Positions 1 through 64,000 of a stretch of DNA of 64,000 nt are shown here, piece after piece. Source of the stretch: Escherichia virus TH32. Numbering within the stretch: the stretch's first letter is position 1; the number at the start of each line of letters is the position of its first letter. The translations under genes and the position numbers were made by a program. The DNA lies in sequence record MT446405.1; one strand, given 5' to 3'. The notes below the pieces were generated by a model. It ran no database searches. It saw nothing but the letters and a program-made list of their open reading frames with translations, and was not told the origin of the DNA.

Positions 1-374
1 AATCGCATCGATTCGCCGATGAATGCTGCAGCCATTTCGCCGCCAGCTTGTTCCCAGTAGCCTTCACGCTCGGCGTGGGTGTCTGGGTTTATACCGTTCT
101 CCATGAGAACTGCTTCAAATACTTCTTTAAGGTTTTCCCAGTCACCAAGATGGTTGTCAATTAGTGCACCAGTGCTTAATGGGATTTCTTGTCCCACGTC
201 AAGCTCGACTTTTGCAAAGCTCAACACTTCCATCGTATACTCTGAACGAAAAGCAGGGTCTTTCGACATTGCAAATTCTACGAATCGACGCTGAATATTC
301 CAGCCTTCCATCGCAGTCATTTTGCTGATTTTAATTTCTACTGTACGACCAGTTTGTTTGTTGGTGATCTTCAT
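1..374 (-). CDS. Partial CDS (N-terminal part; gene continues beyond window start), hypothetical tail-region protein
   Basis: Minus-strand ATG at 374 preceded by GGAA-type RBS; open frame runs off the window edge, so it is absent from the complete-ORF track. Lies in the tail gene block. Confidence 0.45.
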   Translation of the reverse strand, partial: MKITNKQTGRTVEIKISKMTAMEGWNIQRRFVEFAMSKDPAFRSEYTMEVLSFAKVELDVGQEIPLSTGALIDNHLGDWENLKEVFEAVLMENGINPDTHAEREGYWEQAGGEMAAAFIGESMR

Positions 375-375
375 T

Positions 376-936
376 TTATATTCCTACTGTTGATTTTATT
401 TTATTATATAACGAACTCACAGTCGTAGTCAAACTGACTGGTTCTTTAATGGCAACACCATTTGATGATTCGTCTGCAGATTGTTTAGGGTCGAAGCTTC
501 CTTGAATGCTAAATGACGTTTGCTCGAAAGTTATTACTATTGAGACTCCATTCAAGTTTTCTTCTGACTGGGTTATTTCAACGTCGGACATCGACATTTT
601 ACTGGCAATGATGCTTCGAGAAGTTATTGAAAATGTGACTTCGTCATCATCAAATGAATTTATGATATTTTCAATTGTAGACTGGTCATTGCAAATTACG
701 TTTAACGCCATATGGGCTGGCATTACAACCTTTGCCGCCTGTAAATTGCTTACTGATGACGTGCTTGATACTTCGACAACCTGCATGGCTGTACCAGCAA
801 GAGGGAATTGAGTTGTTTCTGCTGGGGATGTTATTTCTGCAGAAACAGGTGAAAGCCTTGTCCAGACAGGAAGGCCTGTTGACTCATTCGTTATGGTCAA
901 AGATTGACCAGAAAGCAGAATCGAAACGAAGTCCAT
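376..936 (-). CDS. Hypothetical virion (tail-region) protein
   Basis: 186-aa ORF, contiguous with the minus-strand structural operon; start abuts the stop of the next gene. Confidence 0.45.
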   Translation of the reverse strand: MDFVSILLSGQSLTITNESTGLPVWTRLSPVSAEITSPAETTQFPLAGTAMQVVEVSSTSSVSNLQAAKVVMPAHMALNVICNDQSTIENIINSFDDDEVTFSITSRSIIASKMSMSDVEITQSEENLNGVSIVITFEQTSFSIQGSFDPKQSADESSNGVAIKEPVSLTTTVSSLYNKIKSTVGI

Positions 937-1469
937 CAGAACATCCCCTTGATACCATTCATCACCTTTGTAGCGACGCCAGTGACGCTGGCAGAAGTTT
1001 CTTTTATGTATGCAATGCCGCGCTCTATTACTGTTGAGTCGCCTGCCTGCGCTGTTTGAATAGACACATCCTGCTGTGTTAATATCTCATGGAAGACCAA
1101 TTGTATGGGCTGAGACGTTATATTGTCAGCGTCCTGGCTGAAGTTGTTATTTTGCAGCACCATACGTTCGAATATTAGACCACGGGAATTAATTGTGTAT
1201 ATAGTCGACCTGTTTTGCAACATCTTAGCTATTGCATCTGATGCGCTTTTCGTCTGAGCTATCACGGTGACAGTGAGTATTCGCGGCATCTTTACTCTGC
1301 CATCGACAATATAGCTGCCGTCTTCCCTTTGGTTTTTGAATATCTTCGCTTGGAGTCTTATTTTGACGTTGACTATGGCCCATCCAAGCGTGGATACTTC
1401 TCCAAGGTTGAAGCTCTTTATCGTGAAGCTTCTGTTTGATAGACTATATGACAGTAAATCGATAGCCAT
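936..1469 (-). CDS. Hypothetical virion (tail-region) protein
   Basis: 177-aa ORF in the tightly packed minus-strand structural operon; start/stop overlap with neighbours. Confidence 0.45.
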   Translation of the reverse strand: MAIDLLSYSLSNRSFTIKSFNLGEVSTLGWAIVNVKIRLQAKIFKNQREDGSYIVDGRVKMPRILTVTVIAQTKSASDAIAKMLQNRSTIYTINSRGLIFERMVLQNNNFSQDADNITSQPIQLVFHEILTQQDVSIQTAQAGDSTVIERGIAYIKETSASVTGVATKVMNGIKGMF

Positions 1470-1966
1470 TAAATGGACCCCAATATGCTCTGCACCACGC
1501 CCTTGGCAATTTGAGACGTGCTCTGTGCGCCACCGTAGCTGGCAAACACAAATGTGTATCGGTTTGTCTTGCGACGGCCTGATTGCTCTATGGAGTCACC
1601 AAGCGGACCGCTGATTATCGTTCCGTTAGAGAATGCCACCCTTCCACCGTCAGGATATGTAATGAGCATCGATGTCACATCCTGAATTGGCAACCACTTG
1701 AATCCACCTTTACGGGCAGATAATAAAAGCTTAAGATTTATGTCGTCTTCAGTGTTTGGAATGACCGCAATGGATACGCGAACGACGGCGGCTTTGTCGT
1801 ATATGCAAATGCCGCCGTCGTAAGTAAGTTGATAACCTACTGATTCAACTTCCTCAATAATTAGCGAATCCTGGTCATCAGACAAAGAACTGATATTCAG
1901 CCCAACAGGAAAAGATTGAAGAGCGACAATTCTAATGCTTGTGCCAAATCCACTAATATTGACCAT
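1469..1966 (-). CDS. Tail tube-like protein, paralog of 2917..3384
   Basis: N-terminus MVNISGFGTSIRIVA closely matches MINVSGFGASIRLVA of ORF 2917..3384; similar size (165 vs 155 aa); sits beside the putative sheath gene. Confidence 0.45.
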   Translation of the reverse strand: MVNISGFGTSIRIVALQSFPVGLNISSLSDDQDSLIIEEVESVGYQLTYDGGICIYDKAAVVRVSIAVIPNTEDDINLKLLLSARKGGFKWLPIQDVTSMLITYPDGGRVAFSNGTIISGPLGDSIEQSGRRKTNRYTFVFASYGGAQSTSQIAKGVVQSILGSI

Positions 1967-1968
1967 GT

Positions 1969-2235
1969 TTACTCCGCAGATGCAGATTTAACTGCAGCAA
2001 GAATTTCATCCTTATAAGAAAGACCCTTGATGTCAATGCCATTTTCTTTAGCATAAGACTTCAATTCTGAAACGCTCATGGAATCAAAATCTAGTTCTTG
2101 TTCAACGGATTTTTCTTCGACCTGCTCTTTGATTTCTGCAACAGGCTCAACCTTCTTATTAAACAGCTCTGATGCGTCTTCAAATTTTTCGCCAAATTTC
2201 ATGACGCCATTTGCAAAATGAATTACTTGTGCCAT
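1969..2235 (-). CDS. Hypothetical protein (acidic, possible assembly chaperone)
   Basis: 88-aa acidic ORF between tail genes; 3-nt gap to the downstream gene. Confidence 0.4.
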   Translation of the reverse strand: MAQVIHFANGVMKFGEKFEDASELFNKKVEPVAEIKEQVEEKSVEQELDFDSMSVSELKSYAKENGIDIKGLSYKDEILAAVKSASAE

Positions 2236-2591
2236 TATTGATTACTCACCTTTATACGTTCGCCATAAATAGTCACCACTTCTGCAGTGAATCCAAGGAT
2301 ACCGTTTTGGATGGTGACAGTCAATGAGTCGATTCCGGCAACGTCTGCTTTCTTCAGAATAGCATCTGCAATCGACTTTCGCGCACCGTCTTCGTCAACG
2401 GGCGACTTGAAAACGGTCCCCAAATAATCGACACCGTTTTCTATATCGTACAAGTCTTCACCAAGTCGCATCTGGTGCGCGGCCTTGATTACTTGCACCA
2501 TCGCTTTTTCTCCTGAAAGAATATTTAAGTTTCTTCCATCAGGCAGAAAAAGGTCATTATTTTCGTTAACTTCAATTGTTAGAGTTGTCAA
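2235..2591 (-). CDS. Hypothetical tail-region protein
   Basis: 118-aa ORF, coupled start/stop with neighbours. Confidence 0.4.
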   Translation of the reverse strand: MTTLTIEVNENNDLFLPDGRNLNILSGEKAMVQVIKAAHQMRLGEDLYDIENGVDYLGTVFKSPVDEDGARKSIADAILKKADVAGIDSLTVTIQNGILGFTAEVVTIYGERIKVSNQ

Positions 2592-2917
2592 ATTGCAAAC
2601 TCCGCTTCAGCAGTTGCCTGGAATTCAGCCAACTCAGATTCTGACATGTAATATAGATTACAGCCGCCAGAGTTAAAACTTTCATAATCAGGTACGCTGT
2701 CGAAAATGAAATTACCGTACCCAATCATGAGATACTTATAAGGCACCATTGGGATACCACCAAAACAGCGCACCCCTTGAATCAAAAGTTCACCGTTGCG
2801 GTATACGTCGGCGCACATGTGCTCGATAGCAGCAAAAATGTGCAACTGCCAATATGCACCGTCAACGTTAAAGCTGATATTCTGGTTAGGTACGCTGTCA
2901 AGTGGTATTTGATACAT
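2588..2917 (-). CDS. Hypothetical tail-region protein
   Basis: 109-aa ORF, 4-nt overlap with neighbours in the operon. Confidence 0.4.
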   Translation of the reverse strand: MYQIPLDSVPNQNISFNVDGAYWQLHIFAAIEHMCADVYRNGELLIQGVRCFGGIPMVPYKYLMIGYGNFIFDSVPDYESFNSGGCNLYYMSESELAEFQATAEAEFAI

Positions 2918-3384
2918 TATAAAATCTCTTGGTTGCTCACGCCAGTTTTGACTACGTTCTCAAACTTGAAGCGATATTGACGTGTTTTCACACGACCTTG
3001 AGACTGGATGCCAGGAATTACTGAACCAGTTGTCAAGGTGCCTTTGTTCAGCGTGATAACCATTCCAGAAGGATAAGTCAGCACAAGTGTGATCACGTCT
3101 TTTGCAGAGTTCTTACGCTTGCCTACGCGGTTTGCGGCTGCAAGAACGTCCAAGTTGACATCACTTTCAGAAGTAGGGATGATGTTCACACCTACTTCAA
3201 GCGGGTTTGCACGGTTCCATACTACTAAGTCACCGTTAAGGCCCATTGCAGCCTCAGAGATTTGCAGGTCCGGCGCGTCAATCGGATCAGCATCATCTGC
3301 AAAATCAGAAAGAGTCACACCATTCGGAAAAGTGTTTGATGCTACCAAACGAATCGAAGCGCCAAAACCGGAAACGTTAATCAT
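2917..3384 (-). CDS. Tail tube-like protein
   Basis: 155-aa ORF immediately downstream of the 512-aa putative sheath gene; shares N-terminal motif with 1469..1966. Confidence 0.45.
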   Translation of the reverse strand: MINVSGFGASIRLVASNTFPNGVTLSDFADDADPIDAPDLQISEAAMGLNGDLVVWNRANPLEVGVNIIPTSESDVNLDVLAAANRVGKRKNSAKDVITLVLTYPSGMVITLNKGTLTTGSVIPGIQSQGRVKTRQYRFKFENVVKTGVSNQEIL

Positions 3385-3431
3385 TACAGATTCCTCTCAG
3401 AGAGATGGCCGCCATTTACGGCGGCAATTAT

Positions 3432-4970
3432 TTAAATAAGAACGTCACGACCTTCAACGCGACGCACAGCATCATCTTTAGAGTAGATTAGCGTGTATGT
3501 TGCATAGTATTCGGTGCGGTTATCGGAAGTGGTTTCAGTGTCAAAATCGACAGTCAACCAATAACCGATAGTCTCAACCTGCCGCCAAGCAGTGTTGTCA
3601 CCGGAGGTTTGCGTGATGTACTGTTTCTGAATTTCCGTCAGCGCCTTACCGACAGAGATGGTGCCGTTAACCTTCGCATTGTCAACAGCAACTTGAATCA
3701 TGGCTTGGACAGTCGCTTTGCCTTCTTCGTTTGCAGGCACGCGACCAAGATTCAAGAACATGCTGAACAGCTGAGAAGTGATAGCAGATTTAAGCCACAT
3801 CTCGTTGGCATAAGTGTTCATGTCAACTGCTGCGGTAGACCCGCCCATCAGAACACCACGCTGGAAGAACGCGAGAGTTTGACCAGCTTGCTGAGTCGCA
3901 CCGATATAGTTTGCACGGTTTTGATCAGCAGTATCTGCGCGTGAATCAGTCGATACGGTTACATTTCGCGTTTCAAACTGATAATACATGTAGTTTTGAG
4001 TTGCATTTACAGTGTTATAGTTTGTCGCCGCAAGAATTTCAGCAGGTGCCTGGTCGATGTAATCATTAGCGAGGTTAGTTGCACGGATCATCATACCAAC
4101 GCCTGAGTAACCTTTCAACGCGGTATAGTATGAGCCGATGTTGGCGAATGCAGTCGAGAACAGATACATGTACATGTTGTTCTGCGAGTGAGTCCAAGCT
4201 GCAACGGCTGTGATTTCTTCCAGCGTTCGGTCTGCTCCAGCGAAAAGGAATGAGCCAAAGTTGTTGGAAATCTCCACAGATGCTGCGATGGCTTCTACCG
4301 GACTTGCTACACCCTGGCCAGCAACCGTAACGGTGCCAGTAGTCGTCCAACCAAGCGCCTGAGATGGGTCGGTCGGTTGGCCTGTGACGTTGATAGACAG
4401 GTTGCCTGCACCAGCGGTCGAAGGCGCTGCTTCCAGCGTAAACTGCTGAGTATTAGCATTCCAATACACTTCTGCATCAGCAAGTGCAGGCACCGACGTG
4501 CCACCTTCTGCTGCGAATTTAGTATTGATTGCCGTTTCCAGAAGTTCAGCAACATTTGCCAGACTTGTCGCCGCTGAAAGGTTAATTGCGTCAGTCAGGT
4601 AGTCTGTGCCATCGTAAGTGATGCTTAAGATAGCGCCAGTAAATGCTTGAAACGTAGCAAGCACTTTAGGCTCAGTATCGCCGATAACCATTGCAGGAAT
4701 CGCCGTGGATACAACGCGAGAAAAGCTGATTGAATCAGGCGAGTTGATTTGCTTGCTGATGAATCCAAAATACAGTGCTGCGCGCTTGTATTCTTCGGAA
4801 GAAAAACCAAAATATGATCCAACGGCATCAGCAGTTGAAAATTCTGCTACAATGCCTGGCGGCAGAACTGTATTAGAAGTCATGACGCGAAGCGACAGTT
4901 TGCGAACTGCAACAGCCGCGCCTGCTCCGACCCCTGATACAATTTTAATATAACGAGATTGACTGATCAC
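3432..4970 (-). CDS. Putative tail sheath protein
   Basis: 512-aa ORF directly upstream of a tube-like gene in the structural operon. Assignment is by size and position only. Confidence 0.4.
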   Translation of the reverse strand: MISQSRYIKIVSGVGAGAAVAVRKLSLRVMTSNTVLPPGIVAEFSTADAVGSYFGFSSEEYKRAALYFGFISKQINSPDSISFSRVVSTAIPAMVIGDTEPKVLATFQAFTGAILSITYDGTDYLTDAINLSAATSLANVAELLETAINTKFAAEGGTSVPALADAEVYWNANTQQFTLEAAPSTAGAGNLSINVTGQPTDPSQALGWTTTGTVTVAGQGVASPVEAIAASVEISNNFGSFLFAGADRTLEEITAVAAWTHSQNNMYMYLFSTAFANIGSYYTALKGYSGVGMMIRATNLANDYIDQAPAEILAATNYNTVNATQNYMYYQFETRNVTVSTDSRADTADQNRANYIGATQQAGQTLAFFQRGVLMGGSTAAVDMNTYANEMWLKSAITSQLFSMFLNLGRVPANEEGKATVQAMIQVAVDNAKVNGTISVGKALTEIQKQYITQTSGDNTAWRQVETIGYWLTVDFDTETTSDNRTEYYATYTLIYSKDDAVRRVEGRDVLI

Positions 4971-4982
4971 GTCGGTGTCCTC

Positions 4983-5468
4983 TTATTTAATGACTTGGCT
5001 GCTGACAGATTGCCACATGAGGCTAGTGTGAATCAAAGGCTTGTCGAATCCCTTCACACGTACAGTATATCTGGCGTTTGGTTGCCACGGTCCGTTTTTA
5101 ATTGATTCGACAATCTTTGCTTCCATCGCAAGCCCAATCTGACCTAATGCCTGTCTAGCGTCTATTTTACCGGAAAAAATCTTTTTAGCAATTTTATTCT
5201 CTATTTCACTGCGCTCACTAACGAATAATTCATAGGCATATCTCATGAATGGTCTGGGTGGCACTTCTACCCTGACTGGCCCTTGCCCAAAGTTCAAAAC
5301 GGCTATGTGACCAAATTCATTAAGTCGCGCGACTTCTGACACCAACATTCCTTCCCCACCAGTTTCTGAAGGGTATCTGGTAGAATCAAACCATCCTGCT
5401 TCAACAGTAAGACCCTTCATCGATTGAAGCGCCTTTATCTGTTTTTCTATCATTTTTGATTTTGTCAT
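4983..5468 (-). CDS. Hypothetical virion protein (head-tail joining region)
   Basis: 161-aa ORF between capsid and sheath genes. Confidence 0.4.
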   Translation of the reverse strand: MTKSKMIEKQIKALQSMKGLTVEAGWFDSTRYPSETGGEGMLVSEVARLNEFGHIAVLNFGQGPVRVEVPPRPFMRYAYELFVSERSEIENKIAKKIFSGKIDARQALGQIGLAMEAKIVESIKNGPWQPNARYTVRVKGFDKPLIHTSLMWQSVSSQVIK

Positions 5469-5469
5469 A

Positions 5470-6051
5470 TCACACCGGAATATCGCCTAAATCGTTATTA
5501 ACAGCTCTTGCAACAGCAGGCGTGTCAATTGAAATTGCGTTTCTGTGAAGGATTACCAAATCAAAAGAAGGAAACGATTCAAACTGAGACATGTCGTCAT
5601 AGAACTTTTCATTGTTGTTCATGTCGACTCTATATACTGAAGCTTGATGCCTTTTAAACCAATCCCTCAAATTAGCCTTGTGGGTTATGAATCTTGCTAA
5701 ATAAGTCAAAACGTCATTAGCCGTAGGCTTTTCTGGATTGCCAGGAACTTCTGGAAATAAGCCGCTAATTTGAAAACGTGTTGCGTATATCTGATCTTCA
5801 ATATCTTTAAATTTGCCATTAACGAATTGAGATTCATCATTGACAAATTCATTCTTTCTCATTGACCAACCGAATGGGACTGAGAATAAAAGGTTAAACC
5901 AAATCTGATCACCAGTCGGAATGCCCTGTTGAGTCGGTTGGTATTTTTTCTGGACCGGAACAGCAGAAAGGTCTGCACGACTATACGCCGCCAGACCTTC
6001 TTCAATTCGCGTTGCCAGCATGTCAATCAGGTCGACATCTGTCATATACAC
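5470..6051 (-). CDS. Hypothetical virion protein
   Basis: 193-aa ORF, 1-nt spacing to neighbours. Confidence 0.4.
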   Translation of the reverse strand: MYMTDVDLIDMLATRIEEGLAAYSRADLSAVPVQKKYQPTQQGIPTGDQIWFNLLFSVPFGWSMRKNEFVNDESQFVNGKFKDIEDQIYATRFQISGLFPEVPGNPEKPTANDVLTYLARFITHKANLRDWFKRHQASVYRVDMNNNEKFYDDMSQFESFPSFDLVILHRNAISIDTPAVARAVNNDLGDIPV

Positions 6052-6052
6052 C

Positions 6053-6439
6053 TCAAGTAGACACTGGAAAGCTTTGTTTTACTTCCACGGCAAGGCAAGA
6101 CGTCCAACCATCTTGGTCAAACCATGTCGTTTCATCTTCCATCTTGTACGTTTTGCCACCAAACACAAAATAGTCGCCGGAAGCGTCGCGGTCAAGGTCA
6201 ACAATGTCTTTGTCCACCCAGATTTTGACATAGTTCTTTTGAAGCTCTAAACCAAGCTCAACGTATTGGTTTCGAAGTACAGCCTGCACCGAAGCAAGTA
6301 AGGTGATTGGTTCTTCATATGTAGTGACATAGTTGCGCATCTTATCAAGGGTGCGCCCCTTGTACATGTAATATTGAATCGGTTGGCGACCGATAACCTT
6401 TGTCGCAACTCGATATAAGTTTACGCCAGGAATCCTCAC
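6053..6439 (-). CDS. Hypothetical virion protein
   Basis: 128-aa ORF in operon. Confidence 0.4.
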   Translation of the reverse strand: MRIPGVNLYRVATKVIGRQPIQYYMYKGRTLDKMRNYVTTYEEPITLLASVQAVLRNQYVELGLELQKNYVKIWVDKDIVDLDRDASGDYFVFGGKTYKMEDETTWFDQDGWTSCLAVEVKQSFPVST

Positions 6440-6900
6440 CAGAATACCCCACCAATTTTACGGAATCCTTCACGCTCTGGAAGGCCGCCGAATGACAAGC
6501 CGCCAACGGCCAGTGCTTGAAGAAGCGCCCACAGCGCCATGCCATATGGAGTGCTTGATAGCCAGTATTCCCAGCCATCACTCGCAGGCGGCGCGACTTT
6601 GTTCACTGTGATGTCACCAATTGTTGCTCCAGTCACGAAGCCGCCTTGTTCAACTCCGTCACCAGAAGACACAGACACTTGTTGGTCTGCGGCTATGCAT
6701 AAAAGATGAGCCGTCATATATTCCAATGCCAGCTCCAATTTACTGCCATTTAAAACACGACAAGGACTGTCTTGTGATTCAATAAATTCACATGCCATGT
6801 CATAGAATACTTGAAGTGTTGTGTCAGGGAATTTAACCTGATCAGCAAACTGTGGAAATTTAATTCTGAACTTTTCGTAATCTAATGACATGGCATTCAC
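6436..6900 (-). CDS. Hypothetical virion protein
   Basis: 154-aa ORF, 4-nt overlap with upstream gene. Confidence 0.4.
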   Translation of the reverse strand: MNAMSLDYEKFRIKFPQFADQVKFPDTTLQVFYDMACEFIESQDSPCRVLNGSKLELALEYMTAHLLCIAADQQVSVSSGDGVEQGGFVTGATIGDITVNKVAPPASDGWEYWLSSTPYGMALWALLQALAVGGLSFGGLPEREGFRKIGGVFW

Positions 6901-6905
6901 CTTAT

Positions 6906-7370
6906 TTAAACGCGGAACAAATCATCTTCTTGGTCGCCGCTCAATTTTACCTTGATGCGCTTGTCAGCAGTTTCGCGCGTCATAGGCGCAAACGGGTCGT
7001 CTGACATGCTGCGAACTTCTTTAGCGACGGCTTTGTGGTTGCCAACAATGTCGTGATTTACGACTTTCACCAAACCTTTTTCAAGATGCTGCTTAAACAC
7101 GTGATGATCTTTCAGATGCTCAAAATCTGCATCGCTTACAACGGTGACGATTCCTTCAGGAGTCCACAAAGGTGCACCGTCAGCGCCTTTTGCCATTTCA
7201 CCAAAGCCGGAAGTTGCTGAAGTAAGACCAGCGCCGCCCTTGATTAGAATCTGTTTGCGAATATTTGGAAGAGCGCCTGAACCAGCTTTTGCATTCGGGT
7301 TTTCTTTCACTTCCGTATAGAAAGTGTAGTTAACTGACATAGACATAGTTGAAACGATGTATTTTGACAT
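6906..7370 (-). CDS. Hypothetical virion protein
   Basis: 154-aa ORF downstream of the major capsid gene. Confidence 0.4.
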   Translation of the reverse strand: MSKYIVSTMSMSVNYTFYTEVKENPNAKAGSGALPNIRKQILIKGGAGLTSATSGFGEMAKGADGAPLWTPEGIVTVVSDADFEHLKDHHVFKQHLEKGLVKVVNHDIVGNHKAVAKEVRSMSDDPFAPMTRETADKRIKVKLSGDQEDDLFRV

Positions 7371-7485
7371 TTTGTAGTCCTATTTATATAAGCCTCAGAT
7401 AAGCCCCTACAGCCCTTGAGGTCTATTGATATGGGGCGAAGCCTTTCGACCACGCCCCATGTGTTTTACTGTGTAATCACAGCAA

Positions 7486-8625
7486 TTAAATACCAGTCAT
7501 ACGGACGACTGCGAACGGACGCTTGAGCAGAACGCCTGCTGTTGCGTTTGCGTAGTCTTCAACGTAGCTCTTAGCACGCTTTTCAACGCCCAGAGTCATG
7601 AACTTGGTTTGAACCAGCTGACTGAATACGGAACCATCATCGCTTGAACCATCGATTGAGGAATCGATGTGATCGGCGTACAGGTATGCCACGTTCAAGA
7701 AAGTCGGGTCACTGCCAAGTGCGCCGTTGAGTTCCGGTGCAGATTTGATCTTCATCTTCGGATAAGTCTGGGTGATCCAGTCACGTACAGAAATACCGAA
7801 GTCAGTGGTGTTGGACAGCCAATCGATAGAGTTAGTCGGCAGCGCCAGAGTCATGTCAACTTTCTCTGGATCAATCTGGTCCTGAGAGTTCACACGAATT
7901 TGACGAACCATCAAACGGATGTCTGCAGTTACCTGTTGGAAAGTCGCAGTAGCCCAGCCGGAAGTGGTGTTGGAAGTCATCGCCGCTGGCAGGTTTGGAT
8001 CATTCAGGAAGCCGAATGTGCGGTTGTTCCCGTTGTACCAGCCATAGAAGCCGATTGCGTTACGCATGATTTCCAGAGATACAGCAGCCTGCTGGCGCTT
8101 GGTTTCTGCGGAGTTCAGACGCATCGCAGACGCGCGGCCTTCTTCCAGCATACCAACTGCCATGCCCATTTCGCCACGAACGATAGAACGACGTTCAAAG
8201 TTTACGTTCCAGCTTGCCAGAGGAATAGAGGTGAAATCACCATATTCGACTGCGGTGCCAGCTGGTTCAACGATGCCCTGAACGATTTCTGCATCTTCCC
8301 ACTGACCAACGGTATCAATACCAACCAGCTCGTCGATTTTACGAGCAGCGGTCATGATTTTGACGAAGCCAGGCAACCACTGCTGCAGGAACTGCAACGG
8401 GGTCGGGATTGACGGAGTGGTCTGCGGCGCAGTAAACGCGGCATCACCTACGCGGAAAGCGCCTGCACGGTTTAAGTGCTCAATCTGATCACGCACAATC
8501 GCGGAATCAAACACAATACCGATACGAGCAAGCTGGGAAACAGCCGCGTCGGTGACGGATTGCATATCAAAAGGTCGCACCTTGCTCGCTGGGAGGCGAG
8601 AGTGTGTTTGGCTAATGCGAGTCAT
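7486..8625 (-). CDS. Major capsid protein (putative)
   Basis: 379-aa ORF immediately downstream of the scaffold-like gene in head-module order; preceded by a 115-nt intergenic region as expected for a highly expressed gene. Confidence 0.55.
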
Positions 8626-8639
8626 TATTCACCTGCCTA

Positions 8640-9278
8640 TTAACGAGTCAATTGTACAATGGTATAAGTGGAAGACTGGACGCTTGGGCCGGAAAGGGCA
8701 ATAGCAGTCGGGTCAATCACGATACCGCCTGGAATGGCAACCATGCCAGTTGGCAGTGAGCCAGTATAGGCGATAATTGCACCGATAGGCAAGTTGTTCG
8801 GGTTGTTACCGCTGGAAATGCCTTTAGGTACATAAGCGAGCAGGTCGCCGTAGTTCAGCGTCTGCGGACTGGTGCTTGGGTTGAATACTTCAACTACGAG
8901 GCCCGTGCACATATCGTAGAACTCGCCTTCGCTATATTGAGGCAGAACCATGCTGGCACCCAAAGGACCAGTAGAGTTGCCATACAGAGCGTAACGCTTG
9001 CTGTTGCCAAGGATGCCATAGTAATTGGTGCCGCCCAGTTCAACTTCAAAGTCCTGCGCGCCCAAGGTTTTGGTCTGGCCAGTACCCATTAATGACACAT
9101 CAGCCTTAAAACCAAACACACGGCTGATGGCGTTTACGTTTGCACCGTCGTTGGCGCTAACGATTCGGCCTGGCTTCCCACGCTGTGGGCCGTCGCGAAC
9201 GATGTCGCCAGGAAAGCCAGTTGTATATTGACGGCCTACACTAGTTTGGAAAGTCATGTTTATTCCCCTTTCAACCAA
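8640..9278 (-). CDS. Hypothetical head protein (possible decoration/accessory)
   Basis: 212-aa ORF between scaffold-like and capsid genes. Confidence 0.4.
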   Translation of the reverse strand: MVERGINMTFQTSVGRQYTTGFPGDIVRDGPQRGKPGRIVSANDGANVNAISRVFGFKADVSLMGTGQTKTLGAQDFEVELGGTNYYGILGNSKRYALYGNSTGPLGASMVLPQYSEGEFYDMCTGLVVEVFNPSTSPQTLNYGDLLAYVPKGISSGNNPNNLPIGAIIAYTGSLPTGMVAIPGGIVIDPTAIALSGPSVQSSTYTIVQLTR

Positions 9279-10681
9279 GCTTCAAATGCTTCGTCAGTTG
9301 CTGCAGAATCCGCAGCGGCCTTTTGTTTTGCGACTACACGCTGTTTTTGACCGTGCTCAACGCCGCGCAGATAATTATCCACCACGTCAAACTCAGCCCC
9401 ATCAACGCACTTCAAGCCTAACTTTTTAGCGCCATATTTCGCTACGGACTTGGAGTCCATAGTTGCATGATCAAAGGCACCAACAACTTTAGACAGGCGC
9501 TGGTAGAGGCTATTCTTACGAGCAGAATCAGCGTAGAAAGCAGCAACTGCTGAATCAGATGCCATTGAGTGTTCCCCTTTTGCTGGACCTGGCGACGCTT
9601 TCGCCGCTTTTGTCGGTTTGTCATCTTTTTCGACCGAAGCCCCCTTTACGTTGCTGTTTTGCAGGCCGCTAACCACATCTTCAGCTTTGTCGCAAGGTGA
9701 TACATCTTCAGCCTTGACTTCAACTTCTTCTTCGTCTTTGACTTCGGCTTCAACTTCTTCTTCATCACCTACCGCGCCACCTTTCAGTTTTGCAATAAGT
9801 GCTTCGATTTGGCTGATCAATTGCGGAAGTTCGCCGCCAGCGTGAGATTCAGCTTCAACTTCAAACTTCTCTTCACCTTCTGGGGTTTCTTCTGCTTCTG
9901 CCTTGACTTCTGGATCAACCATTACTTCTTCACGATTTTCGGTTGAGTCCTTCTCTTCTGCTTTCACTTCAACTTCATCCTGATGAGCAGCTTCAGTACT
10001 CTCTTCGTTCAGAAATTGTTCGAGCGCAGGAATCAGTGATTTCAGCTGTTCAACAGCATTATCACGCGCTTTACCTTTTAACGGTTTTGGCATGTCTAAA
10101 TCCTCGTTGGATGGTGTTACAGTCGTCAAACAAAGATGGTCAAAGCAACGACCATCCAGCACCCGTGCACCTGGTACTCGACCAACGTCCACGAGAGCAA
10201 TGTGGTTGCCGCGAAGAGTTGTCTGCACCACTTCATACGGCTGCCCGTCAAACTCTCCAGACTGTATGATGAATTCACAGTCATAGCCCAAAGACAAGTC
10301 AACCTTTCCAGAATCAATGGCCTTCTTAAGACGACGGCTGAACACTTTAAGGTCGCCGCGCATCCATGGCTTGTCATAATAAACATTGCCAGTCAGAACG
10401 CCATCAACTCCATACTCTTCGGGTGCTGTGTTATCCTCATCACCTTCAAATCCAGAAAGCATTTCGTGATTGTCGATGAAAGGGATATTTTTGAATGAAT
10501 CTATCGCTTCGGGGTCTTTCACCGCTGACTCAGGGCGATAGACTTTTACGATGCGATTCGGATCACCATCAAGACCAACTTGACCAGCAGAATAATCAAA
10601 AATGCCAAATGACGAAATTGGACAACCCATAATCGTCAAGAATCCATTTTTGTCAATTTCGCGTGCCGTTTGCATTCGCAT
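9260..10681 (-). CDS. Scaffold-like protein with acidic low-complexity core (possible prohead protease/scaffold fusion)
   Basis: 473 aa; central run of E/V/K/A repeats (EEEVEAEVKDEEEVEVKAED) typical of scaffolding proteins; sits upstream of the capsid gene. Confidence 0.45.
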   Translation of the reverse strand: MRMQTAREIDKNGFLTIMGCPISSFGIFDYSAGQVGLDGDPNRIVKVYRPESAVKDPEAIDSFKNIPFIDNHEMLSGFEGDEDNTAPEEYGVDGVLTGNVYYDKPWMRGDLKVFSRRLKKAIDSGKVDLSLGYDCEFIIQSGEFDGQPYEVVQTTLRGNHIALVDVGRVPGARVLDGRCFDHLCLTTVTPSNEDLDMPKPLKGKARDNAVEQLKSLIPALEQFLNEESTEAAHQDEVEVKAEEKDSTENREEVMVDPEVKAEAEETPEGEEKFEVEAESHAGGELPQLISQIEALIAKLKGGAVGDEEEVEAEVKDEEEVEVKAEDVSPCDKAEDVVSGLQNSNVKGASVEKDDKPTKAAKASPGPAKGEHSMASDSAVAAFYADSARKNSLYQRLSKVVGAFDHATMDSKSVAKYGAKKLGLKCVDGAEFDVVDNYLRGVEHGQKQRVVAKQKAAADSAATDEAFEAWLKGE

Positions 10682-10779
10682 CCACCCTCAAATAAGTATT
10701 GTGTATTATATCTAATGAAAAAAACTTAGGCAAACAATAATTATGGTTTGAATATGTATAACAACCGATATAGCCGCGC

Positions 10780-11060
10780 CTTTATTAGTGTGATACGGAT
10801 GATACGGATAAAATGAGGCGTATTTTTATCCGTATCGGTGTATAAGCCGCGCTATCACTGGTGTGCTACGGATGATACGGATGATACGGATACTTTTCAT
10901 ATATAAGAGTTTATAAAAAAATAAAATTAAATTAGATATATAATTTTAAATTAATTTATTTGAATTCCTATATAGTACTGCGGCAACGCGTATCATCCGT
11001 ATCATCCGTAAGATTCTTTTGAAAACAACAACTTACTTGATACGGATGATACGTCATTAT
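10780..11060. repeat. Iteron cluster: 9-bp tandem GATACGGAT-type repeats in both orientations flanking an ~85-bp AT-rich spacer
   Basis: tgatacggatgatacggata (10791), ctacggatgatacggatgatacggatac (10866), AT-rich 10895-10975, cgtatcatccgtatcatccgtaagatt (10989), gatacggatgatacg (11039). Same motif family recurs at 26.97-27.3 kb. Confidence 0.7.
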
Positions 11061-11096
11061 ACGTATAAAACTCGCAGCAATCCTTTGCCGATGAAT

Positions 11097-11234
11097 TCAG
11101 TGAATATTAAATAGCACTCCTGCCACTAAAACGCCAATCAACATCGAGTCATAAACAGCCCATTTCCAAGAAAGCAAAGAGTTGCAATTAATATTTCGCA
11201 CTTTAACATAACGTGACTGAATAATCTTTTGCAT
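11097..11234 (-). CDS. Small hydrophobic protein (45 aa)
   Basis: Minus-strand ATG with AAGAGGAAG RBS; product MQKIIQSRYVKVRNINCNSLLSWKWAVYDSMLIGVLVAGVLFNIH has a C-terminal hydrophobic segment; below the track size cut-off. Confidence 0.3.
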   Translation of the reverse strand: MQKIIQSRYVKVRNINCNSLLSWKWAVYDSMLIGVLVAGVLFNIH

Positions 11235-11244
11235 AACTTCCTCT

Positions 11245-12165
11245 TTAGTTCAGCTTAATTGCGGTGATCTGTCCGTAAACGGTAGATGTCAACGCGTCGG
11301 TGCACTGATAGTTTAAATACACATTACCAGGCGCGGCAAGAGTAATTACTTTTGTTGGGATGTTGCCGCCGAAGCGACCTGCAGCCCGAATGCCAGCTGA
11401 CATGGCAAATGCATCATCCGTAATATCTGAATTGCTTGTTGACAATTTGACTGTAATTCCGGTATTCGCTTGAACGCCTGCTGTCGCGACAGTCAACTGA
11501 CTTGCTGTTACAAGCCATTTCCCTGCAGGAAGGTTTAAGGTTGCCAGATTGACCAAAGTTGTTGGAGGATTGCTGACGCTATTAGTGGCATTCTGGACGG
11601 TACTTGCTGCTGCATTAAGCACACCAGACCCATCAATTGATAGAGTTGTACCGACCTTTACGCCGCCTAAAGTAGATGCTGAGGCAATCGGCAATGAGTA
11701 TTGGGTGACGCTGATTGTACCATCACCTGCTACGCTTATTCCGGTGCCTATTTTGACGCCACCAAGAACGGAAGCTGTTGCCGCTGGTAACGTGTATTGG
11801 TTGCCGCTGGTTTTCACAACTTTGACTGCGACAGCGTTTTTCGACCCTCCAGACTCCATACCTATGATCACTGCTTCACCAAAAGCAATGGTGATTGTTG
11901 ATGCAGTCAAGCCAGTTTGAACGTCTGTGATGTTCATCTTAGGCACAGACAATGTCAGGTTAGGCTTGCTGGTCGAATCGCCATCATTGCCAATCATAAA
12001 GAATTGACCTACTGAGTTATACCCTGATGCAAGCGGCGGGCTCAGTGGAACAATCAAGTTTTTATCAGAAGTGAATTCTGAGACAATTGCCAAGCCATTA
12101 GCATACACCGCAGGCAAGACTGGAGTTTGTCCAGATAGAGGGAATGTGTTGATTGGTATCGTCAT
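11245..12165 (-). CDS. Fibre-like protein with tandem G/V/T-rich repeats
   Basis: Internal repeats TLPAATASVLGGVKIGTGISVAGDGTISV / SLPIASASTLGGVKVGTTLSIDGSGVLN resemble phage fibre repeat units; start moved to the internal Met (12165, RBS GAGG) to avoid overlapping the upstream gene. Confidence 0.45.
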   Translation of the reverse strand: MTIPINTFPLSGQTPVLPAVYANGLAIVSEFTSDKNLIVPLSPPLASGYNSVGQFFMIGNDGDSTSKPNLTLSVPKMNITDVQTGLTASTITIAFGEAVIIGMESGGSKNAVAVKVVKTSGNQYTLPAATASVLGGVKIGTGISVAGDGTISVTQYSLPIASASTLGGVKVGTTLSIDGSGVLNAAASTVQNATNSVSNPPTTLVNLATLNLPAGKWLVTASQLTVATAGVQANTGITVKLSTSNSDITDDAFAMSAGIRAAGRFGGNIPTKVITLAAPGNVYLNYQCTDALTSTVYGQITAIKLN

Positions 12166-12172
12166 AATGACC

Positions 12173-13024
12173 TCAGATAATTGGTATTTTTCTGCACTTG
12201 CAGTGTATTGCCCATCCAGGAGGACCGATGTCACCCTTTTTGAACTTAAGTTCTCCACCTACTTCCCATAAGCGTTTGTCATCAAGCTTGAATCTCATGC
12301 CGTCGACGTGCTCATGTGATATTCGCGGCTCTTTGCCTGCTCCTGAATGCGCCCACTCAAATTCCTCAACGCCATTCTGTCGCATCCTTTCATCACTTAA
12401 TACGCAATAAAGTTTGCTCGTTTGGTCTTTGGCGATAAGGTCTACGCGTTTTGCAGAGAATTGTTTTACATTCCTTAGTGCCGCCTGAATGCCGGATGTG
12501 CCTTGCTGCGCTGGGTCTGGCGAAGTCAGCGAAAGCATCACCGCTTCGTACACCCTGTTGTGAATATCCTCGCCAACCTTAGTCACTAGAGTCGTGTTGA
12601 ACGTCTCGCTTGTTTTAAGAGTGTTCTCAACGAATTTATTATATGTGGCTTTTGGCGCTTCTATTCCTGCAGATTTAAGACTTGCGAATGTAGCAGAAGT
12701 CGCACCCTTTTCAACTGACTTGATGAAATCTGCGGCAATCTTTGACCCAACACGGGCGAATGCTTTTGCCCATTTCAGTTGAAGGCGCTTCATCAAGGTC
12801 TGAAAAGTTGAATCAGCAGAGTCTTGCGCAAAGAACTTTTTCACCTGCTTCTTTTCAAGCCACTCAGCAATGCCTGCCTGATAGTCATCAATCATCGCAT
12901 AGCAAAGACCTTTCATCTCACGACGATAGGCCATCGCAATAGCGTTGGATGGGATTATCGGACTGCCGCGCCCGATTCTATCGGGTGAGCGGCGTTCGCG
13001 TTTTTTCGAAGCTTTAAAAGCCAT
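12173..13024 (-). CDS. Head morphogenesis protein (Mu F / SPP1 gp7-like)
   Basis: C-terminal PPGWAIHCKCRKIPI matches the P-x-H-x-x-C-x-C signature of this family; lies just downstream of the portal gene. Start placed at the internal Met abutting the portal stop. Confidence 0.55.
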   Translation of the reverse strand: MAFKASKKRERRSPDRIGRGSPIIPSNAIAMAYRREMKGLCYAMIDDYQAGIAEWLEKKQVKKFFAQDSADSTFQTLMKRLQLKWAKAFARVGSKIAADFIKSVEKGATSATFASLKSAGIEAPKATYNKFVENTLKTSETFNTTLVTKVGEDIHNRVYEAVMLSLTSPDPAQQGTSGIQAALRNVKQFSAKRVDLIAKDQTSKLYCVLSDERMRQNGVEEFEWAHSGAGKEPRISHEHVDGMRFKLDDKRLWEVGGELKFKKGDIGPPGWAIHCKCRKIPII

Positions 13025-13025
13025 A

Positions 13026-15434
13026 TCAACCTTGCTTCGGTGAATTAGTAGGATTATTGAGTGCTCCATATGCTTGAGAGCAATCACCCTTCAACCACTC
13101 CTTGAATGAGTTTACATCCAATTCGTGGATTGAGTCAAATCCATTCCAACCGTTACCAAATGATGCTTGATAAGCTTCTTTCGCTTCTTCTGCTGAATCA
13201 AATCCAAGCATACACTTGTGTTCATCAAATTCGCCAGAATAATTATCATTTTGGTTAACGATAAAGACTTTCGGCGACTTCATATTTGGACCAACAAAGC
13301 AGTCGACTTCATCGTCGTCTGCACCCTTGGTGCCTTTGATGAATCCGTAGTGGTGCGACATCTTCACTGCCCATTCACCGTCAAGGCTGTTCCCTCTACG
13401 GATGCTGTTGCGAGGATTCTCAATACCAAGAATCATCCCGTGCAACTTCATCTTAGGTAATGATGCTGCGTCCATTTTACCAACGTTATGGCGTAAGTTT
13501 ACGACGTTCCCTTTGACGCTTGGAAGGGTAGACGGTTGCACCGACCGTGAATCTTTTTGAGGGTCAAAATCCACATCCTGCCCTTCTTTCAGGTAGTAAT
13601 CAGCAATGCCCTCCAGACCTTCTTTCAACTGCGTTAGGACATCAACCTGATGGCTTGATTCATCATCGGTATCGTCCATGTTGATTTCGACAGGTGCTCT
13701 GTCAGGGTTTTCCGCCAACTCACCACGCGCGGCACCTTCTGGCATAATACCTGTTTCGCTATAGAACTGGCCGCCCATCTTAACGACATCAGCTTTCGCC
13801 TGCTCAATATCGGCCTTACCTTGCAGGACTTCACCAGCAGACTTGCCAAGCAATGCCATATTCTCTGGAGACATTCCTGGGGTTTCTTCTGCTGCGTCTT
13901 CCGGCAGACGGTTGTAGCCGCTGTTTTTGTCGTCTTTGATGCGGTCGCGCTCTTCATCAGGAGAAATGACGCCAGCATCAATAAGAGTTTTGCCAGTGTT
14001 AGCTCGCTTGTCGTTGATTTCTGCAAGTTGAGTAGCAGTAAGTGAGCCAACTGGTTCCCATGCAACCTTAACGTCGACTTCCACCCCTTCTGATTTGAGA
14101 AGGATTTTATAATGGCGGTCGAGAATTTTTGTCAGGTCATGCTGCTGGCACGTTTCCAACTCTTCGTGATAGCTGACCATCTCGAATTCACCAGTGGCGT
14201 TAAAGCCTTTTGGCGAAGTACCAAGCAGTTTGGTCGACGGAACTTTTGCGATTGCGGCCACCAGCTGGTACTGGTTCATGATGATGCTGTCGAAGTCTGA
14301 CAAGTTAATGTCGAACTGGTCCATCTCTTCTTTTTGGCCAAGCACTTTGACTGCATAGTTGTCGCGATACTTGATCCACATCATCAGACGTTCGGCAAAA
14401 GACCGCTCATTGGCAATCGCCTTGTCAACGTCGGTCCGCAGCGTGGTTGTACGCTTGGACATCGCCAGCAATGGCGCTTCGTTAGCGGTGCGTTCAGCGG
14501 CATAGATGCGTTCATAAATCTGCTGAGTCAGAGGAATGCCGCCGTAAATATAAGTCGGCTTTAGAATATCAGCTGGCTCATCGTTGCGCAAGATGATTAG
14601 GTGGCTGCGATGATAACGCTGGCCGCTGATCACCCAGTATTCTGGATCATAGAAGTGCTGTGATGCAGGGTCGGCGGTGTTTTCAGACGTCAAGAATGGC
14701 ATCATCCAATAAGGGTCAACCTGAATAATTCCCTTATAAGACCCTTTTGTCACACCATCGATGTTAAAAGGTTTGCTATAATATTCTGGGTCATCGCTGC
14801 GCACGTCAAATATGATGACGCGAATGCCAAAAATATTCTTGAATCGTTCGGCTTCAACTAAGTGCTCTTTGATATTAAATTCTTTATCAATTTGCTTTAG
14901 GCGTTCGCTGGCCTGTACTGACAATTCCGACTCAGAACTGGATTTGACTTCCCAGCCTTTACGGACCGCATCGCGGCCTACCATGGAACAAGCCTTGTTC
15001 ACCAGCCAGTGCTGCGCGATGATGGCGCAAGCTTGATATCCGATAAATGATTGCGATAAGTACCAGTTTTGCAACTGAATAGGTACTGTGTATGGATTAA
15101 CCTGCCCTTCTGAACTGATGTTCTTCAAGGCATTGTCCATAACTTTTTTGGATACGGTTGCTGAATCTACTGAGCGACCTTTGATGATTGCAACACCGTC
15201 CCCGTTGATATCAGGCTCATATAAAGGAAAGTCATCAACGGTTTTAAAGGTCGGGCGGTTGCTTTCGGTCTTATCCCAGCGTTGACCGCTGCCGCGCCTT
15301 TCCAGGCGTTCAAACGGTGCCAATGGGTCGCCTGGCGGCATCTCCGCTTGTTCGGCTTCTGGTTGCGTCTTCTCCCAGAGTTTTATGCCAAGAATTTTCA
15401 TTGTTAACGCCACCTGACAGTGAAAGGGAATCAA
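13026..15434 (-). CDS. Portal protein (putative)
   Basis: 802-aa ORF between the large terminase and the MuF-like head gene, the canonical position for portal. Size and position only. Confidence 0.5.
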   Translation of the reverse strand: MIPFHCQVALTMKILGIKLWEKTQPEAEQAEMPPGDPLAPFERLERRGSGQRWDKTESNRPTFKTVDDFPLYEPDINGDGVAIIKGRSVDSATVSKKVMDNALKNISSEGQVNPYTVPIQLQNWYLSQSFIGYQACAIIAQHWLVNKACSMVGRDAVRKGWEVKSSSESELSVQASERLKQIDKEFNIKEHLVEAERFKNIFGIRVIIFDVRSDDPEYYSKPFNIDGVTKGSYKGIIQVDPYWMMPFLTSENTADPASQHFYDPEYWVISGQRYHRSHLIILRNDEPADILKPTYIYGGIPLTQQIYERIYAAERTANEAPLLAMSKRTTTLRTDVDKAIANERSFAERLMMWIKYRDNYAVKVLGQKEEMDQFDINLSDFDSIIMNQYQLVAAIAKVPSTKLLGTSPKGFNATGEFEMVSYHEELETCQQHDLTKILDRHYKILLKSEGVEVDVKVAWEPVGSLTATQLAEINDKRANTGKTLIDAGVISPDEERDRIKDDKNSGYNRLPEDAAEETPGMSPENMALLGKSAGEVLQGKADIEQAKADVVKMGGQFYSETGIMPEGAARGELAENPDRAPVEINMDDTDDESSHQVDVLTQLKEGLEGIADYYLKEGQDVDFDPQKDSRSVQPSTLPSVKGNVVNLRHNVGKMDAASLPKMKLHGMILGIENPRNSIRRGNSLDGEWAVKMSHHYGFIKGTKGADDDEVDCFVGPNMKSPKVFIVNQNDNYSGEFDEHKCMLGFDSAEEAKEAYQASFGNGWNGFDSIHELDVNSFKEWLKGDCSQAYGALNNPTNSPKQG

Positions 15435-15563
15435 TCTATATTATAAATATTCATGTGTTTGTAAGCAAATGATATGTATAGTAATCATAAATAGTTCATA
15501 AAATATTTTGCTTTTGTATCATTTTGAGTTATATTTTAGTTAACCAAACGAAAGGAGATTGAA

Positions 15564-15980
15564 ATGAGCACAACAATTGTATTTGTCGTCCTTCATCAAG
15601 GCGAAGTGGTAAACGTATGCGAATATGAAGAGCTGGCAAAAGCCACTGCTGCGCGATATGAAGGTGCCACAGTTGACCCTTGGATTTTGGATGCGCGAAA
15701 CGTGTTGCAGGCGACCATGGATGAGTGGCTTTTAGGTCGCAAGGTGTATCCGGTTGAAAACATCGAATCCATTCAAGGTGAAACAGTATACTTTGAAGAT
15801 GAATGCGTTCGCGGCATTGGTAAATTTATTGGATTGTGCCCATCTTCATCCAAAAATAAATTTTATCGTATTCAAGTTGAAGAGAACGATATGTTCGACA
15901 AAGTAACGCGCTCGATTGTTCCTGGCGGCGGCACTCCAATCTTTATGGCAGAATCAGACATCAAGGGGATCATCAAATGA
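15564..15980 (+). CDS. Hypothetical protein
   Basis: 138-aa plus-strand ORF with AAAGGAG RBS, in the gap between portal and terminase genes. Confidence 0.45.
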   Translation: MSTTIVFVVLHQGEVVNVCEYEELAKATAARYEGATVDPWILDARNVLQATMDEWLLGRKVYPVENIESIQGETVYFEDECVRGIGKFIGLCPSSSKNKFYRIQVEENDMFDKVTRSIVPGGGTPIFMAESDIKGIIK

Positions 15981-16216
15981 GAACGTTAACCGAACTCGAT
16001 GTTTTGAAAGACGTTGCAGCCGCGCTGGGCGTAGAATTATCCGAAAAGGCGACACTAGGTGCTTTGCGTCGGGATTTACTCGAAGCCGTTGACCGCAACG
16101 ATTTTGACCGTAAATGTATGCAAAAGAAGATTCGGCAGGCGGTGAGAGCGGGTAAGCGATTCCGTGCCAGGTCGTTTGCCGCAAGAAAGCTTGACCTTCA
16201 GCACGGAATGCTTTGA
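15977..16216 (+). CDS. Hypothetical protein
   Basis: 79-aa ORF translationally coupled (ATGA overlap) to 15564..15980. Confidence 0.4.
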   Translation: MRTLTELDVLKDVAAALGVELSEKATLGALRRDLLEAVDRNDFDRKCMQKKIRQAVRAGKRFRARSFAARKLDLQHGML

Positions 16217-16219
16217 TTG

Positions 16220-17680
16220 TTAAAGGTTAGAGAAGAAGCCGGATGCTGCAACGATTGGTTTCATCAATGCCATGATTGCTGCGTCCGCTTTGTTAGGTGA
16301 TTTGACTCCACGCTTTGCCATATCCTTTTTGGATTCAACTTTGAACTTGCCAAGAACAGACGTATCTTTGCGCGGCGCTGACATCTCAAAAAGAAACGTC
16401 TCAATCTCTTCAGTAGTCCAAGCTGGAATCCCAAGTTCCGGTATACCATCGGTGTCGATTGAAATCAATTCATCAGTCGGATATACGGCTTGCCCAGTTG
16501 CATATTCGTATGTCTTTCTGAATCTCTCTGCAATTTCAGTCCACTTTTGCGCTTTTATGTTTGCGAAATGGTCTTTATTGAGTATTTCAACGTGTGGTAG
16601 CTCAAGAAAAACGTCATCAGGATCATCAACAGACCCTTGCGCGTTGAACGCATTAAATTCGATTCTTGGAAATGATGGATTTTCATGTATTGCATACTCG
16701 TTTAGTTCATCAAATTTTGAACCAGCAAAAGCGCCGACACCGATGGCGTCATAAGTTATAGAAGCGCCAAATGTAAGCGCATCTTTCCAAACTCCGCTTG
16801 CCGATTTCAACAATTCATCTTCCAGACCTTCCCACGTCTTGATGCCGCGCAATACGTTTCCTGTAACGAATGCAGTGGCGTTAAGGTCGTCGCCATCGTC
16901 CGCTACGTCAAAGCCTATACGGTTAGACCCTGACAAACTCCAGCCCAGCGTAGGGTGTTTGTGGAGATTAAGAGCGGCCTTAACGAATGCACGGTTGATT
17001 ACAGATTTATCGCCGCCAGTCTTCGGCACGCCGCCATAAACGTGCTCTGCCTTTTTCGGGTCGCGCTCGTACATGCCTGCGATAACATCCAGCATTGTTT
17101 GCGACAAGAATGGGTTGTCTTGCCAGTTTATCTTTTTAACTATGGCATTCTTCGGCGGTCGCATAACAAAGTTTTGGTAGACGAAATCGGCCTCTTCATC
17201 AGGGTTAAAGATGATCCATATTTCTGACCCTTCTTTACGGATTGTCGGCTCAATAATGTCCCACTGTTCTTCAGTAAGTGCGTGCGCTTCTTCCAGCCAA
17301 AGAACATCAACACCTTCCGTTGATTTAATTTCATCAACGTTACGTGCGATACCGTAAAATAGAAATTCAGATTTAGTTCTTTTATGCTCGATAGAGTTCT
17401 TTAATAAATTGAACTCATCTTTAAAATCAGAAATCTCTATTTTATCTTTTAATAGAGTATATACAGATTCAGAAATCTTGTTCTGGAATTGTCGAACGCA
17501 AAGGAATTTTAATTTGAAGTTTGCCGCCAAATAAATAGCAAAACCAGCGGCATCATGCGATTTGGAAGATGCACGACCGCCGTATATTACTTTGTATCGC
17601 GCTTTTGTCTTCCAGACTTCTTTTAAAGCAGGATTCAACTGGTACATGACTTTCCAATTATGTGTTAATATTTTATTCAT
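16220..17680 (-). CDS. Terminase large subunit
   Basis: 486 aa; N-terminal Walker A-like YGGRASSKSHD (terminase ATPase P-loop type), acidic nuclease-type C-terminal half. Confidence 0.8.
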   Translation of the reverse strand: MNKILTHNWKVMYQLNPALKEVWKTKARYKVIYGGRASSKSHDAAGFAIYLAANFKLKFLCVRQFQNKISESVYTLLKDKIEISDFKDEFNLLKNSIEHKRTKSEFLFYGIARNVDEIKSTEGVDVLWLEEAHALTEEQWDIIEPTIRKEGSEIWIIFNPDEEADFVYQNFVMRPPKNAIVKKINWQDNPFLSQTMLDVIAGMYERDPKKAEHVYGGVPKTGGDKSVINRAFVKAALNLHKHPTLGWSLSGSNRIGFDVADDGDDLNATAFVTGNVLRGIKTWEGLEDELLKSASGVWKDALTFGASITYDAIGVGAFAGSKFDELNEYAIHENPSFPRIEFNAFNAQGSVDDPDDVFLELPHVEILNKDHFANIKAQKWTEIAERFRKTYEYATGQAVYPTDELISIDTDGIPELGIPAWTTEEIETFLFEMSAPRKDTSVLGKFKVESKKDMAKRGVKSPNKADAAIMALMKPIVAASGFFSNL

Positions 17681-17797
17681 ATTATAGTTTGCTTGTGCAA
17701 GCTATATCAAGTAAAATTATGATTCCAGCTTAGTAGTGGATAAAGGGTGATCTTTCGGCCAGATTCTTTCTGGCCATTTTTTTATCAGGAGTAAACC

Positions 17798-18028
17798 ATG
17801 GCCCTAGTCAACATTCAACTCACTCCCTCTTATACTTCCGTAATCTCTGTTGCTGAAAACGTATCAGGAGCACTTATTCAAGTTCGCGGCGGTGCCGCTG
17901 AGATTTGTTTTGGGGAAAAGGCCGATGACAATTTGATCGGAATCGCAGTTGTTGGTACAGTCACAATCCCGCCAGGCGTTGAGATTTTCGCAAAGGGAAG
18001 TGGCACATTAATTGTGTCTTCACACTGA
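17798..18028 (+). CDS. Hypothetical small protein
   Basis: 76-aa ORF with AGGAG RBS downstream of the divergent region at 17.7 kb. Confidence 0.35.
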   Translation: MALVNIQLTPSYTSVISVAENVSGALIQVRGGAAEICFGEKADDNLIGIAVVGTVTIPPGVEIFAKGSGTLIVSSH

Positions 18029-18116
18029 TACGATGCCATGGACGGCATAATTCACAAAAAGTTTGCCTTTCTGAAACTCTGCGTTATAATCATATTAACT
18101 CAAAACCGGAGGTAAT

Positions 18117-18332
18117 ATGAAACTCATCGACCGCGCCATCAAAGCCATAGACAACCATTCCACGGCTATTGCATTTGTAATGGGATTCTGTTTTACTGCT
18201 GCGTTTGGCGACGTTCACACATTCAAGTCTGTCATCTTGTGCTGGTCTATCTGGTCCCTCATTTCTCTGGTTTTGATTCTTCCGATGACGTGGCTTGTCC
18301 TTACTTGTCTGGAATCTCAAGGTGAAGACTGA
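18117..18332 (+). CDS. Small membrane protein (two predicted TM segments)
   Basis: 71 aa; hydrophobic stretches AIAFVMGFCFTAAF and ILCWSIWSLISLVLILPMTWLVL; GGAGG RBS. Confidence 0.4.
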   Translation: MKLIDRAIKAIDNHSTAIAFVMGFCFTAAFGDVHTFKSVILCWSIWSLISLVLILPMTWLVLTCLESQGED

Positions 18333-18553
18333 TGAGACTATCAATAAAAGAGCGGGCAAAACGTCCCAAAAGGAGTGAGCCAAAAGCGAAATATACATGC
18401 GTAGGCGGTCCATTCGACGGTCAAGCGATGTGGCTTTCAAAATCTAATCCATCGACGGTTGAGTTTAGCCTTCATGGAATGCGCGGCAGATACCTGCTAA
18501 ACAGAGAAACAATCGGCAGCACATTTGTGGAGTGGAAAGAAAATGGCAAGTGA
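18332..18553 (+). CDS. Hypothetical protein
   Basis: 73-aa ORF coupled to the upstream gene. Confidence 0.4.
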   Translation: MRLSIKERAKRPKRSEPKAKYTCVGGPFDGQAMWLSKSNPSTVEFSLHGMRGRYLLNRETIGSTFVEWKENGK

Positions 18554-18776
18554 ATTAACTTTAAAAGTACCAAAAGAAGTGCTAGATAAGGCATATGCAG
18601 ATTCTGTAAAAGAATTGGCCGTGGTGCTTGGGATTGAAAATGAATTTAACGTTCAATTGCAATTCCTTAAGGACACGCTTCAAATTAAAGAGAATAGAGA
18701 GGCTGGAAGCGGTGCGCCTTTAGCTCTGGCAATCCTCTATACAGGTCTGATTTTGCAATCTGGAGACGAACTGTGA
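18543..18776 (+). CDS. Hypothetical protein
   Basis: Start placed at the internal Met (MASELTLKV) with GGAAAG spacing; the track ORF begins at 18525. Confidence 0.4.
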   Translation: MASELTLKVPKEVLDKAYADSVKELAVVLGIENEFNVQLQFLKDTLQIKENREAGSGAPLALAILYTGLILQSGDEL

Positions 18777-18972
18777 ATCGTTGGTGCAGTTGGAAGTTGA
18801 AACGTCTTGCCTGGGCCAATGCCGCCAATTCTGCTGGCGTCATCACCGCTGGCGTTGGGTCGGTATGGGATGGCGAAGGCCGTTGGGACTCGCTGTGTGG
18901 TACGCGCCTATTCTTTCGCGTAAAATAATTATCACCCTTCCCACTTCGGGAAGGGAATTTAAAGAGGTTATC

Positions 18973-19314
18973 ATGAACAACACTTTATCACAACTGCTAA
19001 TCTGGACTATCGCCGCTATCATCGGCACCGTTATTATGATGTCAAGCGCAAAGGCTGAAACGGATATTTGCGGCAGACTGATTTCTGAAAACGGTGAAAT
19101 TTACTATGGCAACTCAAAAGGCGATTACATATCACCTGAAGTTTGCGCTCAGAAGAAAGCGGAAATGCAAAAGCAGTATCATGAAGATCAATCTATATCT
19201 CAAGCCGCGCTGATTGAATTAAGTATATCAGCCATCATCTTTCTAATCGTTTTTATGCTCATTATTAAACCAAATAATGGCAGTAATCGTCATATTCCTC
19301 TCAAAAGAAATTAA
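18973..19314 (+). CDS. Secreted/membrane protein with N-terminal signal-like segment
   Basis: Internal Met with AAAGAGG RBS; MNNTLSQLLIWTIAAIIGTVIMMSSAKAE looks like a signal peptide; second hydrophobic segment near the C-terminus. Confidence 0.4.
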   Translation: MNNTLSQLLIWTIAAIIGTVIMMSSAKAETDICGRLISENGEIYYGNSKGDYISPEVCAQKKAEMQKQYHEDQSISQAALIELSISAIIFLIVFMLIIKPNNGSNRHIPLKRN

Positions 19315-19352
19315 GGTTATAATACGGTTGTCGACAAAAAGAGGACCGTAAA

Positions 19353-21656
19353 ATGCCAAGGCTAATATTCAAAAACAACTTTGAGGTCGCACTGGCTCAG
19401 CCAACGACGACTTCAGACACCACAATCACAATCCGCTCAGGGTCTGGCTTTCCGACCTTGGCCGCAAACGAGCGTGTAGTGGCGACAATCGTCGACGCTG
19501 CAACAGGCCTCCAATTCGAAATCGTCACAGTAACAGCCGTGGTCGGAAACGTGTTGACTGTCCAGCGTGCACAGGAAGGTACTGCAGCGCGTGCATGGGC
19601 GGCTGGCGACATGCTCTCCATTCGAACTACTGCTGCGACTTTGACTAATACCGTCCGAAATTACGGCACAATTCCATCAGGGATGGATTTGAACGCATTA
19701 GATGGCACCTGGTTTGGGGAATATCAGCAACCAAGTGCAGGCGCGGCATCCAGTTCTTTACACTATCCTGTTTCACAAGCAGGGGTATTACTTGTCAAAC
19801 AGGTGAACGAGCAAAATCCATCTCACTGCATTCAAATATACTATCCTACACTGGAAGGAATAGTATATGTCAGAAGGTACAGAGGTTCATGGACTGGATG
19901 GGTTCAAATGTTTGGTCAAGGCGATGTTATTCCAGTAGGGAATGGCGGTACAGGCCAAACAACCATTCAGGGGATGAAAGACGCTTTTGGATTTGGAACA
20001 GTTGCTGATCAGAATATAGTTCCGACTTCCATGGGCGGCACAGGTTCTGCTGATAATGCTCAAGCATGGCTCAACATTCGACCGCAAGGTTCAACGCCGC
20101 TGGCGGGTGACCCAGTAAACGATTATGACGCTACGACTAAACGTTGGGTTGAGAACTTGATCAACACAGGCACCGTTGGCCCAAGCATGAACGGTGTCAT
20201 GAATTATGGCGTTGGCGATTTCCATTTACGAGATAGTCGTGCTTACATCCAACCGTATGAAGTTGTTGCAGACGGGCAATTGCTAAACCGTGCGGACTGG
20301 CCTGAGCTTTGGGCTTATGCGCAGATGCTGACGCCTATTGCTGATGCAGACTGGCTTGCAGACCCTTTGAAGCGCGGAAAATATTCGCTTGGTAACGGCA
20401 CAACAACATTCCGTGTACCAGACCGTAACGGTGTGCAAACAGGGTCCATAGATTCATTGTATGCACGTGGCGACGGTGGAATATCAAGTTTAAACGGTAA
20501 CGTGATCGAATCAGGCGCACCAAACATTACTGGATCACTAAGGACTGTAACTTCTTATTCGGTCTTCGAGTCTGTATCAGGAGTCACAGGAGCATTTAAC
20601 GGTTCAGAGTTGCAACAATACGCGGGGTTGACTGTAGCGCCTGGTTCTGCAAGTAACTATCCGAGAACGGTAACGTTCAACGCATCAAGGTCAAGTCCTG
20701 TTTACGGCAGAACTTCCACTGAAATCCGACCGAAATCATTCATCGGTGTTTGGGTGATTCGTGCATCTGGTGGATTTGTTGCTGCGAATACGCAGTGGAG
20801 TGTAATTACTGGTGACTCATCCCGTCCGTCATCAGGAGTAACAACGGACGGTGGCGAAATAATTTCAAGATATAATATTGGAACGGCACAGGAAGCCCAG
20901 ATGAGCTGGCGCGTCCGAGCTTTAATCGGCGGGACATATTATGCTCGACTTAATGTATCGAACGCAACAAAAGGCACCACCACTGTATTTGATTTTGACG
21001 ACACTGGCGCAATGGCTGCTCCTGGTCCAATTTCTGCTGGTGCTGCTGGTTCCAATTTTAAAAGCACAATAGAAGTAAATAACGTTTCTTATCCAGGACT
21101 TTTGTTCAAGCCTACGTACACAAATGGAAGCGTGATACCTGATACTGTTGTTGGAGGGAATACATTTTTTGAATGCTCATTTATTCAGGGGCAAATATCA
21201 GGCGTGCAATTGTATCGTAGAAGGAAAGACGGGATTGCCACAGGGCAAATAGCAATTTCCTTCCCTACCACTGCAGGAACGCTTGCACTTCAAGGCACAT
21301 CAGGCATTGAATATAAAAAGGACGTTGTAGATGCAGATGCCAAGGAAGCTATGGAGCGAATCAATTCGCAGCGTCTTGTCAATTTCATTTATAAGGATGA
21401 TGAGCAAGAGCGTGTGAGATTTGGTATAATCGCTGAAGAAGCAGAATTGATTGCGCCGCAATATATCAAGCACAATCAAGAAAACGTTTCCGACATTCTT
21501 GATGAAGAAGGAAACAAGATAGGCGAGGAAACGCGCGACCGACCTTCAGTTGACACCAACCCAATCGTAATGGACTTGATGGGTTGTGTGCAATATCTCA
21601 ATAAGCAGATTGAGGATTTGAAGGCAGAGATAGCCGCGCTGAAAGCAGCGAAATAA
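19353..21656 (+). CDS. Tail fibre protein with C-terminal intramolecular-chaperone-like domain
   Basis: 767 aa, G/T/S-rich; C-terminal ~120 aa (GTSGIEYKKDVVDADAKEAMERINSQRLVNFIYKDDEQERVRFGIIAEEAELIAPQY ... coiled-coil end) resembles the autoproteolytic chaperone domains of phage fibres and tailspikes. Confidence 0.6.
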   Translation: MPRLIFKNNFEVALAQPTTTSDTTITIRSGSGFPTLAANERVVATIVDAATGLQFEIVTVTAVVGNVLTVQRAQEGTAARAWAAGDMLSIRTTAATLTNTVRNYGTIPSGMDLNALDGTWFGEYQQPSAGAASSSLHYPVSQAGVLLVKQVNEQNPSHCIQIYYPTLEGIVYVRRYRGSWTGWVQMFGQGDVIPVGNGGTGQTTIQGMKDAFGFGTVADQNIVPTSMGGTGSADNAQAWLNIRPQGSTPLAGDPVNDYDATTKRWVENLINTGTVGPSMNGVMNYGVGDFHLRDSRAYIQPYEVVADGQLLNRADWPELWAYAQMLTPIADADWLADPLKRGKYSLGNGTTTFRVPDRNGVQTGSIDSLYARGDGGISSLNGNVIESGAPNITGSLRTVTSYSVFESVSGVTGAFNGSELQQYAGLTVAPGSASNYPRTVTFNASRSSPVYGRTSTEIRPKSFIGVWVIRASGGFVAANTQWSVITGDSSRPSSGVTTDGGEIISRYNIGTAQEAQMSWRVRALIGGTYYARLNVSNATKGTTTVFDFDDTGAMAAPGPISAGAAGSNFKSTIEVNNVSYPGLLFKPTYTNGSVIPDTVVGGNTFFECSFIQGQISGVQLYRRRKDGIATGQIAISFPTTAGTLALQGTSGIEYKKDVVDADAKEAMERINSQRLVNFIYKDDEQERVRFGIIAEEAELIAPQYIKHNQENVSDILDEEGNKIGEETRDRPSVDTNPIVMDLMGCVQYLNKQIEDLKAEIAALKAAK

Positions 21657-21663
21657 TTCACTC

Positions 21664-21690
21664 AAGGCGCTGAAAAGCGCCTTTACTTTA
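21664..21690 (+). terminator. Putative intrinsic terminator after the tail fibre gene
   Basis: Hairpin aaggcgc-tgaaaa-gcgcctt followed by a T-rich tail (tacttta); the T-run is weak. Confidence 0.35.
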
Positions 21691-21725
21691 TGCGCTATTA
21701 AGTTATACTCATTATACGTTAACAG

Positions 21726-22025
21726 GTGAGGTGGTTTATGAAATTCGAAGACATCGATAAGGCTCAAAAAGCAAAGGCTCTTCCAAAATATTTGATTTGC
21801 GGCATTGACCCTGCAGACAAGCGCCTTGTCTTTTTGAAAGCCGTCAAGGGTGATGAACATGGCAACGCAGTTGATTGGTGCATCCCGCTCTTTGAGACAA
21901 AGGGAGAAGCCGAACAGGCATTGTTAGAAAGCAAGATGCCTTCGCATTACAAAGTCAGGACTCAAGATGAAATTCCAACCTTGATTTTGGACAACATTAA
22001 CAGCGGAGAAGACTCTAATGGATAA
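21726..22025 (+). CDS. Hypothetical protein
   Basis: 99-aa ORF with GGTGAGG RBS. Confidence 0.4.
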   Translation: MRWFMKFEDIDKAQKAKALPKYLICGIDPADKRLVFLKAVKGDEHGNAVDWCIPLFETKGEAEQALLESKMPSHYKVRTQDEIPTLILDNINSGEDSNG

Positions 22026-22116
22026 AGAGGCACGACGCTTTGCATTTTGGGGAACGGTTTGTGTTGTCGCCCTGTTTGGAATCGTTTACGCAATCATCCA
22101 CGCTGCTGCGGCATAA
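22018..22116 (+). CDS. Small membrane protein (32 aa)
   Basis: MDKEARRFAFWGTVCVVALFGIVYAIIHAAAA; start overlaps the upstream stop; single TM. Confidence 0.25.
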   Translation: MDKEARRFAFWGTVCVVALFGIVYAIIHAAAA

Positions 22117-22118
22117 TT

Positions 22119-22514
22119 ATGATCATCGATATTGAAAAGGCGCTCAAGCGCGAATTGACGCCAGGTGCGACCCCTGGCGAGGAAGCCTACTACCGACCAA
22201 AAGCGCAGCGCACCAATGAGATTCCTGTTGTTAAGCGGACAGTGAATAAGAACGGTCAGCGGTCTAGGATGCGCTCTATCCGGTCCGGTGAAAGGCTGAA
22301 AACGATTCGCCAGTGTCTACAACGTCTCGAAATCATGGGTTGTCGCGCTTATATCGACCCTGATGGAAAGGTTCTGGTGAGAATTGGCAATAGTACACAA
22401 CTACAAGACGGATTGCCATGCGGTGAATCCAGACCTATTACCAAGACCGACCGTGTGGCTACGGGTCGCGAGATTGAGGAAAGTTGGTTAGGTGCTTTCT
22501 TATTAAAATATTGA
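22119..22514 (+). CDS. Hypothetical basic protein
   Basis: Track ORF 22047..22514; start moved to the internal Met (MIIDIEK) that follows the small ORF. Confidence 0.4.
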   Translation: MIIDIEKALKRELTPGATPGEEAYYRPKAQRTNEIPVVKRTVNKNGQRSRMRSIRSGERLKTIRQCLQRLEIMGCRAYIDPDGKVLVRIGNSTQLQDGLPCGESRPITKTDRVATGREIEESWLGAFLLKY

Positions 22515-22521
22515 GGTTGAA

Positions 22522-22770
22522 ATGAATCAAAATGAATCAGTAGCATTCTTACAATGGCTGGAAGGTGTGGTGGAGTATTACGCTCCAAAAGACCGTTTCA
22601 TCTTTCAAGGCAAAAGCTTCAAGCGCAAAGGTCAAGCACAGAAAGCAGCGCGTAAGTACTGGAAGGAAGTTTATTCAGAGTTCTTTCAGCAGATGGGCAT
22701 TATCGGTGCGACCGTATCCGGCGACCCAGCACAGTTGGTATCGATTGATGAATCCAATCGTTACAATTAA
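22522..22770 (+). CDS. Hypothetical protein
   Basis: 82-aa ORF with GAGG RBS. Confidence 0.45.
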   Translation: MNQNESVAFLQWLEGVVEYYAPKDRFIFQGKSFKRKGQAQKAARKYWKEVYSEFFQQMGIIGATVSGDPAQLVSIDESNRYN

Positions 22771-22845
22771 TAAACCGATTTGAATGCCGCGCCATGCGGC
22801 TTTATTATAGTTATTGTTAATCACCCAAATATTAAAGGTAATGAT

Positions 22846-23226
22846 ATGTCAAATAAAAATGATTCTATGAGTCACACATATACTAAAGGCAGCGGCATTG
22901 CTTTTGGTTCCAGCATCAAAATTGACGCTCCACCTTGCTATTCTGATGGATTGGAAGTTGGCAACCGTGACTTGACATGGGTTTTACGTCGCCAATCCGA
23001 TTTAGAAGAGAAGTTGGAAAATATTGAGCGTTCTCTCGAAAGTTTGCGCGACCAGCTTTTTGGTTGTTCTGAAGATGATTCTAAATCTCCAGAGTATTGC
23101 GTTAATCATGGTTTGATTGATAATATGCTCGCCACAACCGCTCGATCAATTGGTAAAACTGTGTCCATTGAGTCGTTGATCAGCCAGATTGCTGATGGAT
23201 TTGGTGATGCCCATAAGAGTGAATAG
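22846..23226 (+). CDS. Hypothetical protein
   Basis: Track ORF 22780..23226; start at the internal Met with AAAGG RBS; last plus-strand gene before the ORF-free island. Confidence 0.45.
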   Translation: MSNKNDSMSHTYTKGSGIAFGSSIKIDAPPCYSDGLEVGNRDLTWVLRRQSDLEEKLENIERSLESLRDQLFGCSEDDSKSPEYCVNHGLIDNMLATTARSIGKTVSIESLISQIADGFGDAHKSE

Positions 23227-23257
23227 TGGGTGGATGTTGCTTTAACCGTGAATCGTG

Positions 23258-23285
23258 GGTCGCTGTGGCGGCCCTTTCTTTTGCC
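23258..23285 (+). terminator. Putative terminator after the plus-strand gene block
   Basis: Imperfect GC hairpin gggtcgc-tgtg-gcggccc followed by tttcttttg. Confidence 0.3.
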
Positions 23286-23924
23286 TGCCGCGCAGGAGTG
23301 TACTGCAAATTTCCTGTGGGTACAAAATAGTACGGTACTGTCCAGGACTTTTTCTTTGAAAAGTTAGTGGACCAAATGTGTAGTATTTTGATTAGTGTAC
23401 CGCAAATTCCATCAAGTACCAAAACGCACCAAAAGACCCATGCCATAAAAACCACACGAACGCAATAATCAATCGACGTTACAGTTTCCAGCGTTACAAT
23501 TCGAAAGCGAATGATTCGACGCATAATAATATGAAGCATAATGATTCGAAAGCAAATGATTGCGTGTAGGATAATATCGGTGGGGATTATTCTAGATGCA
23601 TGTAATTTCGCATGCGTACTATTTTCGGACGAAGGGTCGGCATATTCCTCGTTTTAGTTCGGAACGAAGGGAAAGTTTTGCGCCTTTATAAAACAACGAC
23701 TTACGCGACCCGCCCTAACGGTCCGATATAGGTGTCTATATAAAACAAGGACTTACGCGATGTTCTCCATTTAACGTAATACCTGTTATGCGAACTAAGA
23801 CGCATCTCGAAGAAGATTATGCGACGACGAAGGGAAGGATAAAGGAGTTTTCGCGTAGGAGCGCATCGAGATAGGGACGAAGAAAAGCCGCGACTAAGCG
23901 CGGCCTATTAGTAACGGAAGGGTA

Positions 23925-24215
23925 TTATAAGGAGACGATTTTAAAATAAGTTACTTCGCCGCCGAGTTGCGGTACAGCGATATATTCGCCGCCGATTTCG
24001 GTAATCGTATAAACGAAGCCGTTAATCGTTACGCGATAGGATACGATGTCCTCGTCGCGATACTTGTAAAGGTCGAGGAAGTTGATCGGCTCATAAATAG
24101 ACTCGATAATCGCGTCTACGTTAGAGAGATAAACGCTCTCTAAGGTTTCGCCAAATACGTTAGAGTTTTCGGAAGTTTCGACGCGAGCGGAACGGATAGC
24201 GGCTAAAGTAATCAT
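23925..24215 (-). CDS. Island paralog family member 1 (96 aa), unknown function
   Basis: AGGAG RBS; paralogous to 24850..25134 and 24324..24626 (shared SEN..VY..NVD..IE, F.LY, NG(F/Y), EIG blocks); own promoter-leader cassette. Confidence 0.55.
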   Translation of the reverse strand: MITLAAIRSARVETSENSNVFGETLESVYLSNVDAIIESIYEPINFLDLYKYRDEDIVSYRVTINGFVYTITEIGGEYIAVPQLGGEVTYFKIVSL

Positions 24216-24283
24216 AATAATCTCCTAGTTGGTCGGGCGGGTAGCGACCTATTCGCTACCTCATCCCCTCTCGATATAAAACA

Positions 24284-24320
24284 TTATAGTCTTAGTGTAC
24301 GAAGAAGTAAAGCACTTTTT
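24284..24320 (-). promoter_or_regulatory. Conserved promoter of paralog 1 (CTTTACTTCTTCGTACACT ... TATAAT)
   Basis: Minus-sense GTGCTTTACTTCTTCGTACACTAAGACTATAAT followed by the ATATCGAG leader; the same element precedes the other two paralogs. Confidence 0.5.
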
Positions 24321-24323
24321 TCG

Positions 24324-24626
24324 TTATTTTGCGATAAAATATTTATAAGCTTTATCGCCTTCTACGTCGATATACTCGACGATAATTAATGCTTCGCCGC
24401 GAGGCGTAACCGTCTCGATAAGGGTAACGGCTTCGTCGTCGGTCTTCGCGAAGCGGATGGCGCTACGTTCGGCGTATTTAATTTCGTCGAAGGAAAGGCC
24501 GACGAAGGCGACGGCGCGCGCTTTAATAATGCTCGTTTCGAGTTCCGCGTTAACGGCAGCGATAAGAGAGCGAACGGTTAAGCGGTCTTCGTCGTAAGTA
24601 AGGATGGAAGAGATTAAAGTAGTCAT
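24324..24626 (-). CDS. Island paralog family member 2 (about 100 aa), unknown function
   Basis: Track ORF 24324..24683; start placed at the internal Met MTTLISS (RBS GGAG) which aligns with the paralog N-termini; conserved promoter upstream. Confidence 0.5.
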   Translation of the reverse strand: MTTLISSILTYDEDRLTVRSLIAAVNAELETSIIKARAVAFVGLSFDEIKYAERSAIRFAKTDDEAVTLIETVTPRGEALIIVEYIDVEGDKAYKYFIAK

Positions 24627-24683
24627 AATAAAGCTCCCGATGCTAGTAGAAGGAAGGGCCATCGCCCGTCTCGATATAAACAA

Positions 24684-24725
24684 GTATACGCGAGTGTACG
24701 AAGAAGTAAAGAAAAAGATAAAATA
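24684..24725 (-). promoter_or_regulatory. Conserved promoter of paralog 2
   Basis: Minus-sense CTTTACTTCTTCGTACACTcgcgTATACT then tgtttATATCGAGACGGG. Confidence 0.45.
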
Positions 24726-24747
24726 ATTTATCGCATTTTTATCGAAA

Positions 24748-24790
24748 AAGTGCTTTACTTTTTTCTACACTATATTATAATGTACTCATA
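24748..24790 (+). promoter_or_regulatory. Conserved promoter of paralog 3 (divergent from the paralog 2 promoter)
   Basis: GTGCTTTACTTTTTTCTACACTatatTATAAT then gtactcATATCGGGACGGG. Confidence 0.5.
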
Positions 24791-24849
24791 TCGGGACGGG
24801 ATGAGTTAACGAATAGGTCGTTAACGCCTCTCCCAACTAGGAGTTTAAA

Positions 24850-25134
24850 ATGGCTATTCTTAACGTTTCTTCTATCCGTAACGCCATCGTCGAGAACTAC
24901 GGCGTAAAACAAAAATTATCCGAAGTCTACGCCGCGAACGTAGACCAAACTATCGAAGAGGGTGGGGTAACGGTCGCCGAGGCTTTTAAACTTTACGCGG
25001 CGTTACCGGAATCGGACCGCGAAGCCTTCGAAGTAAACGTTAACGGATACTTCTTCGAAGCGGTCGAAATCGGTAATATTTTACTCGTTATGGGCGAAGA
25101 AGAATTTGAGACCTTCTCCCTCGTCGAAGCGTAA
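24850..25134 (+). CDS. Island paralog family member 3 (94 aa), unknown function
   Basis: AGGAG RBS; clear paralogy to 23925..24215; leader carries a conserved hairpin. Confidence 0.55.
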   Translation: MAILNVSSIRNAIVENYGVKQKLSEVYAANVDQTIEEGGVTVAEAFKLYAALPESDREAFEVNVNGYFFEAVEIGNILLVMGEEEFETFSLVEA

Positions 25135-25214
25135 GAGAGGATTTTTAGAGCGTCGTGCGCGGCGCTTTAATAAAATTCTTTCGCGCCTAGCGCCCTAACA
25201 AATAGGAGTTTATT

Positions 25215-25841
25215 ATGGTTAGCTTAAATCGCTTTTCTACTAGCGGCGACGTTATCGCAACTAAGACCGCCGACCTCGTTGCATTTTACAATGCAAATTC
25301 CGGTTCGAAGCCGATTAAAAAGTTCGCTGACCGCCGGACCGCCGAGACTCGCGTAATCGCGCTAATCGAGTCCTTAAACGCGCTCGATGAGCCGTCCAAC
25401 GAATCGCCCATCCCAGACGCGAAGCCGCGCGAGGAAGTGTCCAGCGATGTAAAAACGCACAAGGCGCGTGCGGTCGTTAAAAAGGCCGAGCCGACCCAGG
25501 AAGAACTCGACGCGATGAGCGATGAAGAGTATGAAGCCTTCGTTAAGAGCGGCTTAAACGATAGTGCAAATTGCGTAGTGCAAAATGGAACTCCTTCCCA
25601 TCGCCGTTCGAATAGCGAAGGTATTGCAAAAAGTTGGGATAATAAGGAAGTGGCGCAAAAGCGTCTTACCCGTAACGGCGTTATGGTCGAGGGTGTAGGC
25701 GAGTTCAAATCGGTCCGCGTAGCATTCGCCGCGCTGGGCTTACCGGATAGCAAACACATTCGCTTCCGTATGAAGCTTAAGGAAGCTGGGCGCTTGAACT
25801 TCGAGTTCGGCAACAAGTCCTACACATTCCAGATTATCTAA
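25215..25841 (+). CDS. Hypothetical protein (208 aa)
   Basis: AGGAG RBS; shares the CG-rich codon style of the island; contains two ATAGTGCAAA boxes read as D-S-A-N-C. Confidence 0.45.
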   Translation: MVSLNRFSTSGDVIATKTADLVAFYNANSGSKPIKKFADRRTAETRVIALIESLNALDEPSNESPIPDAKPREEVSSDVKTHKARAVVKKAEPTQEELDAMSDEEYEAFVKSGLNDSANCVVQNGTPSHRRSNSEGIAKSWDNKEVAQKRLTRNGVMVEGVGEFKSVRVAFAALGLPDSKHIRFRMKLKEAGRLNFEFGNKSYTFQII

Positions 25842-25891
25842 TCGAATGGCGGCCCTTCGGGGTCGCTTTTCATAGTGCAAATTGGTGGCTT

Positions 25892-26155
25892 ATGAATACG
25901 CTTATTCTCATCGCTACGTTGTCCATCGGAAGTGGTCGCACCTTATCCCTTTACGACCATAGTGCAAATTGCGCTTACCCTACGCGCGTTGCGGCAATAG
26001 TTAATAGTGCAAATCGAATGCTATTCGAAACTTGTTGGCGGGTCGATAACGAGAAAGGGCGCATCGTCTTAGGTTATAGTGCGAATCTGCTGGTGGAGTC
26101 GTTCGATTGGACGGTTGAAGGTCGTAAATTGTTACGTAAGGTGACTAAAAGATGA
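25892..26155 (+). CDS. Questionable ORF overlapping the ATAGTGCAAAT boxes
   Basis: 87-aa ORF whose frame reads the boxes as xSAN; no convincing RBS; may be non-coding. Confidence 0.25.
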   Translation: MNTLILIATLSIGSGRTLSLYDHSANCAYPTRVAAIVNSANRMLFETCWRVDNEKGRIVLGYSANLLVESFDWTVEGRKLLRKVTKR

Positions 26156-26269
26156 CTTATAATAATACACTTTCTAACGCGTTTATGGTTGTAACCTTCC
26201 CCGTCGTATTACCGATGGCCCTAGAAGTGGAGAAAATGTGTTCTAGGGCCGTTTTATAGTGCAAATTGG

Positions 26270-26758
26270 CTAGTGGCGGGAGAATTGCTCGCCTTCTTTG
26301 GCCGCCTCTCCGAAATCCTTGTAGAAATCGTCCATGGAACGGCCCATTTTACTATTGCCGTTTTCATCAATCATCGTGATGCCGTAGATGATATTCAGTT
26401 CACGAATAGCATTAAGTTTGGCTGACGCCGCGACTTCTGGATCACGCACAAGCTTGACCAAATTGTGAATTGCACCTTTTACGCTCCACAAATCCTTGAG
26501 TGGCATCTCTTCCATACGCTTTTTGAAGCGCATTTTGTAGTATGGGTTGCGTTGCGCGCAAAGGATTCGCTGGCCAGTGTAGCTATCCGTTGCAACTTCC
26601 ATTCCAAATACTAGTGCAAAAGCTGCGCGCATGTCATGGCCCTGAATAACAAGGTCAATGAACTCATCGAATAAAGCCTGATTGTGCTCTGCAAATCGCG
26701 GGTCTTCAAAGTCTTCAGGCATCGCTACATAATCTTGACTCATAGTGCAAAATCCCAT
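26270..26758 (-). CDS. Hypothetical protein (162 aa)
   Basis: Minus-strand ORF with typical phage codon style; start region coincides with the ATAGTGCAAAT boxes, so the true start may be the second Met (MSQDY, at 26743). Confidence 0.45.
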   Translation of the reverse strand: MGFCTMSQDYVAMPEDFEDPRFAEHNQALFDEFIDLVIQGHDMRAAFALVFGMEVATDSYTGQRILCAQRNPYYKMRFKKRMEEMPLKDLWSVKGAIHNLVKLVRDPEVAASAKLNAIRELNIIYGITMIDENGNSKMGRSMDDFYKDFGEAAKEGEQFSRH

Positions 26759-26969
26759 AGTGCAAATTAATAGTGTGAATTATACAATGGATGGACATTA
26801 TATTCAAGTGCAGATTGATGTTCATTATGGCTATAAACGTACACAAATCACAGTGCTGAATGGATAACGGACCGTGGTGCGTGGTGTACTGTTTGATACG
26901 TATAAAAGAAATCCATCCCTTTTGCCGCTTGTTATGCAAATCAATGACTTAGCCGCTGCTGGCTGGTCG

Positions 26970-27300
26970 AAGCGTATCATGACGTATCATCCGTATTGCC
27001 GCAAGTCTTTGTTTTTACTTATATCTTACGGATAATACGTTAAATATATAAATTAACATAAGTATGAGGATGTAGAAAAAAATTAATTTAAATGATTTTA
27101 AAATGGAGTTAATTAATTTTTCAAATTATATATATAACGATGCCCAGTTTTATCCGTATCATCCGTAAGATTAATGTACAAGCCAGGCGCGGCAAGGGCT
27201 GTACACTGATACGGATAAAAAACCATGACGTATCATGACGTAAGGGTGTACCAATTTGGAAAGGATGAATCCAGGAACGGCGCGGCCTGTAGCCATGATA
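26970..27300. repeat. Second iteron/AT-rich region, homologous to 10780..11060
   Basis: cgtatcatgacgtatcatccgta (26975), AT-rich 27040-27140, ttatccgtatcatccgtaagatt (27149; near-identical to 10989-11015), gatacggataaaaa (27208), catgacgtatcatgacgta (27226). Confidence 0.7.
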
Positions 27301-27581
27301 CGCTTAATTTTTAACCGTATTTTAGGCGTATCAAATGTGTTCAAACACCAAGTTTCACGACACTAAAATTTCAATCCATAGACAATTCCTAACAAACACC
27401 ACGGACTAATAGATACGCCCTATAAAATATATTTCTAAATATTTCCGCACAATCAATAAATAAAACACAACCTCATAATCATTCCATCGCAAAACACGAC
27501 CCAAACAACAAAAGGCCGCATAAAGCGACCCATTGCACACATTCCATTCTTCAAAACACGTAAACAGTGTTCGTTTATTCA

Positions 27582-28118
27582 CTATATCTTAGGCATTAAT
27601 CCCTTTTCAGTTCTCCTTTTTATTTCTTCTTTTATCATTTTATTGGTGACTTTATAGCCAATCCTCTCCAATTCCAGCAGCACTTCGTTTTGGTATTTTT
27701 TTATCTTCACAATATCGACTGTATCCCTCCAATAAGAAAATACCTTCTGAATTACTGCTTCATCCATTTTATATCTTGCTGTCGTCCTGTATTTCGATTT
27801 GAAGATATAATTGATTGCATCAGTCTTTAACCATTCGCTTCTCAACTCAGGGTGATCATCCCAAAGAGCTATGGCAAACTCTTGCGGGCTTTTACATCTT
27901 TTTCTAAGCTCCTTTATGTAATCAGTTATGCTGGTTTTGTCACAAAAACGTTTGCGGCAAACTTTGCATTCTTCCTTGAGTAACCATTCAGCCTTATTAC
28001 TTTGCGACGCTGATTCATTATCCCTTCTGTACCTGCCGCATATACTTATTCCTTCATTATCCAAGAAGTAATGCAAGTCTTTAGAATACTTAGCTTTACG
28101 CCAAAAGCCGCCCATCAA
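27582..28118 (-). CDS. Hypothetical Cys-rich protein (178 aa)
   Basis: Last gene of the minus-strand early cluster; several Cys pairs (CKVCRKRFC, RKRCKSP). Confidence 0.45.
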   Translation of the reverse strand: MMGGFWRKAKYSKDLHYFLDNEGISICGRYRRDNESASQSNKAEWLLKEECKVCRKRFCDKTSITDYIKELRKRCKSPQEFAIALWDDHPELRSEWLKTDAINYIFKSKYRTTARYKMDEAVIQKVFSYWRDTVDIVKIKKYQNEVLLELERIGYKVTNKMIKEEIKRRTEKGLMPKI

Positions 28119-28558
28119 CCCTCCTTAACGACCCGATAAGCAATAATCTTTGCACCAGTCGGGCTTGTGACTTTATCCCATGTCAAACTATCCGAAGGAA
28201 CGGCCTCTTTTGATTTATAACCGTTGAGTAATTCAAACTCAACCATCTTCCCAGGCACCGGATTCGCGCCACCAAACCACACGGTCCACGCTTCCTCCTT
28301 CGGCGAATCCTTGCTACGGTTTATTGTTTCGCTGAAAAGTTTAACAACATCTTCAGCGGCTTTGATGCGCTCGCGGTATTGCTCAAGCTCTTCTGTTAAT
28401 GACTCATTAAGTTTAAGCAGCGCGGCATAGTCCTCATATTCAACGTAGCCGCCTTCATCATCCTTTACAACTTCGCAAGTGCAAGCGTGCTGTGTGCAAT
28501 AATCAACATCGTAACGTTGTATCATAAATAGTCTGCCTTCTTCGTTTCTTTTATGCAT
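28115..28558 (-). CDS. Hypothetical protein; shares a C-terminal domain with 29407..29916
   Basis: C-terminal GGANPVPGKMVEFELLNGYKSKEAVPSDSLTWDKVTSPTGAKIIAYRVVKEG aligns with the C-terminus of 29407..29916. Confidence 0.5.
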   Translation of the reverse strand: MHKRNEEGRLFMIQRYDVDYCTQHACTCEVVKDDEGGYVEYEDYAALLKLNESLTEELEQYRERIKAAEDVVKLFSETINRSKDSPKEEAWTVWFGGANPVPGKMVEFELLNGYKSKEAVPSDSLTWDKVTSPTGAKIIAYRVVKEG

Positions 28559-28851
28559 TTGATCACTTGGCTTAAATTGACATCTACCGAAATATCGCTA
28601 TACGTCATCTCTTCAATGTGTTGCTGTTCACATCTGATCGGGTTGTGCATTGAGCTAATCTCGTAGACGTTTATTTCGCCGACAACGGGTAATAAATATT
28701 TTCTTACCAAGCTGATCAATACGTCGTGAGTATCCTTGCCTTCTATTTCTGCTTTAAGATTATTCTCTTCACAAAAGTTCGCAATGATGTCACCGTCCAT
28801 GAATCCGAATTTGCTGGCTAAATCTCTAGCTCTTAGTTTAATTGTTTTCAT
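28522..28851 (-). CDS. Hypothetical protein
   Basis: 109-aa ORF in the operon. Confidence 0.4.
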   Translation of the reverse strand: MKTIKLRARDLASKFGFMDGDIIANFCEENNLKAEIEGKDTHDVLISLVRKYLLPVVGEINVYEISSMHNPIRCEQQHIEEMTYSDISVDVNLSQVIKCIKETKKADYL

Positions 28852-29069
28852 TTCAATTTCTCCAAAATGCGAATAGCCGTTTCCGTTTGCTTCTCAAGAG
28901 CAAGAAGCAGGATGTTGATTTGCATATCACGGTAGGCCAATTCTGCGGCGATGTCGGACTTGCTGTGAAGCCCTTCATGAGTCATGGCATGGATGTGGCG
29001 CGTATAATAGCCGCCCTCGTCGAGTTGCTCGATGTCACGTTGTCCGACTGCGTAGTATTTATTATTCAT
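28848..29069 (-). CDS. Hypothetical protein
   Basis: 73-aa ORF, 4-nt coupling overlaps on both sides. Confidence 0.4.
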   Translation of the reverse strand: MNNKYYAVGQRDIEQLDEGGYYTRHIHAMTHEGLHSKSDIAAELAYRDMQINILLLALEKQTETAIRILEKLK

Positions 29070-29407
29070 TTAACCTTCTCCAGATTGAATCTTGTTTCAG
29101 GAAAGCCCGCAACAAACATGTCACGGCCCTCGACATCACGCTTCACAAACCAACGCATTCCGCTGACTACCGTGAAGACAATTTGCCTTCCATCAATAAT
29201 AAGTCCTTTTGCCTCATAAAGCAAATAGGTCTGACCGACCTTGAAGCTTAACATATCCTTGCTTGCGCTGGTGCACTTGAGCCGCCACTTGGTGAGATTG
29301 GATTCGCTCGCCTCAATGTCAACAACCTTACCGCGCAGCGGCGATGTGCGCTGAATCTCTTTCATTTGCTCGTCGAACGTTAGCTCACGGCCTTCTTGCT
29401 CTTCCAT
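29066..29407 (-). CDS. Hypothetical protein
   Basis: 113-aa ORF; FKVGQTYLLYEA block resembles FKIGETYELFHG of 30328..30693. Confidence 0.4.
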   Translation of the reverse strand: MEEQEGRELTFDEQMKEIQRTSPLRGKVVDIEASESNLTKWRLKCTSASKDMLSFKVGQTYLLYEAKGLIIDGRQIVFTVVSGMRWFVKRDVEGRDMFVAGFPETRFNLEKVK

Positions 29408-29916
29408 TATTCCTCCACGACGCGATAAGCAATGATGTCTTCGCCAAAAGGTCTACCGACAATTTCCCATGTCATACTATCCGAAATTTTAGGCTTTCTT
29501 GATTCATAACCGTCTCGAAGCTTATACATAACTTTCTTACCTGGTACTGGATTCGAGTCGCTGCCGTCCCAATCAATCCAGCCGTCAGCAGTCTTTTGCT
29601 TATCCTTCAAATGCTCATGCTTCTCACCGATGTGGGCAATTGGCTGGTTGCTTTTGTAAAAGAATCCAAGCGCAACATCGTAGCACGGGTGGCTATGGGA
29701 AAGGCAAATGTCATCACACCAAAGCTCCATGGTGCGCGACTTAAGCGTCATGATGTTAGTATACCACTCGATGGTGTAGTGGTCGTTAAGGTTGCCAACG
29801 ATATAGAAGTTGCGACAAAAGTGCGCGGCGTCATCCGACTTCTCGCGATGCCAGCTTTTGATTGCGCCTGCCTTTACAGCCATTTCCAATACTGCTTCGA
29901 GTTGTTCGATTTTCAT
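29407..29916 (-). CDS. Hypothetical protein; paralog (C-terminal domain) of 28115..28558
   Basis: C-terminal GSDSNPVPGKKVMYKLRDGYESRKPKISDSMTWEIVGRPFGEDIIAYRVVEE. Confidence 0.5.
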   Translation of the reverse strand: MKIEQLEAVLEMAVKAGAIKSWHREKSDDAAHFCRNFYIVGNLNDHYTIEWYTNIMTLKSRTMELWCDDICLSHSHPCYDVALGFFYKSNQPIAHIGEKHEHLKDKQKTADGWIDWDGSDSNPVPGKKVMYKLRDGYESRKPKISDSMTWEIVGRPFGEDIIAYRVVEE

Positions 29917-30164
29917 TTCTTTACTCCGAGTTCAATTTGATAGCCGATTGACAATTCATTTTCGCCGATGTTGAATGCATCGACGGGTTGCGACATCACA
30001 GCCTTTAAATATACCTTCTTGCGTCGCTTCGCCTTGTACAAGCAACGGTCGCCGCTGCGGTTGTAGATGTTAAGCCAGGTGCGTTTACTAATCTTATAAG
30101 GCACATGCGGCTTGATGAATAACAAACGGGCTTTAAGATTGGATGTCATGGTTGTCTTCTCCAA
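29913..30164 (-). CDS. Hypothetical basic protein
   Basis: 83-aa ORF, coupled. Confidence 0.4.
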   Translation of the reverse strand: MEKTTMTSNLKARLLFIKPHVPYKISKRTWLNIYNRSGDRCLYKAKRRKKVYLKAVMSQPVDAFNIGENELSIGYQIELGVKK

Positions 30165-30331
30165 ACTGCGTGCAATGTTTTCTGGTCAAACTTGGAAAGC
30201 GTTTCACGCTCCGAAGCCTTAAGGAATCGCGTGCCAAAGAACAACATGCCTTGCGGCGTTTTAACTAGCGACACGCCTTTGTTTCGGTAAAAGCTTACCA
30301 GTACTGATGCGTTATGGACTTCGGTGCTCAT
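30146..30331 (-). CDS. Hypothetical small protein
   Basis: 61-aa ORF overlapping neighbours. Confidence 0.3.
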   Translation of the reverse strand: MSTEVHNASVLVSFYRNKGVSLVKTPQGMLFFGTRFLKASERETLSKFDQKTLHAVWRRQP

Positions 30332-30693
30332 AACTCACCCTCTTTAAATATGAAGCCGCTGATTATGGATTGGTAGTAAGTTACGCCTTGCAACTCTACC
30401 GCCTTGCAGCGATGAGCTTGGCCCTTGTATTCTATCCACCAAACCTCCAGGTCAGGCAAATTGTCGCGACGTGTCAGCCATCCATGAAACAACTCGTATG
30501 TCTCACCGATTTTGAACGGCTTAAACACGCCGTTATAAGATTCATTCAACGCTACGCAGACGACATCATGGCTGTCCATCCAAACGCAGTCATGAAATAA
30601 TCCGCTTCTGCCAAACCTTTCGTCGTAACTCATAATCAATTCTCCTTTGCTTGATGAATTAAGTATAATACAGACAGATAAAAAGGCAAGCAC
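30328..30693 (-). CDS. Hypothetical protein
   Basis: 121-aa ORF with AAGGAG RBS directly downstream of a terminator-promoter unit. Confidence 0.45.
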   Translation of the reverse strand: MLAFLSVCIILNSSSKGELIMSYDERFGRSGLFHDCVWMDSHDVVCVALNESYNGVFKPFKIGETYELFHGWLTRRDNLPDLEVWWIEYKGQAHRCKAVELQGVTYYQSIISGFIFKEGEL

Positions 30694-30703
30694 TTAGCTC
30701 ACC
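30677..30703 (-). terminator. Intrinsic terminator (stem with G-U pairs) followed by a promoter -10
   Basis: RNA sense GGUGAGC-UAAGU-GCUUGCC + UUUUU; next to TATTATACT -10; near-identical copy at 31939..31965. Confidence 0.5.
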
Positions 30704-30711
30704 TTTTTGAA

Positions 30712-30972
30712 TTAAATGTGATCGGCTTCTTCGTGTAGACCGACTGACCTTAACTTACGCCGCAAGTAAGCTTTCTTTTCGCACTCGCGCCCGGCTGGAG
30801 TGATGCGGTACTTTAATGTGTTCTCTCTATTCTTGCGTCGGTTGTTCTCGTCGAGTAGCTCTACCAGTGCCTTTGCGTCGTCGAGTGTTAACACCACGGG
30901 CCGCGACCCATTAACGGCCTGTCGAAGCTTCCGCGCGGCAAGGGCCAGTGGCGTCATCGGACCCTTATTCAA
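30712..30972 (-). CDS. Hypothetical basic protein
   Basis: 86-aa ORF. Confidence 0.4.
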   Translation of the reverse strand: MNKGPMTPLALAARKLRQAVNGSRPVVLTLDDAKALVELLDENNRRKNRENTLKYRITPAGRECEKKAYLRRKLRSVGLHEEADHI

Positions 30973-31361
30973 GCCAGCTCCTTATTCATCGGCGTGATAG
31001 ACAACACCTTCACTTCAGTGATGTCACGGTTGTATTCGCGCTTGATTTGTAGAATCTGAGATTGAATGCGCGCAATAAAGTGAGGCGTGATTCCTTCCTT
31101 AACGTTAATCCAGGCCGCAAGCTGAATTGAGTCGATGTCGCTTCTCATGCCTGTTGGGCGGTTAATGGTACTTGGTGCGCCGTTCGCGCCGTAAGCCAGT
31201 TGGAAATCATAAGCCGAATACTTGAACGCAACCAGAAACATGCGCTCTTCAAGTTGGCTTTCGCTTCTTGGATTCTTATCGCAACCAGACATGTGCTGCA
31301 CAAACTCTTCATGAGGAAGGTGCATGACGTCGTGGCAATAAGGGCAACGTTTCATTCTCAT
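30969..31361 (-). CDS. Zinc-binding protein (Cys/His cluster)
   Basis: Track ORF 30969..31442; start moved to the internal Met MRMKRCPYCHDVMHLPHEEFVQHMSGC to give ATGA coupling with the upstream gene. Confidence 0.4.
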   Translation of the reverse strand: MRMKRCPYCHDVMHLPHEEFVQHMSGCDKNPRSESQLEERMFLVAFKYSAYDFQLAYGANGAPSTINRPTGMRSDIDSIQLAAWINVKEGITPHFIARIQSQILQIKREYNRDITEVKVLSITPMNKELA

Positions 31362-31594
31362 TTTGCATACTCCATAGCATATTGCTGCAACTTGAATGCA
31401 GCCTTTTGTAATTGTTTGCGACGCTCGTTCAACACTTCCCATTCTTCTTTAGGGCAAGCTCGAGAGTCGGCCTTGTTTGTAATCTTGATTAATGATGAAT
31501 ATGTTTGTTGAAAACGAGACACCATGCGCAACTCATTGCGCTTATTGAATGACAACTTGCCCAGCGCGGCATTCATAATTGCACCTCGACACAC
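31358..31594 (-). CDS. Hypothetical protein
   Basis: 78-aa ORF. Confidence 0.4.
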   Translation of the reverse strand: MCRGAIMNAALGKLSFNKRNELRMVSRFQQTYSSLIKITNKADSRACPKEEWEVLNERRKQLQKAAFKLQQYAMEYAK

Positions 31595-31890
31595 GATTCA
31601 CTAGCCTCGAAGCTCCAGCCATCCAGACCGACTTCGCCGCAACAGCGCACCTTTGCCCATCCAGTCATGAGCCATTCGCGGTGCATCTCGAAATACGTTG
31701 GCCTTTCTGAATAACAATGAACAAGGCCGTTATTGTCAATGGCAACGTAACGCGTCCAAGGCGCAACTGGTACAACTACGTCGGGGTGGCCATCTGGCCA
31801 AGGCTTGATGTGTACAGCTGTGTTCAAGTCTACGTTTAACACGCTTCCTAACCGCTCGTCTTGTTCCTTGTCGATGCCTAAGTAAATCAT
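31573..31890 (-). CDS. Hypothetical protein
   Basis: 105-aa ORF with GTGAGGTGA RBS downstream of the second terminator-promoter unit. Confidence 0.45.
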   Translation of the reverse strand: MIYLGIDKEQDERLGSVLNVDLNTAVHIKPWPDGHPDVVVPVAPWTRYVAIDNNGLVHCYSERPTYFEMHREWLMTGWAKVRCCGEVGLDGWSFEASESCVEVQL

Positions 31891-31938
31891 AATTCACCTC
31901 ACTTGTTCGTCTTGATGAAAAGAGTATAAGTATTGATA

Positions 31939-31965
31939 AAAGAAAAGGCAAGCATTTAGCTCACC
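31939..31965 (-). terminator. Intrinsic terminator (second copy of the GGUGAGC/GCUUGCC unit)
   Basis: RNA sense GGUGAGC-UAAAU-GCUUGCC + UUUUCUUUU, followed by TTATACT. Confidence 0.5.
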
Positions 31966-31975
31966 TTTTTGATAT

Positions 31976-32308
31976 TCATTTTACATAGTGGAGTAGGTCA
32001 ATCTCTATCTCGTGCCTTGTCCTTGTTATCTTTGTATCACCCGTCCGGTGGGAGAATTGATAGAAGAAAGAGTCTTTGTGAGCACCTCGTTCAAACGTCA
32101 TGCTGGCAATTCTGCACCCGCATATTGCATCAAGCTTTGCTCCGTTAGACAAAAGGTTGAATGTCAATACAGTGTTATCCATCCTTGCGTTTTGTTTGAT
32201 GCAAGACTTTAAGAATGCATAAGAGTCAGCAAATAATGCGTGCCTTTTACAAATCTCTTTCACCTTCTCACGCTCATGCGCGGCGAGTATCTGATCACGG
32301 GTCATCAC
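31976..32308 (-). CDS. Hypothetical protein
   Basis: 110-aa ORF. Confidence 0.4.
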   Translation of the reverse strand: MMTRDQILAAHEREKVKEICKRHALFADSYAFLKSCIKQNARMDNTVLTFNLLSNGAKLDAICGCRIASMTFERGAHKDSFFYQFSHRTGDTKITRTRHEIEIDLLHYVK

Positions 32309-32544
32309 TGTACCTCTGTTATTCCGGTAATTCGAACGATGACTGTGTCATCCAAATTGAACTGCTGCCGCGCGACGCGTTTTATGTCGTCCTTAAGGTC
32401 CGCAATCAACTCCCTTGTTAACACTGTACGCTCTGAAACGTCATATTGAACGTCAAAGGTATACTCACCATAAAATACTGCGCCATTGGGGAGTTGCACG
32501 ACATAGAATGCCATATACATAGCATTTATATAATCTTCCATTAT
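32305..32544 (-). CDS. Hypothetical protein
   Basis: Track ORF 32305..32655; start moved to the internal Met (MEDYINAMY) to give ATGA coupling. Confidence 0.35.
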   Translation of the reverse strand: MMEDYINAMYMAFYVVQLPNGAVFYGEYTFDVQYDVSERTVLTRELIADLKDDIKRVARQQFNLDDTVIVRITGITEVQ

Positions 32545-32888
32545 ACATTCTCCACTGGTCGACGAATGAGTTTGCGTAATCCTTCGGGCCATACCTTCTT
32601 GATCACAGCTTTCGCTGGGCTGGATGAAAGCTTCTTCAGTTTCAATAGGACACATCCTTCATCATCGTTCGGTTGCACCTGGATAACGACTCGTGCTTGT
32701 CGGTCGATGACCATGACATCGCCAATGCGAATGTCTTTTACCAACACGCCCATCTCTTTCGTGCCGGATACGCCAATCACATGGTCGCATCGAACGCGCG
32801 GCGGTAGCAGCGTGCCACCGGAAGCCATCTCACGCACGCGCTTCTTAATTTCTGCGCCATACAACGTTTCATCTTTAACATGAGCCAT
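32541..32888 (-). CDS. Hypothetical protein
   Basis: 115-aa ORF. Confidence 0.4.
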   Translation of the reverse strand: MAHVKDETLYGAEIKKRVREMASGGTLLPPRVRCDHVIGVSGTKEMGVLVKDIRIGDVMVIDRQARVVIQVQPNDDEGCVLLKLKKLSSSPAKAVIKKVWPEGLRKLIRRPVENV

Positions 32889-33369
32889 GGTCGAGTACCT
32901 TATAAAGAGTGCAAGAAGGACTGTTGAATTCCCTTAATGCATAAGCCACGTTCAAGCTGCCAGGTTCTTTCTTTGCGTTTGTCACTTCCATGTATTGGCA
33001 GCCGTTTATGCTGTATCGTCTTACTACAACAGCATTGAAAATCTGACTGCCGTAATAGACGCAGACGATAACATCACCGACTTCTATTTTATCAGCCGGA
33101 ACAGGCTTAAGGCGCGGCTTTTTATCAACATAAGTCTTGATAGGAACTTGTACGCAACGAGATTGATGGTAAATAGGTCTTGTTGCACCCTTGACGTTGC
33201 GCTTCAGCAATTCATCAATGGCATAGTCAACATCATCACTTTCAAACTCCTTCATGATGAAGTCTCTTACCCTTACACGAAGGTTAACATCTGCTTCTGC
33301 ACGTCTCAATGCGTGCAGGATTTCTTCACACTCTTCTTTCTTTAACATTAAAGGGCGATGAATGATCAT
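32875..33369 (-). CDS. Hypothetical protein
   Basis: 164-aa ORF. Confidence 0.4.
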   Translation of the reverse strand: MIIHRPLMLKKEECEEILHALRRAEADVNLRVRVRDFIMKEFESDDVDYAIDELLKRNVKGATRPIYHQSRCVQVPIKTYVDKKPRLKPVPADKIEVGDVIVCVYYGSQIFNAVVVRRYSINGCQYMEVTNAKKEPGSLNVAYALREFNSPSCTLYKVLDHGSC

Positions 33370-33371
33370 AA

Positions 33372-33527
33372 TTAACCTCTGATTTGTGACACAAAACGTT
33401 TATAATGTTCTTTTGCTAAGACGCGTGCACGCTCTTTCGTGTGGCCGCTGGCTTCAAGTACGCGGCGAAGCTGCTTGATTGCGTCTGCCTTACTGATTTT
33501 GTTATCGCTAAACTGAAATTTATTCAT
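33372..33527 (-). CDS. Small basic protein (51 aa)
   Basis: MNKFQFSDNKISKADAIKQLRRVLEASGHTKERARVLAKEHYKRFVSQIRG; start overlaps the upstream stop (ATGA); below the track cut-off. Confidence 0.3.
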   Translation of the reverse strand: MNKFQFSDNKISKADAIKQLRRVLEASGHTKERARVLAKEHYKRFVSQIRG

Positions 33528-33745
33528 GCTTCACAAGCCGCCTTAATTTGACGTGGAGTAACGATGACCACTTCACCAACAAGTGACTTGTCATCTTCTT
33601 TTACCGTATCGATTCGAACGCGGTAGTGATTGCGACCGCGCGAATCAGTAAGGTGTTGATCCAGCTCAAGGATGGTGCCTGCGCGCATATTCTGTCCTGA
33701 CATCCAACGGATGCGGTCACCAGCCTTAAGAGTTTTCTTTCTCAT
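33524..33745 (-). CDS. Hypothetical protein
   Basis: Track ORF 33524..33910; start moved to the internal Met (MRKKTLKAGDRIRW) to avoid a 158-nt overlap. Confidence 0.35.
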   Translation of the reverse strand: MRKKTLKAGDRIRWMSGQNMRAGTILELDQHLTDSRGRNHYRVRIDTVKEDDKSLVGEVVIVTPRQIKAACEA

Positions 33746-33752
33746 CTTCAAC

Positions 33753-34031
33753 TCACTTATAGTATTTAAACATAGCCGCGCAAAAGTCTTGCATGGCATT
33801 CTTAATTTGCTTCTTGAACAACGGATCATGCATCGTCTCAACATTCGTCTTAATCCGAACGTGACCGATAACATCAAACGCAGTCGCTGGCATCGGCTCA
33901 TAGATTTCATGATCGTTCAAGATTATATCTAGCTTTGACTCAGAAATCACGGGATAATTCTTGCCAGCAGTAAATTGGTCATCAATAGATGATGTGCATT
34001 TGACAAAGAATACTTTGTATGTAGTAATCAT
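33753..34031 (-). CDS. Hypothetical protein
   Basis: 92-aa ORF; ATGA coupling with the upstream gene. Confidence 0.4.
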   Translation of the reverse strand: MITTYKVFFVKCTSSIDDQFTAGKNYPVISESKLDIILNDHEIYEPMPATAFDVIGHVRIKTNVETMHDPLFKKQIKNAMQDFCAAMFKYYK

Positions 34032-34237
34032 AGAGAATCCTTCGGGCCGCAGTAGCGCCCGTCCAGGTAGCGGTCGTATTGGATTAAAGCGAATGTTTTC
34101 AACGAAAGGTTACGGCGCTTAAACAGGTGACCCGTTGATGGATTCTGCTCGTGCGCCGTTGGATAAAGGCGTGAAAGGTAGTGAATGAGGACTTGTAAAG
34201 CCCTACGTTGATTTGTTATTCTCCCCTGTGTATTCAT
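34028..34237 (-). CDS. Hypothetical small protein
   Basis: 69-aa ORF, stop overlaps the next start; underlying DNA is unusually GC-rich with a ccttcggg tetraloop-like hairpin. Confidence 0.3.
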   Translation of the reverse strand: MNTQGRITNQRRALQVLIHYLSRLYPTAHEQNPSTGHLFKRRNLSLKTFALIQYDRYLDGRYCGPKDSL

Positions 34238-34427
34238 GGCTGAATCTACCCTCTGTCAATATCCGGTCATGGATGACTATACCAGTGCAGCGCAGGCGGT
34301 TGGCATTGCTTCGCGCCTCTGCTGCTTGATGAGGATTGAACAAGCCGAACAAACTAGCCTTAAAAGCAAACTGGTAATATTTGATTAAGGTGCTAAGTGC
34401 TAACTCAATCCTGTCTAAATTAATCAT
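34203..34427 (-). CDS. Hypothetical small protein
   Basis: 74-aa ORF with GAGGTG RBS. Confidence 0.4.
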   Translation of the reverse strand: MINLDRIELALSTLIKYYQFAFKASLFGLFNPHQAAEARSNANRLRCTGIVIHDRILTEGRFSHEYTGENNKST

Positions 34428-34466
34428 AATATCACCTCGTCAGAAAAGCAAATATTTTGATGATAA

Positions 34467-35114
34467 TTATCCTGTGGCCTGCATATTGCGTACATACTTC
34501 TGCTCTAATGAATAGATGAAGTCGGCGACAGTCAATCCCTTCGTGTGCCATTCATACATGGTGAAGCCTGTATTCAGGAAATAGCCGCGCACCTTGTCCA
34601 TCGCTTCAGCTTCCTCCATTGAAGCCATCAGCGCCGCGACATTGTCATAAGAAGGCACAAATCCCTTCTTGCGTAGCGCATTGCGCAAATCCTTAGTTCG
34701 GAATCCAATCTTGCAGGGGTCATCACGACCCGTGGATGATGCGACCTTTGGAAGAGCAAGGAACTCTTTAAGGAACATTGCAATGTTCAAGTCGCCTGCG
34801 TCATCAAGCTTCTGGATTCGGTTGCGACCGCGACCCTTGAATTCACTCGCACGAGGGTGAGAGCCAAAACAGTGCGCCCCTTCCAGTTTAGGGTCAATGA
34901 TCATTACATCTTTCCCAATGCGCAACTCTACGTAGTAAAGATAAGACTCATCGACAAGCTTTGTGCGCTTGCAAGTGATTGAGTCCTTATCATAACCAAA
35001 GCCACGCAACACGGTTGAAATCATCCGGTTCATTTCTTCGCCGTGAACATCACTTTCTTTGTTCAGTTCACCAAGATGTTGAAAGAATTTAGCGATGTTG
35101 ATTGCTTTATTCAT
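34467..35114 (-). CDS. Hypothetical protein (215 aa)
   Basis: Coupled (ATGA) to the primase-helicase gene. Confidence 0.45.
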   Translation of the reverse strand: MNKAINIAKFFQHLGELNKESDVHGEEMNRMISTVLRGFGYDKDSITCKRTKLVDESYLYYVELRIGKDVMIIDPKLEGAHCFGSHPRASEFKGRGRNRIQKLDDAGDLNIAMFLKEFLALPKVASSTGRDDPCKIGFRTKDLRNALRKKGFVPSYDNVAALMASMEEAEAMDKVRGYFLNTGFTMYEWHTKGLTVADFIYSLEQKYVRNMQATG

Positions 35115-36784
35115 CAGAATTCATCCTTATCTCTTCCCAAAGAACGTTTACGCTCAATAACCTTCTTCAAGAATTCAATATCTTCAGGGTCAGACTCATC
35201 GCGGATAAGATACGCTAAGATGGTCATCAAATCAGAAATGTATTCTCCTGCTTCATTCTTAATCAGCGGCGTAAAGTAACCGCGCTGGTTGCGATAGGTT
35301 GCAGGCTCAAAACCAAGCTTCGACATATGCGGCGCAAGGGTACGAGAGAAAGGCGACTTGCCGCACTTCGCTCTGAATCCCATAGCAATAGCACCACTGG
35401 TGATGTGCCAGCGTCCGCTGTGATGTCGGTCATAAGGCGCGGTGATGACGACTTCAACAAGGTCGTTGTCCACCATCTCATCACGAATAACGCCGCGCGC
35501 ACGTTCCATTTCGTTCTTACTAAACTCAGTAAGCATGCGAGATGTTTCACCAACAAACGCGTTGTAACCTGCTTCGCCGTGTTTTTCCATCCACGCAGCA
35601 CACTCAGCCATCAACTGCCAAACGTCTTCTTTCAAAGTGGAAAGGTCAGCTTGGAAATCTTTCGACCAGTTCGGTTGCCCGTCCTTGTCAGCGAGTTGGC
35701 CAACAAAGATAGGGTACACACGACGGTTGCCCGTGTCGTCACGCTGCATGCCTGCGTATTCGTTGCCGTCCATGATCGCAATCCACTGGCGTGGTTTAAC
35801 CTGAGTATCTTCAAATTTGAAGTCCAGGTCATCTTCCGTCTTAGTCAGGAATGCTTTCATGTTTTCGATGTCGGCCTTTTTAAAGCCTGTCATCTCGCCA
35901 ACGTTCGCGATAATTGAGCGACCCGTAATAGCTCGCAAGAACGGGTTGAAGTTCTGCGCGGCTAAGTTCAACGGAATCGGTGTTGCGTGGCGGTCGTTCA
36001 TAATAGCTTCGCAAAGCAGCTTGCTAAAATAACTTTTCCCTGCGTTCTGGCCGCCGATGAGCGCGATAGAAATTGGCGCTTGACAGCCAGGGTTGGTCAG
36101 GCGGTTATAGAGCGATAGCCAAAAATACACACCGATTTGTCGGTTTAACTCTGTATCGAACGGTCGGAATAGCTCGATAAGGTATTTCTCGATGCGCGCA
36201 GTACCGTCCCATTCAGGCAGCTTCTTGTAGAAGAAGTCCATCAGGTCGTCGCGCTGATAACGCATGGCCCATTCCTTATAGGATTGAGCGACCTGACGTG
36301 AGTTTGGGTTAGACAGCCCTGCTGCGTCGACAGCGGCAACTATCTCTGTGACTTCCAAGGTACGGTCAGTGAATGTTTCGCCGCGATGGTCGACTAAGCG
36401 CCCACGAAAAGTATCTTTGTGAGGGAATGGAACAATGCCACTTCCCTTATCAAACAACGCGTCGAAAACCGCATAACGGTTCATGTCACTCGTCCGGTCT
36501 GCCTGTAGAACGAAGTCATCTTTGGTAGGCTTGTAGTGAGGGAACTTGATTACCTGAAGTGAGGCGAGCAAGCGTGCTCTTTCAACCAAGTCTTCTTCAC
36601 CGTAGCATTCCATGCGCTCTGAATCTTTTTCAACAGCTTTATGTTGAAGGCTGATTTTAGCTCTGGTGCCTTGCTGCTCTGCTGCCTGCATTTCTTCCGA
36701 AACGCCTGCATCTTGAATTTCGTCAAAGATTGCACCAAATTCATCACCTGTATCCTCTGGAAGATTGTCATTATTAATTGACAT
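35114..36784 (-). CDS. Primase-helicase, SF3 type (P4/D5-like C-terminal ATPase)
   Basis: 556 aa; Walker A IALIGGQNAGKSYF in the C-terminal half with an N-terminal domain of primase-associated size. Confidence 0.6.
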   Translation of the reverse strand: MSINNDNLPEDTGDEFGAIFDEIQDAGVSEEMQAAEQQGTRAKISLQHKAVEKDSERMECYGEEDLVERARLLASLQVIKFPHYKPTKDDFVLQADRTSDMNRYAVFDALFDKGSGIVPFPHKDTFRGRLVDHRGETFTDRTLEVTEIVAAVDAAGLSNPNSRQVAQSYKEWAMRYQRDDLMDFFYKKLPEWDGTARIEKYLIELFRPFDTELNRQIGVYFWLSLYNRLTNPGCQAPISIALIGGQNAGKSYFSKLLCEAIMNDRHATPIPLNLAAQNFNPFLRAITGRSIIANVGEMTGFKKADIENMKAFLTKTEDDLDFKFEDTQVKPRQWIAIMDGNEYAGMQRDDTGNRRVYPIFVGQLADKDGQPNWSKDFQADLSTLKEDVWQLMAECAAWMEKHGEAGYNAFVGETSRMLTEFSKNEMERARGVIRDEMVDNDLVEVVITAPYDRHHSGRWHITSGAIAMGFRAKCGKSPFSRTLAPHMSKLGFEPATYRNQRGYFTPLIKNEAGEYISDLMTILAYLIRDESDPEDIEFLKKVIERKRSLGRDKDEF

Positions 36785-36920
36785 TTAATCCTCCTGATAC
36801 GGCTTTGTTATATTGTTGCATGGATATATCCTTTCAGGGTGCGGTAAATAAACGCCAGAAATCTGGCGTTGTATATTAATATAGTAAAACTCAATTTAAA
36901 GCAATATAACTGGTGAACTA

Positions 36921-37211
36921 TCAGCAAGGAAATTGGTTGGCGTATGCCTTTCTCAATTTGTTTACTGATTGAACAGCATGAAGGTATTGGCAATCGGTGA
37001 AGATGCGGCGCAAATGATCCATAGAAGACAGGTCATCGTTAGTAACCACCAGAATCTCTTCCGAAGGACAGCCAGCCTCTTTGACAATCTCATTGAGATT
37101 TGCGCCACTAATTTCTTCAACACGTTTCACCTCATCGATACCGTAAACATCAACGGCAACTTCGATGTCGTCATCGCTGATATTTTCACCATAAAGAATT
37201 ACAATATTCAT
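36921..37211 (-). CDS. Hypothetical protein
   Basis: 96-aa acidic ORF. Confidence 0.35.
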   Translation of the reverse strand: MNIVILYGENISDDDIEVAVDVYGIDEVKRVEEISGANLNEIVKEAGCPSEEILVVTNDDLSSMDHLRRIFTDCQYLHAVQSVNKLRKAYANQFPC

Positions 37212-37330
37212 CCACTCACCCCTGCCAAATAATATGCCATATCCAATACATATAATAGCCCCAGGATGATGACAAGGGAAATGATTAATGTGTATTTCTT
37301 TACGGCTTTCATAAGTATCTATACCTAAAT

Positions 37331-37594
37331 TTACTGTTGAGGATCACCAATGGAGTCTGTTGCATCCCATTCAACGCGTGCTGTGCGTTCTGCTGGTGGG
37401 CAACCTTCGCCAGCGTAAAGCTCCACAACACCTTCATGAGAGCAGCACTGGCACTCTACAAGGTCGCCATCTTCCCAGGCACCTTCCTCCGCGTTGCGAT
37501 GTTGCCGCACCTTGATAACATCGCTCGCACAGTTAGGACAAGTCGAGAGATTGCTGGTAACGTTCCAGATGAACTCGTTACGGAAAGCACCCAT
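37331..37594 (-). CDS. Zinc-ribbon protein
   Basis: CPNC ... CQCCSHEG ... GCPP Cys pattern; start at the internal Met with AGAGG RBS. The antisense plus-strand ORF 37337..37651 was rejected. Confidence 0.4.
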   Translation of the reverse strand: MGAFRNEFIWNVTSNLSTCPNCASDVIKVRQHRNAEEGAWEDGDLVECQCCSHEGVVELYAGEGCPPAERTARVEWDATDSIGDPQQ

Positions 37595-37595
37595 G

Positions 37596-37886
37596 CTACA
37601 CCTCTTGATCTCTTTGCTGTTGAATCGCGGCTGAAGCTTCGTCAAAATTGACTGGCTCAACGGTGAACGTTGCACTGACTGTAAGGTCTTTAATAGTCAG
37701 CAGCGTGTTGAATCGCTCGGCCTGAAGATTCATAGCTACATGCGTGGATACGTTAAGGATTGCACCAACAACTTCCTCCACTGCGTAGCCTGCAAACAAG
37801 GGGAGAATCTGGTTGACAAGCTTAAGCTCGTTTTCAACACGAAGCTTTTGTGCTTCTTCAACGGTCATCATTTTTGGTTCGTTCAT
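37596..37886 (-). CDS. Hypothetical protein
   Basis: 96-aa ORF. Confidence 0.4.
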   Translation of the reverse strand: MNEPKMMTVEEAQKLRVENELKLVNQILPLFAGYAVEEVVGAILNVSTHVAMNLQAERFNTLLTIKDLTVSATFTVEPVNFDEASAAIQQQRDQEV

Positions 37887-37888
37887 CT

Positions 37889-38035
37889 TTATTCCTTAAC
37901 AAATTCAGAGTAGTGTTTGGCCGCAGCCGCTTGATGGTGAGCCATGACTCCTTGAAGGGTCGGAAGCTCTGCTGGTTTAGGTTCTAACGACTTTAACAGA
38001 CATTCAACCTCGATGTTCAATTCTTCGCTTTGCAT
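37889..38035 (-). CDS. Small protein (48 aa)
   Basis: GAGGTGATTC RBS; MQSEELNIEVECLLKSLEPKPAELPTLQGVMAHHQAAAAKHYSEFVKE; stop 2 nt before the next start. Confidence 0.3.
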   Translation of the reverse strand: MQSEELNIEVECLLKSLEPKPAELPTLQGVMAHHQAAAAKHYSEFVKE

Positions 38036-38093
38036 GAATCACCTCTGCTTCAGTTCATAAAATGATTATAGTTGCTATGAAAATAAAAGCAAA

Positions 38094-39176
38094 CTATTTT
38101 ATGCCACCTGCACGACGATTTATCATGTCAAGTTGATTCTCAATATAAGGCATGACGATTGCTTCAACAAAAGCAGTCCAACCTTTCTTGCCTTCCCCTT
38201 TCCGGTGACAGTCGTGGGCGCAACCGAACACAAACTCATGTTCTGCACCAGGGATAGGGCCGCGAAAGTAAGCGCCATACGGGTCGCCGTTGGTGTGTTC
38301 TTCACCCCAAGGACAGATTATGCGGCACTTGCCTGACATATTCTCGATGACGTCGCCATCAGACCCTTCACCCATCTTGTTGCGCGCTAGAATTTGCTGG
38401 GCTATTTTATACCAAACAGCATCATACTTGTATTCATCGACGTCAATTTGAATCTCACGCTTTTGCGGCATGACGACGTGAAAGCCAAATGCCTGACAAA
38501 TGTCTTCGATGGTGTAGCGCAAGGAGTAGTCTGCATGGACAAGTCGGCAGCGGAACGGGTTGCCGTTCTCATCGACATATTTATAGGGGCCGTCGTGAGT
38601 CACACGCTTGTTGTTGATGCACCCAGGAACACGGCCCACGCGCGTTACGTCTTTAATCGTGTTGTCGCCGCCCTTCTTGAGTACCATGTTTACGAAAGAC
38701 CCAAGGAATGCTTTGAACTGAATAAGATGGTCAATCGGTTCTTTAAAGAAGTACCAAAGCTGGTGGTTGTTCGGTGAAGTCTCGACGATGACAGTCGGCT
38801 TCAGTCGCTCAAAAAAGAATTCCAAATCTAAATCGCCTTTGGACCCTTTACCGTGACCGATGTCGTCGACCATCATCGCCATGCCGTGACCAAAGGCCGA
38901 CTCTGTACGCCAGTATCGCATCTCACCCGTCTTTGGGTTGGGAGACTTACGCATTGAACTGATGCACGCATAGCCGTTTTGGTGCTGCATGAGCGGCTTG
39001 CCCAGCTTCCAAGGCTTAGGCCAAAAGCTACTGTTAATCTTCTTGCCGCGCTCATCGGTCTGCACCGTTGCTTCAGGCGCAAACACCGTCATGACGCGTT
39101 CATCTTCTGGAATGCCTCTTTGGAGTTCTGTTAAAAACTCTTCGATTATTTTTGCTTCTTCTCTTAAACTAGCCAT
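38094..39176 (-). CDS. Primase-polymerase (prim-pol)-like replication initiation protein
   Basis: 360 aa; acidic catalytic-looking blocks MMVDDIGHG and PTVIVETSPNNHQLWYFF plus a C-terminal Cys/His cluster (CPWGEEH ... CAHDCH); first gene of the minus-strand early operon. Confidence 0.45.
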   Translation of the reverse strand: MASLREEAKIIEEFLTELQRGIPEDERVMTVFAPEATVQTDERGKKINSSFWPKPWKLGKPLMQHQNGYACISSMRKSPNPKTGEMRYWRTESAFGHGMAMMVDDIGHGKGSKGDLDLEFFFERLKPTVIVETSPNNHQLWYFFKEPIDHLIQFKAFLGSFVNMVLKKGGDNTIKDVTRVGRVPGCINNKRVTHDGPYKYVDENGNPFRCRLVHADYSLRYTIEDICQAFGFHVVMPQKREIQIDVDEYKYDAVWYKIAQQILARNKMGEGSDGDVIENMSGKCRIICPWGEEHTNGDPYGAYFRGPIPGAEHEFVFGCAHDCHRKGEGKKGWTAFVEAIVMPYIENQLDMINRRAGGIK

Positions 39177-39336
39177 CTTTCTTTCCTTCGGTGATCAATA
39201 CCTGCAGTATAATATTGAGTGATACAAAGTCAACAATATTTACCATTTAGTTCACAATTTCGATTTACTTTGCTTTATACTATATCTGCAATTATACTAT
39301 CAGAAAATATTTCCGCACTAACAAAGGTCGCCTGAA

Positions 39337-39663
39337 ATGAACGAAAAAGATACGAAGCAACGCGAACGTGCAACACACGTCGGCATCGTTGAGTCCTTCC
39401 TTAATACCCGAATGAACTCAAGCCTAACAATCATGCGATTCCTGGGTCAACCAGACAGAATCAAATTTATTTTTGCCGCAAATCCGGTATCGCTGTACAT
39501 CCCTGTTGAATCCATGGCGTACTTAGTGCGCGACGAGAAAGGATGGAAGATACCAAACACAACTGTTTTCTTCAGCCATGTTGATGGTGAGATGTTTGAA
39601 CGAAAAGAAGATTGCCATTTTATTCCAGTATATCTGGACCTTGACAGCGTAGTGGAGTTATAA
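39337..39663 (+). CDS. Hypothetical protein
   Basis: 108-aa ORF, first gene of the plus-strand replication block. Confidence 0.45.
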   Translation: MNEKDTKQRERATHVGIVESFLNTRMNSSLTIMRFLGQPDRIKFIFAANPVSLYIPVESMAYLVRDEKGWKIPNTTVFFSHVDGEMFERKEDCHFIPVYLDLDSVVEL

Positions 39664-40847
39664 TGAACATTCCAGAATTTAATGATGAGCCAGTGATTCA
39701 GTTTAACGCGCAACAAATCGATGCCATCGAGAAGGCCGTTGCATGGTACAAGCGATTGCAGGACGGTAAAACGACGAAGCGTGTGTTTTTCATTGCTGGC
39801 TATGCAGGGACTGGTAAAACTTCTATTGCTCGCGAGATTGTGCGCCGCTGTGTCGGTGAGTACGGAGCTATCTATATTGCGCCGACCGGAAAGGCTGCAA
39901 GCCGATTAAAGCAAAAAGGCTGTCGTGGCGCTAAGACCCTTCACCAGTTCATCTATAACGTGCGCGGCGTAAATGACGACAATGAGCCAATCTTTTCGAG
40001 GAAGTCAAAGCTGGATGAAAGGCCGCACCTTGTTGTCCTCGATGAAGCGTCGATGGTTGGCGAGTGGGACACAGAGCGCCTTCTTGATCACCGCATCCCT
40101 GTGCTGGCATTAGGCGACATTGGACAAGTCCCTCCGGTAAAAGCCGCCGCCTACTTTACTGAAGATGCCGTTGACGTGCTGTTAACCGAAATCATGCGGC
40201 AAGGGAAAGAGTCCAATATAATCCGCGCCTCCTTCTTCGTGCGCCAAGGCAACCGCCTTCCTCCGCGTGAATACGATGACGTCAAAGTATTGGCAGAATC
40301 GCCGCGCGTTACTGCATTGAAGAAATTCATGGGCGAAGATGATCAAATTATTTGCTCCTATAATAGCACCAAAGATAAATGGAATTCATTATTACGGCAA
40401 GTGAGCGGACGTATAACGCCAATGCCAGGAATCGGCGAGAAAGTTATTTGCACCTTCAACCAGCACGGGCCAGGATTCTGTAATGGCGAGCAAGGGATTG
40501 TTATTAGCTATGAACCAGTGCCGGACTTTGAAAGGGATGAAGACGAGTCGAATGAAATAATGTATGTCAACTTGCGTTCATTAACTGATGGTAAAGATAT
40601 AAAGGTGAAGATCAATCCTCTTTCCTTCTCTACTGATCAGGAAGTGCGCAAAGAAGCGCAACGCGCTGTTGGCGGGATGGACTATGGCTATGTAATCACG
40701 GTGCACAAATCGCAAGGCAGCGAGTGGGACAATGTGTGCGTGCTGGAAGAAATCTTGCGCGGCGTTCCGTACTCCAAGATGATGTACACCGCAATCACCC
40801 GCGCTAAGAAGAATCTGACCGTGTACCGTGATTTGAAAGCGCGTTAA
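39663..40847 (+). CDS. Dda/RecD-like SF1 DNA helicase
   Basis: Walker A GYAGTGKTS, Walker B LVVLDEASMV, motif VI VITVHKSQGSEWD. Confidence 0.7.
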   Translation: MNIPEFNDEPVIQFNAQQIDAIEKAVAWYKRLQDGKTTKRVFFIAGYAGTGKTSIAREIVRRCVGEYGAIYIAPTGKAASRLKQKGCRGAKTLHQFIYNVRGVNDDNEPIFSRKSKLDERPHLVVLDEASMVGEWDTERLLDHRIPVLALGDIGQVPPVKAAAYFTEDAVDVLLTEIMRQGKESNIIRASFFVRQGNRLPPREYDDVKVLAESPRVTALKKFMGEDDQIICSYNSTKDKWNSLLRQVSGRITPMPGIGEKVICTFNQHGPGFCNGEQGIVISYEPVPDFERDEDESNEIMYVNLRSLTDGKDIKVKINPLSFSTDQEVRKEAQRAVGGMDYGYVITVHKSQGSEWDNVCVLEEILRGVPYSKMMYTAITRAKKNLTVYRDLKAR

Positions 40848-41001
40848 TGTTGACGTAAATTTACGAAAAATAAAACTGAAAATCAGTTTAATTAAAGTGG
40901 CATTGCCGCCATAGTTTTTAGTTGCTACTGGCGGCGACTGAAGGCATAATTAAGTTATCCCAAACGGGGGAATATAAAATAAACTAATTTATTTAAGGAC
41001 T

Positions 41002-41847
41002 GTGAACATGGCCGAAGCAATCAAAGTATTATCTAAAGAAGAAAAACAAGCAGCTGCAGCAGAACGTCGTCGCGTGGCTGAAGAGAAACGCCTGGCTAAA
41101 AAGAAAGAAGCCGAAGAAAAACGCCAGAAGCGTGAGCAGGAAAAACAAGCCAAGCGTGAAGAAGCTGCGCTGAAACGCAAGCAGGCTGCTGATGAGAAGG
41201 CTCAGAAGCGTGCTGAAGAAGCGGCTAAGAAAGCTAAAGAGCGTGCAGAAAAGGCTGCTGCTAAGAAAGCAGAGCGTGAAGCCGCTAAAGCAGCAAAAGA
41301 AATCGAAAAGGCAAAGGCTAAAGAAGAAGCCAAGCGCCTGAAAGCTGAACAAGCTGCTGCTAAGAAAGCAGAGCGTGATCAAGCCCGTGCTGCAGCGAAG
41401 GCCGAAAAAGAAAAGGCCAAAGAAGAAGCTAAAGCGAAACGCAAGGCAGAGCGTGAAGCTGCTAAGATTGCGGCGAAAGAAGCTGCAGAACAGCAGAAAG
41501 AACAGCGCAAGAAAGAAGCTGAAGAGCGTCGCAAAGCGATTGCAGAGCGTAAAGCCGCCAAGAAAGCTAACGGTCAGCGTCGCGCTAAAGCAACTCACTT
41601 TGTTTACACCGGAAACGGCCTGAGCCAGCCGCAAGAGCATTCCACCCGTGGACGCGTTCTGGCGGCGATCAAAGAAGGCGAAATCGGTCAGCCGCAGTCT
41701 ATCGACGAGCTGGGTGAAAAAGTTAAAGATCAGCTGTTTGGCGCTTCCGTTCGCTCTTACCTGAGCAAGCTGGAAGAGATGGGCCACATCGAGTTCATCG
41801 ATGTTGAATCCAATGACGATGCCGAAGACGGTGATCAAGCGGAATAA
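41002..41847 (+). CDS. Lys/Ala/Glu-rich repeat protein (histone H1/TolA-like low complexity) with structured C-terminal domain
   Basis: About 190 aa of KAEREAAK/KEEAK repeats followed by a non-repetitive C-terminal ~90 aa; followed by a strong terminator. Confidence 0.5.
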   Translation: MNMAEAIKVLSKEEKQAAAAERRRVAEEKRLAKKKEAEEKRQKREQEKQAKREEAALKRKQAADEKAQKRAEEAAKKAKERAEKAAAKKAEREAAKAAKEIEKAKAKEEAKRLKAEQAAAKKAERDQARAAAKAEKEKAKEEAKAKRKAEREAAKIAAKEAAEQQKEQRKKEAEERRKAIAERKAAKKANGQRRAKATHFVYTGNGLSQPQEHSTRGRVLAAIKEGEIGQPQSIDELGEKVKDQLFGASVRSYLSKLEEMGHIEFIDVESNDDAEDGDQAE

Positions 41848-41875
41848 CCTGTAGGACGGTTATGTAGCGGTAATT

Positions 41876-41903
41876 GACCCACACTTGTTGTGGGTCTTTT
41901 TTC
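41876..41903 (+). terminator. Intrinsic terminator
   Basis: gacccaca-cttg-ttgtgggtc hairpin followed by tttttt. Confidence 0.65.
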
Positions 41904-41981
41904 GTCTGTACTAAATAAAAATGACTTGTTGCTGTAAGATAATTTAGCTATTATACTTCTCATATCACCCACAAAGGACAA

Positions 41982-42977
41982 ATGAACATGAAACAACCTG
42001 TAATGATTATCGGCGGCGGACTGGCAGGACTTATCACCGCTTGCCACTTCCCAAACTCCATTGTGTACGAAGCAGGGGAACGAGCGCCACAGCACAAGGC
42101 GCTACTACGCTTTCGCGGCGAAGAAGTAAGCCGTATTACCGGAATCCCTTTTAAGGCCGTGACAGTTGACAAGGCTGTGTATTTTCGCGGCAACTACTAC
42201 CACGACCATTGCCCAATCAACCTTGCCAATATGTATTCCATGAAGGTCACCAATCAGTTTGGCAGCCGTTCAATCATGAAGCTTAAAACTGCAACGCGTT
42301 ATATTGCGCCTGATGACTTTTATGATCAACTTGTCGATAAGCTTGGCGACCGTATATTCTTCAATACTCCGGTCGACACCCTCTGCGGCTATAGCGAGAC
42401 GCCAATCATCAATACATCGCCGCTGCCCGTCATGATGAAGCTTGCTGGTATTGATCAAAAGCTCGACTTCTCGTTTGATAAGGCAAATATACGCGTTTAT
42501 CGTTTTAAGATTAAGCGCAAGTGTGAACTGTATCAAACAATTTACTTCCCTGACTATTCTGTAAGGACTTACCGCGCATCAATTACTGGTGACACGCTGA
42601 TTATCGAAACAATTCCATTGGTAAGCGTCAGCGCGGCAGCAGTTGAAGCCGCTGGCGGCATTACCCGTTATCGCGACATGAAGTTGCGTGCAGAAGTGGA
42701 CGAAGTTCTGACCGCTTTTGGTCTTTCATGGAATGACATCTCTTTGGAAGAAGTTGAAAAGGTTGACCAGAAGTATGGCAAGATTGTCGACATTCCTAAA
42801 GACTTGCGCCACGCCTTACTGCTCCAGCTGACCATGGATTTGAACGTATTTAGTGTCGGTCGCTTTGCTACTTGGCGAAACATTTTGCTTGATGACGTTG
42901 CTCATGACCTTGTTGAAGTTGAAAAACTCATCAAAGCAAATAACTATCAAAAATTTGCTTATATTGCTAATAAATAA
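41982..42977 (+). CDS. FAD/NAD(P)-binding oxidoreductase
   Basis: N-terminal Rossmann dinucleotide-binding motif VMIIGGGLAGLITACHF ... YEAGER. Confidence 0.5.
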   Translation: MNMKQPVMIIGGGLAGLITACHFPNSIVYEAGERAPQHKALLRFRGEEVSRITGIPFKAVTVDKAVYFRGNYYHDHCPINLANMYSMKVTNQFGSRSIMKLKTATRYIAPDDFYDQLVDKLGDRIFFNTPVDTLCGYSETPIINTSPLPVMMKLAGIDQKLDFSFDKANIRVYRFKIKRKCELYQTIYFPDYSVRTYRASITGDTLIIETIPLVSVSAAAVEAAGGITRYRDMKLRAEVDEVLTAFGLSWNDISLEEVEKVDQKYGKIVDIPKDLRHALLLQLTMDLNVFSVGRFATWRNILLDDVAHDLVEVEKLIKANNYQKFAYIANK

Positions 42978-43042
42978 TTTGCTTTCTGCTTCAATGGGCG
43001 TATACTTTAATCATTGAAGCAGAACTCATAGAGGAAACGAAA

Positions 43043-43489
43043 ATGAAACGAATCACTGGAATCGCGCTTGCCGCGACTGCTATTCTCGGAACCATGTATA
43101 TGGAAGCGACTGAAGCCGCTGTCCGTACTTCCGATTCAATCGCCGTGTATGATTGCGAAGCGATGGACGGTAAAACCGCAGCAACCACTGGCGCAACTAT
43201 CACAGCTTACATCGGCGTGAACGAGCAAGAAGGTTTGAACATTCAGATTCAAGGATTCACAGGGAAAGGTGCCAACCGTACTCCGTGGATGCAACGTTTC
43301 ACTTTCGTTCAGCCTCGTTCAACTGGCGGCTTCATCAACCTCATTGGTGAAAACCGTTCTGGTGCAGAAATCTTTACATCAATGAGTTCTAATGATGAAC
43401 CAAAGAAAAGTTTTCAGTTGCTTTATAACGCACAATTCGTTTATCATTGCACCTTCTCTGGTGATCAGCAACTAGTGAATTACCGTTAA
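43043..43489 (+). CDS. Predicted secreted protein
   Basis: N-terminal signal-like segment MKRITGIALAATAILGTMYMEA; GAGGAAACGAAA RBS. Confidence 0.4.
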   Translation: MKRITGIALAATAILGTMYMEATEAAVRTSDSIAVYDCEAMDGKTAATTGATITAYIGVNEQEGLNIQIQGFTGKGANRTPWMQRFTFVQPRSTGGFINLIGENRSGAEIFTSMSSNDEPKKSFQLLYNAQFVYHCTFSGDQQLVNYR

Positions 43490-43502
43490 TAGGATAATTA
43501 AA

Positions 43503-44333
43503 ATGAAAGTTGAATTAATTCGATACACCCAAAATGCACTTGACCTTTTGCTGGAAACAAAGAACACGCGCATGACTGGCAAGCCCGTCTCTGAGATGAC
43601 AGAATCAGAGAAGCAAGAGCACTGGCGCTACATGCTTGACACCATCAAGTCACCTTTCGACTTTGTTGACTATATCTTTGACATCACTGATGTATCAAAG
43701 AATATGACTCATCAAATGGTGCGCACACGAACAGGTGCATATCAAGAACGAACAAGCCGCGCTCAGGAGTCTTCTGCCTTTGATGCGATTCGTCCGAAGG
43801 CATTTTCACACCAAAATCCAGAGTTGATTGATCACTGTGAAGCATTTGGAACTGATGAAGAGCAACAATCTTTACTTCAAAAGCAATACTTAGCAGAGAA
43901 GTGGGATGACGCAATGGCGACTATCGATGCTTTGTATCAAGAACTTCGCGCGGCTGGCGCAGAGATTCAAGATGCACGTGCCGTGTTGCCTTCTAATATG
44001 CAAACGCATATCATGGCAAAGTTCAACTTGCGCACCCTGCAGCAAATGGCCTCTAACCGCTTGTGCACGCGCACTCAAGGCGAGTATCAAGAAGTATTCC
44101 GTGCAATGGTTGCGGAAGTCCTTAAGGTGCACCCGTGGGCTAATCCTTTACTACAGCCGCAGTGCATCGGTATGGGTAAGTGCGCATTTCCTCGTCACGG
44201 TAAGGCCCATTGCCCTTGGTATCGTGATTGGATGGATACCACGGCACAGCAAGAAGAGTTGCGCATCCAGTTTTGGAGTGCAATGCCAATCACCAACAAT
44301 CCAGTTGCTAAAGATGGAGTATCAAAAGGATGA
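43503..44333 (+). CDS. ThyX-like (flavin-dependent thymidylate synthase family) candidate
   Basis: RTR-x8-S segment (VRTRTGAYQERTSRAQESS) resembling the ThyX RHR-x7-S signature and a downstream LRTLQQMASNRLCTRTQGEYQ block; divergent, so tentative. Confidence 0.4.
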   Translation: MKVELIRYTQNALDLLLETKNTRMTGKPVSEMTESEKQEHWRYMLDTIKSPFDFVDYIFDITDVSKNMTHQMVRTRTGAYQERTSRAQESSAFDAIRPKAFSHQNPELIDHCEAFGTDEEQQSLLQKQYLAEKWDDAMATIDALYQELRAAGAEIQDARAVLPSNMQTHIMAKFNLRTLQQMASNRLCTRTQGEYQEVFRAMVAEVLKVHPWANPLLQPQCIGMGKCAFPRHGKAHCPWYRDWMDTTAQQEELRIQFWSAMPITNNPVAKDGVSKG

Positions 44334-45202
44334 GCATTAAAAACAGCGAAATCTTAAACGTATTCGACCTTGACGGAACGCTGTTTGATGACCGTTGGCG
44401 CTTAGACCGCATCAAGGTGGCAGGTCCGTTGTCAGACTATGATGACTATCACAGCGGTATTGGTTATGATCAGTTCTATCCTCACATTGCATCAGCAGTA
44501 GAGGCTGCATCTCTTCGCGGTGAGGCGGTTGAATATTGGACTGCAAGACCAGAAAAATACAGACAAGTGACTTTTGAGCGTCTGGACAATGTTTTCCCTT
44601 TTGATGAATTTACAATCAAGATGAGAGACTCTGGCGACAAACGTCCATCAACTATTATGAAATCTGCATGGCTATCGCACGCTTTGCGGCACGGCGATTA
44701 TCGAATCATCAATGTATTCGACGACCGACAAGACGTACTCGCGCGGATGCAAGATGAAGCATTGTATTATAACTCCGTTGCTCAAAATAAAATCGCTTTT
44801 ACATTTAATCTTTGCAAAGCAGGTGAAGTGGTGCAACAATTAGCAATTGATCCAAGCGCAACAGGGCAAGAAGATACTAAGGCTGTGGAAGTTGAACAAT
44901 CTCCGGCAACTGCCGCCGATATTCTTGATGCGATGGCCGCGACCTTCCGTGAGCGCAACGCCGTTTATGGCGATAACGCTGTGATGGTGGGCCAGGTGAT
45001 GCAAGTTCTCTTCCCTAATGGCGTCACGTTGAAAACGCCGGAAGACTACCACATGTGGCACCTCTTCGAGCTTAAGATTGTCAAGCTTACACGCTTCGCA
45101 ATCAGCGGCCTGAAGCACGAAGACTCTATACACGATGATGGTGTTTACAGCGCCATGTGTGAACGTCTTGTGAACACCCATAATATTAATTTCAATAAAT
45201 AG
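44330..45202 (+). CDS. HAD-superfamily phosphatase-domain protein with C-terminal domain of unknown function
   Basis: HAD motif I FDLDGTLFDD at the N-terminus, FDDRQD-type motif later; C-terminal ~140 aa unassigned. Confidence 0.5.
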   Translation: MSIKNSEILNVFDLDGTLFDDRWRLDRIKVAGPLSDYDDYHSGIGYDQFYPHIASAVEAASLRGEAVEYWTARPEKYRQVTFERLDNVFPFDEFTIKMRDSGDKRPSTIMKSAWLSHALRHGDYRIINVFDDRQDVLARMQDEALYYNSVAQNKIAFTFNLCKAGEVVQQLAIDPSATGQEDTKAVEVEQSPATAADILDAMAATFRERNAVYGDNAVMVGQVMQVLFPNGVTLKTPEDYHMWHLFELKIVKLTRFAISGLKHEDSIHDDGVYSAMCERLVNTHNINFNK

Positions 45203-45267
45203 TTTACTTGTGCGTTTCGATGAGTTATATTTATCTCATCGAAACGAAGTCCAAAAAGGATAAATAA

Positions 45268-45951
45268 ATGAAAAAGGTAATTGTTGTAACAGGTGCCAAT
45301 TCCGGTCTTGGTAAATCTATTTTTGACACCCTTGGCGCTTACGGTCACGAAGTCGTCGGAATCGATTTAGAGAACGGCTATGACATTCGTAACGCAAAAC
45401 AGATGAAAGAACTTCTTAGCGGTTACGACGTAGAAGGCTTGATCAACTGTGCTGGCGTAAACTCTAACAACTGGTTTGAAGACGTCGATTATGAAGAGTT
45501 TAATCGCGTTATGCATACTAACGCATTCTCTTTCGTCAACACAACACAGGCTGCGTTGAAAAGTCTTGTCGATAATAAAGGCTTTGTTATTAACATTGTC
45601 TCTAACGCCGCGCATATTCCTATGACGTCCAGTTTGTGCTATAATGCATCCAAGGCCGCTGCGCTTATGATCACTAAGCAGATGGCGCACGAGCTTACGC
45701 CTAAATACGGTATTACGGTATTCTCTATTAGTCCGAACAAGTTGCGCGGCACTGGCATGTCTAAACAGATTGAAGATGCTGTTTGTGCAACTCGCGGGTG
45801 GACCCCTGAGTATGCCGCTGAATACCAGAAAAAGGCATTGATGAACGGATTGGAGACTGAGCCGCAAGTAATTGCTGACTTCATTCGCCATATCTTAATT
45901 ACGGGCGCATGGCGCTTTATGTCTGGTACTGATATTCCATTTGGGAAATAA
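45268..45951 (+). CDS. Short-chain dehydrogenase/reductase (SDR)
   Basis: TGANSGLGK cofactor-binding motif and YNASK catalytic motif. Confidence 0.65.
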   Translation: MKKVIVVTGANSGLGKSIFDTLGAYGHEVVGIDLENGYDIRNAKQMKELLSGYDVEGLINCAGVNSNNWFEDVDYEEFNRVMHTNAFSFVNTTQAALKSLVDNKGFVINIVSNAAHIPMTSSLCYNASKAAALMITKQMAHELTPKYGITVFSISPNKLRGTGMSKQIEDAVCATRGWTPEYAAEYQKKALMNGLETEPQVIADFIRHILITGAWRFMSGTDIPFGK

Positions 45952-45954
45952 ATC

Positions 45955-46170
45955 ATGAACAAAGCCTGGTTAGCGGTGATTGGTCTGGTCCTTCTGGTTG
46001 TATTGGGATACACTATCAAATTTGAAGTTCCAAATCCTGCTGAGCCTGACAAAAAGATTGTCGTTGAAGTACCAGGCGCGAAAGGGGAATTACCAAAACC
46101 TAAATTCGAAGTGGTAACGCCTGCGCCTGAAAAACCGCAGGACTCTGATAACACCGTAATCAATAAGTGA
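45955..46170 (+). CDS. Small membrane protein
   Basis: 71 aa; N-terminal TM AWLAVIGLVLLVVLGYTI. Confidence 0.35.
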   Translation: MNKAWLAVIGLVLLVVLGYTIKFEVPNPAEPDKKIVVEVPGAKGELPKPKFEVVTPAPEKPQDSDNTVINK

Positions 46171-46303
46171 GATTATGGAAGAAGAATTTAACATCCCTGG
46201 TCTGGATGAAGAAAAAGACTATGCTGCTGAAGTAGTCAGCAAAGAAGAAACTCATGAAGCCGACAACGTTTGCGGCGATGCTTGTAAAATCTAAGGAAAC
46301 AAA

Positions 46304-46855
46304 ATGCCACATTTTAAAATTGAACAAATCGCCCTGTCAATTCCAGATGCTCAGCGCGCACAGGATTTCTTGGCTAAAATCGGCCTGACAGAATGGTTCC
46401 ATGATCATGTTGTTGCTACTGGTCGCGTATTTGAAGCTGATGACTTTAAAGGTCGTCGCGACGATTGCACCAATGAAGCTGACTTGCGCTTCAACTATCA
46501 GGCTGGCAACGGTACTGATGGCAGAGCTGGTAAGCCTCTTGAGCTTGAAATCCTTGACTACACAATGGGCTGCAACTGGATTAACGAAAACATCGAATAT
46601 ATCGATGCGCATGACAATCAGGTCAGCCACCTTGGCATGCACGTGACTGCCGCTGAACTTGCTGAATGGCGTAAGTTCTTTAAAGAAGAAGGTATTCAGG
46701 TTGCACAGGAAGTTGTAACTGACTCTCATACCAACCCGAACATTGCTGGTCAACGTCGTTACAACTATGTGATCTTTGATACGCGTGAAATCATCGGCGT
46801 TGATTTGAAGTTTATCGTGCGCTTGAATCAAGACGGTACTCCGTACACCGTATAA
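46304..46855 (+). CDS. Hypothetical protein (possible VOC/glyoxalase-like fold)
   Basis: 183 aa with His/Glu-containing blocks (WFHDH, LELEILDY, HLGMHV) loosely resembling metal-binding VOC proteins. Confidence 0.3.
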   Translation: MPHFKIEQIALSIPDAQRAQDFLAKIGLTEWFHDHVVATGRVFEADDFKGRRDDCTNEADLRFNYQAGNGTDGRAGKPLELEILDYTMGCNWINENIEYIDAHDNQVSHLGMHVTAAELAEWRKFFKEEGIQVAQEVVTDSHTNPNIAGQRRYNYVIFDTREIIGVDLKFIVRLNQDGTPYTV

Positions 46856-46871
46856 CGAATCGTGAATCTGT

Positions 46872-46897
46872 GGCCGTCCTAATGGGCGGCCTTTTTG
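46872..46897 (+). terminator. Intrinsic terminator
   Basis: ggccgtcc-taat-gggcggcc hairpin followed by tttttg. Confidence 0.6.
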
Positions 46898-46909
46898 TAG
46901 GAGGCTAAT

Positions 46910-47452
46910 GTGTTATTTCTCCCTTATGACTTCGAAACAACCGGATTGACCGTGCACCCGAAAGCGCCGCTTGGGATGCAGCCGCGCCCTATTGAATTTG
47001 CAGGTCTGTTGACAGACGGCAAAGAGATTCTTGAAACGTTTGAATTCATAATTAATCCTGAAATCGTGATTGAAGAAATTATCACAAAGATTACCGGATT
47101 AACAAATGAAGATATTGAGTGCAATCCACCGTTCATCAATTTCGTCCCGCAGCTAAAAGAAATATTCAAGAAGACTGATGCAACTATCGCGCATAACCAT
47201 GCGTTCGATAAAAACATTCTTGATTATGCACTACAGCGCGAAGGACTTACGCTTGATGATGTTAATTTTCCAGAAATAAACATATGTACAGTTGAGCAAA
47301 CCTTGCCTATTTTTGGCCGAAGAGTTAAGCTTCAAGAGCTGTATGAATTATATTTCGGAAAATATGAACAGAAGCACCGTGCATTAGACGACGTAATATT
47401 ACTGCACAAAGTCTGCCAACAAATTGGTGTATATGACATCTGGAGTAAATAA
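46910..47452 (+). CDS. DnaQ-like 3'-5' exonuclease (DEDDh proofreading subunit)
   Basis: Exo I YDFETTGL, Exo II HNHAFDKNIL, Exo III HRALDDV; GTG start after AGGAGG RBS; stop overlaps the DnaE start. Confidence 0.7.
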   Translation: MLFLPYDFETTGLTVHPKAPLGMQPRPIEFAGLLTDGKEILETFEFIINPEIVIEEIITKITGLTNEDIECNPPFINFVPQLKEIFKKTDATIAHNHAFDKNILDYALQREGLTLDDVNFPEINICTVEQTLPIFGRRVKLQELYELYFGKYEQKHRALDDVILLHKVCQQIGVYDIWSK

Positions 47453-50349
47453 TGTTTCCACAATTGAGAGTTCGCAGCGGTTACACGTTCAAAGAAGTTT
47501 ATGGACGGCACCCTGAAATTATAGCACGGCTCAAAGAGTTGGGCTGCGAAGTCGCGGCATTAGTTGATAACAACACATGGGGTCATGTCCGCTGGGAAAA
47601 GGAATGCCAGAAAAATTATATTAAGCCTATGTTTGGGATGGAGATTCCAATCATCGACCCTGATGCGGACCCGAAAAAGGGATTCAAACCGAAGGCTTGG
47701 ATTCTTGCGCTTGATTTAAAATCTTTCTACAACGCAACCACGCTTGCAACCAAAAAGGGCGGCTTAACCCGTGCAGAGTTCGGTGCGCTTGATGGCGTAG
47801 TTAAATTCTGTGGCGGTGCCGTGGAGCTGTTGCGGCCAGAGGACTATGACTATATAGACGTCAACCCATCATCGTTCCTTTTGGCAAAGCGCCAGGTATT
47901 GGCTCATCGCGCAGGAGGAAGGCCGCTGGTTTTAACCGGATACAATCACATGCCTTCACCTGAGCACGTTGACTTTGCTTATGCTTGGGAAGTGCGCGAC
48001 ACGGTTAAGCCGCACTGCATCGTAAGCGATGAAGAGTTGCGGAGTCAACTAAAAGGTATTCTTACAGAAGACGAGCTTGCACAGGCAACTTCAAATGCCA
48101 TTGACATCGCAAATGGCATAGTCGGGCTTGACCTTAAACTGCGCAAGGCTCCGATTATTCACCTTGCAGGCGACATGGTAAAACTTGCTCGTGAGGGGAT
48201 GGAGTACCGTCTAAAAGCAGGTCACATCAAAGAATGGACTCAGGAATATGAGGACCGCTTCAACGAAGAAATTCATCAGATTCAGCTGAAAGATTTCGAC
48301 TCATACTTTCTGGTGGTAGCGGACCTTGTACGATTCGCAAAAACAAAAATGCTCGTCGGTCCTGCGCGCGGCTCATCGGCTGGTTCACTGGTTTGTTATT
48401 GCTTAGGCATCACGGAAGTGGACCCAATCCCGTATAAGCTGCTGTTTGCCCGATTCATCGACGTAAGCCGCGCCGACCTTCCTGACATCGACATCGACTT
48501 TGAAGATACCAAACGCTATATGGTGTTTGATTATCTTAAAGAGAAATACGGCGAAATGAACGTTGCAAAGCTTGGCAACATCAACACGCTTAAGGCCAAC
48601 TCAGTAATGGCTCAAGTTGGTAAGAAGTTCAACATTGGATACCACGAAACAGCCAACATTAAAAACGCACTGCTTGAATACTCATCCGGTGACGCCCGTT
48701 ATGGTCACGGCCTGGAGGATACCTTTGCAACAACGACCACGGGTCAAGAGTTCGTGGCTAAATATCCTGATGCCGCGCGTTGCATGGGTGACCTTGAGAT
48801 TCACCCGTCCCACACAGGTGTTCACGCAGCGGGAATCATTGTGTGTAATGACCCAATCTCTGATTACTGTACTGTAACTGCAGAAGGGATTGCGCAAATC
48901 GATAAGCCTGACAGCGAATACCTCAACCTTTTGAAGCTTGATGCGCTGGGCCTTCGTACTCTCGGCATTATTTCTGATACAGGCGTTATTGATGCTGAAA
49001 CGCTCTACGGAATCAAGCTTGATGATCAAAGCGTCCTTGACATTCTTAACGAAAACAAGATGTCAGGCATCTTCCAGTTTGAAGGTGATGCTGTACGTTC
49101 AGTAACAAACTTTGTGCACGTCGACAACTTTAACAAAATCGACAACCTGACGGCTTTGGGTCGACCTGGCCCGTTGTCATCCGGTATGGCCCAGAAATAC
49201 ATTGAACGCGCGGCAGGGCGTGCGCCGATTGAATACGACGTGCCGCAGCTTGAGCCGTACTTAAAAGAGACTTACGGCGTGTTTCTTTACCAAGAGCAAA
49301 TCATGGCCGTGGTTAAAGAGATTGGTTCATTTGACTGGGCGAAAACGTCAGCTGTACGTAAGGCGATGTCAGGCCGTAAGGGTGAGGAATACTTTAACAA
49401 GCTTGGCGAGGACTTTGTTGCAGGCGCAATCAATAACGGCGTACCGGAAGCGGATGCAAGAAAGCTTTGGCAAGCGATGGCTACGTTCGGGTCATGGGGC
49501 TTTAACAAGTCACACTCCGTGTCATACGCGGTCGTGACCTACTGGACCTTGTGGCTTAAGCGACACTACCCGTTGGAATTTGCCGCTGCCTGCTTACGCG
49601 CTGCTAAGGACGAAGACCAGACGATTGCGATATTACGTGAACTTGCAAAGGAAGGCGTGGATTATGTGCCAATCGACCCTGATCACTCTTCGATGAACTG
49701 GACCATCGCGAACGGAAAGCTAATCGGCGGCATCATGAACGCGAAAGGGTACGGCATGGTGAAGGCGATGAAGTACATCGAAGCGCGTGAAGCCGGAACC
49801 TTAACGCAGAAACAAAAGGACGCATTGGCCAATGCTGAAGTAAAATACGGCGACCTTACAGAGATGCACACAAAGTTCGGCTGGGCGTATAATGACCCGT
49901 ATCTGATTGGGGTGACGTCCGGCGCTTCAATACGCCAGATGAAGGAAGTCGGTGATGACGAGCGCGCAATAGTAATCGGCAAGTTGACAAAGAAGGTGCT
50001 TGCGGACGAGAACGAAGCAACACGCATCCGTAAACGACTTGAGCGCGGCATCTATACAAAGCACGGCAAGCTTAAAAAGGGTCTTCAAGCTGATGGCCGC
50101 TACGCAGAGTTTGACCAGTACGGGAACAAGCTTGAGACTCAGTTCATCGACCTTATGTGCAAAGACGACTCGACCGACTCGCCAATGCGCTTCAGGATTC
50201 GTCCAGAGAAGTTCCAGAAGTACGGGAAGTACATCGCTGAAAACGTCGGGAACGGCGCATTCTTCCTGATGAAAGGTCGTAAGCTTGAAGGCATTGACAT
50301 GTTCATCGTTGACGTGATCAAACAGGTGTATCCAGATGGCAACAAATAA
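47452..50349 (+). CDS. dnaE: DNA polymerase III alpha subunit (DnaE-type replicative polymerase)
   Basis: 965 aa; N-terminal PHP-like region; GPARGSSAGSLVCYCLGITEVDP matches the conserved DnaE motif. Confidence 0.8.
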   Translation: MFPQLRVRSGYTFKEVYGRHPEIIARLKELGCEVAALVDNNTWGHVRWEKECQKNYIKPMFGMEIPIIDPDADPKKGFKPKAWILALDLKSFYNATTLATKKGGLTRAEFGALDGVVKFCGGAVELLRPEDYDYIDVNPSSFLLAKRQVLAHRAGGRPLVLTGYNHMPSPEHVDFAYAWEVRDTVKPHCIVSDEELRSQLKGILTEDELAQATSNAIDIANGIVGLDLKLRKAPIIHLAGDMVKLAREGMEYRLKAGHIKEWTQEYEDRFNEEIHQIQLKDFDSYFLVVADLVRFAKTKMLVGPARGSSAGSLVCYCLGITEVDPIPYKLLFARFIDVSRADLPDIDIDFEDTKRYMVFDYLKEKYGEMNVAKLGNINTLKANSVMAQVGKKFNIGYHETANIKNALLEYSSGDARYGHGLEDTFATTTTGQEFVAKYPDAARCMGDLEIHPSHTGVHAAGIIVCNDPISDYCTVTAEGIAQIDKPDSEYLNLLKLDALGLRTLGIISDTGVIDAETLYGIKLDDQSVLDILNENKMSGIFQFEGDAVRSVTNFVHVDNFNKIDNLTALGRPGPLSSGMAQKYIERAAGRAPIEYDVPQLEPYLKETYGVFLYQEQIMAVVKEIGSFDWAKTSAVRKAMSGRKGEEYFNKLGEDFVAGAINNGVPEADARKLWQAMATFGSWGFNKSHSVSYAVVTYWTLWLKRHYPLEFAAACLRAAKDEDQTIAILRELAKEGVDYVPIDPDHSSMNWTIANGKLIGGIMNAKGYGMVKAMKYIEAREAGTLTQKQKDALANAEVKYGDLTEMHTKFGWAYNDPYLIGVTSGASIRQMKEVGDDERAIVIGKLTKKVLADENEATRIRKRLERGIYTKHGKLKKGLQADGRYAEFDQYGNKLETQFIDLMCKDDSTDSPMRFRIRPEKFQKYGKYIAENVGNGAFFLMKGRKLEGIDMFIVDVIKQVYPDGNK

Positions 50350-50758
50350 CCGTGAGCAGAAATACATATTCGTGCCTTTGAAGAAGCATTCAGAATCGGT
50401 ATTGAAGCTTCAACGAATCGAGTCGATGACTGGTGATGGCGTGCCGGACGTAATCGGCACCAACCGGAAAGGGCGCGGCTTTTGGCTTGAAATGAAGTTC
50501 TTTGAATCGTGGCCTGCAAGGGCCACCACTGCACCTTTCAGAAATGCATTTGAGAAAGGCCAATGCAGCTTCCTTTCTTCGTGGAATGATTGGCGATACC
50601 CATCATTCGTTTTGCTTAAGGTTGATTCTGAGAAGATGTTTTATTTAGTCCACCCTTCTATTGAATTAAAGCGTTATAATACTGCAGACGTTCAACGTGA
50701 GATAATCGTGAAGGGAACTATTCATCACATCATCAAGTATTTAGAGGAATTGTCATGA
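50336..50758 (+). CDS. VRR-NUC domain nuclease
   Basis: TGDGVPDVIGTNRKGRGFWLEMKF fits the G-x-PD ... E-x-K VRR-NUC signature; immediately upstream of an SNF2 helicase, a common pairing. Confidence 0.5.
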   Translation: MATNNREQKYIFVPLKKHSESVLKLQRIESMTGDGVPDVIGTNRKGRGFWLEMKFFESWPARATTAPFRNAFEKGQCSFLSSWNDWRYPSFVLLKVDSEKMFYLVHPSIELKRYNTADVQREIIVKGTIHHIIKYLEELS

Positions 50759-52278
50759 AAACACAAGGAATGCGCCACCAATTATTGGCGCTTGATAAAG
50801 CAGGCCGCAGAAAATACTTTGCTTATTTTATGGAACAGGGTCTTGGTAAAACCTGGACTGCTTTGGCAGAGTTTGAAAAACACTTCGCCGCTGGCGCATT
50901 TGATGCCATGGTTGTCATCGCTCCTAACGGTGTCCACTCGAACTGGATTCGTCGTGAAGCACCAGAACACCTTTCCATTAAATGGATTGGTCATTACTGG
51001 CGCGGAAATGACAAGATGAAAACTAAAAAGGGTAAAGCCATTTGGGAGAAGATGTTTGCTGATCACTATCCTGAAGGTGAAGTGCCTGCGCGCATCTTCT
51101 CATTCAACATCGATACTGTCAACACACCAGTCGGTTATCAACACATCGAGTCTGTCCTGAAGAAGTACCGCTGTTTGATGATCATTGACGAATCGACGCG
51201 TATCAAAAATAACACAGCCAAACGCTCCATCAAGGTTGTAGAATTGGGACGGCTGGCAAAGGCCCGTCGCATACTTTCCGGCACGCCGCTGCCGCGCTCG
51301 CCTGCTGATATTTACATGCAGTATCACTTCCTTGAAGCTGGCTTGCTCGGCACCAAATCGTTCCGTGCATTCAACTCTGAATTCACAGTGCTGCTTGAAG
51401 CGCACGACCCAGAGATGCAGGCCATTCTCAAGAAAATCGGCGGCAACGGTTATGGCATTCCGCAAGTGCCGCGCAAAGACCAGTTTGGCCGACCGATGTA
51501 CAAGAACCTTGACAAGCTTATCCGGCTGATGGAACCGCACTATTTTCGTGCAACAAAAGCAGAATACTTGCCTGACCTTCCAGAGAAGGTGTACAAGTTT
51601 ATTGACTTCGAGTTGTCGCCTAAGCAGCGCGATGTATACGATGAACTCAAGAATGAGTACAACTATTTGATGGAATACAAGGGCGAAGAAGAAAACGTCA
51701 AGTTTGAGATGATCGCGTCGCGCACCAAGATGAAGCAGGTTACATCCGGCTTTGTCAAGGTGTATGATGAGATGGTCTACATGGAAGACAACCCACGCTT
51801 CACGGCCTTTAAGGATTATGTGGAAGGGGTGTTGGAAGACGACCCAGAGCGCAAATTCATCGTTTGGGCCATCTTTAAGGAAGAGATGAACCAGATTAAG
51901 GAATGGCTTGAGTCTGAAGGCGTGGTCACTGGTGTATACAACGGTGAAACATCAAAAGAGCAGCGCGAGTTCTTGATTGATGACTTCCAGAAAAACACAG
52001 TCGCGAATGGTGGAACACAGGTATTGGTTTGCCACGCTGCAGCGGCAGGCATCGGCATCACACTTACCGCTGCTGACTTGGCAATCTATTATTCTTGCAA
52101 CTATGACAATGAGTTGCGCAAGCAATCCGAAGACCGAAATCACCGCATCGGCACCAAATCAAGCGTGTTGTATGTTGATTTTATTGGGGTTGATACCATC
52201 GACGAAGAAATTCAGCGTTCATTGAGTATGAAGTCTATGCTTGCTGATCACATCCTCGACGGCAAAAAGATGAATTAA
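50755..52278 (+). CDS. SNF2-family helicase/ATPase
   Basis: Motif I EQGLGKTWTA, motif II IIDESTRIKN, C-terminal helicase domain. Confidence 0.7.
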   Translation: MKTQGMRHQLLALDKAGRRKYFAYFMEQGLGKTWTALAEFEKHFAAGAFDAMVVIAPNGVHSNWIRREAPEHLSIKWIGHYWRGNDKMKTKKGKAIWEKMFADHYPEGEVPARIFSFNIDTVNTPVGYQHIESVLKKYRCLMIIDESTRIKNNTAKRSIKVVELGRLAKARRILSGTPLPRSPADIYMQYHFLEAGLLGTKSFRAFNSEFTVLLEAHDPEMQAILKKIGGNGYGIPQVPRKDQFGRPMYKNLDKLIRLMEPHYFRATKAEYLPDLPEKVYKFIDFELSPKQRDVYDELKNEYNYLMEYKGEEENVKFEMIASRTKMKQVTSGFVKVYDEMVYMEDNPRFTAFKDYVEGVLEDDPERKFIVWAIFKEEMNQIKEWLESEGVVTGVYNGETSKEQREFLIDDFQKNTVANGGTQVLVCHAAAAGIGITLTAADLAIYYSCNYDNELRKQSEDRNHRIGTKSSVLYVDFIGVDTIDEEIQRSLSMKSMLADHILDGKKMN

Positions 52279-52352
52279 TATCAAAAATAATTTGACTTGT
52301 CACGGAAGATGAGTCATAATTACTTCATCGAAACGAAACAGAGGAATACAAA

Positions 52353-52616
52353 ATGGTACGCATCCTTGAACGTTACAAAAATGAAGCTACTGGCGCAATC
52401 GCTTTCAAACGTCTTTTGGTCAAAGAAATTGACGGAATGTTTCGCATTGTTAAAGAGTTTGATTATGGCAACGGTGCTGGGGTGAATACCGTTATCATGC
52501 CTGGCATCAAGGCGTATAAAACCTTAAAAGGCGCTGAGAAGGCTTTGGCGGCTTGGAAACCTGAACGTTATCAAATGACCCGTGTTGAAGGGCTAATGCA
52601 AGAAGGTAAAATTTAA
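52353..52616 (+). CDS. Hypothetical protein
   Basis: 87-aa ORF with GAGGAATA RBS; upstream GATGAG/CTCATC hairpin element. Confidence 0.4.
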   Translation: MVRILERYKNEATGAIAFKRLLVKEIDGMFRIVKEFDYGNGAGVNTVIMPGIKAYKTLKGAEKALAAWKPERYQMTRVEGLMQEGKI

Positions 52617-52864
52617 TGAGTAAAAAAGTTCTGTTAATTGGGCCGCGTAACTCCGGCAAGACTACCAGTGCAAATAAAATTGCCGAAGTCATGGGACTTG
52701 CAGAAATATTTGAGCTTGACGGATTCAAAGTGCCAAACGGTTATAAGTTGCGCGATGACGTTGATGCCCTGTTTATAGCATCAAAACTTCCTCGCGGAAT
52801 CCGTCGAGAACATTTTGACATAGTCATTGAAATTAATAAGGGGTACATAAATGTCAACTATTAA
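52616..52864 (+). CDS. Small P-loop NTPase-like protein
   Basis: Walker A-like LIGPRNSGKTT. Confidence 0.4.
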   Translation: MSKKVLLIGPRNSGKTTSANKIAEVMGLAEIFELDGFKVPNGYKLRDDVDALFIASKLPRGIRREHFDIVIEINKGYINVNY

Positions 52865-53408
52865 CTGGGAAGATGATCTGCCGCAAGTAGCTCCTGAAAG
52901 TATTCAAGAGCGCCTTGCGCGCTTAGTATCTGAACTGGCAGAACGCCAAGAAGCTTTGACAGAGCTTGAAGATGAAGCTGATATGCAAAAGCAGCGCATC
53001 AGTGAAATCAAAACTGTTCTGCTTCCTGGCGTTATGGATGAGCTTGGTGTGTCCGAAATCAAGCTTGAGGACAAGACCAAAATCAAGGTCGAGTCCAAGG
53101 TGAACGCTTCAATCAAGAAAGAAAACGAATTAAAAGTTTTCGATTGGCTTGTAAACAACGGTTACGGCGGCTTGATCAAGTCCAGCGTCACGGCTGAGTT
53201 CGGTCGCGAAGAAATTGAACAGGCGCAAGAGATTGTTGCCGCGCTGCGTGAAGATGGTGTTGAAGCCACGTTGAAACAAGGCGTTCATTCTGCTACACTG
53301 AAGTCGTTTGTAAAAGAACAGCTGGAAGCAGGCAATCCAGTTAGTGAAGATATTAGCGTTTTTGAATACAAAGAAGCTAAAATAACCTTGCCTAAAAGCA
53401 AAAAGTAA
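52851..53408 (+). CDS. Hypothetical acidic coiled-coil protein (possible recombination-associated)
   Basis: 185-aa acidic helical protein located ahead of a 286-aa candidate annealing-type protein. Speculative. Confidence 0.35.
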   Translation: MSTINWEDDLPQVAPESIQERLARLVSELAERQEALTELEDEADMQKQRISEIKTVLLPGVMDELGVSEIKLEDKTKIKVESKVNASIKKENELKVFDWLVNNGYGGLIKSSVTAEFGREEIEQAQEIVAALREDGVEATLKQGVHSATLKSFVKEQLEAGNPVSEDISVFEYKEAKITLPKSKK

Positions 53409-53467
53409 TTTAACCTTTATCTTGAAATCAGGTTGCCACGAAACTTGATACTATAGGAAAATATCAA

Positions 53468-54328
53468 ATGTCTAAGAAAGAAACTACCGAAGTTGCAGTG
53501 AAAAACACCCAGATGTCCGCTATGGCTGATTTTGTCGACATGACCGATTTTGGCGCTGGTTTTGAAGGTGCCGATGCCGATGCGTATGCCATTCCTTTTA
53601 TCGTCGTCCTGCAGAAGATGTCTCCTATGGTCGACGAAGATGATCCAAAACACGTTCCTGGCGCAAAAGCCGGAATGCTTTACAACACCGTTACTGGTGA
53701 GTTGTATGACGGTAAGAAAGGCGTGCAGATCATCCCTTGCGCATTCAAACGCACCTTCATTCTTTGGGGCGGTCGCGAGTCCGACGATAAAGGCTTTAAA
53801 GGTGAATTTACCAAAGAGCACGTTGATGCAGAAGTCGCGGCAGGCCGCGCTGTTGAGATCAACGGTAAGGTATTCGTGCCTGACGAAAACGGCAAGGTGC
53901 ACGAGAAGAAATCGCCTTACTACGCAGATACACGCAACCACTTTGTGATTCTGTTGAACGAAGAAACTGGTGAATTTGGTAGCGCAATGCTGTCTCTGAC
54001 TTCTTCCATGATCAAGCCGTCTCGCATGCTGATGACCGCTCTGCAGCAGAAGAAAGTTCAGACTCCGCAGGGTCTGAAAACGCCGCCGACCTTTATGAAC
54101 ATCGTTCGCATGGGTACTGCATCCCAGTCCAAAGACGGCAACACATGGTCAGTTCTGAAGTTTGAGCTGGAAGGTCTGGTGCAGGACAAAGGTCTGTACG
54201 AAGTCGCCAAGGCATTCCACAACGACGTGGTTGGCGGCAACGTTAACATTGACCGCAGCAAGCAGGAAGAAGCAAGCGGTGCCGCTGGTCCTGTCAATGA
54301 AACTCCGACCGACGCAGAAGAGTTTTAA
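53468..54328 (+). CDS. Hypothetical protein (candidate single-strand annealing/recombination protein)
   Basis: 286 aa, size and position typical of phage recombinases; no definitive motif seen. Confidence 0.3.
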   Translation: MSKKETTEVAVKNTQMSAMADFVDMTDFGAGFEGADADAYAIPFIVVLQKMSPMVDEDDPKHVPGAKAGMLYNTVTGELYDGKKGVQIIPCAFKRTFILWGGRESDDKGFKGEFTKEHVDAEVAAGRAVEINGKVFVPDENGKVHEKKSPYYADTRNHFVILLNEETGEFGSAMLSLTSSMIKPSRMLMTALQQKKVQTPQGLKTPPTFMNIVRMGTASQSKDGNTWSVLKFELEGLVQDKGLYEVAKAFHNDVVGGNVNIDRSKQEEASGAAGPVNETPTDAEEF

Positions 54329-54346
54329 TCGACAATCAAATCAACA

Positions 54347-54374
54347 AGGCTGCCGATTGGCGGCCTTTTATTTA
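54347..54374 (+). terminator. Intrinsic terminator
   Basis: aaggctgccg-att-ggcggcctt hairpin followed by ttatttat. Confidence 0.55.
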
Positions 54375-54385
54375 TCTGGTGCATC

Positions 54386-54904
54386 ATGATAGAAAGAATT
54401 GTACCGCTCCTGAAGATTCTTGCCCTTGTTGGCGCGTTTGCCGCTGGATCATACGTTGAAGACCTGCAGCAAACCAACGCATCACTGACCAAGGATAATC
54501 AATATCTGAAATCGCTTAATGAGCGTAAGGACAAGATAAATGCACTCGAAGAGCAAATTGCATCTTTACAGGTTGAATCGGCATCGGCATATGAGAAAGG
54601 TCGCCAGGAAGCGCAACTGGTTGCTGATGACACTATTGCTCGTTACAAGTCTGGGAATATCAAGCTGCGCGCGCAACTCAGCTGCTCCCGTGAGTTACTC
54701 AGGCGTGTGCCCGACTCTGCGACCACTGGACGCCTCTCTATCCCAGAAGGAAACTGTGGACTATCAGAAGATGATGTCAGATTTCTTGTTCAGTTCGCCG
54801 CAGAAACAAATCGATTAAAAGAGAAAGTTAATAGCTTGATTGATACTTATAATCAGGCTAAAATAAAAATCGATCAATTCAATGCATCAAAGGAAAATAA
54901 ATGA
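54386..54904 (+). CDS. i-spanin (Rz-like)
   Basis: N-terminal TM (IVPLLKILALVGAFAAGSYV) followed by long coiled-coil; contains an embedded lipoprotein ORF in another frame. Confidence 0.55.
   Translation: MIERIVPLLKILALVGAFAAGSYVEDLQQTNASLTKDNQYLKSLNERKDKINALEEQIASLQVESASAYEKGRQEAQLVADDTIARYKSGNIKLRAQLSCSRELLRRVPDSATTGRLSIPEGNCGLSEDDVRFLVQFAAETNRLKEKVNSLIDTYNQAKIKIDQFNASKENK
54591..54818 (+). CDS. o-spanin (Rz1-like lipoprotein) embedded in the i-spanin gene
   Basis: Alternative frame: MRKVARKRNWLLMTLLLVTSLGISSC with lipobox I-S-S-C, Pro-containing mature part with a second Cys. Start could instead be at 54540 or 54627. Confidence 0.5.
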   Translation: MRKVARKRNWLLMTLLLVTSLGISSCARNSAAPVSYSGVCPTLRPLDASLSQKETVDYQKMMSDFLFSSPQKQID

Positions 54905-55494
54905 AACAGATTTATGCAAACATTCGCCAGTGGGCTTCTGACCGTAACATCATCCAAGGTTGCGACCTTAAGGACCAATACCCGAAGCTTATCAGCGAGT
55001 TTGGGGAGTTAACCGACCACGTTGATCAACTCCATGACCTTGTGTTCTTTGACCCTGAAATTGGATATACAGAGCAGGCCATCTGTGACCTGCAGGCCGC
55101 AATCAAGGACGACATTGGTGATTGTCTTGTTGTGTTAACCATCCTGGCAGCGCAAAACGGTGCTGAAATCGAAAGCATCAATGGCGGCGGTTGTGCCGAT
55201 AAAGGGGCGCACCCTCATTCATTCATTCTGCGTTTGGCAAAGACCCTTGGCCGACTTGGTGATGCGGTCGCTAAGAATCAGACCATGGATATTGATGTCA
55301 CTATCATGGCCGCAGTCGATTATCTTTCTGGTGTTGCTCACGATTACGGCCTGCGCCTTTCGGACTGTGCCCAGGCGGCTTATGAAGACATCAAGGACCG
55401 TAAAGGCGTGATGTATAACGGAACGTTCATCAAGTCGACTGATTCAACCTATGCTTATGCCATGGAACAAGTAATGAATGAGGGGAAAGAGTGA
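54901..55494 (+). CDS. MazG-like nucleotide pyrophosphohydrolase
   Basis: EExGE-type motifs LISEFGELTDHV and DDIGDCLVVLTILAAQNG. Confidence 0.45.
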   Translation: MKQIYANIRQWASDRNIIQGCDLKDQYPKLISEFGELTDHVDQLHDLVFFDPEIGYTEQAICDLQAAIKDDIGDCLVVLTILAAQNGAEIESINGGGCADKGAHPHSFILRLAKTLGRLGDAVAKNQTMDIDVTIMAAVDYLSGVAHDYGLRLSDCAQAAYEDIKDRKGVMYNGTFIKSTDSTYAYAMEQVMNEGKE

Positions 55495-56468
55495 TGGCAG
55501 GAGAGATCAAAGCGCTTAAGCCAATGAAAGGCTGTCAACGTAAGCAAATCATCGAACGCGGTGAAGACGTTCCGTTACCTTGCGGATTGTCATTTAAGGT
55601 TGATGGCATACGTGCTATGGCTTATGACAAGCTTCCTATGGGTACGTCTGGAATGCCGCTGCGAAACGTTCAAATCAAGAAAGAGTTCCTTTTCTTGGGC
55701 GATTTGATTTACGGCCTTGATGGTGAACTCATCGACGGCAATCCTAATGACAAGAACGTCATGCAGCAGGCATATACTGCGTGCATGAATACTGATGCAA
55801 TAACTAACTTTACATGGTGGGTGTTTGATGACTTCAGCGACCCCGATTTACCTTTTGAAAAGCGTTATGCGAACTATCGGGCTAGAGTTGCTGAGGTCAA
55901 TCAGTATCTCTTGGGCCATGGCCACAGACCATTCCTTCGCGCCCTTGAATACCGAAACATTGAGAATATGGATCAATACGCGGCAATGCAAGTCGAAGCG
56001 GACCAGCTTGGATATGAAGGCTTATACGGCAAATCGTGGACGGGCAAATACAAGCATGGCCGCGCAACGCCGAAGTCGCGTGATGTATGGAAAGACAAGC
56101 CGTGGACCGACGAAGAAGGACAGATCATAGATTTCGTCGAGATGATGGAGAATAACAACGAAGCGTTCATTGATGAGCTTGGTCGCACAAAACGATCAAA
56201 GGAAGCTGAAGGACTCGTTGCCAAGGGTTGTCTCGGATCATTTGTCGTAGTCAATCCAAAGTATGTAGATGAGAAGGGTGAGATGATTCCTTTCCGTGTG
56301 TCCGCAGGTTCAATGCCTATGGCAGAGCGGAAGATGCTTTGGGATAATCGCGAAAATTATCGCCACAAATACTTGACGTATAAATTCTTTAACTTTGGCA
56401 TCGTTGACGTGCCGCGCTCTGCGCTTTATAAATGCTTCCGTGATATTACTGATATGGAGTATTTTTAA
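55491..56468 (+). CDS. ATP-dependent DNA ligase
   Basis: Adenylation motif I KVDGIR, motif III LDGELI, motif IV EGLYGK, motif V lysines. Confidence 0.7.
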   Translation: MMAGEIKALKPMKGCQRKQIIERGEDVPLPCGLSFKVDGIRAMAYDKLPMGTSGMPLRNVQIKKEFLFLGDLIYGLDGELIDGNPNDKNVMQQAYTACMNTDAITNFTWWVFDDFSDPDLPFEKRYANYRARVAEVNQYLLGHGHRPFLRALEYRNIENMDQYAAMQVEADQLGYEGLYGKSWTGKYKHGRATPKSRDVWKDKPWTDEEGQIIDFVEMMENNNEAFIDELGRTKRSKEAEGLVAKGCLGSFVVVNPKYVDEKGEMIPFRVSAGSMPMAERKMLWDNRENYRHKYLTYKFFNFGIVDVPRSALYKCFRDITDMEYF

Positions 56469-56540
56469 CACACTGAATAAATAATTGGCGCGGATAATCT
56501 ATCCAGCCGTTTTATAGAATTTAATATACAGTGTGTACAT

Positions 56541-56570
56541 AAAGCCGGTTAATCCGGCTTTTCTTTTATT
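56541..56570 (+). terminator. Intrinsic terminator
   Basis: aaagccgg-ttaat-ccggcttt hairpin followed by tcttttattt. Confidence 0.6.
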
Positions 56571-56643
56571 TACCTTTCGTCGTATTTACTTTCAAAACCT
56601 TCGGCCTATACTATTACTATTCATAATCAAAAGGTGAATTATA

Positions 56644-57186
56644 ATGAAAGCTAACAAATTAAAGATTGTTTTGATCATCATCATGGCCATGCTGACAGTA
56701 ATATTCTTCACCAAAACTGCATCTGCTGAAAATATGTTTACGCCGCCGAATAGTAATGCAAAGGTGCTGACAAGATACTTTAACAACGGTCAATCTTTTG
56801 AGTTCTGCTGGAATAAATATGACGTTGTAAAGAGCAAGTTCGGCAAAGAAAAGATGTGTGTAATGAATGATCGCGGTCGACAGGTCGTGTCATTTGTTTT
56901 CGGAATGTCCATGGCAAAAGTTGATGCCCCTGAAATCGTTGTCAGGTATAATACATTGGACAGCGGCCTTGTCGACAAGACATACCCTGTTGCAGTAGAC
57001 AGCAGGACAGGCGGCGCACTCATACTTACTCCAGAAGATAAATCAGATGTCGTTAACATGCTCATCAACAGCAAAGACGTAATCGTGTTTTATCATGTTG
57101 AAGGCGTATCAGACTACCAAATGGCCTACTATCCACTGCCCTTAAGAGATGCTTCAGGTAATGTTAAGACACAGGACGTGCGTTGA
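56644..57186 (+). CDS. Secreted protein with signal peptide
   Basis: MKANKLKIVLIIIMAMLTVIFFTKTASAENMF; AAAGGTGAA RBS. Confidence 0.45.
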   Translation: MKANKLKIVLIIIMAMLTVIFFTKTASAENMFTPPNSNAKVLTRYFNNGQSFEFCWNKYDVVKSKFGKEKMCVMNDRGRQVVSFVFGMSMAKVDAPEIVVRYNTLDSGLVDKTYPVAVDSRTGGALILTPEDKSDVVNMLINSKDVIVFYHVEGVSDYQMAYYPLPLRDASGNVKTQDVR

Positions 57187-57413
57187 CATGGGTGGTAGTT
57201 ATGCAGAAAGATTTGGAAGAAAACAAAAGGCTGAAAAAGGCTTTGACGTCTCAAATCTTGTCCCTGTTGGTAAAGCTTATTGGGGAGTCAATTAGCAACA
57301 AGGTGGCACGGGCCGCGATTGTTGGCGTGATTGGCATGGCGGGGTATTACTTCGACTTGCCAGACATTGATACAAGCTCCGCGCCGCCCGTCCAGGTTGA
57401 AGCCGTAAAATAA
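57183..57413 (+). CDS. Small membrane protein (holin/antiholin candidate)
   Basis: 76 aa with one hydrophobic segment AAIVGVIGMAGYYF; adjacent to, but convergent with, the endolysin gene. Confidence 0.3.
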   Translation: MTWVVVMQKDLEENKRLKKALTSQILSLLVKLIGESISNKVARAAIVGVIGMAGYYFDLPDIDTSSAPPVQVEAVK

Positions 57414-57416
57414 ACA

Positions 57417-57436
57417 AAGGCCCATATGGGCCTTTT
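57417..57436. terminator. Bidirectional terminator between convergent genes
   Basis: Perfect palindrome aaaggccc-atat-gggccttt between the plus-strand block and the minus-strand endolysin. Confidence 0.6.
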
Positions 57437-57437
57437 C

Positions 57438-58082
57438 TTACATAACTGCTAGTGCATCCTTGTAACGCTTCCGTCGCAAATCCCCATGGTTAGCCGTATT
57501 CGGCGCGGCCCCGTTAATCCGCTTAACAGTCGAATCAAATGCACCCGCATCGGCAAGAGGAATACAGCCGCTATTCTTAAAGAACCATGCCGCGCTGTCA
57601 GCGATGTATTTTGGTTCAGTCAGAATATCAGGATTGTTCAATGCGTCATAGCCTGATTGCTTTGAATAATCTGCATAGTTATCCTTTCCAGTCAGCTGAA
57701 TGGCACCACGGCCACGGTACTTCCAACCGTCTCCCGATGCTACCGAACCGTTGCCCATGCGGTTTGCATATGTATTATTGGCGATTTCCATTGGTTTACG
57801 GGCAATCGACAATGCCAAGGAGTTGGGTGCACCGCCGAAACGACCGCTGGCGCTGTAACGGCTAGGCCATGTATTAGCAAGACCTTGAGCGGAATAATTC
57901 AAGTTTTCCACAAATGTCTTCAGACTGCCTGTTTCCACTCCTACGTTTGCAAGCAACGCCGCGATGGCGTTCTTGCTTTTGATTCCGTAGTGCTCACAAG
58001 CCTTCTTGAAAGGGTCCACCCATTTCTCTGCGACATCCATGCTGCATCCGGTCCCTTTAGATATTACGTTTGCATTAATCAT
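57438..58082 (-). CDS. Endolysin, glycoside hydrolase family 19 (chitinase-like lysozyme)
   Basis: GH19-type catalytic region including YRGRGAIQLTGKDNY and upstream E-rich catalytic segment. Confidence 0.65.
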   Translation of the reverse strand: MINANVISKGTGCSMDVAEKWVDPFKKACEHYGIKSKNAIAALLANVGVETGSLKTFVENLNYSAQGLANTWPSRYSASGRFGGAPNSLALSIARKPMEIANNTYANRMGNGSVASGDGWKYRGRGAIQLTGKDNYADYSKQSGYDALNNPDILTEPKYIADSAAWFFKNSGCIPLADAGAFDSTVKRINGAAPNTANHGDLRRKRYKDALAVM

Positions 58083-58090
58083 AAATCACC

Positions 58091-59935
58091 TTATGCGCTT
58101 CTGTACCAGCCGTTCAAGACGACATATCGCGGCAGGGTTGAGACAGCCGTTGGAACAGACTGCCCTGCGTTGCCAGTGTTACCGACCACATCGTGAGTGT
58201 GAGCGGGAAGGGTATAGCTATGGCTGTGATTGCCAGCGTAATTTATATTCAACCCATGGGTGTGTGACCCAGAAGATTGGATATTGTGGACGTGGTTGCC
58301 GTTAGTCGAGGTGTTGTATTTGTAGTTATCCCAGTCGCCGCCCTTTCGACTGCCGAAGTTGTTGTGCGTATTGTCATACACGCCATACCGCGCATCATTC
58401 GTATTCGCCTCACCCCAGCTACTGTCATGGTGGTGGTTGCCTGCCGAATCCATTCCGTGCACGTGAGCACCGTTTTGACTGGTATCGCCTGTGTGGTTAT
58501 GGCTGCCCGCATCTCCAGTGGTATTTGACCATGGACCGCTTTGTCGCGTAGTAATGTTCACGCTGTGATTGTGCAGAGGAAGCATGGCGGCGGTAAGGGT
58601 GACGGAGTCCGCGCCGCCAGTGGCAAGACCGTTTCGTGCCGTGCCGGATGTTCTGATGACCATGTTATCAGGCAATCTGGTCCACACCTGTCCATAAGCG
58701 CCAAGCTTGGTGTTTGGGTTGGTGCCATTAGTCAAGAATCGAGTCTCACCGACTTCGAATACATCACCCATAGTGATCAACTTAGAAGCCAAATCATCGA
58801 GTTGACGCTTTGTCACAAACTGTTGCGGCTCACTAGCATCAACACCGATTTGCGCCGCGCCGAATGCTTGAAGAAGACGCCAGACTGTTCCGTCATAAAT
58901 AATGGTGAAAGGCAGCAGACCGACGATGGACCCTGCTGGCAACTCGCCGCCGTCGAATCCAAGGACGGCAACCTTGTTTGCACCAATGGTCACGGTGACA
59001 GGCCCAGTGGTCGTGACATCATTGACGATGGTCAGGCGACTACCTGCTGACGGAGGCCATGAATAACCTGCTGGAACGGTAAGGATTATATCTTGTGCGC
59101 CTTTACCTGATGCAAGATTCGGCGTTCCAATTTGCACGTCTTGAACAGTAGCATTTTGAATCCAGGCACTCCAAGCACCAGAAGTATAAGAGCGGGTGAA
59201 AACATATCCGTTCATTGACGTGTATTGTTGCAGGGCGAAAGTCTGCGCATCAACCTGCCAAGCGCAAACCTGGAGGCGACCTGCAGCCTTCGTCGCACCA
59301 ACCGCGTTCGGGATGTTAGAGCAGAGAGCGGCAACGGCGTCAGATTGAATGACAATAGTTGTGGAAGTCGTGATATTATCAAAGTCCACAAAGTTTGAAA
59401 TCAGTCCGCGAACAAAATACGGGTTTTGCGCATCGCCGCCAGCAGGCATAGGAATATACTTTCGCGCTTCGCTAGGCAGCGTTAATTCCTGCCAAGATTC
59501 CGTTTCGCCGTTGGCTGGTACGGCGCTGGTGTTGCCGTCAACCACGCTCTGGAAAATGCGCCACTCAGGCGCTGAAGGAGTTCCAGAGTTGCTTACCACG
59601 ATGGCGTTTTTCGGGTATCCATCTGGCTTCAAGTCAGACGAGAAATACTGTTGAGCGCCGTGGTCCTGGATGAACATCAGGTTGTCGGTGATCAGATTCA
59701 ACAACCAGTTCATCGACTCACGTTCAACCGCTTTCGCGGCGACGTTTCCAGCTTCCAGAGCAAGTGCATAGTCAGGGGTGTAGCCGCGCTGGAAGTTCAC
59801 ATAACCGCTTGGGCTTGCATCCGGCACCACGGATACATCACCGCTTTGCGCGAAAGGTCTGTTAATAAGTGTTGGCATTGCCGTTCCTCTACACGATGTA
59901 TTTAATTTTTGATAAAAGGGTCGATGCCCAATCAC
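58091..59935 (-). CDS. Tail fibre protein with C-terminal HxH repeat (metal-binding) domain
   Basis: C-terminal HNHSVNI ... HNHTGDT ... HVHGMDSAGNHHHDSSW ... HVHNIQSSGSHTHGL ... HSHSYTLPAHTHDV: repeated His-x-His motifs as in T4-type long/short fibre tips. Confidence 0.6.
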   Translation of the reverse strand: MIGHRPFYQKLNTSCRGTAMPTLINRPFAQSGDVSVVPDASPSGYVNFQRGYTPDYALALEAGNVAAKAVERESMNWLLNLITDNLMFIQDHGAQQYFSSDLKPDGYPKNAIVVSNSGTPSAPEWRIFQSVVDGNTSAVPANGETESWQELTLPSEARKYIPMPAGGDAQNPYFVRGLISNFVDFDNITTSTTIVIQSDAVAALCSNIPNAVGATKAAGRLQVCAWQVDAQTFALQQYTSMNGYVFTRSYTSGAWSAWIQNATVQDVQIGTPNLASGKGAQDIILTVPAGYSWPPSAGSRLTIVNDVTTTGPVTVTIGANKVAVLGFDGGELPAGSIVGLLPFTIIYDGTVWRLLQAFGAAQIGVDASEPQQFVTKRQLDDLASKLITMGDVFEVGETRFLTNGTNPNTKLGAYGQVWTRLPDNMVIRTSGTARNGLATGGADSVTLTAAMLPLHNHSVNITTRQSGPWSNTTGDAGSHNHTGDTSQNGAHVHGMDSAGNHHHDSSWGEANTNDARYGVYDNTHNNFGSRKGGDWDNYKYNTSTNGNHVHNIQSSGSHTHGLNINYAGNHSHSYTLPAHTHDVVGNTGNAGQSVPTAVSTLPRYVVLNGWYRSA

Positions 59936-62627
59936 CAGTTAAGTCAGTTATGTTCATGCTTGAAACATAACCACCAGCAGCACTTCTCGGAAAGTTTACT
60001 GTTGCTACAACATCACCATTAGAAGCAATCAATTGAACTCCAGTGGCAAGTGATCCTGGGTTTTTGATGTATATAGAAGTCGCAGTTTTCTTTGCGAAAT
60101 CTTCGCTTGTTGAAATTGCAAGCGCATTCATCGTATCGCCAGACACAAGCATTAAGCTCAAAATATCAAGGTCAAGAGTCGTACCAACTTCGGTCGGCAA
60201 ATCTTTTCCTGATATCAAGCCGATGCTGATGCCGCCAGTTGATCCATCCCAGGTAGCGCCTTCAACAATCTCAGCGGCAAGGTCAATTTCGATACGTTGC
60301 AAATCACCTGCGCCTATGTTGTAGAATTTAGGGATATAGCCACCCATCCCATCCGGTACAGTTACAAAAAGTTTTTGACCGTTAACCGTGTTGTTTTTGA
60401 CTATTGCGATAAATGACAAAGGGCCAGTCAGGGTGCCAGTGTATTTAGTAGCAAGTACAGCACGTGCATAACCGGATGCTGGCACAGTCCCTATTGTAGC
60501 GGAAAGCTTGAATGATGGGAACTGGTTGGGCACACCGCTGATTGGCGTCGCTGTGACAGTGTTTGCGCCGTCCTTAACGATATTGCCAAATGAAGTTCCA
60601 TCATTAGGCCGAGTATATCGCCAATAGTTAGTGATTGCCGCGCGTGGTATTTCACGACCAAAGTCATCTCTTGATGCTTTTGAGATTGAATAGTCGTTGA
60701 CGAGCGCGCCGTCGACGACCTGGTTTACACCTTTCAAAGATTCAAGCTGGCGTATCACACCGTTGAAGTTGTTCAGCGGCCACTCGTTAATGCCGCCAAC
60801 TCTGATGATACCGTCAGTGTTAATCCACGCAACACCTTCCGTTTCAAATCCTACGCGCGTGTCTGTTATGTCGCTGACAGTCAAATCGATATCAGATAAG
60901 TCTGCGACTTCTTGGTAAAGCTGCCAGCGTATTCCGGCATTTGCTGGCAAGAATCCTTCATTCCTGTCGCCAACTAGCGTCTTAAAGTTGTCAGACAGGT
61001 TGTTGGCGAAATAAGGTCCGATGACGTATTCCATGTAATAGTCGGCGGTCGGCGGCGGCGGTACTCCATCAAGCCTGCTAACGTTCCATGAGCGTCTGAT
61101 GCCGTCAGTCTCTGCAATCAATGTGGCGTTCCCTGGGTACGGGTAGCCGCCGATTGAGCCAGAGTATGCAAGTGATGAGCCAGGTTGCATGAATGACTCG
61201 CCAACCACACCGTTTCTTGTCGTCAGCGGTCCGTTTGCACAGGAGATGTTGTTGAGCGTTCCCGCCGTTACAGACAGTATTGCTGTTCCGTCAGAAGGAG
61301 GGTTTTGCGTTCCATAAAAATAAGGCTCAGGTCCATTTGGATTCTGAACAGGGTCGCAGACGCAAATCGAGTATCCAAAAAGAAGTGCATCAGACCCTTC
61401 AGGCAATTCACGAGTTTGAGTTGATCCAGCGGCAGTCGCCTTCAACTCTATTGAAAAGCTGGTACTTACTCCAGACGCAGCGGTTGCCGTCTGCTCTACA
61501 ATCCAGATTCGATACCAATCGCCGCCGATTGCTTTGATGCCACCACGGCTTGATTCCCTTCTTACTCCATCGAATTTGCCTTTGATGAAATAGCTCAATG
61601 ACGGGTCCAAGTTGAACTGGCCAGTGACGGGGTCAAACAACTTTCCATTGCTCGATGCATCACTATTCTCTGTAACAGAAACAGAAGCGACGTTTTCAGA
61701 AAGCACCTTTATGTAGAAGCTATAGCAAACGTTAACGCCAGCCTGCGAAGGAAGGGCAATTGACTGTGCGCTTGGATTATTGGCCAAAGAATACACAGGC
61801 TCACCGCTTGAAGCCGTCTTGACGACCCTTACTGCGTTGGCAAAATTCTCTATTGCCTCACCTGGGTAATCGCCACACAACTGCCCATAGTAATCAGGAC
61901 CACCATACTGTCTGGTGTCGCCGCCGACAAGCCCTGTGCCGGAACCATTTCCCCATGAGTACCAATCTGGGTGCGCCATCCGTGACACGGTGCCTGATAC
62001 TCCGCTGATGGTCAGTCCGGCGTTGTTGCCATGGCTTAAAAGTATCTGCTTATAATCGTGCTGAATCTCAGTTGACCCCTGCCAGTCGTACAGAAGGAAT
62101 GAGCCATTGGTTGATTCAGACGAAGACACCGCGCCTTGAGTATTGTCGGTCACATATGCGTAGCGTGATGAAGAGTAATCCCAAGCCTCTCCACGGTTGA
62201 AAATCCACTTAAGCATGCGGTTGATACTTTCGATGCGGCCATCACTTGTAAGCGTCAGATAACGAAGCTTAAGAAGTATGCGCGCTTCTTCGATATTCTT
62301 TACAACCTTACCGCCAGCACCAAAGAAGTTGCCGCCGATGTTGTCCGCACCTTCAAAGTTGTCACGCGTCGGTCCAAACGCCCAGTTGTGCTCATAATTG
62401 CTTAAGTCCACAAAGTCTCTTGGTATGCAAAGAATGTCGCACCAAATATAAATGCCCATTGCATCACAAGTGTCAATGTTGAAAATGTTGTTGTACCAGT
62501 CAGTCCAAAACTGATCTTGGTATCTTTCATACCAGTCACTTTTCTTTTGCACCAAAGACGTGATGTTTGGTGCATTGTTCTGCATCCACTTAAGGTTTTG
62601 CAACAGGTTTGTGTCAAACTTTTGCAT
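59889..62627 (-). CDS. Large tail fibre/baseplate protein (912 aa)
   Basis: G/S/T/N-rich large structural ORF upstream of the HxH fibre gene. Confidence 0.5.
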   Translation of the reverse strand: MQKFDTNLLQNLKWMQNNAPNITSLVQKKSDWYERYQDQFWTDWYNNIFNIDTCDAMGIYIWCDILCIPRDFVDLSNYEHNWAFGPTRDNFEGADNIGGNFFGAGGKVVKNIEEARILLKLRYLTLTSDGRIESINRMLKWIFNRGEAWDYSSSRYAYVTDNTQGAVSSSESTNGSFLLYDWQGSTEIQHDYKQILLSHGNNAGLTISGVSGTVSRMAHPDWYSWGNGSGTGLVGGDTRQYGGPDYYGQLCGDYPGEAIENFANAVRVVKTASSGEPVYSLANNPSAQSIALPSQAGVNVCYSFYIKVLSENVASVSVTENSDASSNGKLFDPVTGQFNLDPSLSYFIKGKFDGVRRESSRGGIKAIGGDWYRIWIVEQTATAASGVSTSFSIELKATAAGSTQTRELPEGSDALLFGYSICVCDPVQNPNGPEPYFYGTQNPPSDGTAILSVTAGTLNNISCANGPLTTRNGVVGESFMQPGSSLAYSGSIGGYPYPGNATLIAETDGIRRSWNVSRLDGVPPPPTADYYMEYVIGPYFANNLSDNFKTLVGDRNEGFLPANAGIRWQLYQEVADLSDIDLTVSDITDTRVGFETEGVAWINTDGIIRVGGINEWPLNNFNGVIRQLESLKGVNQVVDGALVNDYSISKASRDDFGREIPRAAITNYWRYTRPNDGTSFGNIVKDGANTVTATPISGVPNQFPSFKLSATIGTVPASGYARAVLATKYTGTLTGPLSFIAIVKNNTVNGQKLFVTVPDGMGGYIPKFYNIGAGDLQRIEIDLAAEIVEGATWDGSTGGISIGLISGKDLPTEVGTTLDLDILSLMLVSGDTMNALAISTSEDFAKKTATSIYIKNPGSLATGVQLIASNGDVVATVNFPRSAAGGYVSSMNITDLTGDWASTLLSKIKYIV

Positions 62628-62633
62628 AGTTCC

Positions 62634-63905
62634 TCACACAAATTTAACGTTGATGAAGCCGCGCATAGTATTCGCCTTATCCCAAGGATTGGCAATCCAC
62701 TCGCTGCCGTAATCGGATGGATAATTTGGCGCTGCCTGTCCGCTTTTCACTGCTGCAATTTTGCAATCTTTAATATACAAGCCTGGATACTCGCAAGACA
62801 CTGCTGAAGCAATTTCAAAAGAAGATTGAGATTGACCTACTGTATATCCTTGCTCACCGTTAAAATTGCCATTGCCGTAATTCAACACAGCGGCAATAAT
62901 AGATTCCGCATCGGCGGTTGCTGTGCCTCTTGAAACAGTAATGTCAACATACAAGTCATATATTACTGCAGTGTTGAACTTCACAAAATAAGACAGTTGT
63001 GATTCTTCGTCTACAACTTCTATTCCATCAGGCGAGTTGACTGGATTGCCCTGATTTGTCGCACCAAAGTCCCACGGCTGGCCGCCCATTTTCGCTTTGA
63101 AAATAGTCTCAGCAAAAACTTGCTTATCGAAAGTTCCGCTTGCGCACACCCAAACACCGTTAGGCGTTGAAAAGGTGATGCCGCGTACCGTTCCAGGCAA
63201 TCCCGTGTCGTTCTCCACGACCATCACAGATTCCACGCCGTCGACCGACATGGCGCGAGCGCGAATGGCACCAAGCGATGCAATGCCCTGCTGGTAAAGA
63301 CGCTTAACGCGAGCGGCCTTTAATGCTCCGTCGCCCATGTATTGCGTTCCTGGCACAGTCGTCGTTGCTGATGTTGAATACGTTCTTGACCATCCGATGA
63401 CGCCATAACCTTGCACCACTGTAAACTCTTCATCAGGGGCAACAGTAAATGAGCCATAATCTTTTGATGCAAGAGTCATGTTGCTTGTCTTGCCAGTCGA
63501 AGTGATTTGAACGTCTTCAAGAACATACCAGTATGTGCCGTTTGAATCCGTCAGCAAACTTCCAGCAGGAATTTCCAACAGCGGCGTTCCTTCTGCGGTA
63601 ATTCCTTTCAACATCGTGCTGATGTTTTTCGTTCGCTCAATACCAAGCAATGCCGCGATGGCATCAAGGTATACGCCATATGAATAATTAGGGTTGATGA
63701 GACTTCCCAGCTCGGCGTTGTTCTTCATGACTGAAGTTCTTGCCAAAGTCTCTGTCGCGATTAGGGTGCCTTGCGGTGTCGATGCATCAACGTCAAGCCC
63801 GACCCCTAATGACTCAATCCATTCATTCTGAACGTCAGCCAGCAAATCGGCTGTGTCGATGGTTATTACACCAGTGCTTACTATGTAAGAATATTGTGCA
63901 CTCAT
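62634..63905 (-). CDS. Tail/baseplate protein (423 aa)
   Basis: Structural-looking ORF in the fibre operon. Confidence 0.4.
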   Translation of the reverse strand: MSAQYSYIVSTGVITIDTADLLADVQNEWIESLGVGLDVDASTPQGTLIATETLARTSVMKNNAELGSLINPNYSYGVYLDAIAALLGIERTKNISTMLKGITAEGTPLLEIPAGSLLTDSNGTYWYVLEDVQITSTGKTSNMTLASKDYGSFTVAPDEEFTVVQGYGVIGWSRTYSTSATTTVPGTQYMGDGALKAARVKRLYQQGIASLGAIRARAMSVDGVESVMVVENDTGLPGTVRGITFSTPNGVWVCASGTFDKQVFAETIFKAKMGGQPWDFGATNQGNPVNSPDGIEVVDEESQLSYFVKFNTAVIYDLYVDITVSRGTATADAESIIAAVLNYGNGNFNGEQGYTVGQSQSSFEIASAVSCEYPGLYIKDCKIAAVKSGQAAPNYPSDYGSEWIANPWDKANTMRGFINVKFV

Positions 63906-64000
63906 TCTATCATATCCCCAGTTCTGTTTCCAGGTCCGTTACCTATGTGACCGTGAGTGGATACATTTGTGCCGCCGATTGTTGTGCCAGTCGGAAGCGT
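63902..64000 (-). CDS. Partial CDS (C-terminal 32 codons; gene starts beyond window end)
   Basis: Open minus-strand frame ending TLPTGTTIGGTNVSTHGHIGNGPGNRTGDMIE, with stop overlapping the start of the next gene (ATGA). Confidence 0.4.
   Translation of the reverse strand, partial: TLPTGTTIGGTNVSTHGHIGNGPGNRTGDMIE

Follow-up and report, generated by a model that had tools for sequence, protein, structure and literature searches.

A repeat module upstream of the head protease gene of Escherichia virus TH32 shares its architecture and repeat family with the module that holds the genome end

INTRODUCTION

What is a block of tandem repeats and nearly pure A+T doing between two head genes of a phage? 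The question is raised by positions 10682 to 11244 of the stretch of Escherichia virus TH32 analyzed here (64,000 nucleotides of record MT446405.1, hereafter the window). The original prediction, made from the letters of the sequence, took this region for a replication origin or a packaging site, and not for a simple promoter, and considered its place in the middle of the head module unusual. Pbunaviruses and their relatives, Wifcevirus among them, are widely used in or have been proposed for phage therapy, yet the reports consulted on their genome ends conflict and leave the packaging signal undefined.

RESULTS

Genes around locus A

A megablast search with window positions 10000–12000 returned 28 phage records, all of them Wifcevirus myoviruses with E. 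coli or Shigella as hosts. At the region in question, referred to as locus A, the best match is the BASEL phage Bas101 (99% identity). The minus strand is the coding strand of the flanking genes on the left and on the right, and the protease gene is the first gene downstream of the repeat module (module A):

9260–10681, minus strand: head maturation protease gene (DUF2213), from the ORF list, the Bas101 annotation and Pfam (E 4.6e-35)
11097–11234, minus strand: 45-aa ORF with a hydrophobic C-terminus, annotated in relatives; a neighbor of the module, outside the module itself
11245–12165 as annotated, minus strand: gene for a head-fibre-domain protein, to the right of the 45-aa ORF

The left-hand neighbor had been described as scaffold-like and is instead the protease; the right-hand one, described as fibre-like, does have a head-fibre domain. 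The small hydrophobic ORF is real, and its copy in vB_Eco4M-7 carries an annotated transmembrane domain prediction. Since this ORF is a genuine annotated gene, the non-coding DNA at locus A spans 415 bp (10682–11096) rather than the 560 bp first proposed. ORFs of 44–49 aa, counterparts of the one at 11097–11234, also lie directly upstream of each comparable (A-like) gap in other genera, in PB1 (12479–12619) and MTx (16508–16657), with matching tiny ORFs in BCSR52 (8692–8832) and tabernarius (19195–19329).

Compared with six other Wifceviruses, the core of module A is 96–99% identical, the protease gene 97–99%, the region of the 45-aa ORF 92–100% and the head-fibre gene 87–93%. The core is thus conserved as well as the protease gene, and better only than the genes to its right. 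Elsewhere in the head region, two small plus-strand genes (15564–16216) break the minus-strand run between the large terminase and portal genes. The first of them, 15564–15980, has no Pfam match; both are kept in Wifcevirus relatives, and PB1 and MTx have more opposite-strand genes at this place.

Repeats and AT spacer of locus A

The repeat unit of module A is 9–10 bp long, with the consensus GATACGGAT. The elements of the module are as follows:

10760–11074, both strands: core of module A, with 13 repeat units arranged as inverted tandem arms on either side of an AT spacer
10772–10809 and 10845–10882, plus strand: two copies (84% identity) of a 38-nt composite unit, AGCCGCGC-N12-GATACGGATGATACGGAT
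10792–10836: left outer arm, GATACGGAT twice (plus strand), then AATACGCCT and GATACGGAT (minus strand)
10865–10891, plus strand: left inner arm, GCTACGGAT GATACGGAT GATACGGAT, with a 9-bp period
10892–10976: AT spacer, 85 bp, 89.4% A+T
10986–11012, minus strand: right inner arm, three units
11039–11066, plus strand: right outer arm, GATACGGAT GATACGTCAT TATACGTAT

Seven copies match GATACGGAT exactly (at 10792, 10801, 10828 on the minus strand, 10874, 10883, 10995 on the minus strand, and 11039), with one-mismatch copies beside them; the count of 13 units comes from a scan of 10760–11074 with the looser pattern NNTACGNNN. From left to right, two plus units and two minus units are followed by three plus units, the AT spacer, three minus units and finally three plus units. 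Together, the inner arms make up a perfect 22-nt inverted repeat (10867–10888 and 10989–11010) around the AT tract. The description of tandem 9-bp repeats in both orientations around an AT tract of about 85 bp was therefore accurate.

The repeats are specific to two places. Exact matches to the two-unit pattern TACGNATNATACG number nine in the 64-kb window, six in locus A and three in a locus near 27 kb (locus B). Allowing up to one mismatch raises the count to 11, whereas the expectation from shuffling is 0.82 and none of the shuffles had as many as 11. The 16-mer TACGGATGATACGGAT is confined to loci A and B in three complete Wifcevirus genomes, and in viral contigs outside Wifcevirus 16-mers of this type gave only single, apparently chance matches.

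Two further observations concern the number and integrity of the repeats. In Bas101, the right inner arm of locus A is one 9-bp unit shorter (window 10986–10994), so the copy number of the unit differs among near-identical phages. The metagenomic Wifcevirus contig 3300045988_152943 in IMG/VR (68,520 bp) has both of its ends within the repeats of locus A, most likely an assembly break at the repeat and not a physical end.

A second short motif surrounds the arms in several genera; it reads GCGGCA(A) on one flank of the spacer and, as the complement, TGCCGC on the opposite flank. Its sites are at 10772–10781, 10845–10853 and 10980–10986 in locus A and at 26922–26929, 26996–27003 and 27188–27195 in locus B, and the motif is also found in the modules of PB1, MTx, XcP1, tabernarius and BCSR52. 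In the window, GCGGCAA has four copies in A plus B, compared with 0.44 expected. The motif might be a candidate site of a conserved protein, separate from the genus-specific repeat.

DnaA and IHF had been named as possible binders of the region. The DnaA box TTATNCACA has no match in the whole 64-kb window, and its relaxed form TTWTNCACA has one, outside A and B; the IHF consensus is absent from locus A and occurs once, in locus B only. On these counts, we rejected host-factor sites as the basis of the repeats. A structured RNA was set aside as well, because nowhere in the window did an Rfam family attain its gathering score. GC skew does not switch at locus A (−0.067 on the left, −0.034 on the right) and tracks gene strand; it reaches its cumulative minimum at 39.6 kb, the point of divergent transcription. 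In the Pbunavirus Banzai, skew minima lie within replication genes, away from the modules (PMC12390725). GC skew is a weak test of origins in phages, and these values are uninformative rather than decisive.

A sister module at the genome end

The locus near 27 kb holds a second module, B, with the features listed here:

26895–27335: module B, 15 units of the GATACGGAT family, about 16 kb from locus A
27025–27042 (plus strand) and 27152–27169 (minus strand): inner arms of module B, around a 109-bp AT spacer
27104–27105: physical left end of the virion DNA and limit of the direct terminal repeat, at 9 bp from the center of module B
23423–27104: direct terminal repeat of about 3.7 kb, boundaries by homology with the Mansfield annotation (PMC6753283, PMC6563267)
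26270–26758, minus strand: small terminase (TerS) gene, directly downstream of module B, from phmmer and the Mansfield annotation

The near-identical sub-element said to recur 16 kb away proved to be an exact 21-mer, ATCCGTATCATCCGTAAGATT, repeated at 27152–27172 together with the entire architecture of arms and AT spacer. Thus, A and B have one architecture and one repeat family, and it is B that contains the genome end, with terS directly downstream. Beyond the motifs and the architecture, the Wifcevirus copies of A and B have little in common.

The records of phages Mansfield, WFH and WFC, which come from two laboratories, all start at the base homologous to window position 27104. For Mansfield, PhageTerm predicted a terminal repeat of 3,673 bp (PMC6753283), and for WFC and WFH the terminal repeat is about 3.7 kb (PMC6563267). 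The start codon of terS is 346 bp from the mapped cut at 27104, and its product matches the ten-chain "Small terminase" entry 7UXE in the PDB (E 6e-34, residues 7–152).

The same cannot be said of locus A. Among the reported termini (the records of Mansfield, WFH, WFC and MTx, and the long-read start of JG024), none is a genome end at this locus, where cutting at low frequency may nevertheless occur. Locus A lies 16 kb away from terS, in front of the head protease gene, and so does not have the adjacency to terS that marks a pac site, and module A is without the conserved AAAATGGAGTT island that is present at the cut in B. The general proposal of an origin or packaging site is thus partly supported, and indirectly, by the sister module with its terminus beside terS; the reported ends include none at A itself.

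Sequences near the two boundaries of the terminal repeat vary. Module B has two right-hand variants among Wifceviruses, in which the repeat motifs are kept and the intervening sequence differs. The switch between the types (region 27105–27620) occurs just past the conserved ATCCGTATCATCCGTAAGAT arm, at about 27171. The window is 99% Bas101-like at locus A yet has the other type to the right of the terminus; being opposite in type to Bas101 there, the phage is a mosaic, with module B as a recombination boundary. Near the opposite boundary of the terminal repeat (about 23423), on its inner side, window positions 23460–23570 contain several AATGATTCGA-like repeats, which are unrelated to the GATACGGAT family and may belong to the right-end processing signal. 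Just outside the terminal repeat, Mansfield has about six tandem CCCACGA units (3835–3885, corresponding to about 23225–23265 of the window) and the window has one or two, which indicates a variable microsatellite.

Transcription signals around both modules

Locus A also contains ordinary transcription signals:

10705–10733, minus strand: sigma-70-like promoter, TTGCCT-17-TATAAT, reading into the protease gene (consensus scan, 10/12 matches)
11075–11090, minus strand: terminator-like hairpin and T-run, just past the 45-aa ORF

The promoter is 100% conserved in six relatives and lies about 60 bp from the nearest repeat. Module A sits between the hairpin (11075–11090) and the promoter (10733–10705), and the only promoter match inside it is a weak one (ATGAAA-17-TATCAT, 9/12). 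Module B is likewise bracketed by a terminator-like hairpin and promoter-like sites. The view that the region is not a simple promoter thus needs an addition, namely that an ordinary promoter and a terminator-like hairpin are also present and bracket the module.

Transcription start sites (TSSs) have been mapped in the Pbunavirus 14-1 by ONT-cappable-seq (bioRxiv 10.1101/2023.10.13.562163, Table S3). One TSS, P014 at 13257, is near the A-like module of this phage; it belongs to a proximal sigma-70 promoter downstream of the repeats, homologous to the promoter at window 10705–10733. The list has no TSS within the A-like module or its AT tract. In the B-like region, two TSSs, P040 (59399) and P041, both drive the TerS gene (bioRxiv 10.1101/2023.10.13.562163). 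P040 is just downstream of a GGTAATTTGG arm, and the arm repeats occupy the stretch just upstream, where the promoter spacer would lie. Earlier papers on PB1 and JG024 describe AT-rich boxes and unexplained intergenic motifs, predict a promoter in the A-like AT tract, and suggest that the motifs are perhaps recognized by a phage sigma factor (PMC3008698). The cappable-seq data for 14-1 give a TSS at the proximal promoter only; the AT tract as the protease promoter finds no support in them and was set aside.

The pair of modules in related genera

Four genera have the module at both places, and in each of them the repeat is the genus's own and common to both copies:

Wifcevirus (the window): gap upstream of the protease gene 415 bp; repeat GATACGGAT; A and B share motifs, architecture and the exact 21-mer
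Myosmarvirus, Serratia phage MTx: protease 53% identical; gap about 470 bp; repeat ACGAAAAGT(A)AAAAC
Pbunavirus, PB1: protease 45% identical; gap 551 bp; repeat GGTAATTTGG
Bcepfunavirus, Burkholderia phage BCSR52: gap 416 bp; repeat TAGTTAC at both loci

The two copies can be aligned within a genome. In MTx, the A-like module and the module upstream of terS share 186 of 267 positions (70%, E 2e-21), and the alignment spans the phage's own PhageTerm terminus. The A-like gap of PB1 has a collinear copy at 58,780–59,060, and the 10-mer GGTAATTTGG occurs four times in the genome, two per locus. In BCSR52, the A-like and B-like modules are 72% identical over 157 bp. Judged from these sequences, the A/B pairing is ancestral, and four genera retain both copies. 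In Tabernariusvirus, which has a B-like module, the gap before the protease gene is only 153 bp and holds no full A-like module; Carpasinavirus XcP1 has a B-like module beside the primase-helicase gene and no A-like gap. Module A is therefore not indispensable for the lineage. XcP1 also has an 11-bp tandem repeat (ACAACCCCAGA-like, about 4–5 copies, 24961–25026) in the non-coding DNA that follows the primase-helicase gene, next to its B-like module.

With three other genera carrying the module upstream of the protease gene and an equivalent in oriR of phage SPP1 (see below), its position in the head module is no oddity of this phage, contrary to what had been thought.

Mapped cuts fall near the center of the module in three genera. 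In the Pbunavirus JG024, 36 of 161 long reads begin at 59,376 ± 5, with a matching pac fragment on gels (PMC10913387); this position lies within the B-like module, and the midpoint of its two arms is about 15 bp away. For MTx, the alignment places the cut about 16 bp off the module center, so that, with the 9 bp of Wifcevirus, the distances range from 9 to 16 bp. We also considered an injection-stop or entry signal tied to fixed ends, which is unlikely because Pbunavirus, reported in recent studies to be headful packaged and circularly permuted, keeps the pair.

Candidate binding proteins

We strongly infer that the repeats are putative sites of a sequence-specific protein, the same one for A and B. 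It would be encoded by the phage, since four genera keep the pair, each with its own repeat in both copies, and its specificity has very likely co-evolved with both copies. Besides TerS, the window offers one alternative candidate:

35114–36784, minus strand: primase-helicase gene (VapE-like/DUF5906; Pfam PF05272, E 1.6e-28)

Gene adjacency does not choose between the two. In PB1, MTx, tabernarius, Gekk3-15 and BCSR52, the B-like module has the primase-helicase gene on one side and terS on the other. The module of XcP1 adjoins the primase-helicase gene and is 2.5 kb from terS, whereas in Wifcevirus the module adjoins terS, with the primase-helicase gene 8 kb away. Across the seven genera the result is a tie, as five keep all three elements together and the other two are opposed.

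Something is known of TerS from phage E217. It is a decamer, its C-terminal helix is hypothesized to drive association between rings, and its overexpression leads to a smaller burst size; in vitro, it had no appreciable DNA binding (PMC9611059).

DISCUSSION

We take it as firm that locus A and the packaging-initiation module are paralogues, with no genome end reported at A. Our preferred reading goes further and makes A a terminase twin; taken as a whole, it is quite possible, if somewhat short of probable. On the identity of the binder by itself we lean towards the ring-shaped small terminase, which would sit on both arms and place the nuclease of the large terminase over the AT spacer. Such an arrangement fits the cuts close to the module center in three genera and resembles pacL-pacC-pacR of SPP1. 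The position of terS next to B and the burst-size effect of E217 TerS can be counted in its favor. Against it stands the in vitro result for E217 TerS (PMC9611059), and gene adjacency favors neither candidate; the absence of a full A-like module from tabernarius and XcP1 counts against the reading as a whole. At A, we speculate, TerS would bind too, yet no mature end would be made, and the site would then be architectural or regulatory. It might tie expression of the protease-to-major-capsid operon to the level of terminase, the promoter start being about 60 bp away, or it might pair with B. Regulation of the head operon is a speculative role suggested by the position of the site.

Comparable layouts are known from other mobile elements and phages. 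P4 has two distant cis-acting sites, ori and crr, which have the same iterons and are both bound by the primase-helicase alpha. In the pac site of P1, short repeated hexamers lie on either side of the cleavage region. Both resemble A and B in layout only. The T4 gp16 sites are in genes 16 and 19. They are within coding sequence and a few kilobases apart, with no unique pac cut, whereas the modules described here are large, non-coding and 16–20 kb apart, and one of them has a precisely mapped cut; pairing is in this respect an analogy. The model of "twin-ring pac synapsis" proposes that the small terminase of T4 (gp16) pairs two related sequences before packaging (PMC9611059).

Phage SPP1 offers the closest comparisons, both for packaging and for replication. 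Its TerS (gp1) binds pacL and pacR, which flank the cut, and represses its own synthesis; its pac site is like module B in its position beside terS, in a cut between two arms and in the overlap with a promoter (PMC6316719). On the other hand, SPP1 has a single pac site with no second copy in the head genes, unlike the A/B pair, and the ends it makes are headful ends, whereas Wifcevirus has exact ends with a 3.7-kb terminal repeat. The modules here are built of tandem units of 7–9 bp in inverted arms, with a far longer spacer of about 100 bp of AT-rich DNA, and they are likened to pac from sequence, whereas SPP1 pac is known to be bound by TerS. The origins oriL and oriR of SPP1 resemble A and B as two modules of repeats plus AT-rich DNA, kilobases apart, and oriR, bracketed by transcription signals, lies between the portal/minor-head genes and the scaffold/capsid genes (PMC6316719). 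By analogy, oriR is the closest match to locus A in position and anatomy. Its sister copy, however, is inside the initiator gene 38 and is not a packaging site, whereas the sister of locus A holds a genome end and adjoins terS. We identified no gp38-like origin-binding protein here.

The most serious competitor of the terminase twin is an origin of replication. A and B would be iteron origins, or an origin and its cis-acting partner; unwinding would take place at the AT spacer, A would correspond to SPP1 oriR, and the binder would be an origin-binding protein of the phage, such as the VapE/D5-like primase-helicase. A second origin copy in the head operon might cause forks to stall and prompt the change to concatemer synthesis, and the cut in the spacer of B would reflect coupling of replication and packaging. 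The anatomy is that of classic iterons, tandem direct repeats beside an AT-rich tract of about 85–110 bp; at locus A, tandem runs with a 9-bp period (13 units in all) stand beside an 85-bp spacer with 89% A+T. The primase-helicase gene directly upstream of the B-like module in the five phages named above, the XcP1 module that stays with this gene and not with terS, the terminator and promoter that bracket each module, and the precedent of SPP1, whose two origins are similarly organized and whose oriR breaks the head gene order between transcription signals (PMC6316719), all speak for it. However, cuts 9–16 bp from the center are expected of a terminase bound to the arms and are not required of an origin, and the Wifcevirus module adjoins terS and is distant from the primase-helicase gene. 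The window is free of DnaA boxes, and skew, weak test as it is, does not switch at A and has its Banzai minima away from the modules (PMC12390725). Weighing these points, we consider an origin unlikely, although it deserves to be taken seriously.

We give much less credence to the idea that the repeats are operators of a phage transcription factor, neither terminase nor replication initiator, that co-regulates two late promoters, those of terS and of the protease-to-capsid operon, the genome end in B being incidental. Both modules are upstream of same-strand late genes, about 60 bp from sigma-70-like promoters, the 14-1 arm repeats are just upstream of the mapped TSS P040, "transcriptional regulator" genes are annotated in some Wifceviruses, and the promoter prediction and sigma factor suggestion in the PB1/JG024 work (PMC3008698) point the same way. 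Yet other late operons in the window start without repeats, the motif being found in A and B only; the A-like AT tract of 14-1 has no cappable-seq TSS; a module of 300–400 bp with 13–15 sites far exceeds the size of a typical operator; and a cut at the module center in three genera is hard to call incidental. Very improbable, in our judgment, is that locus A is a functionless relic, a gene-conversion product of the packaging site or a host-factor site. The 70% identity of A and B over 267 bp in MTx, possibly the result of recent conversion, is what such a history would leave, but four genera with proteases no more than 45–53% identical have retained the pair, the Wifcevirus copies share little but motifs, which argues for selection on the sites themselves, and the core of A is conserved as well as the protease gene. 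Repeats that differ from genus to genus argue against a common host factor, as do the absence of TTATNCACA from the window and of the IHF consensus from A. The remaining probability is reserved for explanations that we have not thought of.

Within the preferred reading of A as a twin of the packaging-initiation module, a bolder version is that PB1-like phages have a two-site packaging signal, in which TerS rings on B and on the uncut twin A pair loci 16–20 kb apart. We regard this version as improbable. If true, such pairing could sense the readiness of the concatemer or couple the expression of capsid genes to the availability of terminase, and the signal would be a natural, sequence-defined case of the synapsis so far proposed for T4 only.

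The literature searched (Ceyssens et al. 2009 excepted) describes neither the paralogy of A and B nor the genus-specific repeats, and it makes no link between these repeats and the mapped cut. The comparison provides a candidate recognition element for each of four genera, consisting of short tandem repeats, inverted arms and an AT spacer with a mapped cut. The second copy, which the lineage keeps before the head protease gene, is likewise without a description in that literature. Whether the twin is a TerS-binding regulator, a pairing partner or a second origin, each role would bear on how replication, capsid production and packaging are coordinated. In practical terms, the role would also indicate which DNA to preserve when these phages are engineered or rebooted.

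Follow-up and report, generated by a model that had tools for sequence, protein, structure and literature searches.

The ORF-free 700-bp region at positions 23227 to 23924 of the window, the 64-kb stretch of phage DNA that was analysed, is probably a cis-acting site at which genome ends are formed, recognised by the terminase and insulated from transcription on both sides. Here, as judged by homology to mapped relatives, unique DNA meets the 3.7-kb direct terminal repeat (DTR) of a long-DTR myovirus, and as such a junction the region holds one of the two sites at which the concatemer is cut to give virion chromosomes. Two transcription units, a plus-strand late unit with the tail fibre and a minus-strand DTR gene, converge on the region, each with its own intrinsic terminator. 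In the proposed mechanism, the terminase, whose small subunit (TerS) is encoded in the same DTR, would recognise cis-acting sites there. We infer that the terminase is the binder and that a conserved element beside the end sets the position of the nuclease cut; phased AATGATT repeats may help to assemble the terminase-DNA complex. The lack of appreciable DNA binding in vitro by purified TerS of phage E217 (reviewed in PMC9611059) counts against this reading. A further proposal, which we put forward tentatively as quite possible, is that a bipartite signal sets the start of the DTR across an entire clade of enterobacterial myoviruses (Wifcevirus, Kylevirus and Myosmarvirus). Its two parts would be a GTAC..AAATT..AGTGTAC element, present in duplicate and ending 31 nt short of the cut, and the phased AATGATT repeats inside the DTR.

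The terminal repeat boundary and its flanking genes

Twenty-eight phage records matched positions 22700-24400 at 90-96% identity, and all of them were Wifcevirus myoviruses of E. coli/Shigella with genomes of ~68 kb. The DNA of the window is that of a Wifcevirus-like myovirus of E. coli carrying a long DTR, and the "accessory island" at whose start the first-pass annotation had placed the region is this DTR. The existence, position and length of the DTR are already known from publications. The repeat was determined with PhageTerm for Mansfield (PMC6753283) and for Ro157lw (3,533 bp, PMC6454146), and was given as "about 3.7 kb" for WFC/WFH (PMC6563267); the DTR lengths of the relatives are 3.5-3.9 kb.

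The physical genome end, which is the inner DTR boundary, was located in the window through homology to these mapped relatives. In the Mansfield record, a 3,673-bp DTR is annotated from a PhageTerm prediction, and the match to the region covers its inner boundary. Both DTR copies have been deposited for WFH, SP13 and Ro157lw, and the two ends of each record were compared. The end of the repeat was homologous in WFH, SP13, Ro157lw and Mansfield, reading ...GGCATGGGTCTTT (also given as ...GTTCGTGTGGTTTTTAKGGCATGGGTCTTT). Since this shared end is the minus strand of 23461 to 23432, the boundary lies between 23431 and 23432. The far boundary, which is position 1 of the relatives' records, maps between 27104 and 27105, and the two boundaries therefore delimit a DTR of 3,673 bp (23432-27104), the length found in Mansfield. 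Support for the inner boundary comes from four relatives that were deposited independently, and for two of these PhageTerm analyses have been published; judged by this homology, and not by reads from the phage itself, the boundary would coincide with the mapped end of virion DNA. The presence of a DTR boundary inside the region had been missed by the first-pass annotation.

Several observations at the boundaries count against the end-formation reading. The deposited boundary of WFC differs from the others and lies at 23351, 81 nt further out, and the PhageTerm boundaries of MTx are 14-15 nt inward of those of MyoSmar at both ends. With these 81-nt and ~15-nt offsets, the cut positions called in the relatives do not agree entirely; the MTx offset is suspected to be a read-trimming artefact. 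No motif common to the two DTR boundaries was found above chance, and without such a shared motif it is not obvious that both cuts could follow a single recognition rule.

On the unique side, the last plus-strand CDS of an operon comprising the tail fibre and small genes ends at 23226. A terminator scan placed the intrinsic terminator of this operon at 23257 to 23284 on the plus strand, with a 7-pair stem (6 G-C) followed by TTTCTTTT. This terminator is also annotated in WFH and WFC, and the differences among relatives in a 17-genome alignment were mostly in or beside its loop. Two tandem heptamers, GTGAATC and GTGGGTC, occupy 23248 to 23261 (+), and the latter shares bases with the 5' arm of the stem of this terminator. 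Their copy number ranged from 2 to 7 in the same alignment, with five additional GTGGGTC units in Mansfield and one additional unit in each of F13, SP13 and Bas99. On the DTR side, the first gene (23925-24215, minus strand) is transcribed towards the genome end, and its intrinsic terminator at 23885 to 23906 (-), with 8 pairs, 6 of them G-C, followed by TTCTTCGT, was the best in the scan. It is annotated in Mansfield, WFH and WFC, and Kyle has a homologous hairpin and tail. The two terminators face into the region from both sides, and the ~600 bp between them are gene-free. Since the transcription units converge and each has its own terminator, the ORF-free stretch is the gap between them, with the chromosome end inside.

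Further into the DTR, three near-identical sigma-70-like promoters, TTTACT-N16/17-TATAAT (TATACT in P2) followed by GTTTTATATCGRGA, drive small paralogous genes. The cassette content beside the region varies, with an extra 210-bp gene at ~23930 in six relatives. The DTR also contains a gene at 26270-26758 whose product matched PDB 7UXE, the TerS of the Pseudomonas phage E217, with E = 6e-34. By this match the gene is a bona fide small terminase, and the phage is predicted to encode a terminase able to make sequence-specific ends. Homologues of this TerS were found in Pbunavirus, Serratia, Pantoea and other phages at 31-43% identity, those of Kyle and MyoSmar being 36-43% identical to that of the window. 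Among the DTR proteins other than TerS no Pfam match was obtained, and two DTR proteins including TerS matched PHROGs families, both of unknown function. A tRNA scan of the window found none, and no Rfam family matched at its gathering score anywhere in the 64 kb.

The conserved element and the AATGATT array at the chromosome end

A ~45-nt element was found on the unique side of the end, in which TTAGTGTAC is followed by 31 nt and then the cut. The proximal copy (copy B, 23389 to 23431, plus strand) consists of TGATTAGTGTAC and 31 nt ending in CGCACCA, after which the unique DNA ends. A distal copy (copy A, 23294 to 23334, plus strand) has the form AGTGTAC-TGCAAATTTCC-N-GTAC-AAAA, and the two copies align over ~37 nt. 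The first-pass annotation had listed a repeat family of the form gtacYgcaaatt here; its two members, GTACYGCAAATT at 23300 and 23397, are part of this element, the first "gtactgcaaatttcc" lying in copy A and the second "gtaccgcaaattcc" in copy B. A degenerate third core, TTAGTGGAC at 23364 to 23372 (+), has one mismatch from TTAGTGTAC and was left out of the conserved element. The core TTAGTGTAC was invariant in 17 Wifcevirus genomes.

The element was also present at the ends of two phages of other genera. For the Pantoea phage Kyle both DTR copies have been deposited (3,603 bp), and for the Serratia phage MyoSmar the DTR was determined by PhageTerm (3,559 bp), so the boundaries of both are independently known. 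Read in the orientation of the window up to the end, the unique side is TGATTAGTGTAC-cgcaaattccatcaagtaccaaaaCGCACCA in the window, TGATTAGTGTAC-tgtgaaattggaccaggtactaaatCGCGGTC in Kyle and TTAGTGTAC-gtgccaatccattttgtgtgaaatCGCACCA in MyoSmar. The distances from the core to the end are 31 nt, 32 nt and 31 nt, respectively, and the last 7 nt before the cut (CGCACCA) are identical in the window and MyoSmar. In fixed register, the identity to MyoSmar was 27/45, which none of 17,910 null positions at its loci reached, and the identity to Kyle was 23/45, reached by 20 of 29,910 null positions. On the DTR side the fixed-register identity to Kyle was 22/45 (27 of 29,910 null positions). When the whole 700-bp region was compared with the Kyle junction by free local alignment, copy B gave the best match, with a score of 35 against a null maximum of 30.

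The duplication of the element is also seen in the other genera, with a second unique-side copy 32 nt away in MyoSmar/MTx and 339 nt away in Kyle. Among five Myosmarvirus genomes hardly any variation was seen over the block that runs from the distal copy across the cut, while the DTR interior has diverged. In MTx and Hera the proximal core carries TTAGTGTCC, which counts against the end-formation reading. These alignments indicate that the sequence around the cut is conserved across three genera in register with the cut, and the conserved end signal probably directs the cut by the packaging enzyme.

Inside the DTR, the first ~60 nt of virion DNA at the inner end (23432 to 23490, plus strand) are A+C-rich (~70%) and partly alignable with Kyle. 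They are followed by two 43-nt units, termed D1, which are 45 bp apart at 23490 to 23577 (+), with the repeat ATTCGAAAGCRAATGATT, the second family of the first-pass annotation, at 23499 and 23544 and AATGATT at 23510, 23540 and 23555. The first 130 bp of the DTR thus hold three AATGATT, compared with ~0.05 expected per 200 bp. In Kyle, four AATGATT were found in the last 140 bp of the DTR (Poisson P ~3e-7), and pairs 45 bp apart occur in both the window and Kyle. The D1 unit gave the second-best local alignment to Kyle, with a score of 28 that was below the null maximum of 30. Variation within the region peaks at D1 (pi 0.081), and exactly one 45-bp D1 unit is missing from Bas100. AATGATT is not present in Myosmarvirus, which counts against the end-formation reading; the corresponding end of MyoSmar shows a strong strand bias, with C at 0.43 and G at 0.09 over the first 150 nt.

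The three families of repeats reported by the first-pass annotation were recovered where it had placed them and nowhere else in the window. The first two short families taken alone are within chance, as 24 and 5 of 100 shuffles, respectively, gave at least two matches. They were held to be real because of their longer extended units and their conservation across genera.

The element was not found in more distant phages. A DNA search of the phage collection for distant relatives of the non-coding stretch returned only the 28 Wifcevirus records, and scans of IMG/VR with the D2 pattern (see below) and with a TGATTAGTGTAC..AAATT pattern returned known Wifcevirus and Kyle genomes only, the remaining matches having unrelated flanks. 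An IMG/VR scan with a TerS profile, which covered uncultivated relatives and Pbunavirus-like contigs, found no GTACACT, the core heptamer of the element, at the expected distance beyond TerS. The Pbunavirus Ab27 has neither the element nor a comparable non-coding gap; its record starts from a fixed end near TerS that was defined by reads, where a DTR was not detected (PMC4482731). Since the element is absent from Ab27 and from uncultivated TerS-bearing contigs, it belongs to the enterobacterial long-DTR clade. That it is missing from Pbunaviruses and distant uncultivated relatives was counted against the end-formation reading.

Coding potential, candidate RNAs and the interior repeats

The first-pass annotation had seen no convincing ORF in the region, and the comparison with relatives bore this out. 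Mechanical ORFs of 30-119 aa exist, but none of them stays intact in all of the 16 close relatives compared, and the one of 119 aa on the minus strand is interrupted in 16/16 by frameshifting indels of 1, 2, 7, 35 or 45 bp. The alignment of the window and the 16 relatives showed a highly conserved non-coding stretch. In an 11-genome profile the pairwise diversity was 0.02-0.05 across 23200-23900 except for D1, compared with 0.08-0.13 for the neighbouring genes. Among the flanking proteins, identity drops to 83% on the left (with one outlier at 55.6%) and to 63.5% on the right in relatives that retain 94-97% identity in the non-coding DNA. Hence, the non-coding DNA is conserved at least as well as its neighbours.

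Strong conservation without coding capacity would also be expected of an RNA gene, and the first-pass annotation had described the region as a candidate locus for non-coding RNAs or a protein-binding array. The binding-array half of this description fits, because two of the repeat families keep their position or spacing relative to the end in other genera; the RNA half went unsupported. One or more small RNAs, for example a ~320-nt plus-strand transcript running from promoters in D1 (~23583) to the hairpin at 23885-23906, appear very improbable. Each D1 unit overlaps a weak sigma-70-like site, TCGAAA-N18-AATAAT or GATAAT, and the -35 and -10 hexamers of these sites are more conserved than the spacer. 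However, the sites match at only 9 of 12 positions, compared with the TTTACT-N16/17-TATAAT of the real DTR promoters, and one D1 unit is dispensable because Bas100 lacks it. The hairpin at 23885-23906 has no T-run on the plus strand. The sole plus-strand terminator-like hairpin inside the region, ATGCATGT/GCATGCGT followed by ACTATTTT at 23596 to 23617, is unconserved, and a change of CAT to TCG in its 5' arm breaks the stem in 8 of the 16 relatives. The arrangement in Kyle is the same, and no promoter there points inward. Structure prediction gave an ordinary RNA fold, no more stable than shuffled sequences on either strand (z = -0.89 for plus and -0.23 for minus), DNA folding around the cut was likewise not unusually stable, and the covariance-model search yielded no Rfam family at the gathering score. 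The sub-threshold Rfam matches were not credible; the best in the region, on the terminator hairpin, scored 17 bits where the gathering score is 40.

Two more repeat families lie further inside the DTR. Two units of D3, a fourth family that the first-pass annotation had missed, have the consensus CGTnnTAnTTyGGAACGAAGGG and start at 23615 and 23650, 35 bp apart (23615 to 23671, plus strand). Three of the four ACGAAGGG in the window are in the region. Two D2 units, CTWTATAAAACAASGACTTACGCGA, are located at 23684 to 23760 (+), 52 bp apart, and flank a minus-strand ATATCGGA. The D2 repeat TATAAAACAASGACTTACGCGA, at 23687 and 23739, had no match in 100 shuffles, and conservation within the region is highest at D2 (pi 0.018 for 23700-23799). 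These most conserved repeats (D2 and D3, 23615-23760) fall outside the end-formation model, which does not account for them. As sigma-70 promoters, D2 and D3 were rejected after manual inspection and a promoter scan. A likeness of D2 to CAACCACTTAC near the end of MyoSmar/MTx was weak and not significant.

The first-pass annotation had further reported that the motif seen in the leaders of the neighbouring paralog cassettes occurs here on the minus strand. ATATCGGA is indeed present on that strand at 23722-23729, but this is the only exact copy of the octamer in the window, a number within chance. The forms found in the leaders of the neighbouring cassettes, ATATCGAGA and ATATCGGGA, each differ from it by one mismatch, and the cassette leader motif is conserved across genera. 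GTTTTATAT and ATATCGGA are reminiscent of the conserved leader TATAAT-GTTTTATATCGRGA, and the minus strand of D2 resembles the core and leader of the DTR promoter P2, although with a disrupted -10. Such resemblances, together with the variable content of the neighbouring cassettes (the six relatives with the extra gene), would be expected if D2 and D3 were functionless relics of former DTR promoter/leader cassettes, left by the gain and loss of small early genes. We give this explanation only a slim chance. The similarity of D2 to the P2 core is marginal, since 4 of 300 shuffles reached its score before correction for the six comparisons made. D2 and D3 also vary less than any other part of the region (pi 0.018), as would not be expected of decaying relics, although the whole DTR is rather conserved in the genus.

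The conservation of D2 and D3 at a distance of 180-330 bp from the cut speaks for another explanation, in which the repeats bind proteins for a different end-related task, such as a hold or pause of the leading DNA end during injection, as proposed for the injection stop signal (iss) of T5, a replication origin or the start of DTR duplication. We consider this unlikely. The regular spacing of the direct repeats (45, 35 and 52 bp) resembles iterons, and an untranslated, repeat-rich stretch in a long terminal repeat is reminiscent of the iss region of T5, a large and conserved ORF-free region of direct and inverted repeats in a long DTR that is thought to be cis-acting (bioRxiv 10.1101/866236). 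Similarly, 23432-23924 (493 bp) is ORF-free, carries three repeat families and lies inside a long DTR. In contrast to T5 iss, which has an ordered set of 8 DnaA boxes, no DnaA box (TTWTNCACA) was found in the region even with one mismatch allowed, where 1.2 would be expected from the density in the window. To our knowledge, two-step injection as in T5 is not known for these phages. There were no sites for the IHF consensus WATCAANNNNTTR or Chi in the region, and no AT-rich tract for unwinding; AT-rich nested palindromes are located at the other DTR boundary. Each repeat family has two copies, whereas iterons typically number at least three, and the GC content of 0.435 (23001-24000) is close to that of the neighbours. 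Unlike in T5, the part of the sequence that is conserved across genera abuts the exact chromosome end, and this conservation is tied to the end and not to the interior repeats.

Known chromosome ends and the distribution of GTACACT

The end-formation reading can be compared with other systems in which ends are formed at defined sites. The cos site of phage lambda comprises cosN, where the cut is made, and cosB, with R-site repeats that are bound by the small terminase, and an IHF site between the cut and these repeats. As in lambda cos, short repeated elements are located here on one side of a precise cut at a fixed distance. The sequences are dissimilar, no IHF site was found, and the ends are blunt-type direct repeats (3.5-3.9 kb in the relatives) and not cohesive ends. 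Binding by the small terminase, as at cosB, is putative here; for the related TerS of E217, appreciable binding to DNA was not seen in vitro. In T7 and T3, the chromosome end lies at the DTR boundary, short non-coding repeats adjoin it, and the sequences for end formation are partly outside the repeat. The region resembles the T7/T3 concatemer junction in having a defined end at the DTR boundary beside short non-coding repeats. It differs in that the repeat is 3.7 kb long (versus 160-230 bp) and carries genes including that of the small terminase, and the sequences are dissimilar. Moreover, neither a promoter nor a pause site of a phage RNA polymerase was found to be linked to the region, the DTR promoters being sigma-70-like, and PB1-like phages are reported to be without an RNA polymerase (PMC4482731).

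The terminal repeat and its boundary are the same as in the annotated DTRs of Wifcevirus, Kylevirus and Myosmarvirus (Mansfield, Ro157lw, WFC/WFH, Kyle, MyoSmar and MTx). The published DTR reports that we examined give the length of the repeat only, with no mention of the non-coding junction, the TTAGTGTAC-N31 element or the AATGATT array, and the region is not mentioned in work on the biology of Wifcevirus or on the synthetic vB_Eco4M-7. The mechanism by which long DTRs are generated has been called unknown (PMC6454146), and the bipartite signal, if true, would be a first sequence-level handle on it. The element at a fixed distance from the end across genera is a concrete target that can be mutated to test how the cut site is chosen. 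Wifceviruses are being investigated for use in phage therapy and in diagnostics, and the reassembly of one of them from PCR fragments has been published (PMC11074155). Knowledge of the likely essential non-coding DNA at the boundary would aid genome engineering, the correct opening of genomes and annotation, and it cautions against annotating the small ORFs of the region as genes, as has been done in some records.

The distribution of the core heptamer was examined in the window as a whole. GTACACT occurs five times, compared with ~8 expected, and all five sites are between 23297 and 27207, for which the rough probability of clustering is 7e-5. Two of the sites are in the copies of the element, two in the spacers of the P1 and P2 promoters, and one is 97 nt outside the far boundary. 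More speculatively, this distribution raises the possibility that one DNA-binding protein links the control of early promoters with the recognition of the end. GTACACT is also located near the TerS-proximal end in Kyle, MyoSmar, MTx and some Pbunavirus-like contigs, at positions and in orientations that vary.

Promoters and small genes of the direct terminal repeat

Three sigma-70-like promoters were found in the direct terminal repeat (DTR, window 23432-27104), two on the minus strand (24283-24311 and 24683-24710) and one on the plus strand (24754-24781). DTR promoters were also located in the related phages Kyle (L026, 2077-2900), MyoSmar (L028, 255) and MTx (L043, 3336). The DTR promoters of four phages from three genera have in common TTTACT-N16/17-TATAAT followed by a conserved leader, GT.TTATATCGRRA..GGG, and these sequences suggest an early-promoter and leader module conserved across the four phages. 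In P2, one of the DTR promoters, the -10 hexamer is TATACT, not TATAAT.

Two genes in the DTR, 23925-24215 (-) and 24850-25134 (+), encode small proteins of 96 and 94 aa, respectively, and their promoters are near-identical and divergent. Judged by eye, the two products look like paralogues, and neither matched Pfam or PHROG families. The window lacks an additional gene of ~230 bp that six relatives (F13, SP13, Eco4M-7, ECML-117, Ro157lw and FEC19) carry at the position of window ~23930, with the terminator on one side and gene 23925-24215 on the other. In F13, the additional gene is annotated as 'transcriptional regulator'.

The heptamer GTACACT, the core of the terminus element at the near DTR boundary, occurs only 5 times in the 64 kb, compared with ~8 copies expected. 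Four copies are on the minus strand (23297, 23394, 24294 and 24693) and one is on the plus strand (27201). All five are located at or near the DTR, namely at its two boundaries and in the P1 and P2 promoter spacers. A common DNA-binding protein may account for this distribution, or it may be coincidental.

Far boundary of the repeat and the small terminase gene

Nested, AT-rich imperfect palindromes are centred on the far DTR boundary, 27104|27105 (window 26970-27340), with arms at 27078-27099/27100-27121, 27038-27054/27123-27139 and 27013-27039/27155-27181. Numerous copies of GTATCATCCGTA, CGTATCATGACGTA and TACGGATA were observed around the boundary, and the small terminase gene is ~350 bp away. 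The boundary is a candidate site for packaging initiation or hairpin priming, or a candidate origin. The small terminase gene itself, 26270-26758 (-), lies inside the terminal repeat and is therefore present in two copies per virion. In the related phage E217, the small and large terminase genes were reported to be ~58 kb apart (PMC9611059). Pairwise diversity among the relatives is 0.02-0.07 within the DTR, whereas it reaches 0.3-0.4 directly beyond the far boundary, where a hypervariable segment (window 27105-28400) aligns poorly.

Annotations and called boundaries in related phages

Several records carry small 'hypothetical protein' CDSs within the region homologous to the non-coding junction (window 23227-23924): Kyle L026 3438-3641, which crosses the DTR boundary, kaset L016 4501-5079, and Mansfield L001 3520-3684 and 3937-4056. 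Since the corresponding ORFs of the window showed no conservation, these annotations are probably spurious. Adjoining the left terminator, a GTGGGTC/GTGAATC heptamer (window 23248-23261; Mansfield L001 ~3545-3590) is repeated in tandem, with 2 to 7 copies across the relatives.

At both ends, the MTx boundaries called by PhageTerm (L043, 1-15 and 3566) are shifted inward by 14-15 nt relative to the homologous boundaries of MyoSmar (L028, 1 and 3559). Such an offset would be expected if the MTx reads had been 5'-trimmed prior to analysis. The deposited DTR end of WFC corresponds to window 23351, 81 nt further out than in WFH, SP13, Ro157lw and Mansfield, despite a nearly identical local sequence.

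What the first reader, a model, noticed from the sequence alone, without database searches (positions are those of the whole stretch)
23925..25134. Triplicated small-protein family, each copy with its own conserved promoter and structured 5' leader
Three paralogous small ORFs (96, about 100 and 94 aa; two on minus, one on plus) share sequence blocks. Each is preceded by the same promoter-like element (CTTTACTT(C/T)TT ... ACACT - TATAAT/TATACT) and a leader beginning ATATCG(A/G)GA(C/G)GGG. In two copies the leader has a hairpin with an identical AUAGG loop but different stems (GUAGCGA/UCGCUAC versus GUUAACGA/UCGUUAAC), i.e. compensatory changes preserving pairing, which argues for a functional RNA structure. 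Independent, identically regulated paralogs with structured leaders are the signature of a regulated accessory module (for example an anti-defence or host-takeover family) rather than core phage genes. No known family is recognised.
Basis: seen in the sequence. Interest (0 to 1): 0.8.

Follow-up and report, generated by a model that had tools for sequence, protein, structure and literature searches.

The report
Phage early cassettes in CA/TG-free island
Three small acidic-protein genes with near-identical host-type promoters lie in the terminal repeat of an E. coli Wifcevirus phage, inside a 2-kb stretch almost completely purged of the dinucleotides CA and TG; this is probably the phage's first-expressed host-takeover module, and the purge is conserved in related phages and unexplained.

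Summary
The window is a Wifcevirus, a roughly 68-kb E. coli myophage. The three ORFs, their shared promoter and the shared leader start are real and occur nowhere else in the window. The "triplicated family" is only partly right. A and C are distant paralogs. B shares the promoter, the leader start and the first four codons, but has no detectable protein similarity to A or C and lacks the AUAGG hairpin.

The hairpin is real. Its apex (CGA-AUAGG-UCG) is invariant while the lower stem covaries, both within Wifcevirus and in a Serratia phage genus.

The context changes the picture. All three cassettes lie inside the 3.8-kb direct terminal repeat, arranged as two divergent units, like the pre-early region of T5. 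They also sit in a 1.8-kb island where CA/TG is about 3.6 per 100 nt, against 14.1 elsewhere. The depletion is equal on both strands. It removes codons such as CTG, TTG, GTG and TCA, and the proteins contain no His, Cys or Trp.

The island, the promoter block and the gene order recur in Kylevirus, Myosmarvirus and an uncultured relative. In that relative, two genes have no CA/TG at all apart from the ATG start codon.

Best reading: an immediate-early, fast-evolving host-takeover or anti-defence module. The cause of the CA/TG purge is open. No protein function could be assigned.

The parts
23351..27104 (.). Direct terminal repeat (DTR). The genome's left physical end corresponds to window 27104. 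The right physical end corresponds to window 23351.
   Evidence: In WFC, record positions 1-3784 and 68689-72472 are identical, and the repeat ends map to window 27104 and 23351. Mansfield carries a PhageTerm DTR annotation.
23600..25400 (.). Core of the CA/TG-depleted compositional island. CA/TG recovers gradually up to about 26300.
   Evidence: There are 65 CA/TG in 1801 nt, against 14.1 +/- 3.3 per 100 nt window-wide. CA/TG observed/expected is 0.35 versus 1.17, CG 2.12 versus 1.09, TA 1.20 versus 0.67. It is the only such stretch in the window.
23351..23884 (.). Non-coding, repeat-rich region at the inner DTR boundary. It contains a 45-nt repeat at 23490-23577 and a 25-nt repeat at 23684 and 23736.
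   Evidence: Families D3 and D6. No long ORF is conserved here.
23885..23906 (-). Intrinsic-terminator-like hairpin downstream of ORF A.
   Evidence: 8-bp stem, 6 GC pairs, T run. Annotated as a terminator in Mansfield and WFC.
23925..24215 (-). ORF A: 96 aa, pI 4.2, no His, Cys or Trp.
   Evidence: Orthologs found only in Wifcevirus. dN/dS is 0.11-0.52.
24216..24277 (-). Leader of A: ATATCGAGAGGGG..., the AUAGG hairpin at 24240-24260, then ACUAGGAG (Shine-Dalgarno).
24283..24312 (-). Promoter of A: CTTTACTTCTTCGTACACT block, -35 TTTACT, 17-bp spacer, -10 TATAAT, with an upstream A-tract.
24324..24626 (-). ORF B: 100 aa, pI 4.7, no His, Cys, Trp or Gln. Not detectably related to A or C.
   Evidence: dN/dS is 0.15-0.26.
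24627..24677 (-). Leader of B: ATATCGAGACGGG, a small variable 5' hairpin (GGGC/GCCC), then GGGAG (Shine-Dalgarno).
24683..24711 (-). Promoter of B: the same 19-nt block, 16-bp spacer, -10 TATACT.
24753..24781 (+). Promoter of C: CTTTACTTTTTTCTACACT, 16-bp spacer, -10 TATAAT. It is divergent from the B promoter.
24788..24849 (+). Leader of C: ATATCGGGACGGG, the AUAGG hairpin at 24805-24825, then ACUAGGAG (Shine-Dalgarno).
24850..25134 (+). ORF C: 94 aa, pI 4.05. A distant paralog of A.
25215..25841 (+). 208-aa conserved protein (phrog_4730, function unknown), downstream of C. In ECML-117 and RCIP0319 the C-type promoter and leader drive it directly.
25561..26767 (+). Array of 8 co-oriented ATAGTGCAAAT repeats in the outer part of the DTR.
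   Evidence: 8 matches versus 1.9 expected, all here. Conserved in Pantoea phage PA1 and contig L117.

Best explanation
The three cassettes are immediate-early ("pre-early") transcription units of a Wifcevirus phage, located in its direct terminal repeat.

Each cassette has:
- a strong promoter of the host sigma-70 type (-35 TTTACT, 16-17 bp spacer, -10 TATAAT or TATACT, embedded in a 19-nt block conserved far beyond what sigma-70 needs);
- a short 5' UTR starting at about AUAUCGA, with a 5'-proximal hairpin and a strong Shine-Dalgarno sequence;
- a small acidic protein of about 95-100 aa.

The units are arranged divergently (B then A to one side; C, then the 208-aa and 87-aa genes, to the other), as in the pre-early region of T5 and BF23.

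The proteins are inferred to be fast-evolving host-takeover or anti-defence effectors made before the rest of the genome is expressed. Two belong to one family (A and C); B is unrelated.

The AUAGG hairpin in the A and C leaders is an RNA element. It is inferred to stabilise the 5' end of the mRNA and/or to be bound by a protein that times translation or decay.

The whole module lies in DNA purged of CA/TG on both strands. This marks it as a segment under a special DNA-level constraint. It is inferred to be DNA that must survive in the cell during an early phase in which some CA/TG-dependent activity or defence operates.

Shown: the anatomy, the location, the conservation, the covariation and the composition. 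Inferred: the timing, the protein function, the role of the hairpin and the cause of the purge.
For: **Promoters**
- The promoter hexamers and spacing are as described, and these sites are unique in the window.
- The 19-nt block is 19/19 identical in the uncultured relative L117, whose A-like protein is only a distant homolog (profile E=1.5e-11).
- Four diverged copies occur in Pantoea phage PA1.

**Location and layout**
- The cassettes lie inside the DTR.
- The units are divergent, and a repeat-rich non-coding stretch lies at the inner repeat border. T5 and BF23 are described the same way (PMC10644984).

**Real genes**
- dN/dS is below 1, ORF lengths are conserved and Shine-Dalgarno sequences are present.

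**Accessory behaviour**
- Slots are replaced or lost while the promoter and leader are kept.

**Acidic proteins**
- pI 4.0-4.7.

**Hairpin**
- Five of 8 pairs show double changes, 98% of cells are paired, and 0 of 500 shuffles reach the observed values.
- G.U intermediates occur in 4 genomes. These pair in RNA, not in DNA.

**Biology**
- AGACC, the EcoP1 site, occurs 5 times on both strands in the island. EcoRI, EcoRV, EcoKI and EcoAI sites are absent from the DTR.
- This matches the T5 rule that restriction works only on sites in the first-entering DNA (PMC10644984).

**Island**
- It is conserved in three genera plus L117.
Against: - I found no transcript data for any Wifcevirus, so the promoters and start sites are predictions.
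- Conservation of the 19-nt block beyond the sigma-70 hexamers could mean dependence on a phage factor, and hence not immediate-early expression.
- Two-step DNA entry is unproven for a myovirus.
- Absence of the 6-bp and type I sites from 1.9-3.8 kb is expected by chance (0.1-0.4 expected).
- BF23 and T5 resist EcoPI despite sites in their first-entering DNA, so the EcoP1 correlation is weak.
- The AUAGG hairpin is missing from B, from L117 and from most PA1 leaders, so it is not essential to the cassette type.
- The Vienna z-scores of the whole leaders are unremarkable, -1.6 to -1.8.
Confidence: 0.6

Rival explanations
1. The island is first of all a cis-acting DNA element of the terminal repeat, and the small ORFs are tolerated passengers. 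It might be a zone kept free of primase start sites (E. coli DnaG uses CTG) so that the repeat stays single-stranded for concatemer formation. It might instead be a packaging, ejection-stop or replication element. On this view the promoters simply express whatever sits there.
For: - The depletion is strand-symmetric and equally strong in non-coding DNA.
- CAG/CTG is the most depleted trimer, at 0.07 of its frequency elsewhere.
- The island lies 250-2050 bp from the right physical end.
- The ORF content is interchangeable while the island persists.
- A conserved ATAGTGCAAAT array and Chi clusters flank the island, so the repeat is rich in cis elements.
Against: - All eight CA/TG-containing trimers are depleted, not only CTG.
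- In the left copy of the repeat the island is 1.7 kb from the end, so a terminal single-strand-tail model fits only one end.
- The ORFs are under purifying selection and have strong ribosome-binding sites.
- The promoters are the most conserved part, which argues that expression matters.
Confidence: 0.2
2. The cassettes are not immediate-early. The 19-nt block plus ATATCGA is the recognition site of a phage-encoded activator, sigma-like factor or repressor. The units would then be a delayed or auto-regulated class, switched on or shut off by a phage protein, as T5 A1 shuts off the pre-early genes.
For: - The block CTTTACTTCTTCGTACACT is identical in A, B and the distant relative L117. This is far more conservation than a -35 hexamer needs.
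- It keeps a CA and a TG in a region otherwise purged of them.
- The initial transcribed sequence ATATCGA is conserved across genera.
Against: - The hexamers and spacing are good sigma-70 matches, 9-10 of 12.
- No sigma-like or RNA-polymerase gene is annotated in the Bas99 parts I read (53 of 68 kb).
- A repressor site overlapping an early promoter is compatible with the main explanation, because shut-off does not exclude early expression.
Confidence: 0.15
3. The inverted repeat in the A and C leaders acts at the DNA level, as an operator for a dimeric protein or as a cruciform, and not as an RNA hairpin.
For: - It lies just downstream of the promoter, where operators are often found.
- The apical 11 nt (CGAATAGGTCG) are invariant, as a protein-contacted sequence would be.
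Against: - The arms covary instead of being conserved. A half-site operator would conserve sequence, not pairing.
- Two independent variants keep pairing only as G.U (Bas99; ECML-117, RCIP0319 and F13), which is a mismatch in DNA.
- The asymmetric loop AUAGG is conserved, unlike the spacer of a palindromic operator.
Confidence: 0.07

Closest known systems
Pre-early (first-step-transfer, FST) region in the terminal repeat of T5 and BF23 (Tequintavirus)
   Same: - Early genes lie inside a long direct terminal repeat.
- There are two inversely oriented transcription units driven by host-type promoters.
- A repeat-rich non-coding stretch lies at the inner border of the repeat.
- Most products are small proteins of unknown function.
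- The phage is broadly insensitive to RM unless sites lie in that region (PMC10644984; PMC11990801).
- T5's repeat is also compositionally distinct: CpG observed/expected is mostly 1.1-1.5 in the repeat, against 0.5-0.9 over most of the adjacent 20 kb.
   Different: - The repeat is 3.8 kb rather than 10 kb, and the phage is a myovirus rather than a siphovirus.
- There is no Pfam or PHROG annotation that would identify an A1-, A2- or dmp-like function among the six ORFs tested; no direct comparison with T5 proteins was made.
- Two-step entry is not demonstrated.
- T5 shows no comparable CA/TG purge (0.7-1.2).
T7 class I early region (promoters A1-A3, gene 0.3 ocr)
   Same: - Strong host-polymerase promoters lie at a genome end.
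- They drive a small, very acidic anti-restriction protein as the first product.
   Different: - T7's early region has normal CA/TG content.
- The T7 leaders carry RNase III sites, not an 8-bp pentaloop hairpin (from general knowledge).
Lambda-type nut boxB hairpin, and 5'-terminal stabiliser hairpins such as the ompA 5' UTR (from general knowledge)
   Same: - A short stem with a 5-nt loop lies in the leader of early phage transcripts.
- The loop is conserved and the stem is variable.
- The hairpin sits near the 5' end of the transcript.
   Different: - The loop AUAGG is not GNRA-like.
- No boxA and no N-like protein were identified.
- The transcription units are short and end at their own terminator.
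- There is no Rfam match.
Repeat-induced point mutation (RIP) signature of fungi
   Same: CpA/TpG is depleted and TpA enriched in repeated DNA (papers listed).
   Different: - Here CpG doubles and G+C content is unchanged.
- The genes stay intact and are under purifying selection.
- This is selection, not C-to-T mutational decay, and no such system is known in phages.

Membership tests
Sigma-70-type bacterial promoter | A -35-like and a -10-like hexamer separated by 16-18 bp | tested here: met
   TTTACT, then 16 or 17 bp, then TATAAT or TATACT. This is 9-10 of 12 matches at all three sites.
Sigma-70-type bacterial promoter | Transcription initiation by the host holoenzyme at the predicted site | not testable with these tools
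   I found no Wifcevirus transcriptome in the searched literature.
One paralogous protein family (A, B, C) | Significant pairwise or profile similarity among all three members | tested here: not met
   A-C gives E=1e-5 (BLASTP) and 1.6e-5 (hhalign). B versus A or C gives no alignment, with hhalign probability 0.2%. The B structure model is too poor for a fold comparison.
T5-like pre-early / first-step-transfer module | Early genes located within the direct terminal repeat, in divergent units | tested here: met
   The DTR maps to window 23351-27104. B and A are on the minus strand; C and the 208-aa and 87-aa genes are on the plus strand.
T5-like pre-early / first-step-transfer module | Two-step DNA transfer with an injection stop signal | not testable with these tools
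   Only a repeat-rich non-coding stretch at the inner border is seen.
T5-like pre-early / first-step-transfer module | Homologs of A1, A2 or dmp | tested here: inconclusive
   Pfam and PHROGs give no functionally annotated hit for the six tested DTR ORFs. A, B and C have none at all; the 208-aa and 162-aa ORFs match only families of unknown function. No direct comparison with the T5 A1, A2 or dmp sequences was made.
Ocr/ArdA-type DNA-mimic anti-restriction proteins | A small, strongly acidic protein expressed first | tested here: inconclusive
   pI is 4.0-4.7 and net charge -5 to -12. The timing of expression is unknown.
Ocr/ArdA-type DNA-mimic anti-restriction proteins | Sequence or fold similarity to Ocr or ArdA | tested here: not met
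   [not shown]
Known RNA families (Rfam 15) | A covariance-model match | tested here: not met
   No match at E<=1 in window 22500-27500.
boxB/N-type antitermination hairpin | A short hairpin with a purine-rich GNRA-like pentaloop, plus boxA and an N-like protein | tested here: not met
   A pentaloop hairpin is present, but the loop is AUAGG. No boxA-like element is seen in the alignment. An N-like protein was not searched for.

The most novel reading that the evidence does not exclude
The CA/TG-free island is a previously undescribed kind of genome segment: a "safe" first-expressed piece of phage DNA from which one dinucleotide step has been selected away on both strands. The cost is a restricted codon and amino-acid alphabet, with no His, Cys or Trp and almost no Gln or Met.

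On this reading, the purge exists because the segment must coexist with an activity that acts on CA/TG-containing DNA. That activity could be a phage early nuclease that destroys host DNA, a host defence, or a priming or recombination enzyme. This would explain how these unmodified phages degrade or outrun the host and resist restriction.

The conserved CGA-AUAGG-UCG hairpin would be a new phage regulatory RNA motif, read by a dedicated protein.
Probability: 0.3. Interest if true: 0.9.

Novelty: new variant of a known kind. Interest (0 to 1): 0.72.

Why it matters
- **An open puzzle.** Wifceviruses are reported to replicate exceptionally fast and to resist nearly all tested restriction systems, with no known protection mechanism (PMC11990801). 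The module described here is the obvious place to look for that mechanism, and it gives three or four concrete candidate genes.
- **A new kind of signature.** A 2-kb region conserved across genera in which CA and TG are nearly forbidden on both strands, even at the price of the proteins' amino-acid alphabet, was not turned up by one full-text keyword search, and I do not know of it for T5 or T7. T5 and T7 do not show it. It implies a DNA-level agent with dinucleotide specificity acting early in infection.
- **A link to T5.** For T5 the literature states that it is not clear how the phage avoids degrading its own first-entering DNA (PMC10644984). These phages may show one answer.
- **Practical uses.**
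  - The signature is easy to scan for and could flag first-entry or early modules in uncharacterised phages.
  - The promoter and leader could serve as a compact strong early expression cassette.

Tried and rejected
1. **B as a paralog of A and C.** Rejected at the sequence and profile level. A fold comparison was impossible because the B model has pLDDT 44.
2. **A two-codon mini-ORF in the leader** (AUG-AGG-UAG or AUG-AGU-UAA) that might explain the "compensatory" changes. Rejected, because the ATG is absent in EC150, kaset and ECO71P1 while the hairpin persists.
3. **RNA-level avoidance**, for example of MazF ACA sites. Rejected, because CA and UG are equally depleted in the sense strand of genes on both strands, and in non-coding DNA.
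4. **Generic avoidance of palindromic type II sites.** Rejected, because 4- and 6-bp palindromes are more frequent in the island than elsewhere (16.7 versus 12.7 per kb; TCGA, CGCG and CTAG are enriched).
5. **Mutational, RIP-like decay or a single horizontal transfer.** Unlikely, for three reasons:
   - G+C content is unchanged and dN/dS is below 1.
   - The signature is maintained through dS=0.6 of divergence.
   - The signature is present in different genes in different genera.
6. **A thymidine hypermodification pathway that spares the island.** No support. The "thymidylate synthase" is ThyX (Thy1) and the kinase is of PNKP type.
8. **afdb50 fold search.** Unavailable.
9. **EcoCFT_II recognition sequence.** I could not establish it, so the correlation with site location rests on EcoP1 alone.
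Full report
**Identity of the window.** The region 23500-26500 matches 28 phage records at 90-97% identity. All of them are Wifcevirus, roughly 68-kb E. coli or Shigella myoviruses such as WFC, Mansfield, ECML-117 and Bas98-101. In every record the three ORFs are annotated only as hypothetical proteins.

**Check of the observation.**
- The ORFs are as described: A at 23925-24215(-), B at 24324-24626(-) counted from its ATG, and C at 24850-25134(+).
- The motif CTTTACTTYTTNNTACACT has exactly three perfect matches in 64 kb, all at these sites.
- Each match sits 16-17 bp upstream of TATAAT or TATACT, and the simple sigma-70 scan picks all three up.
- ATATCGRGASGGG also occurs exactly three times, only here.
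- The A and C leaders fold into an 8-bp hairpin with loop AUAGG. The two copies differ by two compensatory pair changes, G-C to U-A and G-C to A-U.
- The B leader has a deletion at that place and carries a different small hairpin.

**Paralogy.** A and C are distant paralogs (27% identity; BLASTP E=1e-5; profile-profile E=1.6e-5). B is not detectably related to either. A and B share DNA only from the promoter through codon 4 (family D13). The family is wider than the window shows:
- The C slot of WFC holds a different 104-aa acidic protein that aligns with C at 28% identity in a multiple alignment; its direct BLASTP match to C is not significant (E=0.25).
- That WFC protein is related to a 93-aa protein of Pantoea phage PA1 (E=4e-4).
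- A profile search of 1.8 billion proteins adds one 103-aa relative, P0040.

All of these proteins are acidic. No function emerges from Pfam, PHROGs, the large sequence searches or fold comparison. dN/dS is 0.11-0.52 for A and 0.15-0.26 for B, so these are real genes.

**Context: the terminal repeat.** Mansfield carries a PhageTerm-predicted direct terminal repeat over this region. In the WFC record both copies are present and identical (3784 bp). Mapped onto the window, the repeat spans 23351-27104. The finding therefore lies inside the repeat. The layout is:
- two divergent units (B then A, ending at a terminator at 23885-23906; and C followed by a conserved 208-aa gene and an 87-aa gene);
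- a repeat-rich non-coding stretch at the inner border.

This is how the pre-early, first-step-transfer region of T5 and BF23 is described (PMC10644984).

**Accessory behaviour.** Across 15 Wifcevirus loci the promoter and leader are nearly invariant while the cargo changes:
- The C slot carries C, or the WFC protein, or nothing. In ECML-117 and RCIP0319 the same promoter and leader drive the 208-aa gene directly.
- ECO71P1 and RCIP0363 have an extra 50-aa ORF.
- The A orthologs fall to 63% identity.

**The hairpin is an RNA element.**
- Within Wifcevirus the stem shows two G.U intermediates (Bas99; and ECML-117, RCIP0319 and F13), one U-A to A-U flip with a bulge (EC150), and one A.A mismatch (kaset). 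The apex CGA-AUAGG-UCG never changes.
- The same apex on a quite different 9-bp stem (GUCGGGCGA / UCGCCCGGC) lies just after a TATAAT box in the CA/TG-free island of Serratia phage SMP (Myosmarvirus) and two related contigs.
- An IMG/VR contig has the apex on a 13-bp stem. Its homology is uncertain.
- On seven distinct sequences, five of eight pairs show changes on both sides, 98% of cells pair, and no shuffle out of 500 reaches the observed values. The caveat is that the two outgroup sequences were found by searching for the apex.
- G.U pairs argue for RNA rather than DNA.
- The hairpin is not universal. B, L117 and most PA1 leaders have other small 5' hairpins or none.
- A leader mini-ORF was considered and rejected. 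Rfam has no match.

**The compositional island.**
- From about 23600 to 25400 there are 65 CA/TG dinucleotides in 1801 nt, against 14.1 +/- 3.3 per 100 nt elsewhere. In 500-nt bins, CA/TG observed/expected is 0.23-0.48 against 1.19 +/- 0.11. CG doubles and TA rises. It is the only such stretch in the window.
- The depletion is equal for CA and TG in the sense strand of genes on both strands, and it holds in non-coding DNA. It is therefore a DNA-level constraint.
- In A, B and C the codons CTG, TTG, GTG, TCA, ACA, CCA and CAG are never used, although they make up 20-51% of their synonymous sets in the large genes. The proteins contain no His, Cys or Trp and hardly any Gln or Met.
- About half of the residual CA/TG are ATG/CAT, including start codons, and several others lie in the conserved promoter blocks.
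- The island is present in every Wifcevirus locus, in Pantoea phage PA1 (Kylevirus), in Serratia phage SMP and in the uncultured relative L117.
- In L117 the A-like and B-like genes have no CA or TG at all apart from the start ATG. That is 5 occurrences in 1127 nt, the other two lying in a promoter-like site.
- It was not seen in the fetched parts of Pbunavirus DL68 or Xanthomonas phage FoX7, nor in T7.
- T5's repeat shows raised CpG but near-normal CA/TG.
- The signature persists through dS=0.6 of divergence.

**What drives the purge?**
- Generic avoidance of palindromic restriction sites is not the answer, because palindromes are enriched.
- No DNA-modification pathway is apparent.
- The purge does more than double the number of 5-mers absent from the segment, 108 against 46 +/- 9.
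- The phenotype reported for these phages is resistance to EcoKI, EcoCFT_I, EcoRI, EcoRV and EcoCFT_II but strong sensitivity to EcoP1_I (PMC11990801). This parallels the site distribution: five AGACC sites on both strands in the island, and none of the sites I know for the other systems anywhere in the repeat. The expected counts for those other sites are below one, so this is only suggestive.
- The absoluteness of the purge in L117 points to an agent that recognises the CA/TG step itself. An early nuclease, a primase or a defence system are candidates. None could be tested here.

**Verdict.** The interpretation as a regulated accessory early module is reasonable. It is strengthened by the terminal-repeat location and by the conservation of the promoter across genera. 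The cause of the CA/TG-free island and the proteins' functions remain open. The island and the covarying AUAGG hairpin deserve experimental follow-up.

Noticed in passing
window 25561-26767 (+); L051 6121-6783; L117 2177-3131: An array of 7-8 co-oriented copies of (A)TAGTGCAAA(T) lies in the outer part of the terminal repeat. Some copies are inside ORFs, around the 87-aa gene and the small-terminase-like gene. There are 8 copies in the window against 1.9 expected, all of them here. The array is conserved in number and orientation in Pantoea phage PA1 and the uncultured relative L117. It is probably a protein-binding array, such as a packaging site or origin iterons.
   Followed up: partly
window 26089 (+); L051 5795-7367; L117 2096-3333; L058 11947-12368: Clusters of co-oriented Chi sites (GCTGGTGG) lie right next to the CA/TG-free island: 7 in PA1, 6 in L117 and 4 in Serratia phage SMP. 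The Wifcevirus repeat has only one. By analogy with the Wifcevirus end mapping, they are oriented to be read by RecBCD entering from the outer (left) genome end. This suggests protection of that end.
   Followed up: partly
window 23351-23884: The non-coding stretch at the inner border of the terminal repeat contains a 45-nt near-tandem repeat (23490-23577) and a 25-nt repeat, CTnTATAAAACAAnGACTTACGCGA (23684 and 23736). This resembles the repeat-rich border region of T5 that holds the injection stop signal.
   Followed up: no
window 27013-27242: Several inverted and direct repeats lie at and just outside the outer repeat boundary: TTTTATCCGTATCA / TGATACGGATAAAA, and CGTATCATGACGTA twice. TTATCCGTA resembles a DnaA box.
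   Followed up: no
window approx. 21680-21737 (+): A fourth promoter-like site outside the repeat has the same CTTTACTT -35 region and a TATACT -10, but a different leader. It lies upstream of the ORF starting MKFEDIDK and is conserved in all Wifcevirus loci examined.
   Followed up: no
window 25215-25841 (+); L058 10167-10670: The 208-aa protein (phrog_4730, unknown function) has homologs in Pbunavirus (295 Pseudomonas phage records) and in Serratia, Xanthomonas, Pantoea, Burkholderia and Vibrio phages. Serratia phage SMP carries a second, 168-aa paralog inside its CA/TG-free island, behind a CTTTACTT promoter.
   Followed up: partly
L050 (phage T5) 1-10219: In 1-kb bins, CpG observed/expected in T5's terminal repeat (its first-step-transfer DNA) is mostly 1.1-1.5 (one bin 0.97), against 0.5-0.9 over most of the next 20 kb. 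CA/TG is near normal. I found no description of this.
   Followed up: no
L057 (phage F13) approx. 2200-2615; L052, L055: Phage F13 has two copies of the A-type promoter and leader. One of them runs into sequence without a start codon. ECO71P1 and RCIP0363 have an extra 50-aa ORF between B and A. In kaset the A promoter carries the B-type -10 region. Together these point to frequent recombination between the cassettes.
   Followed up: no
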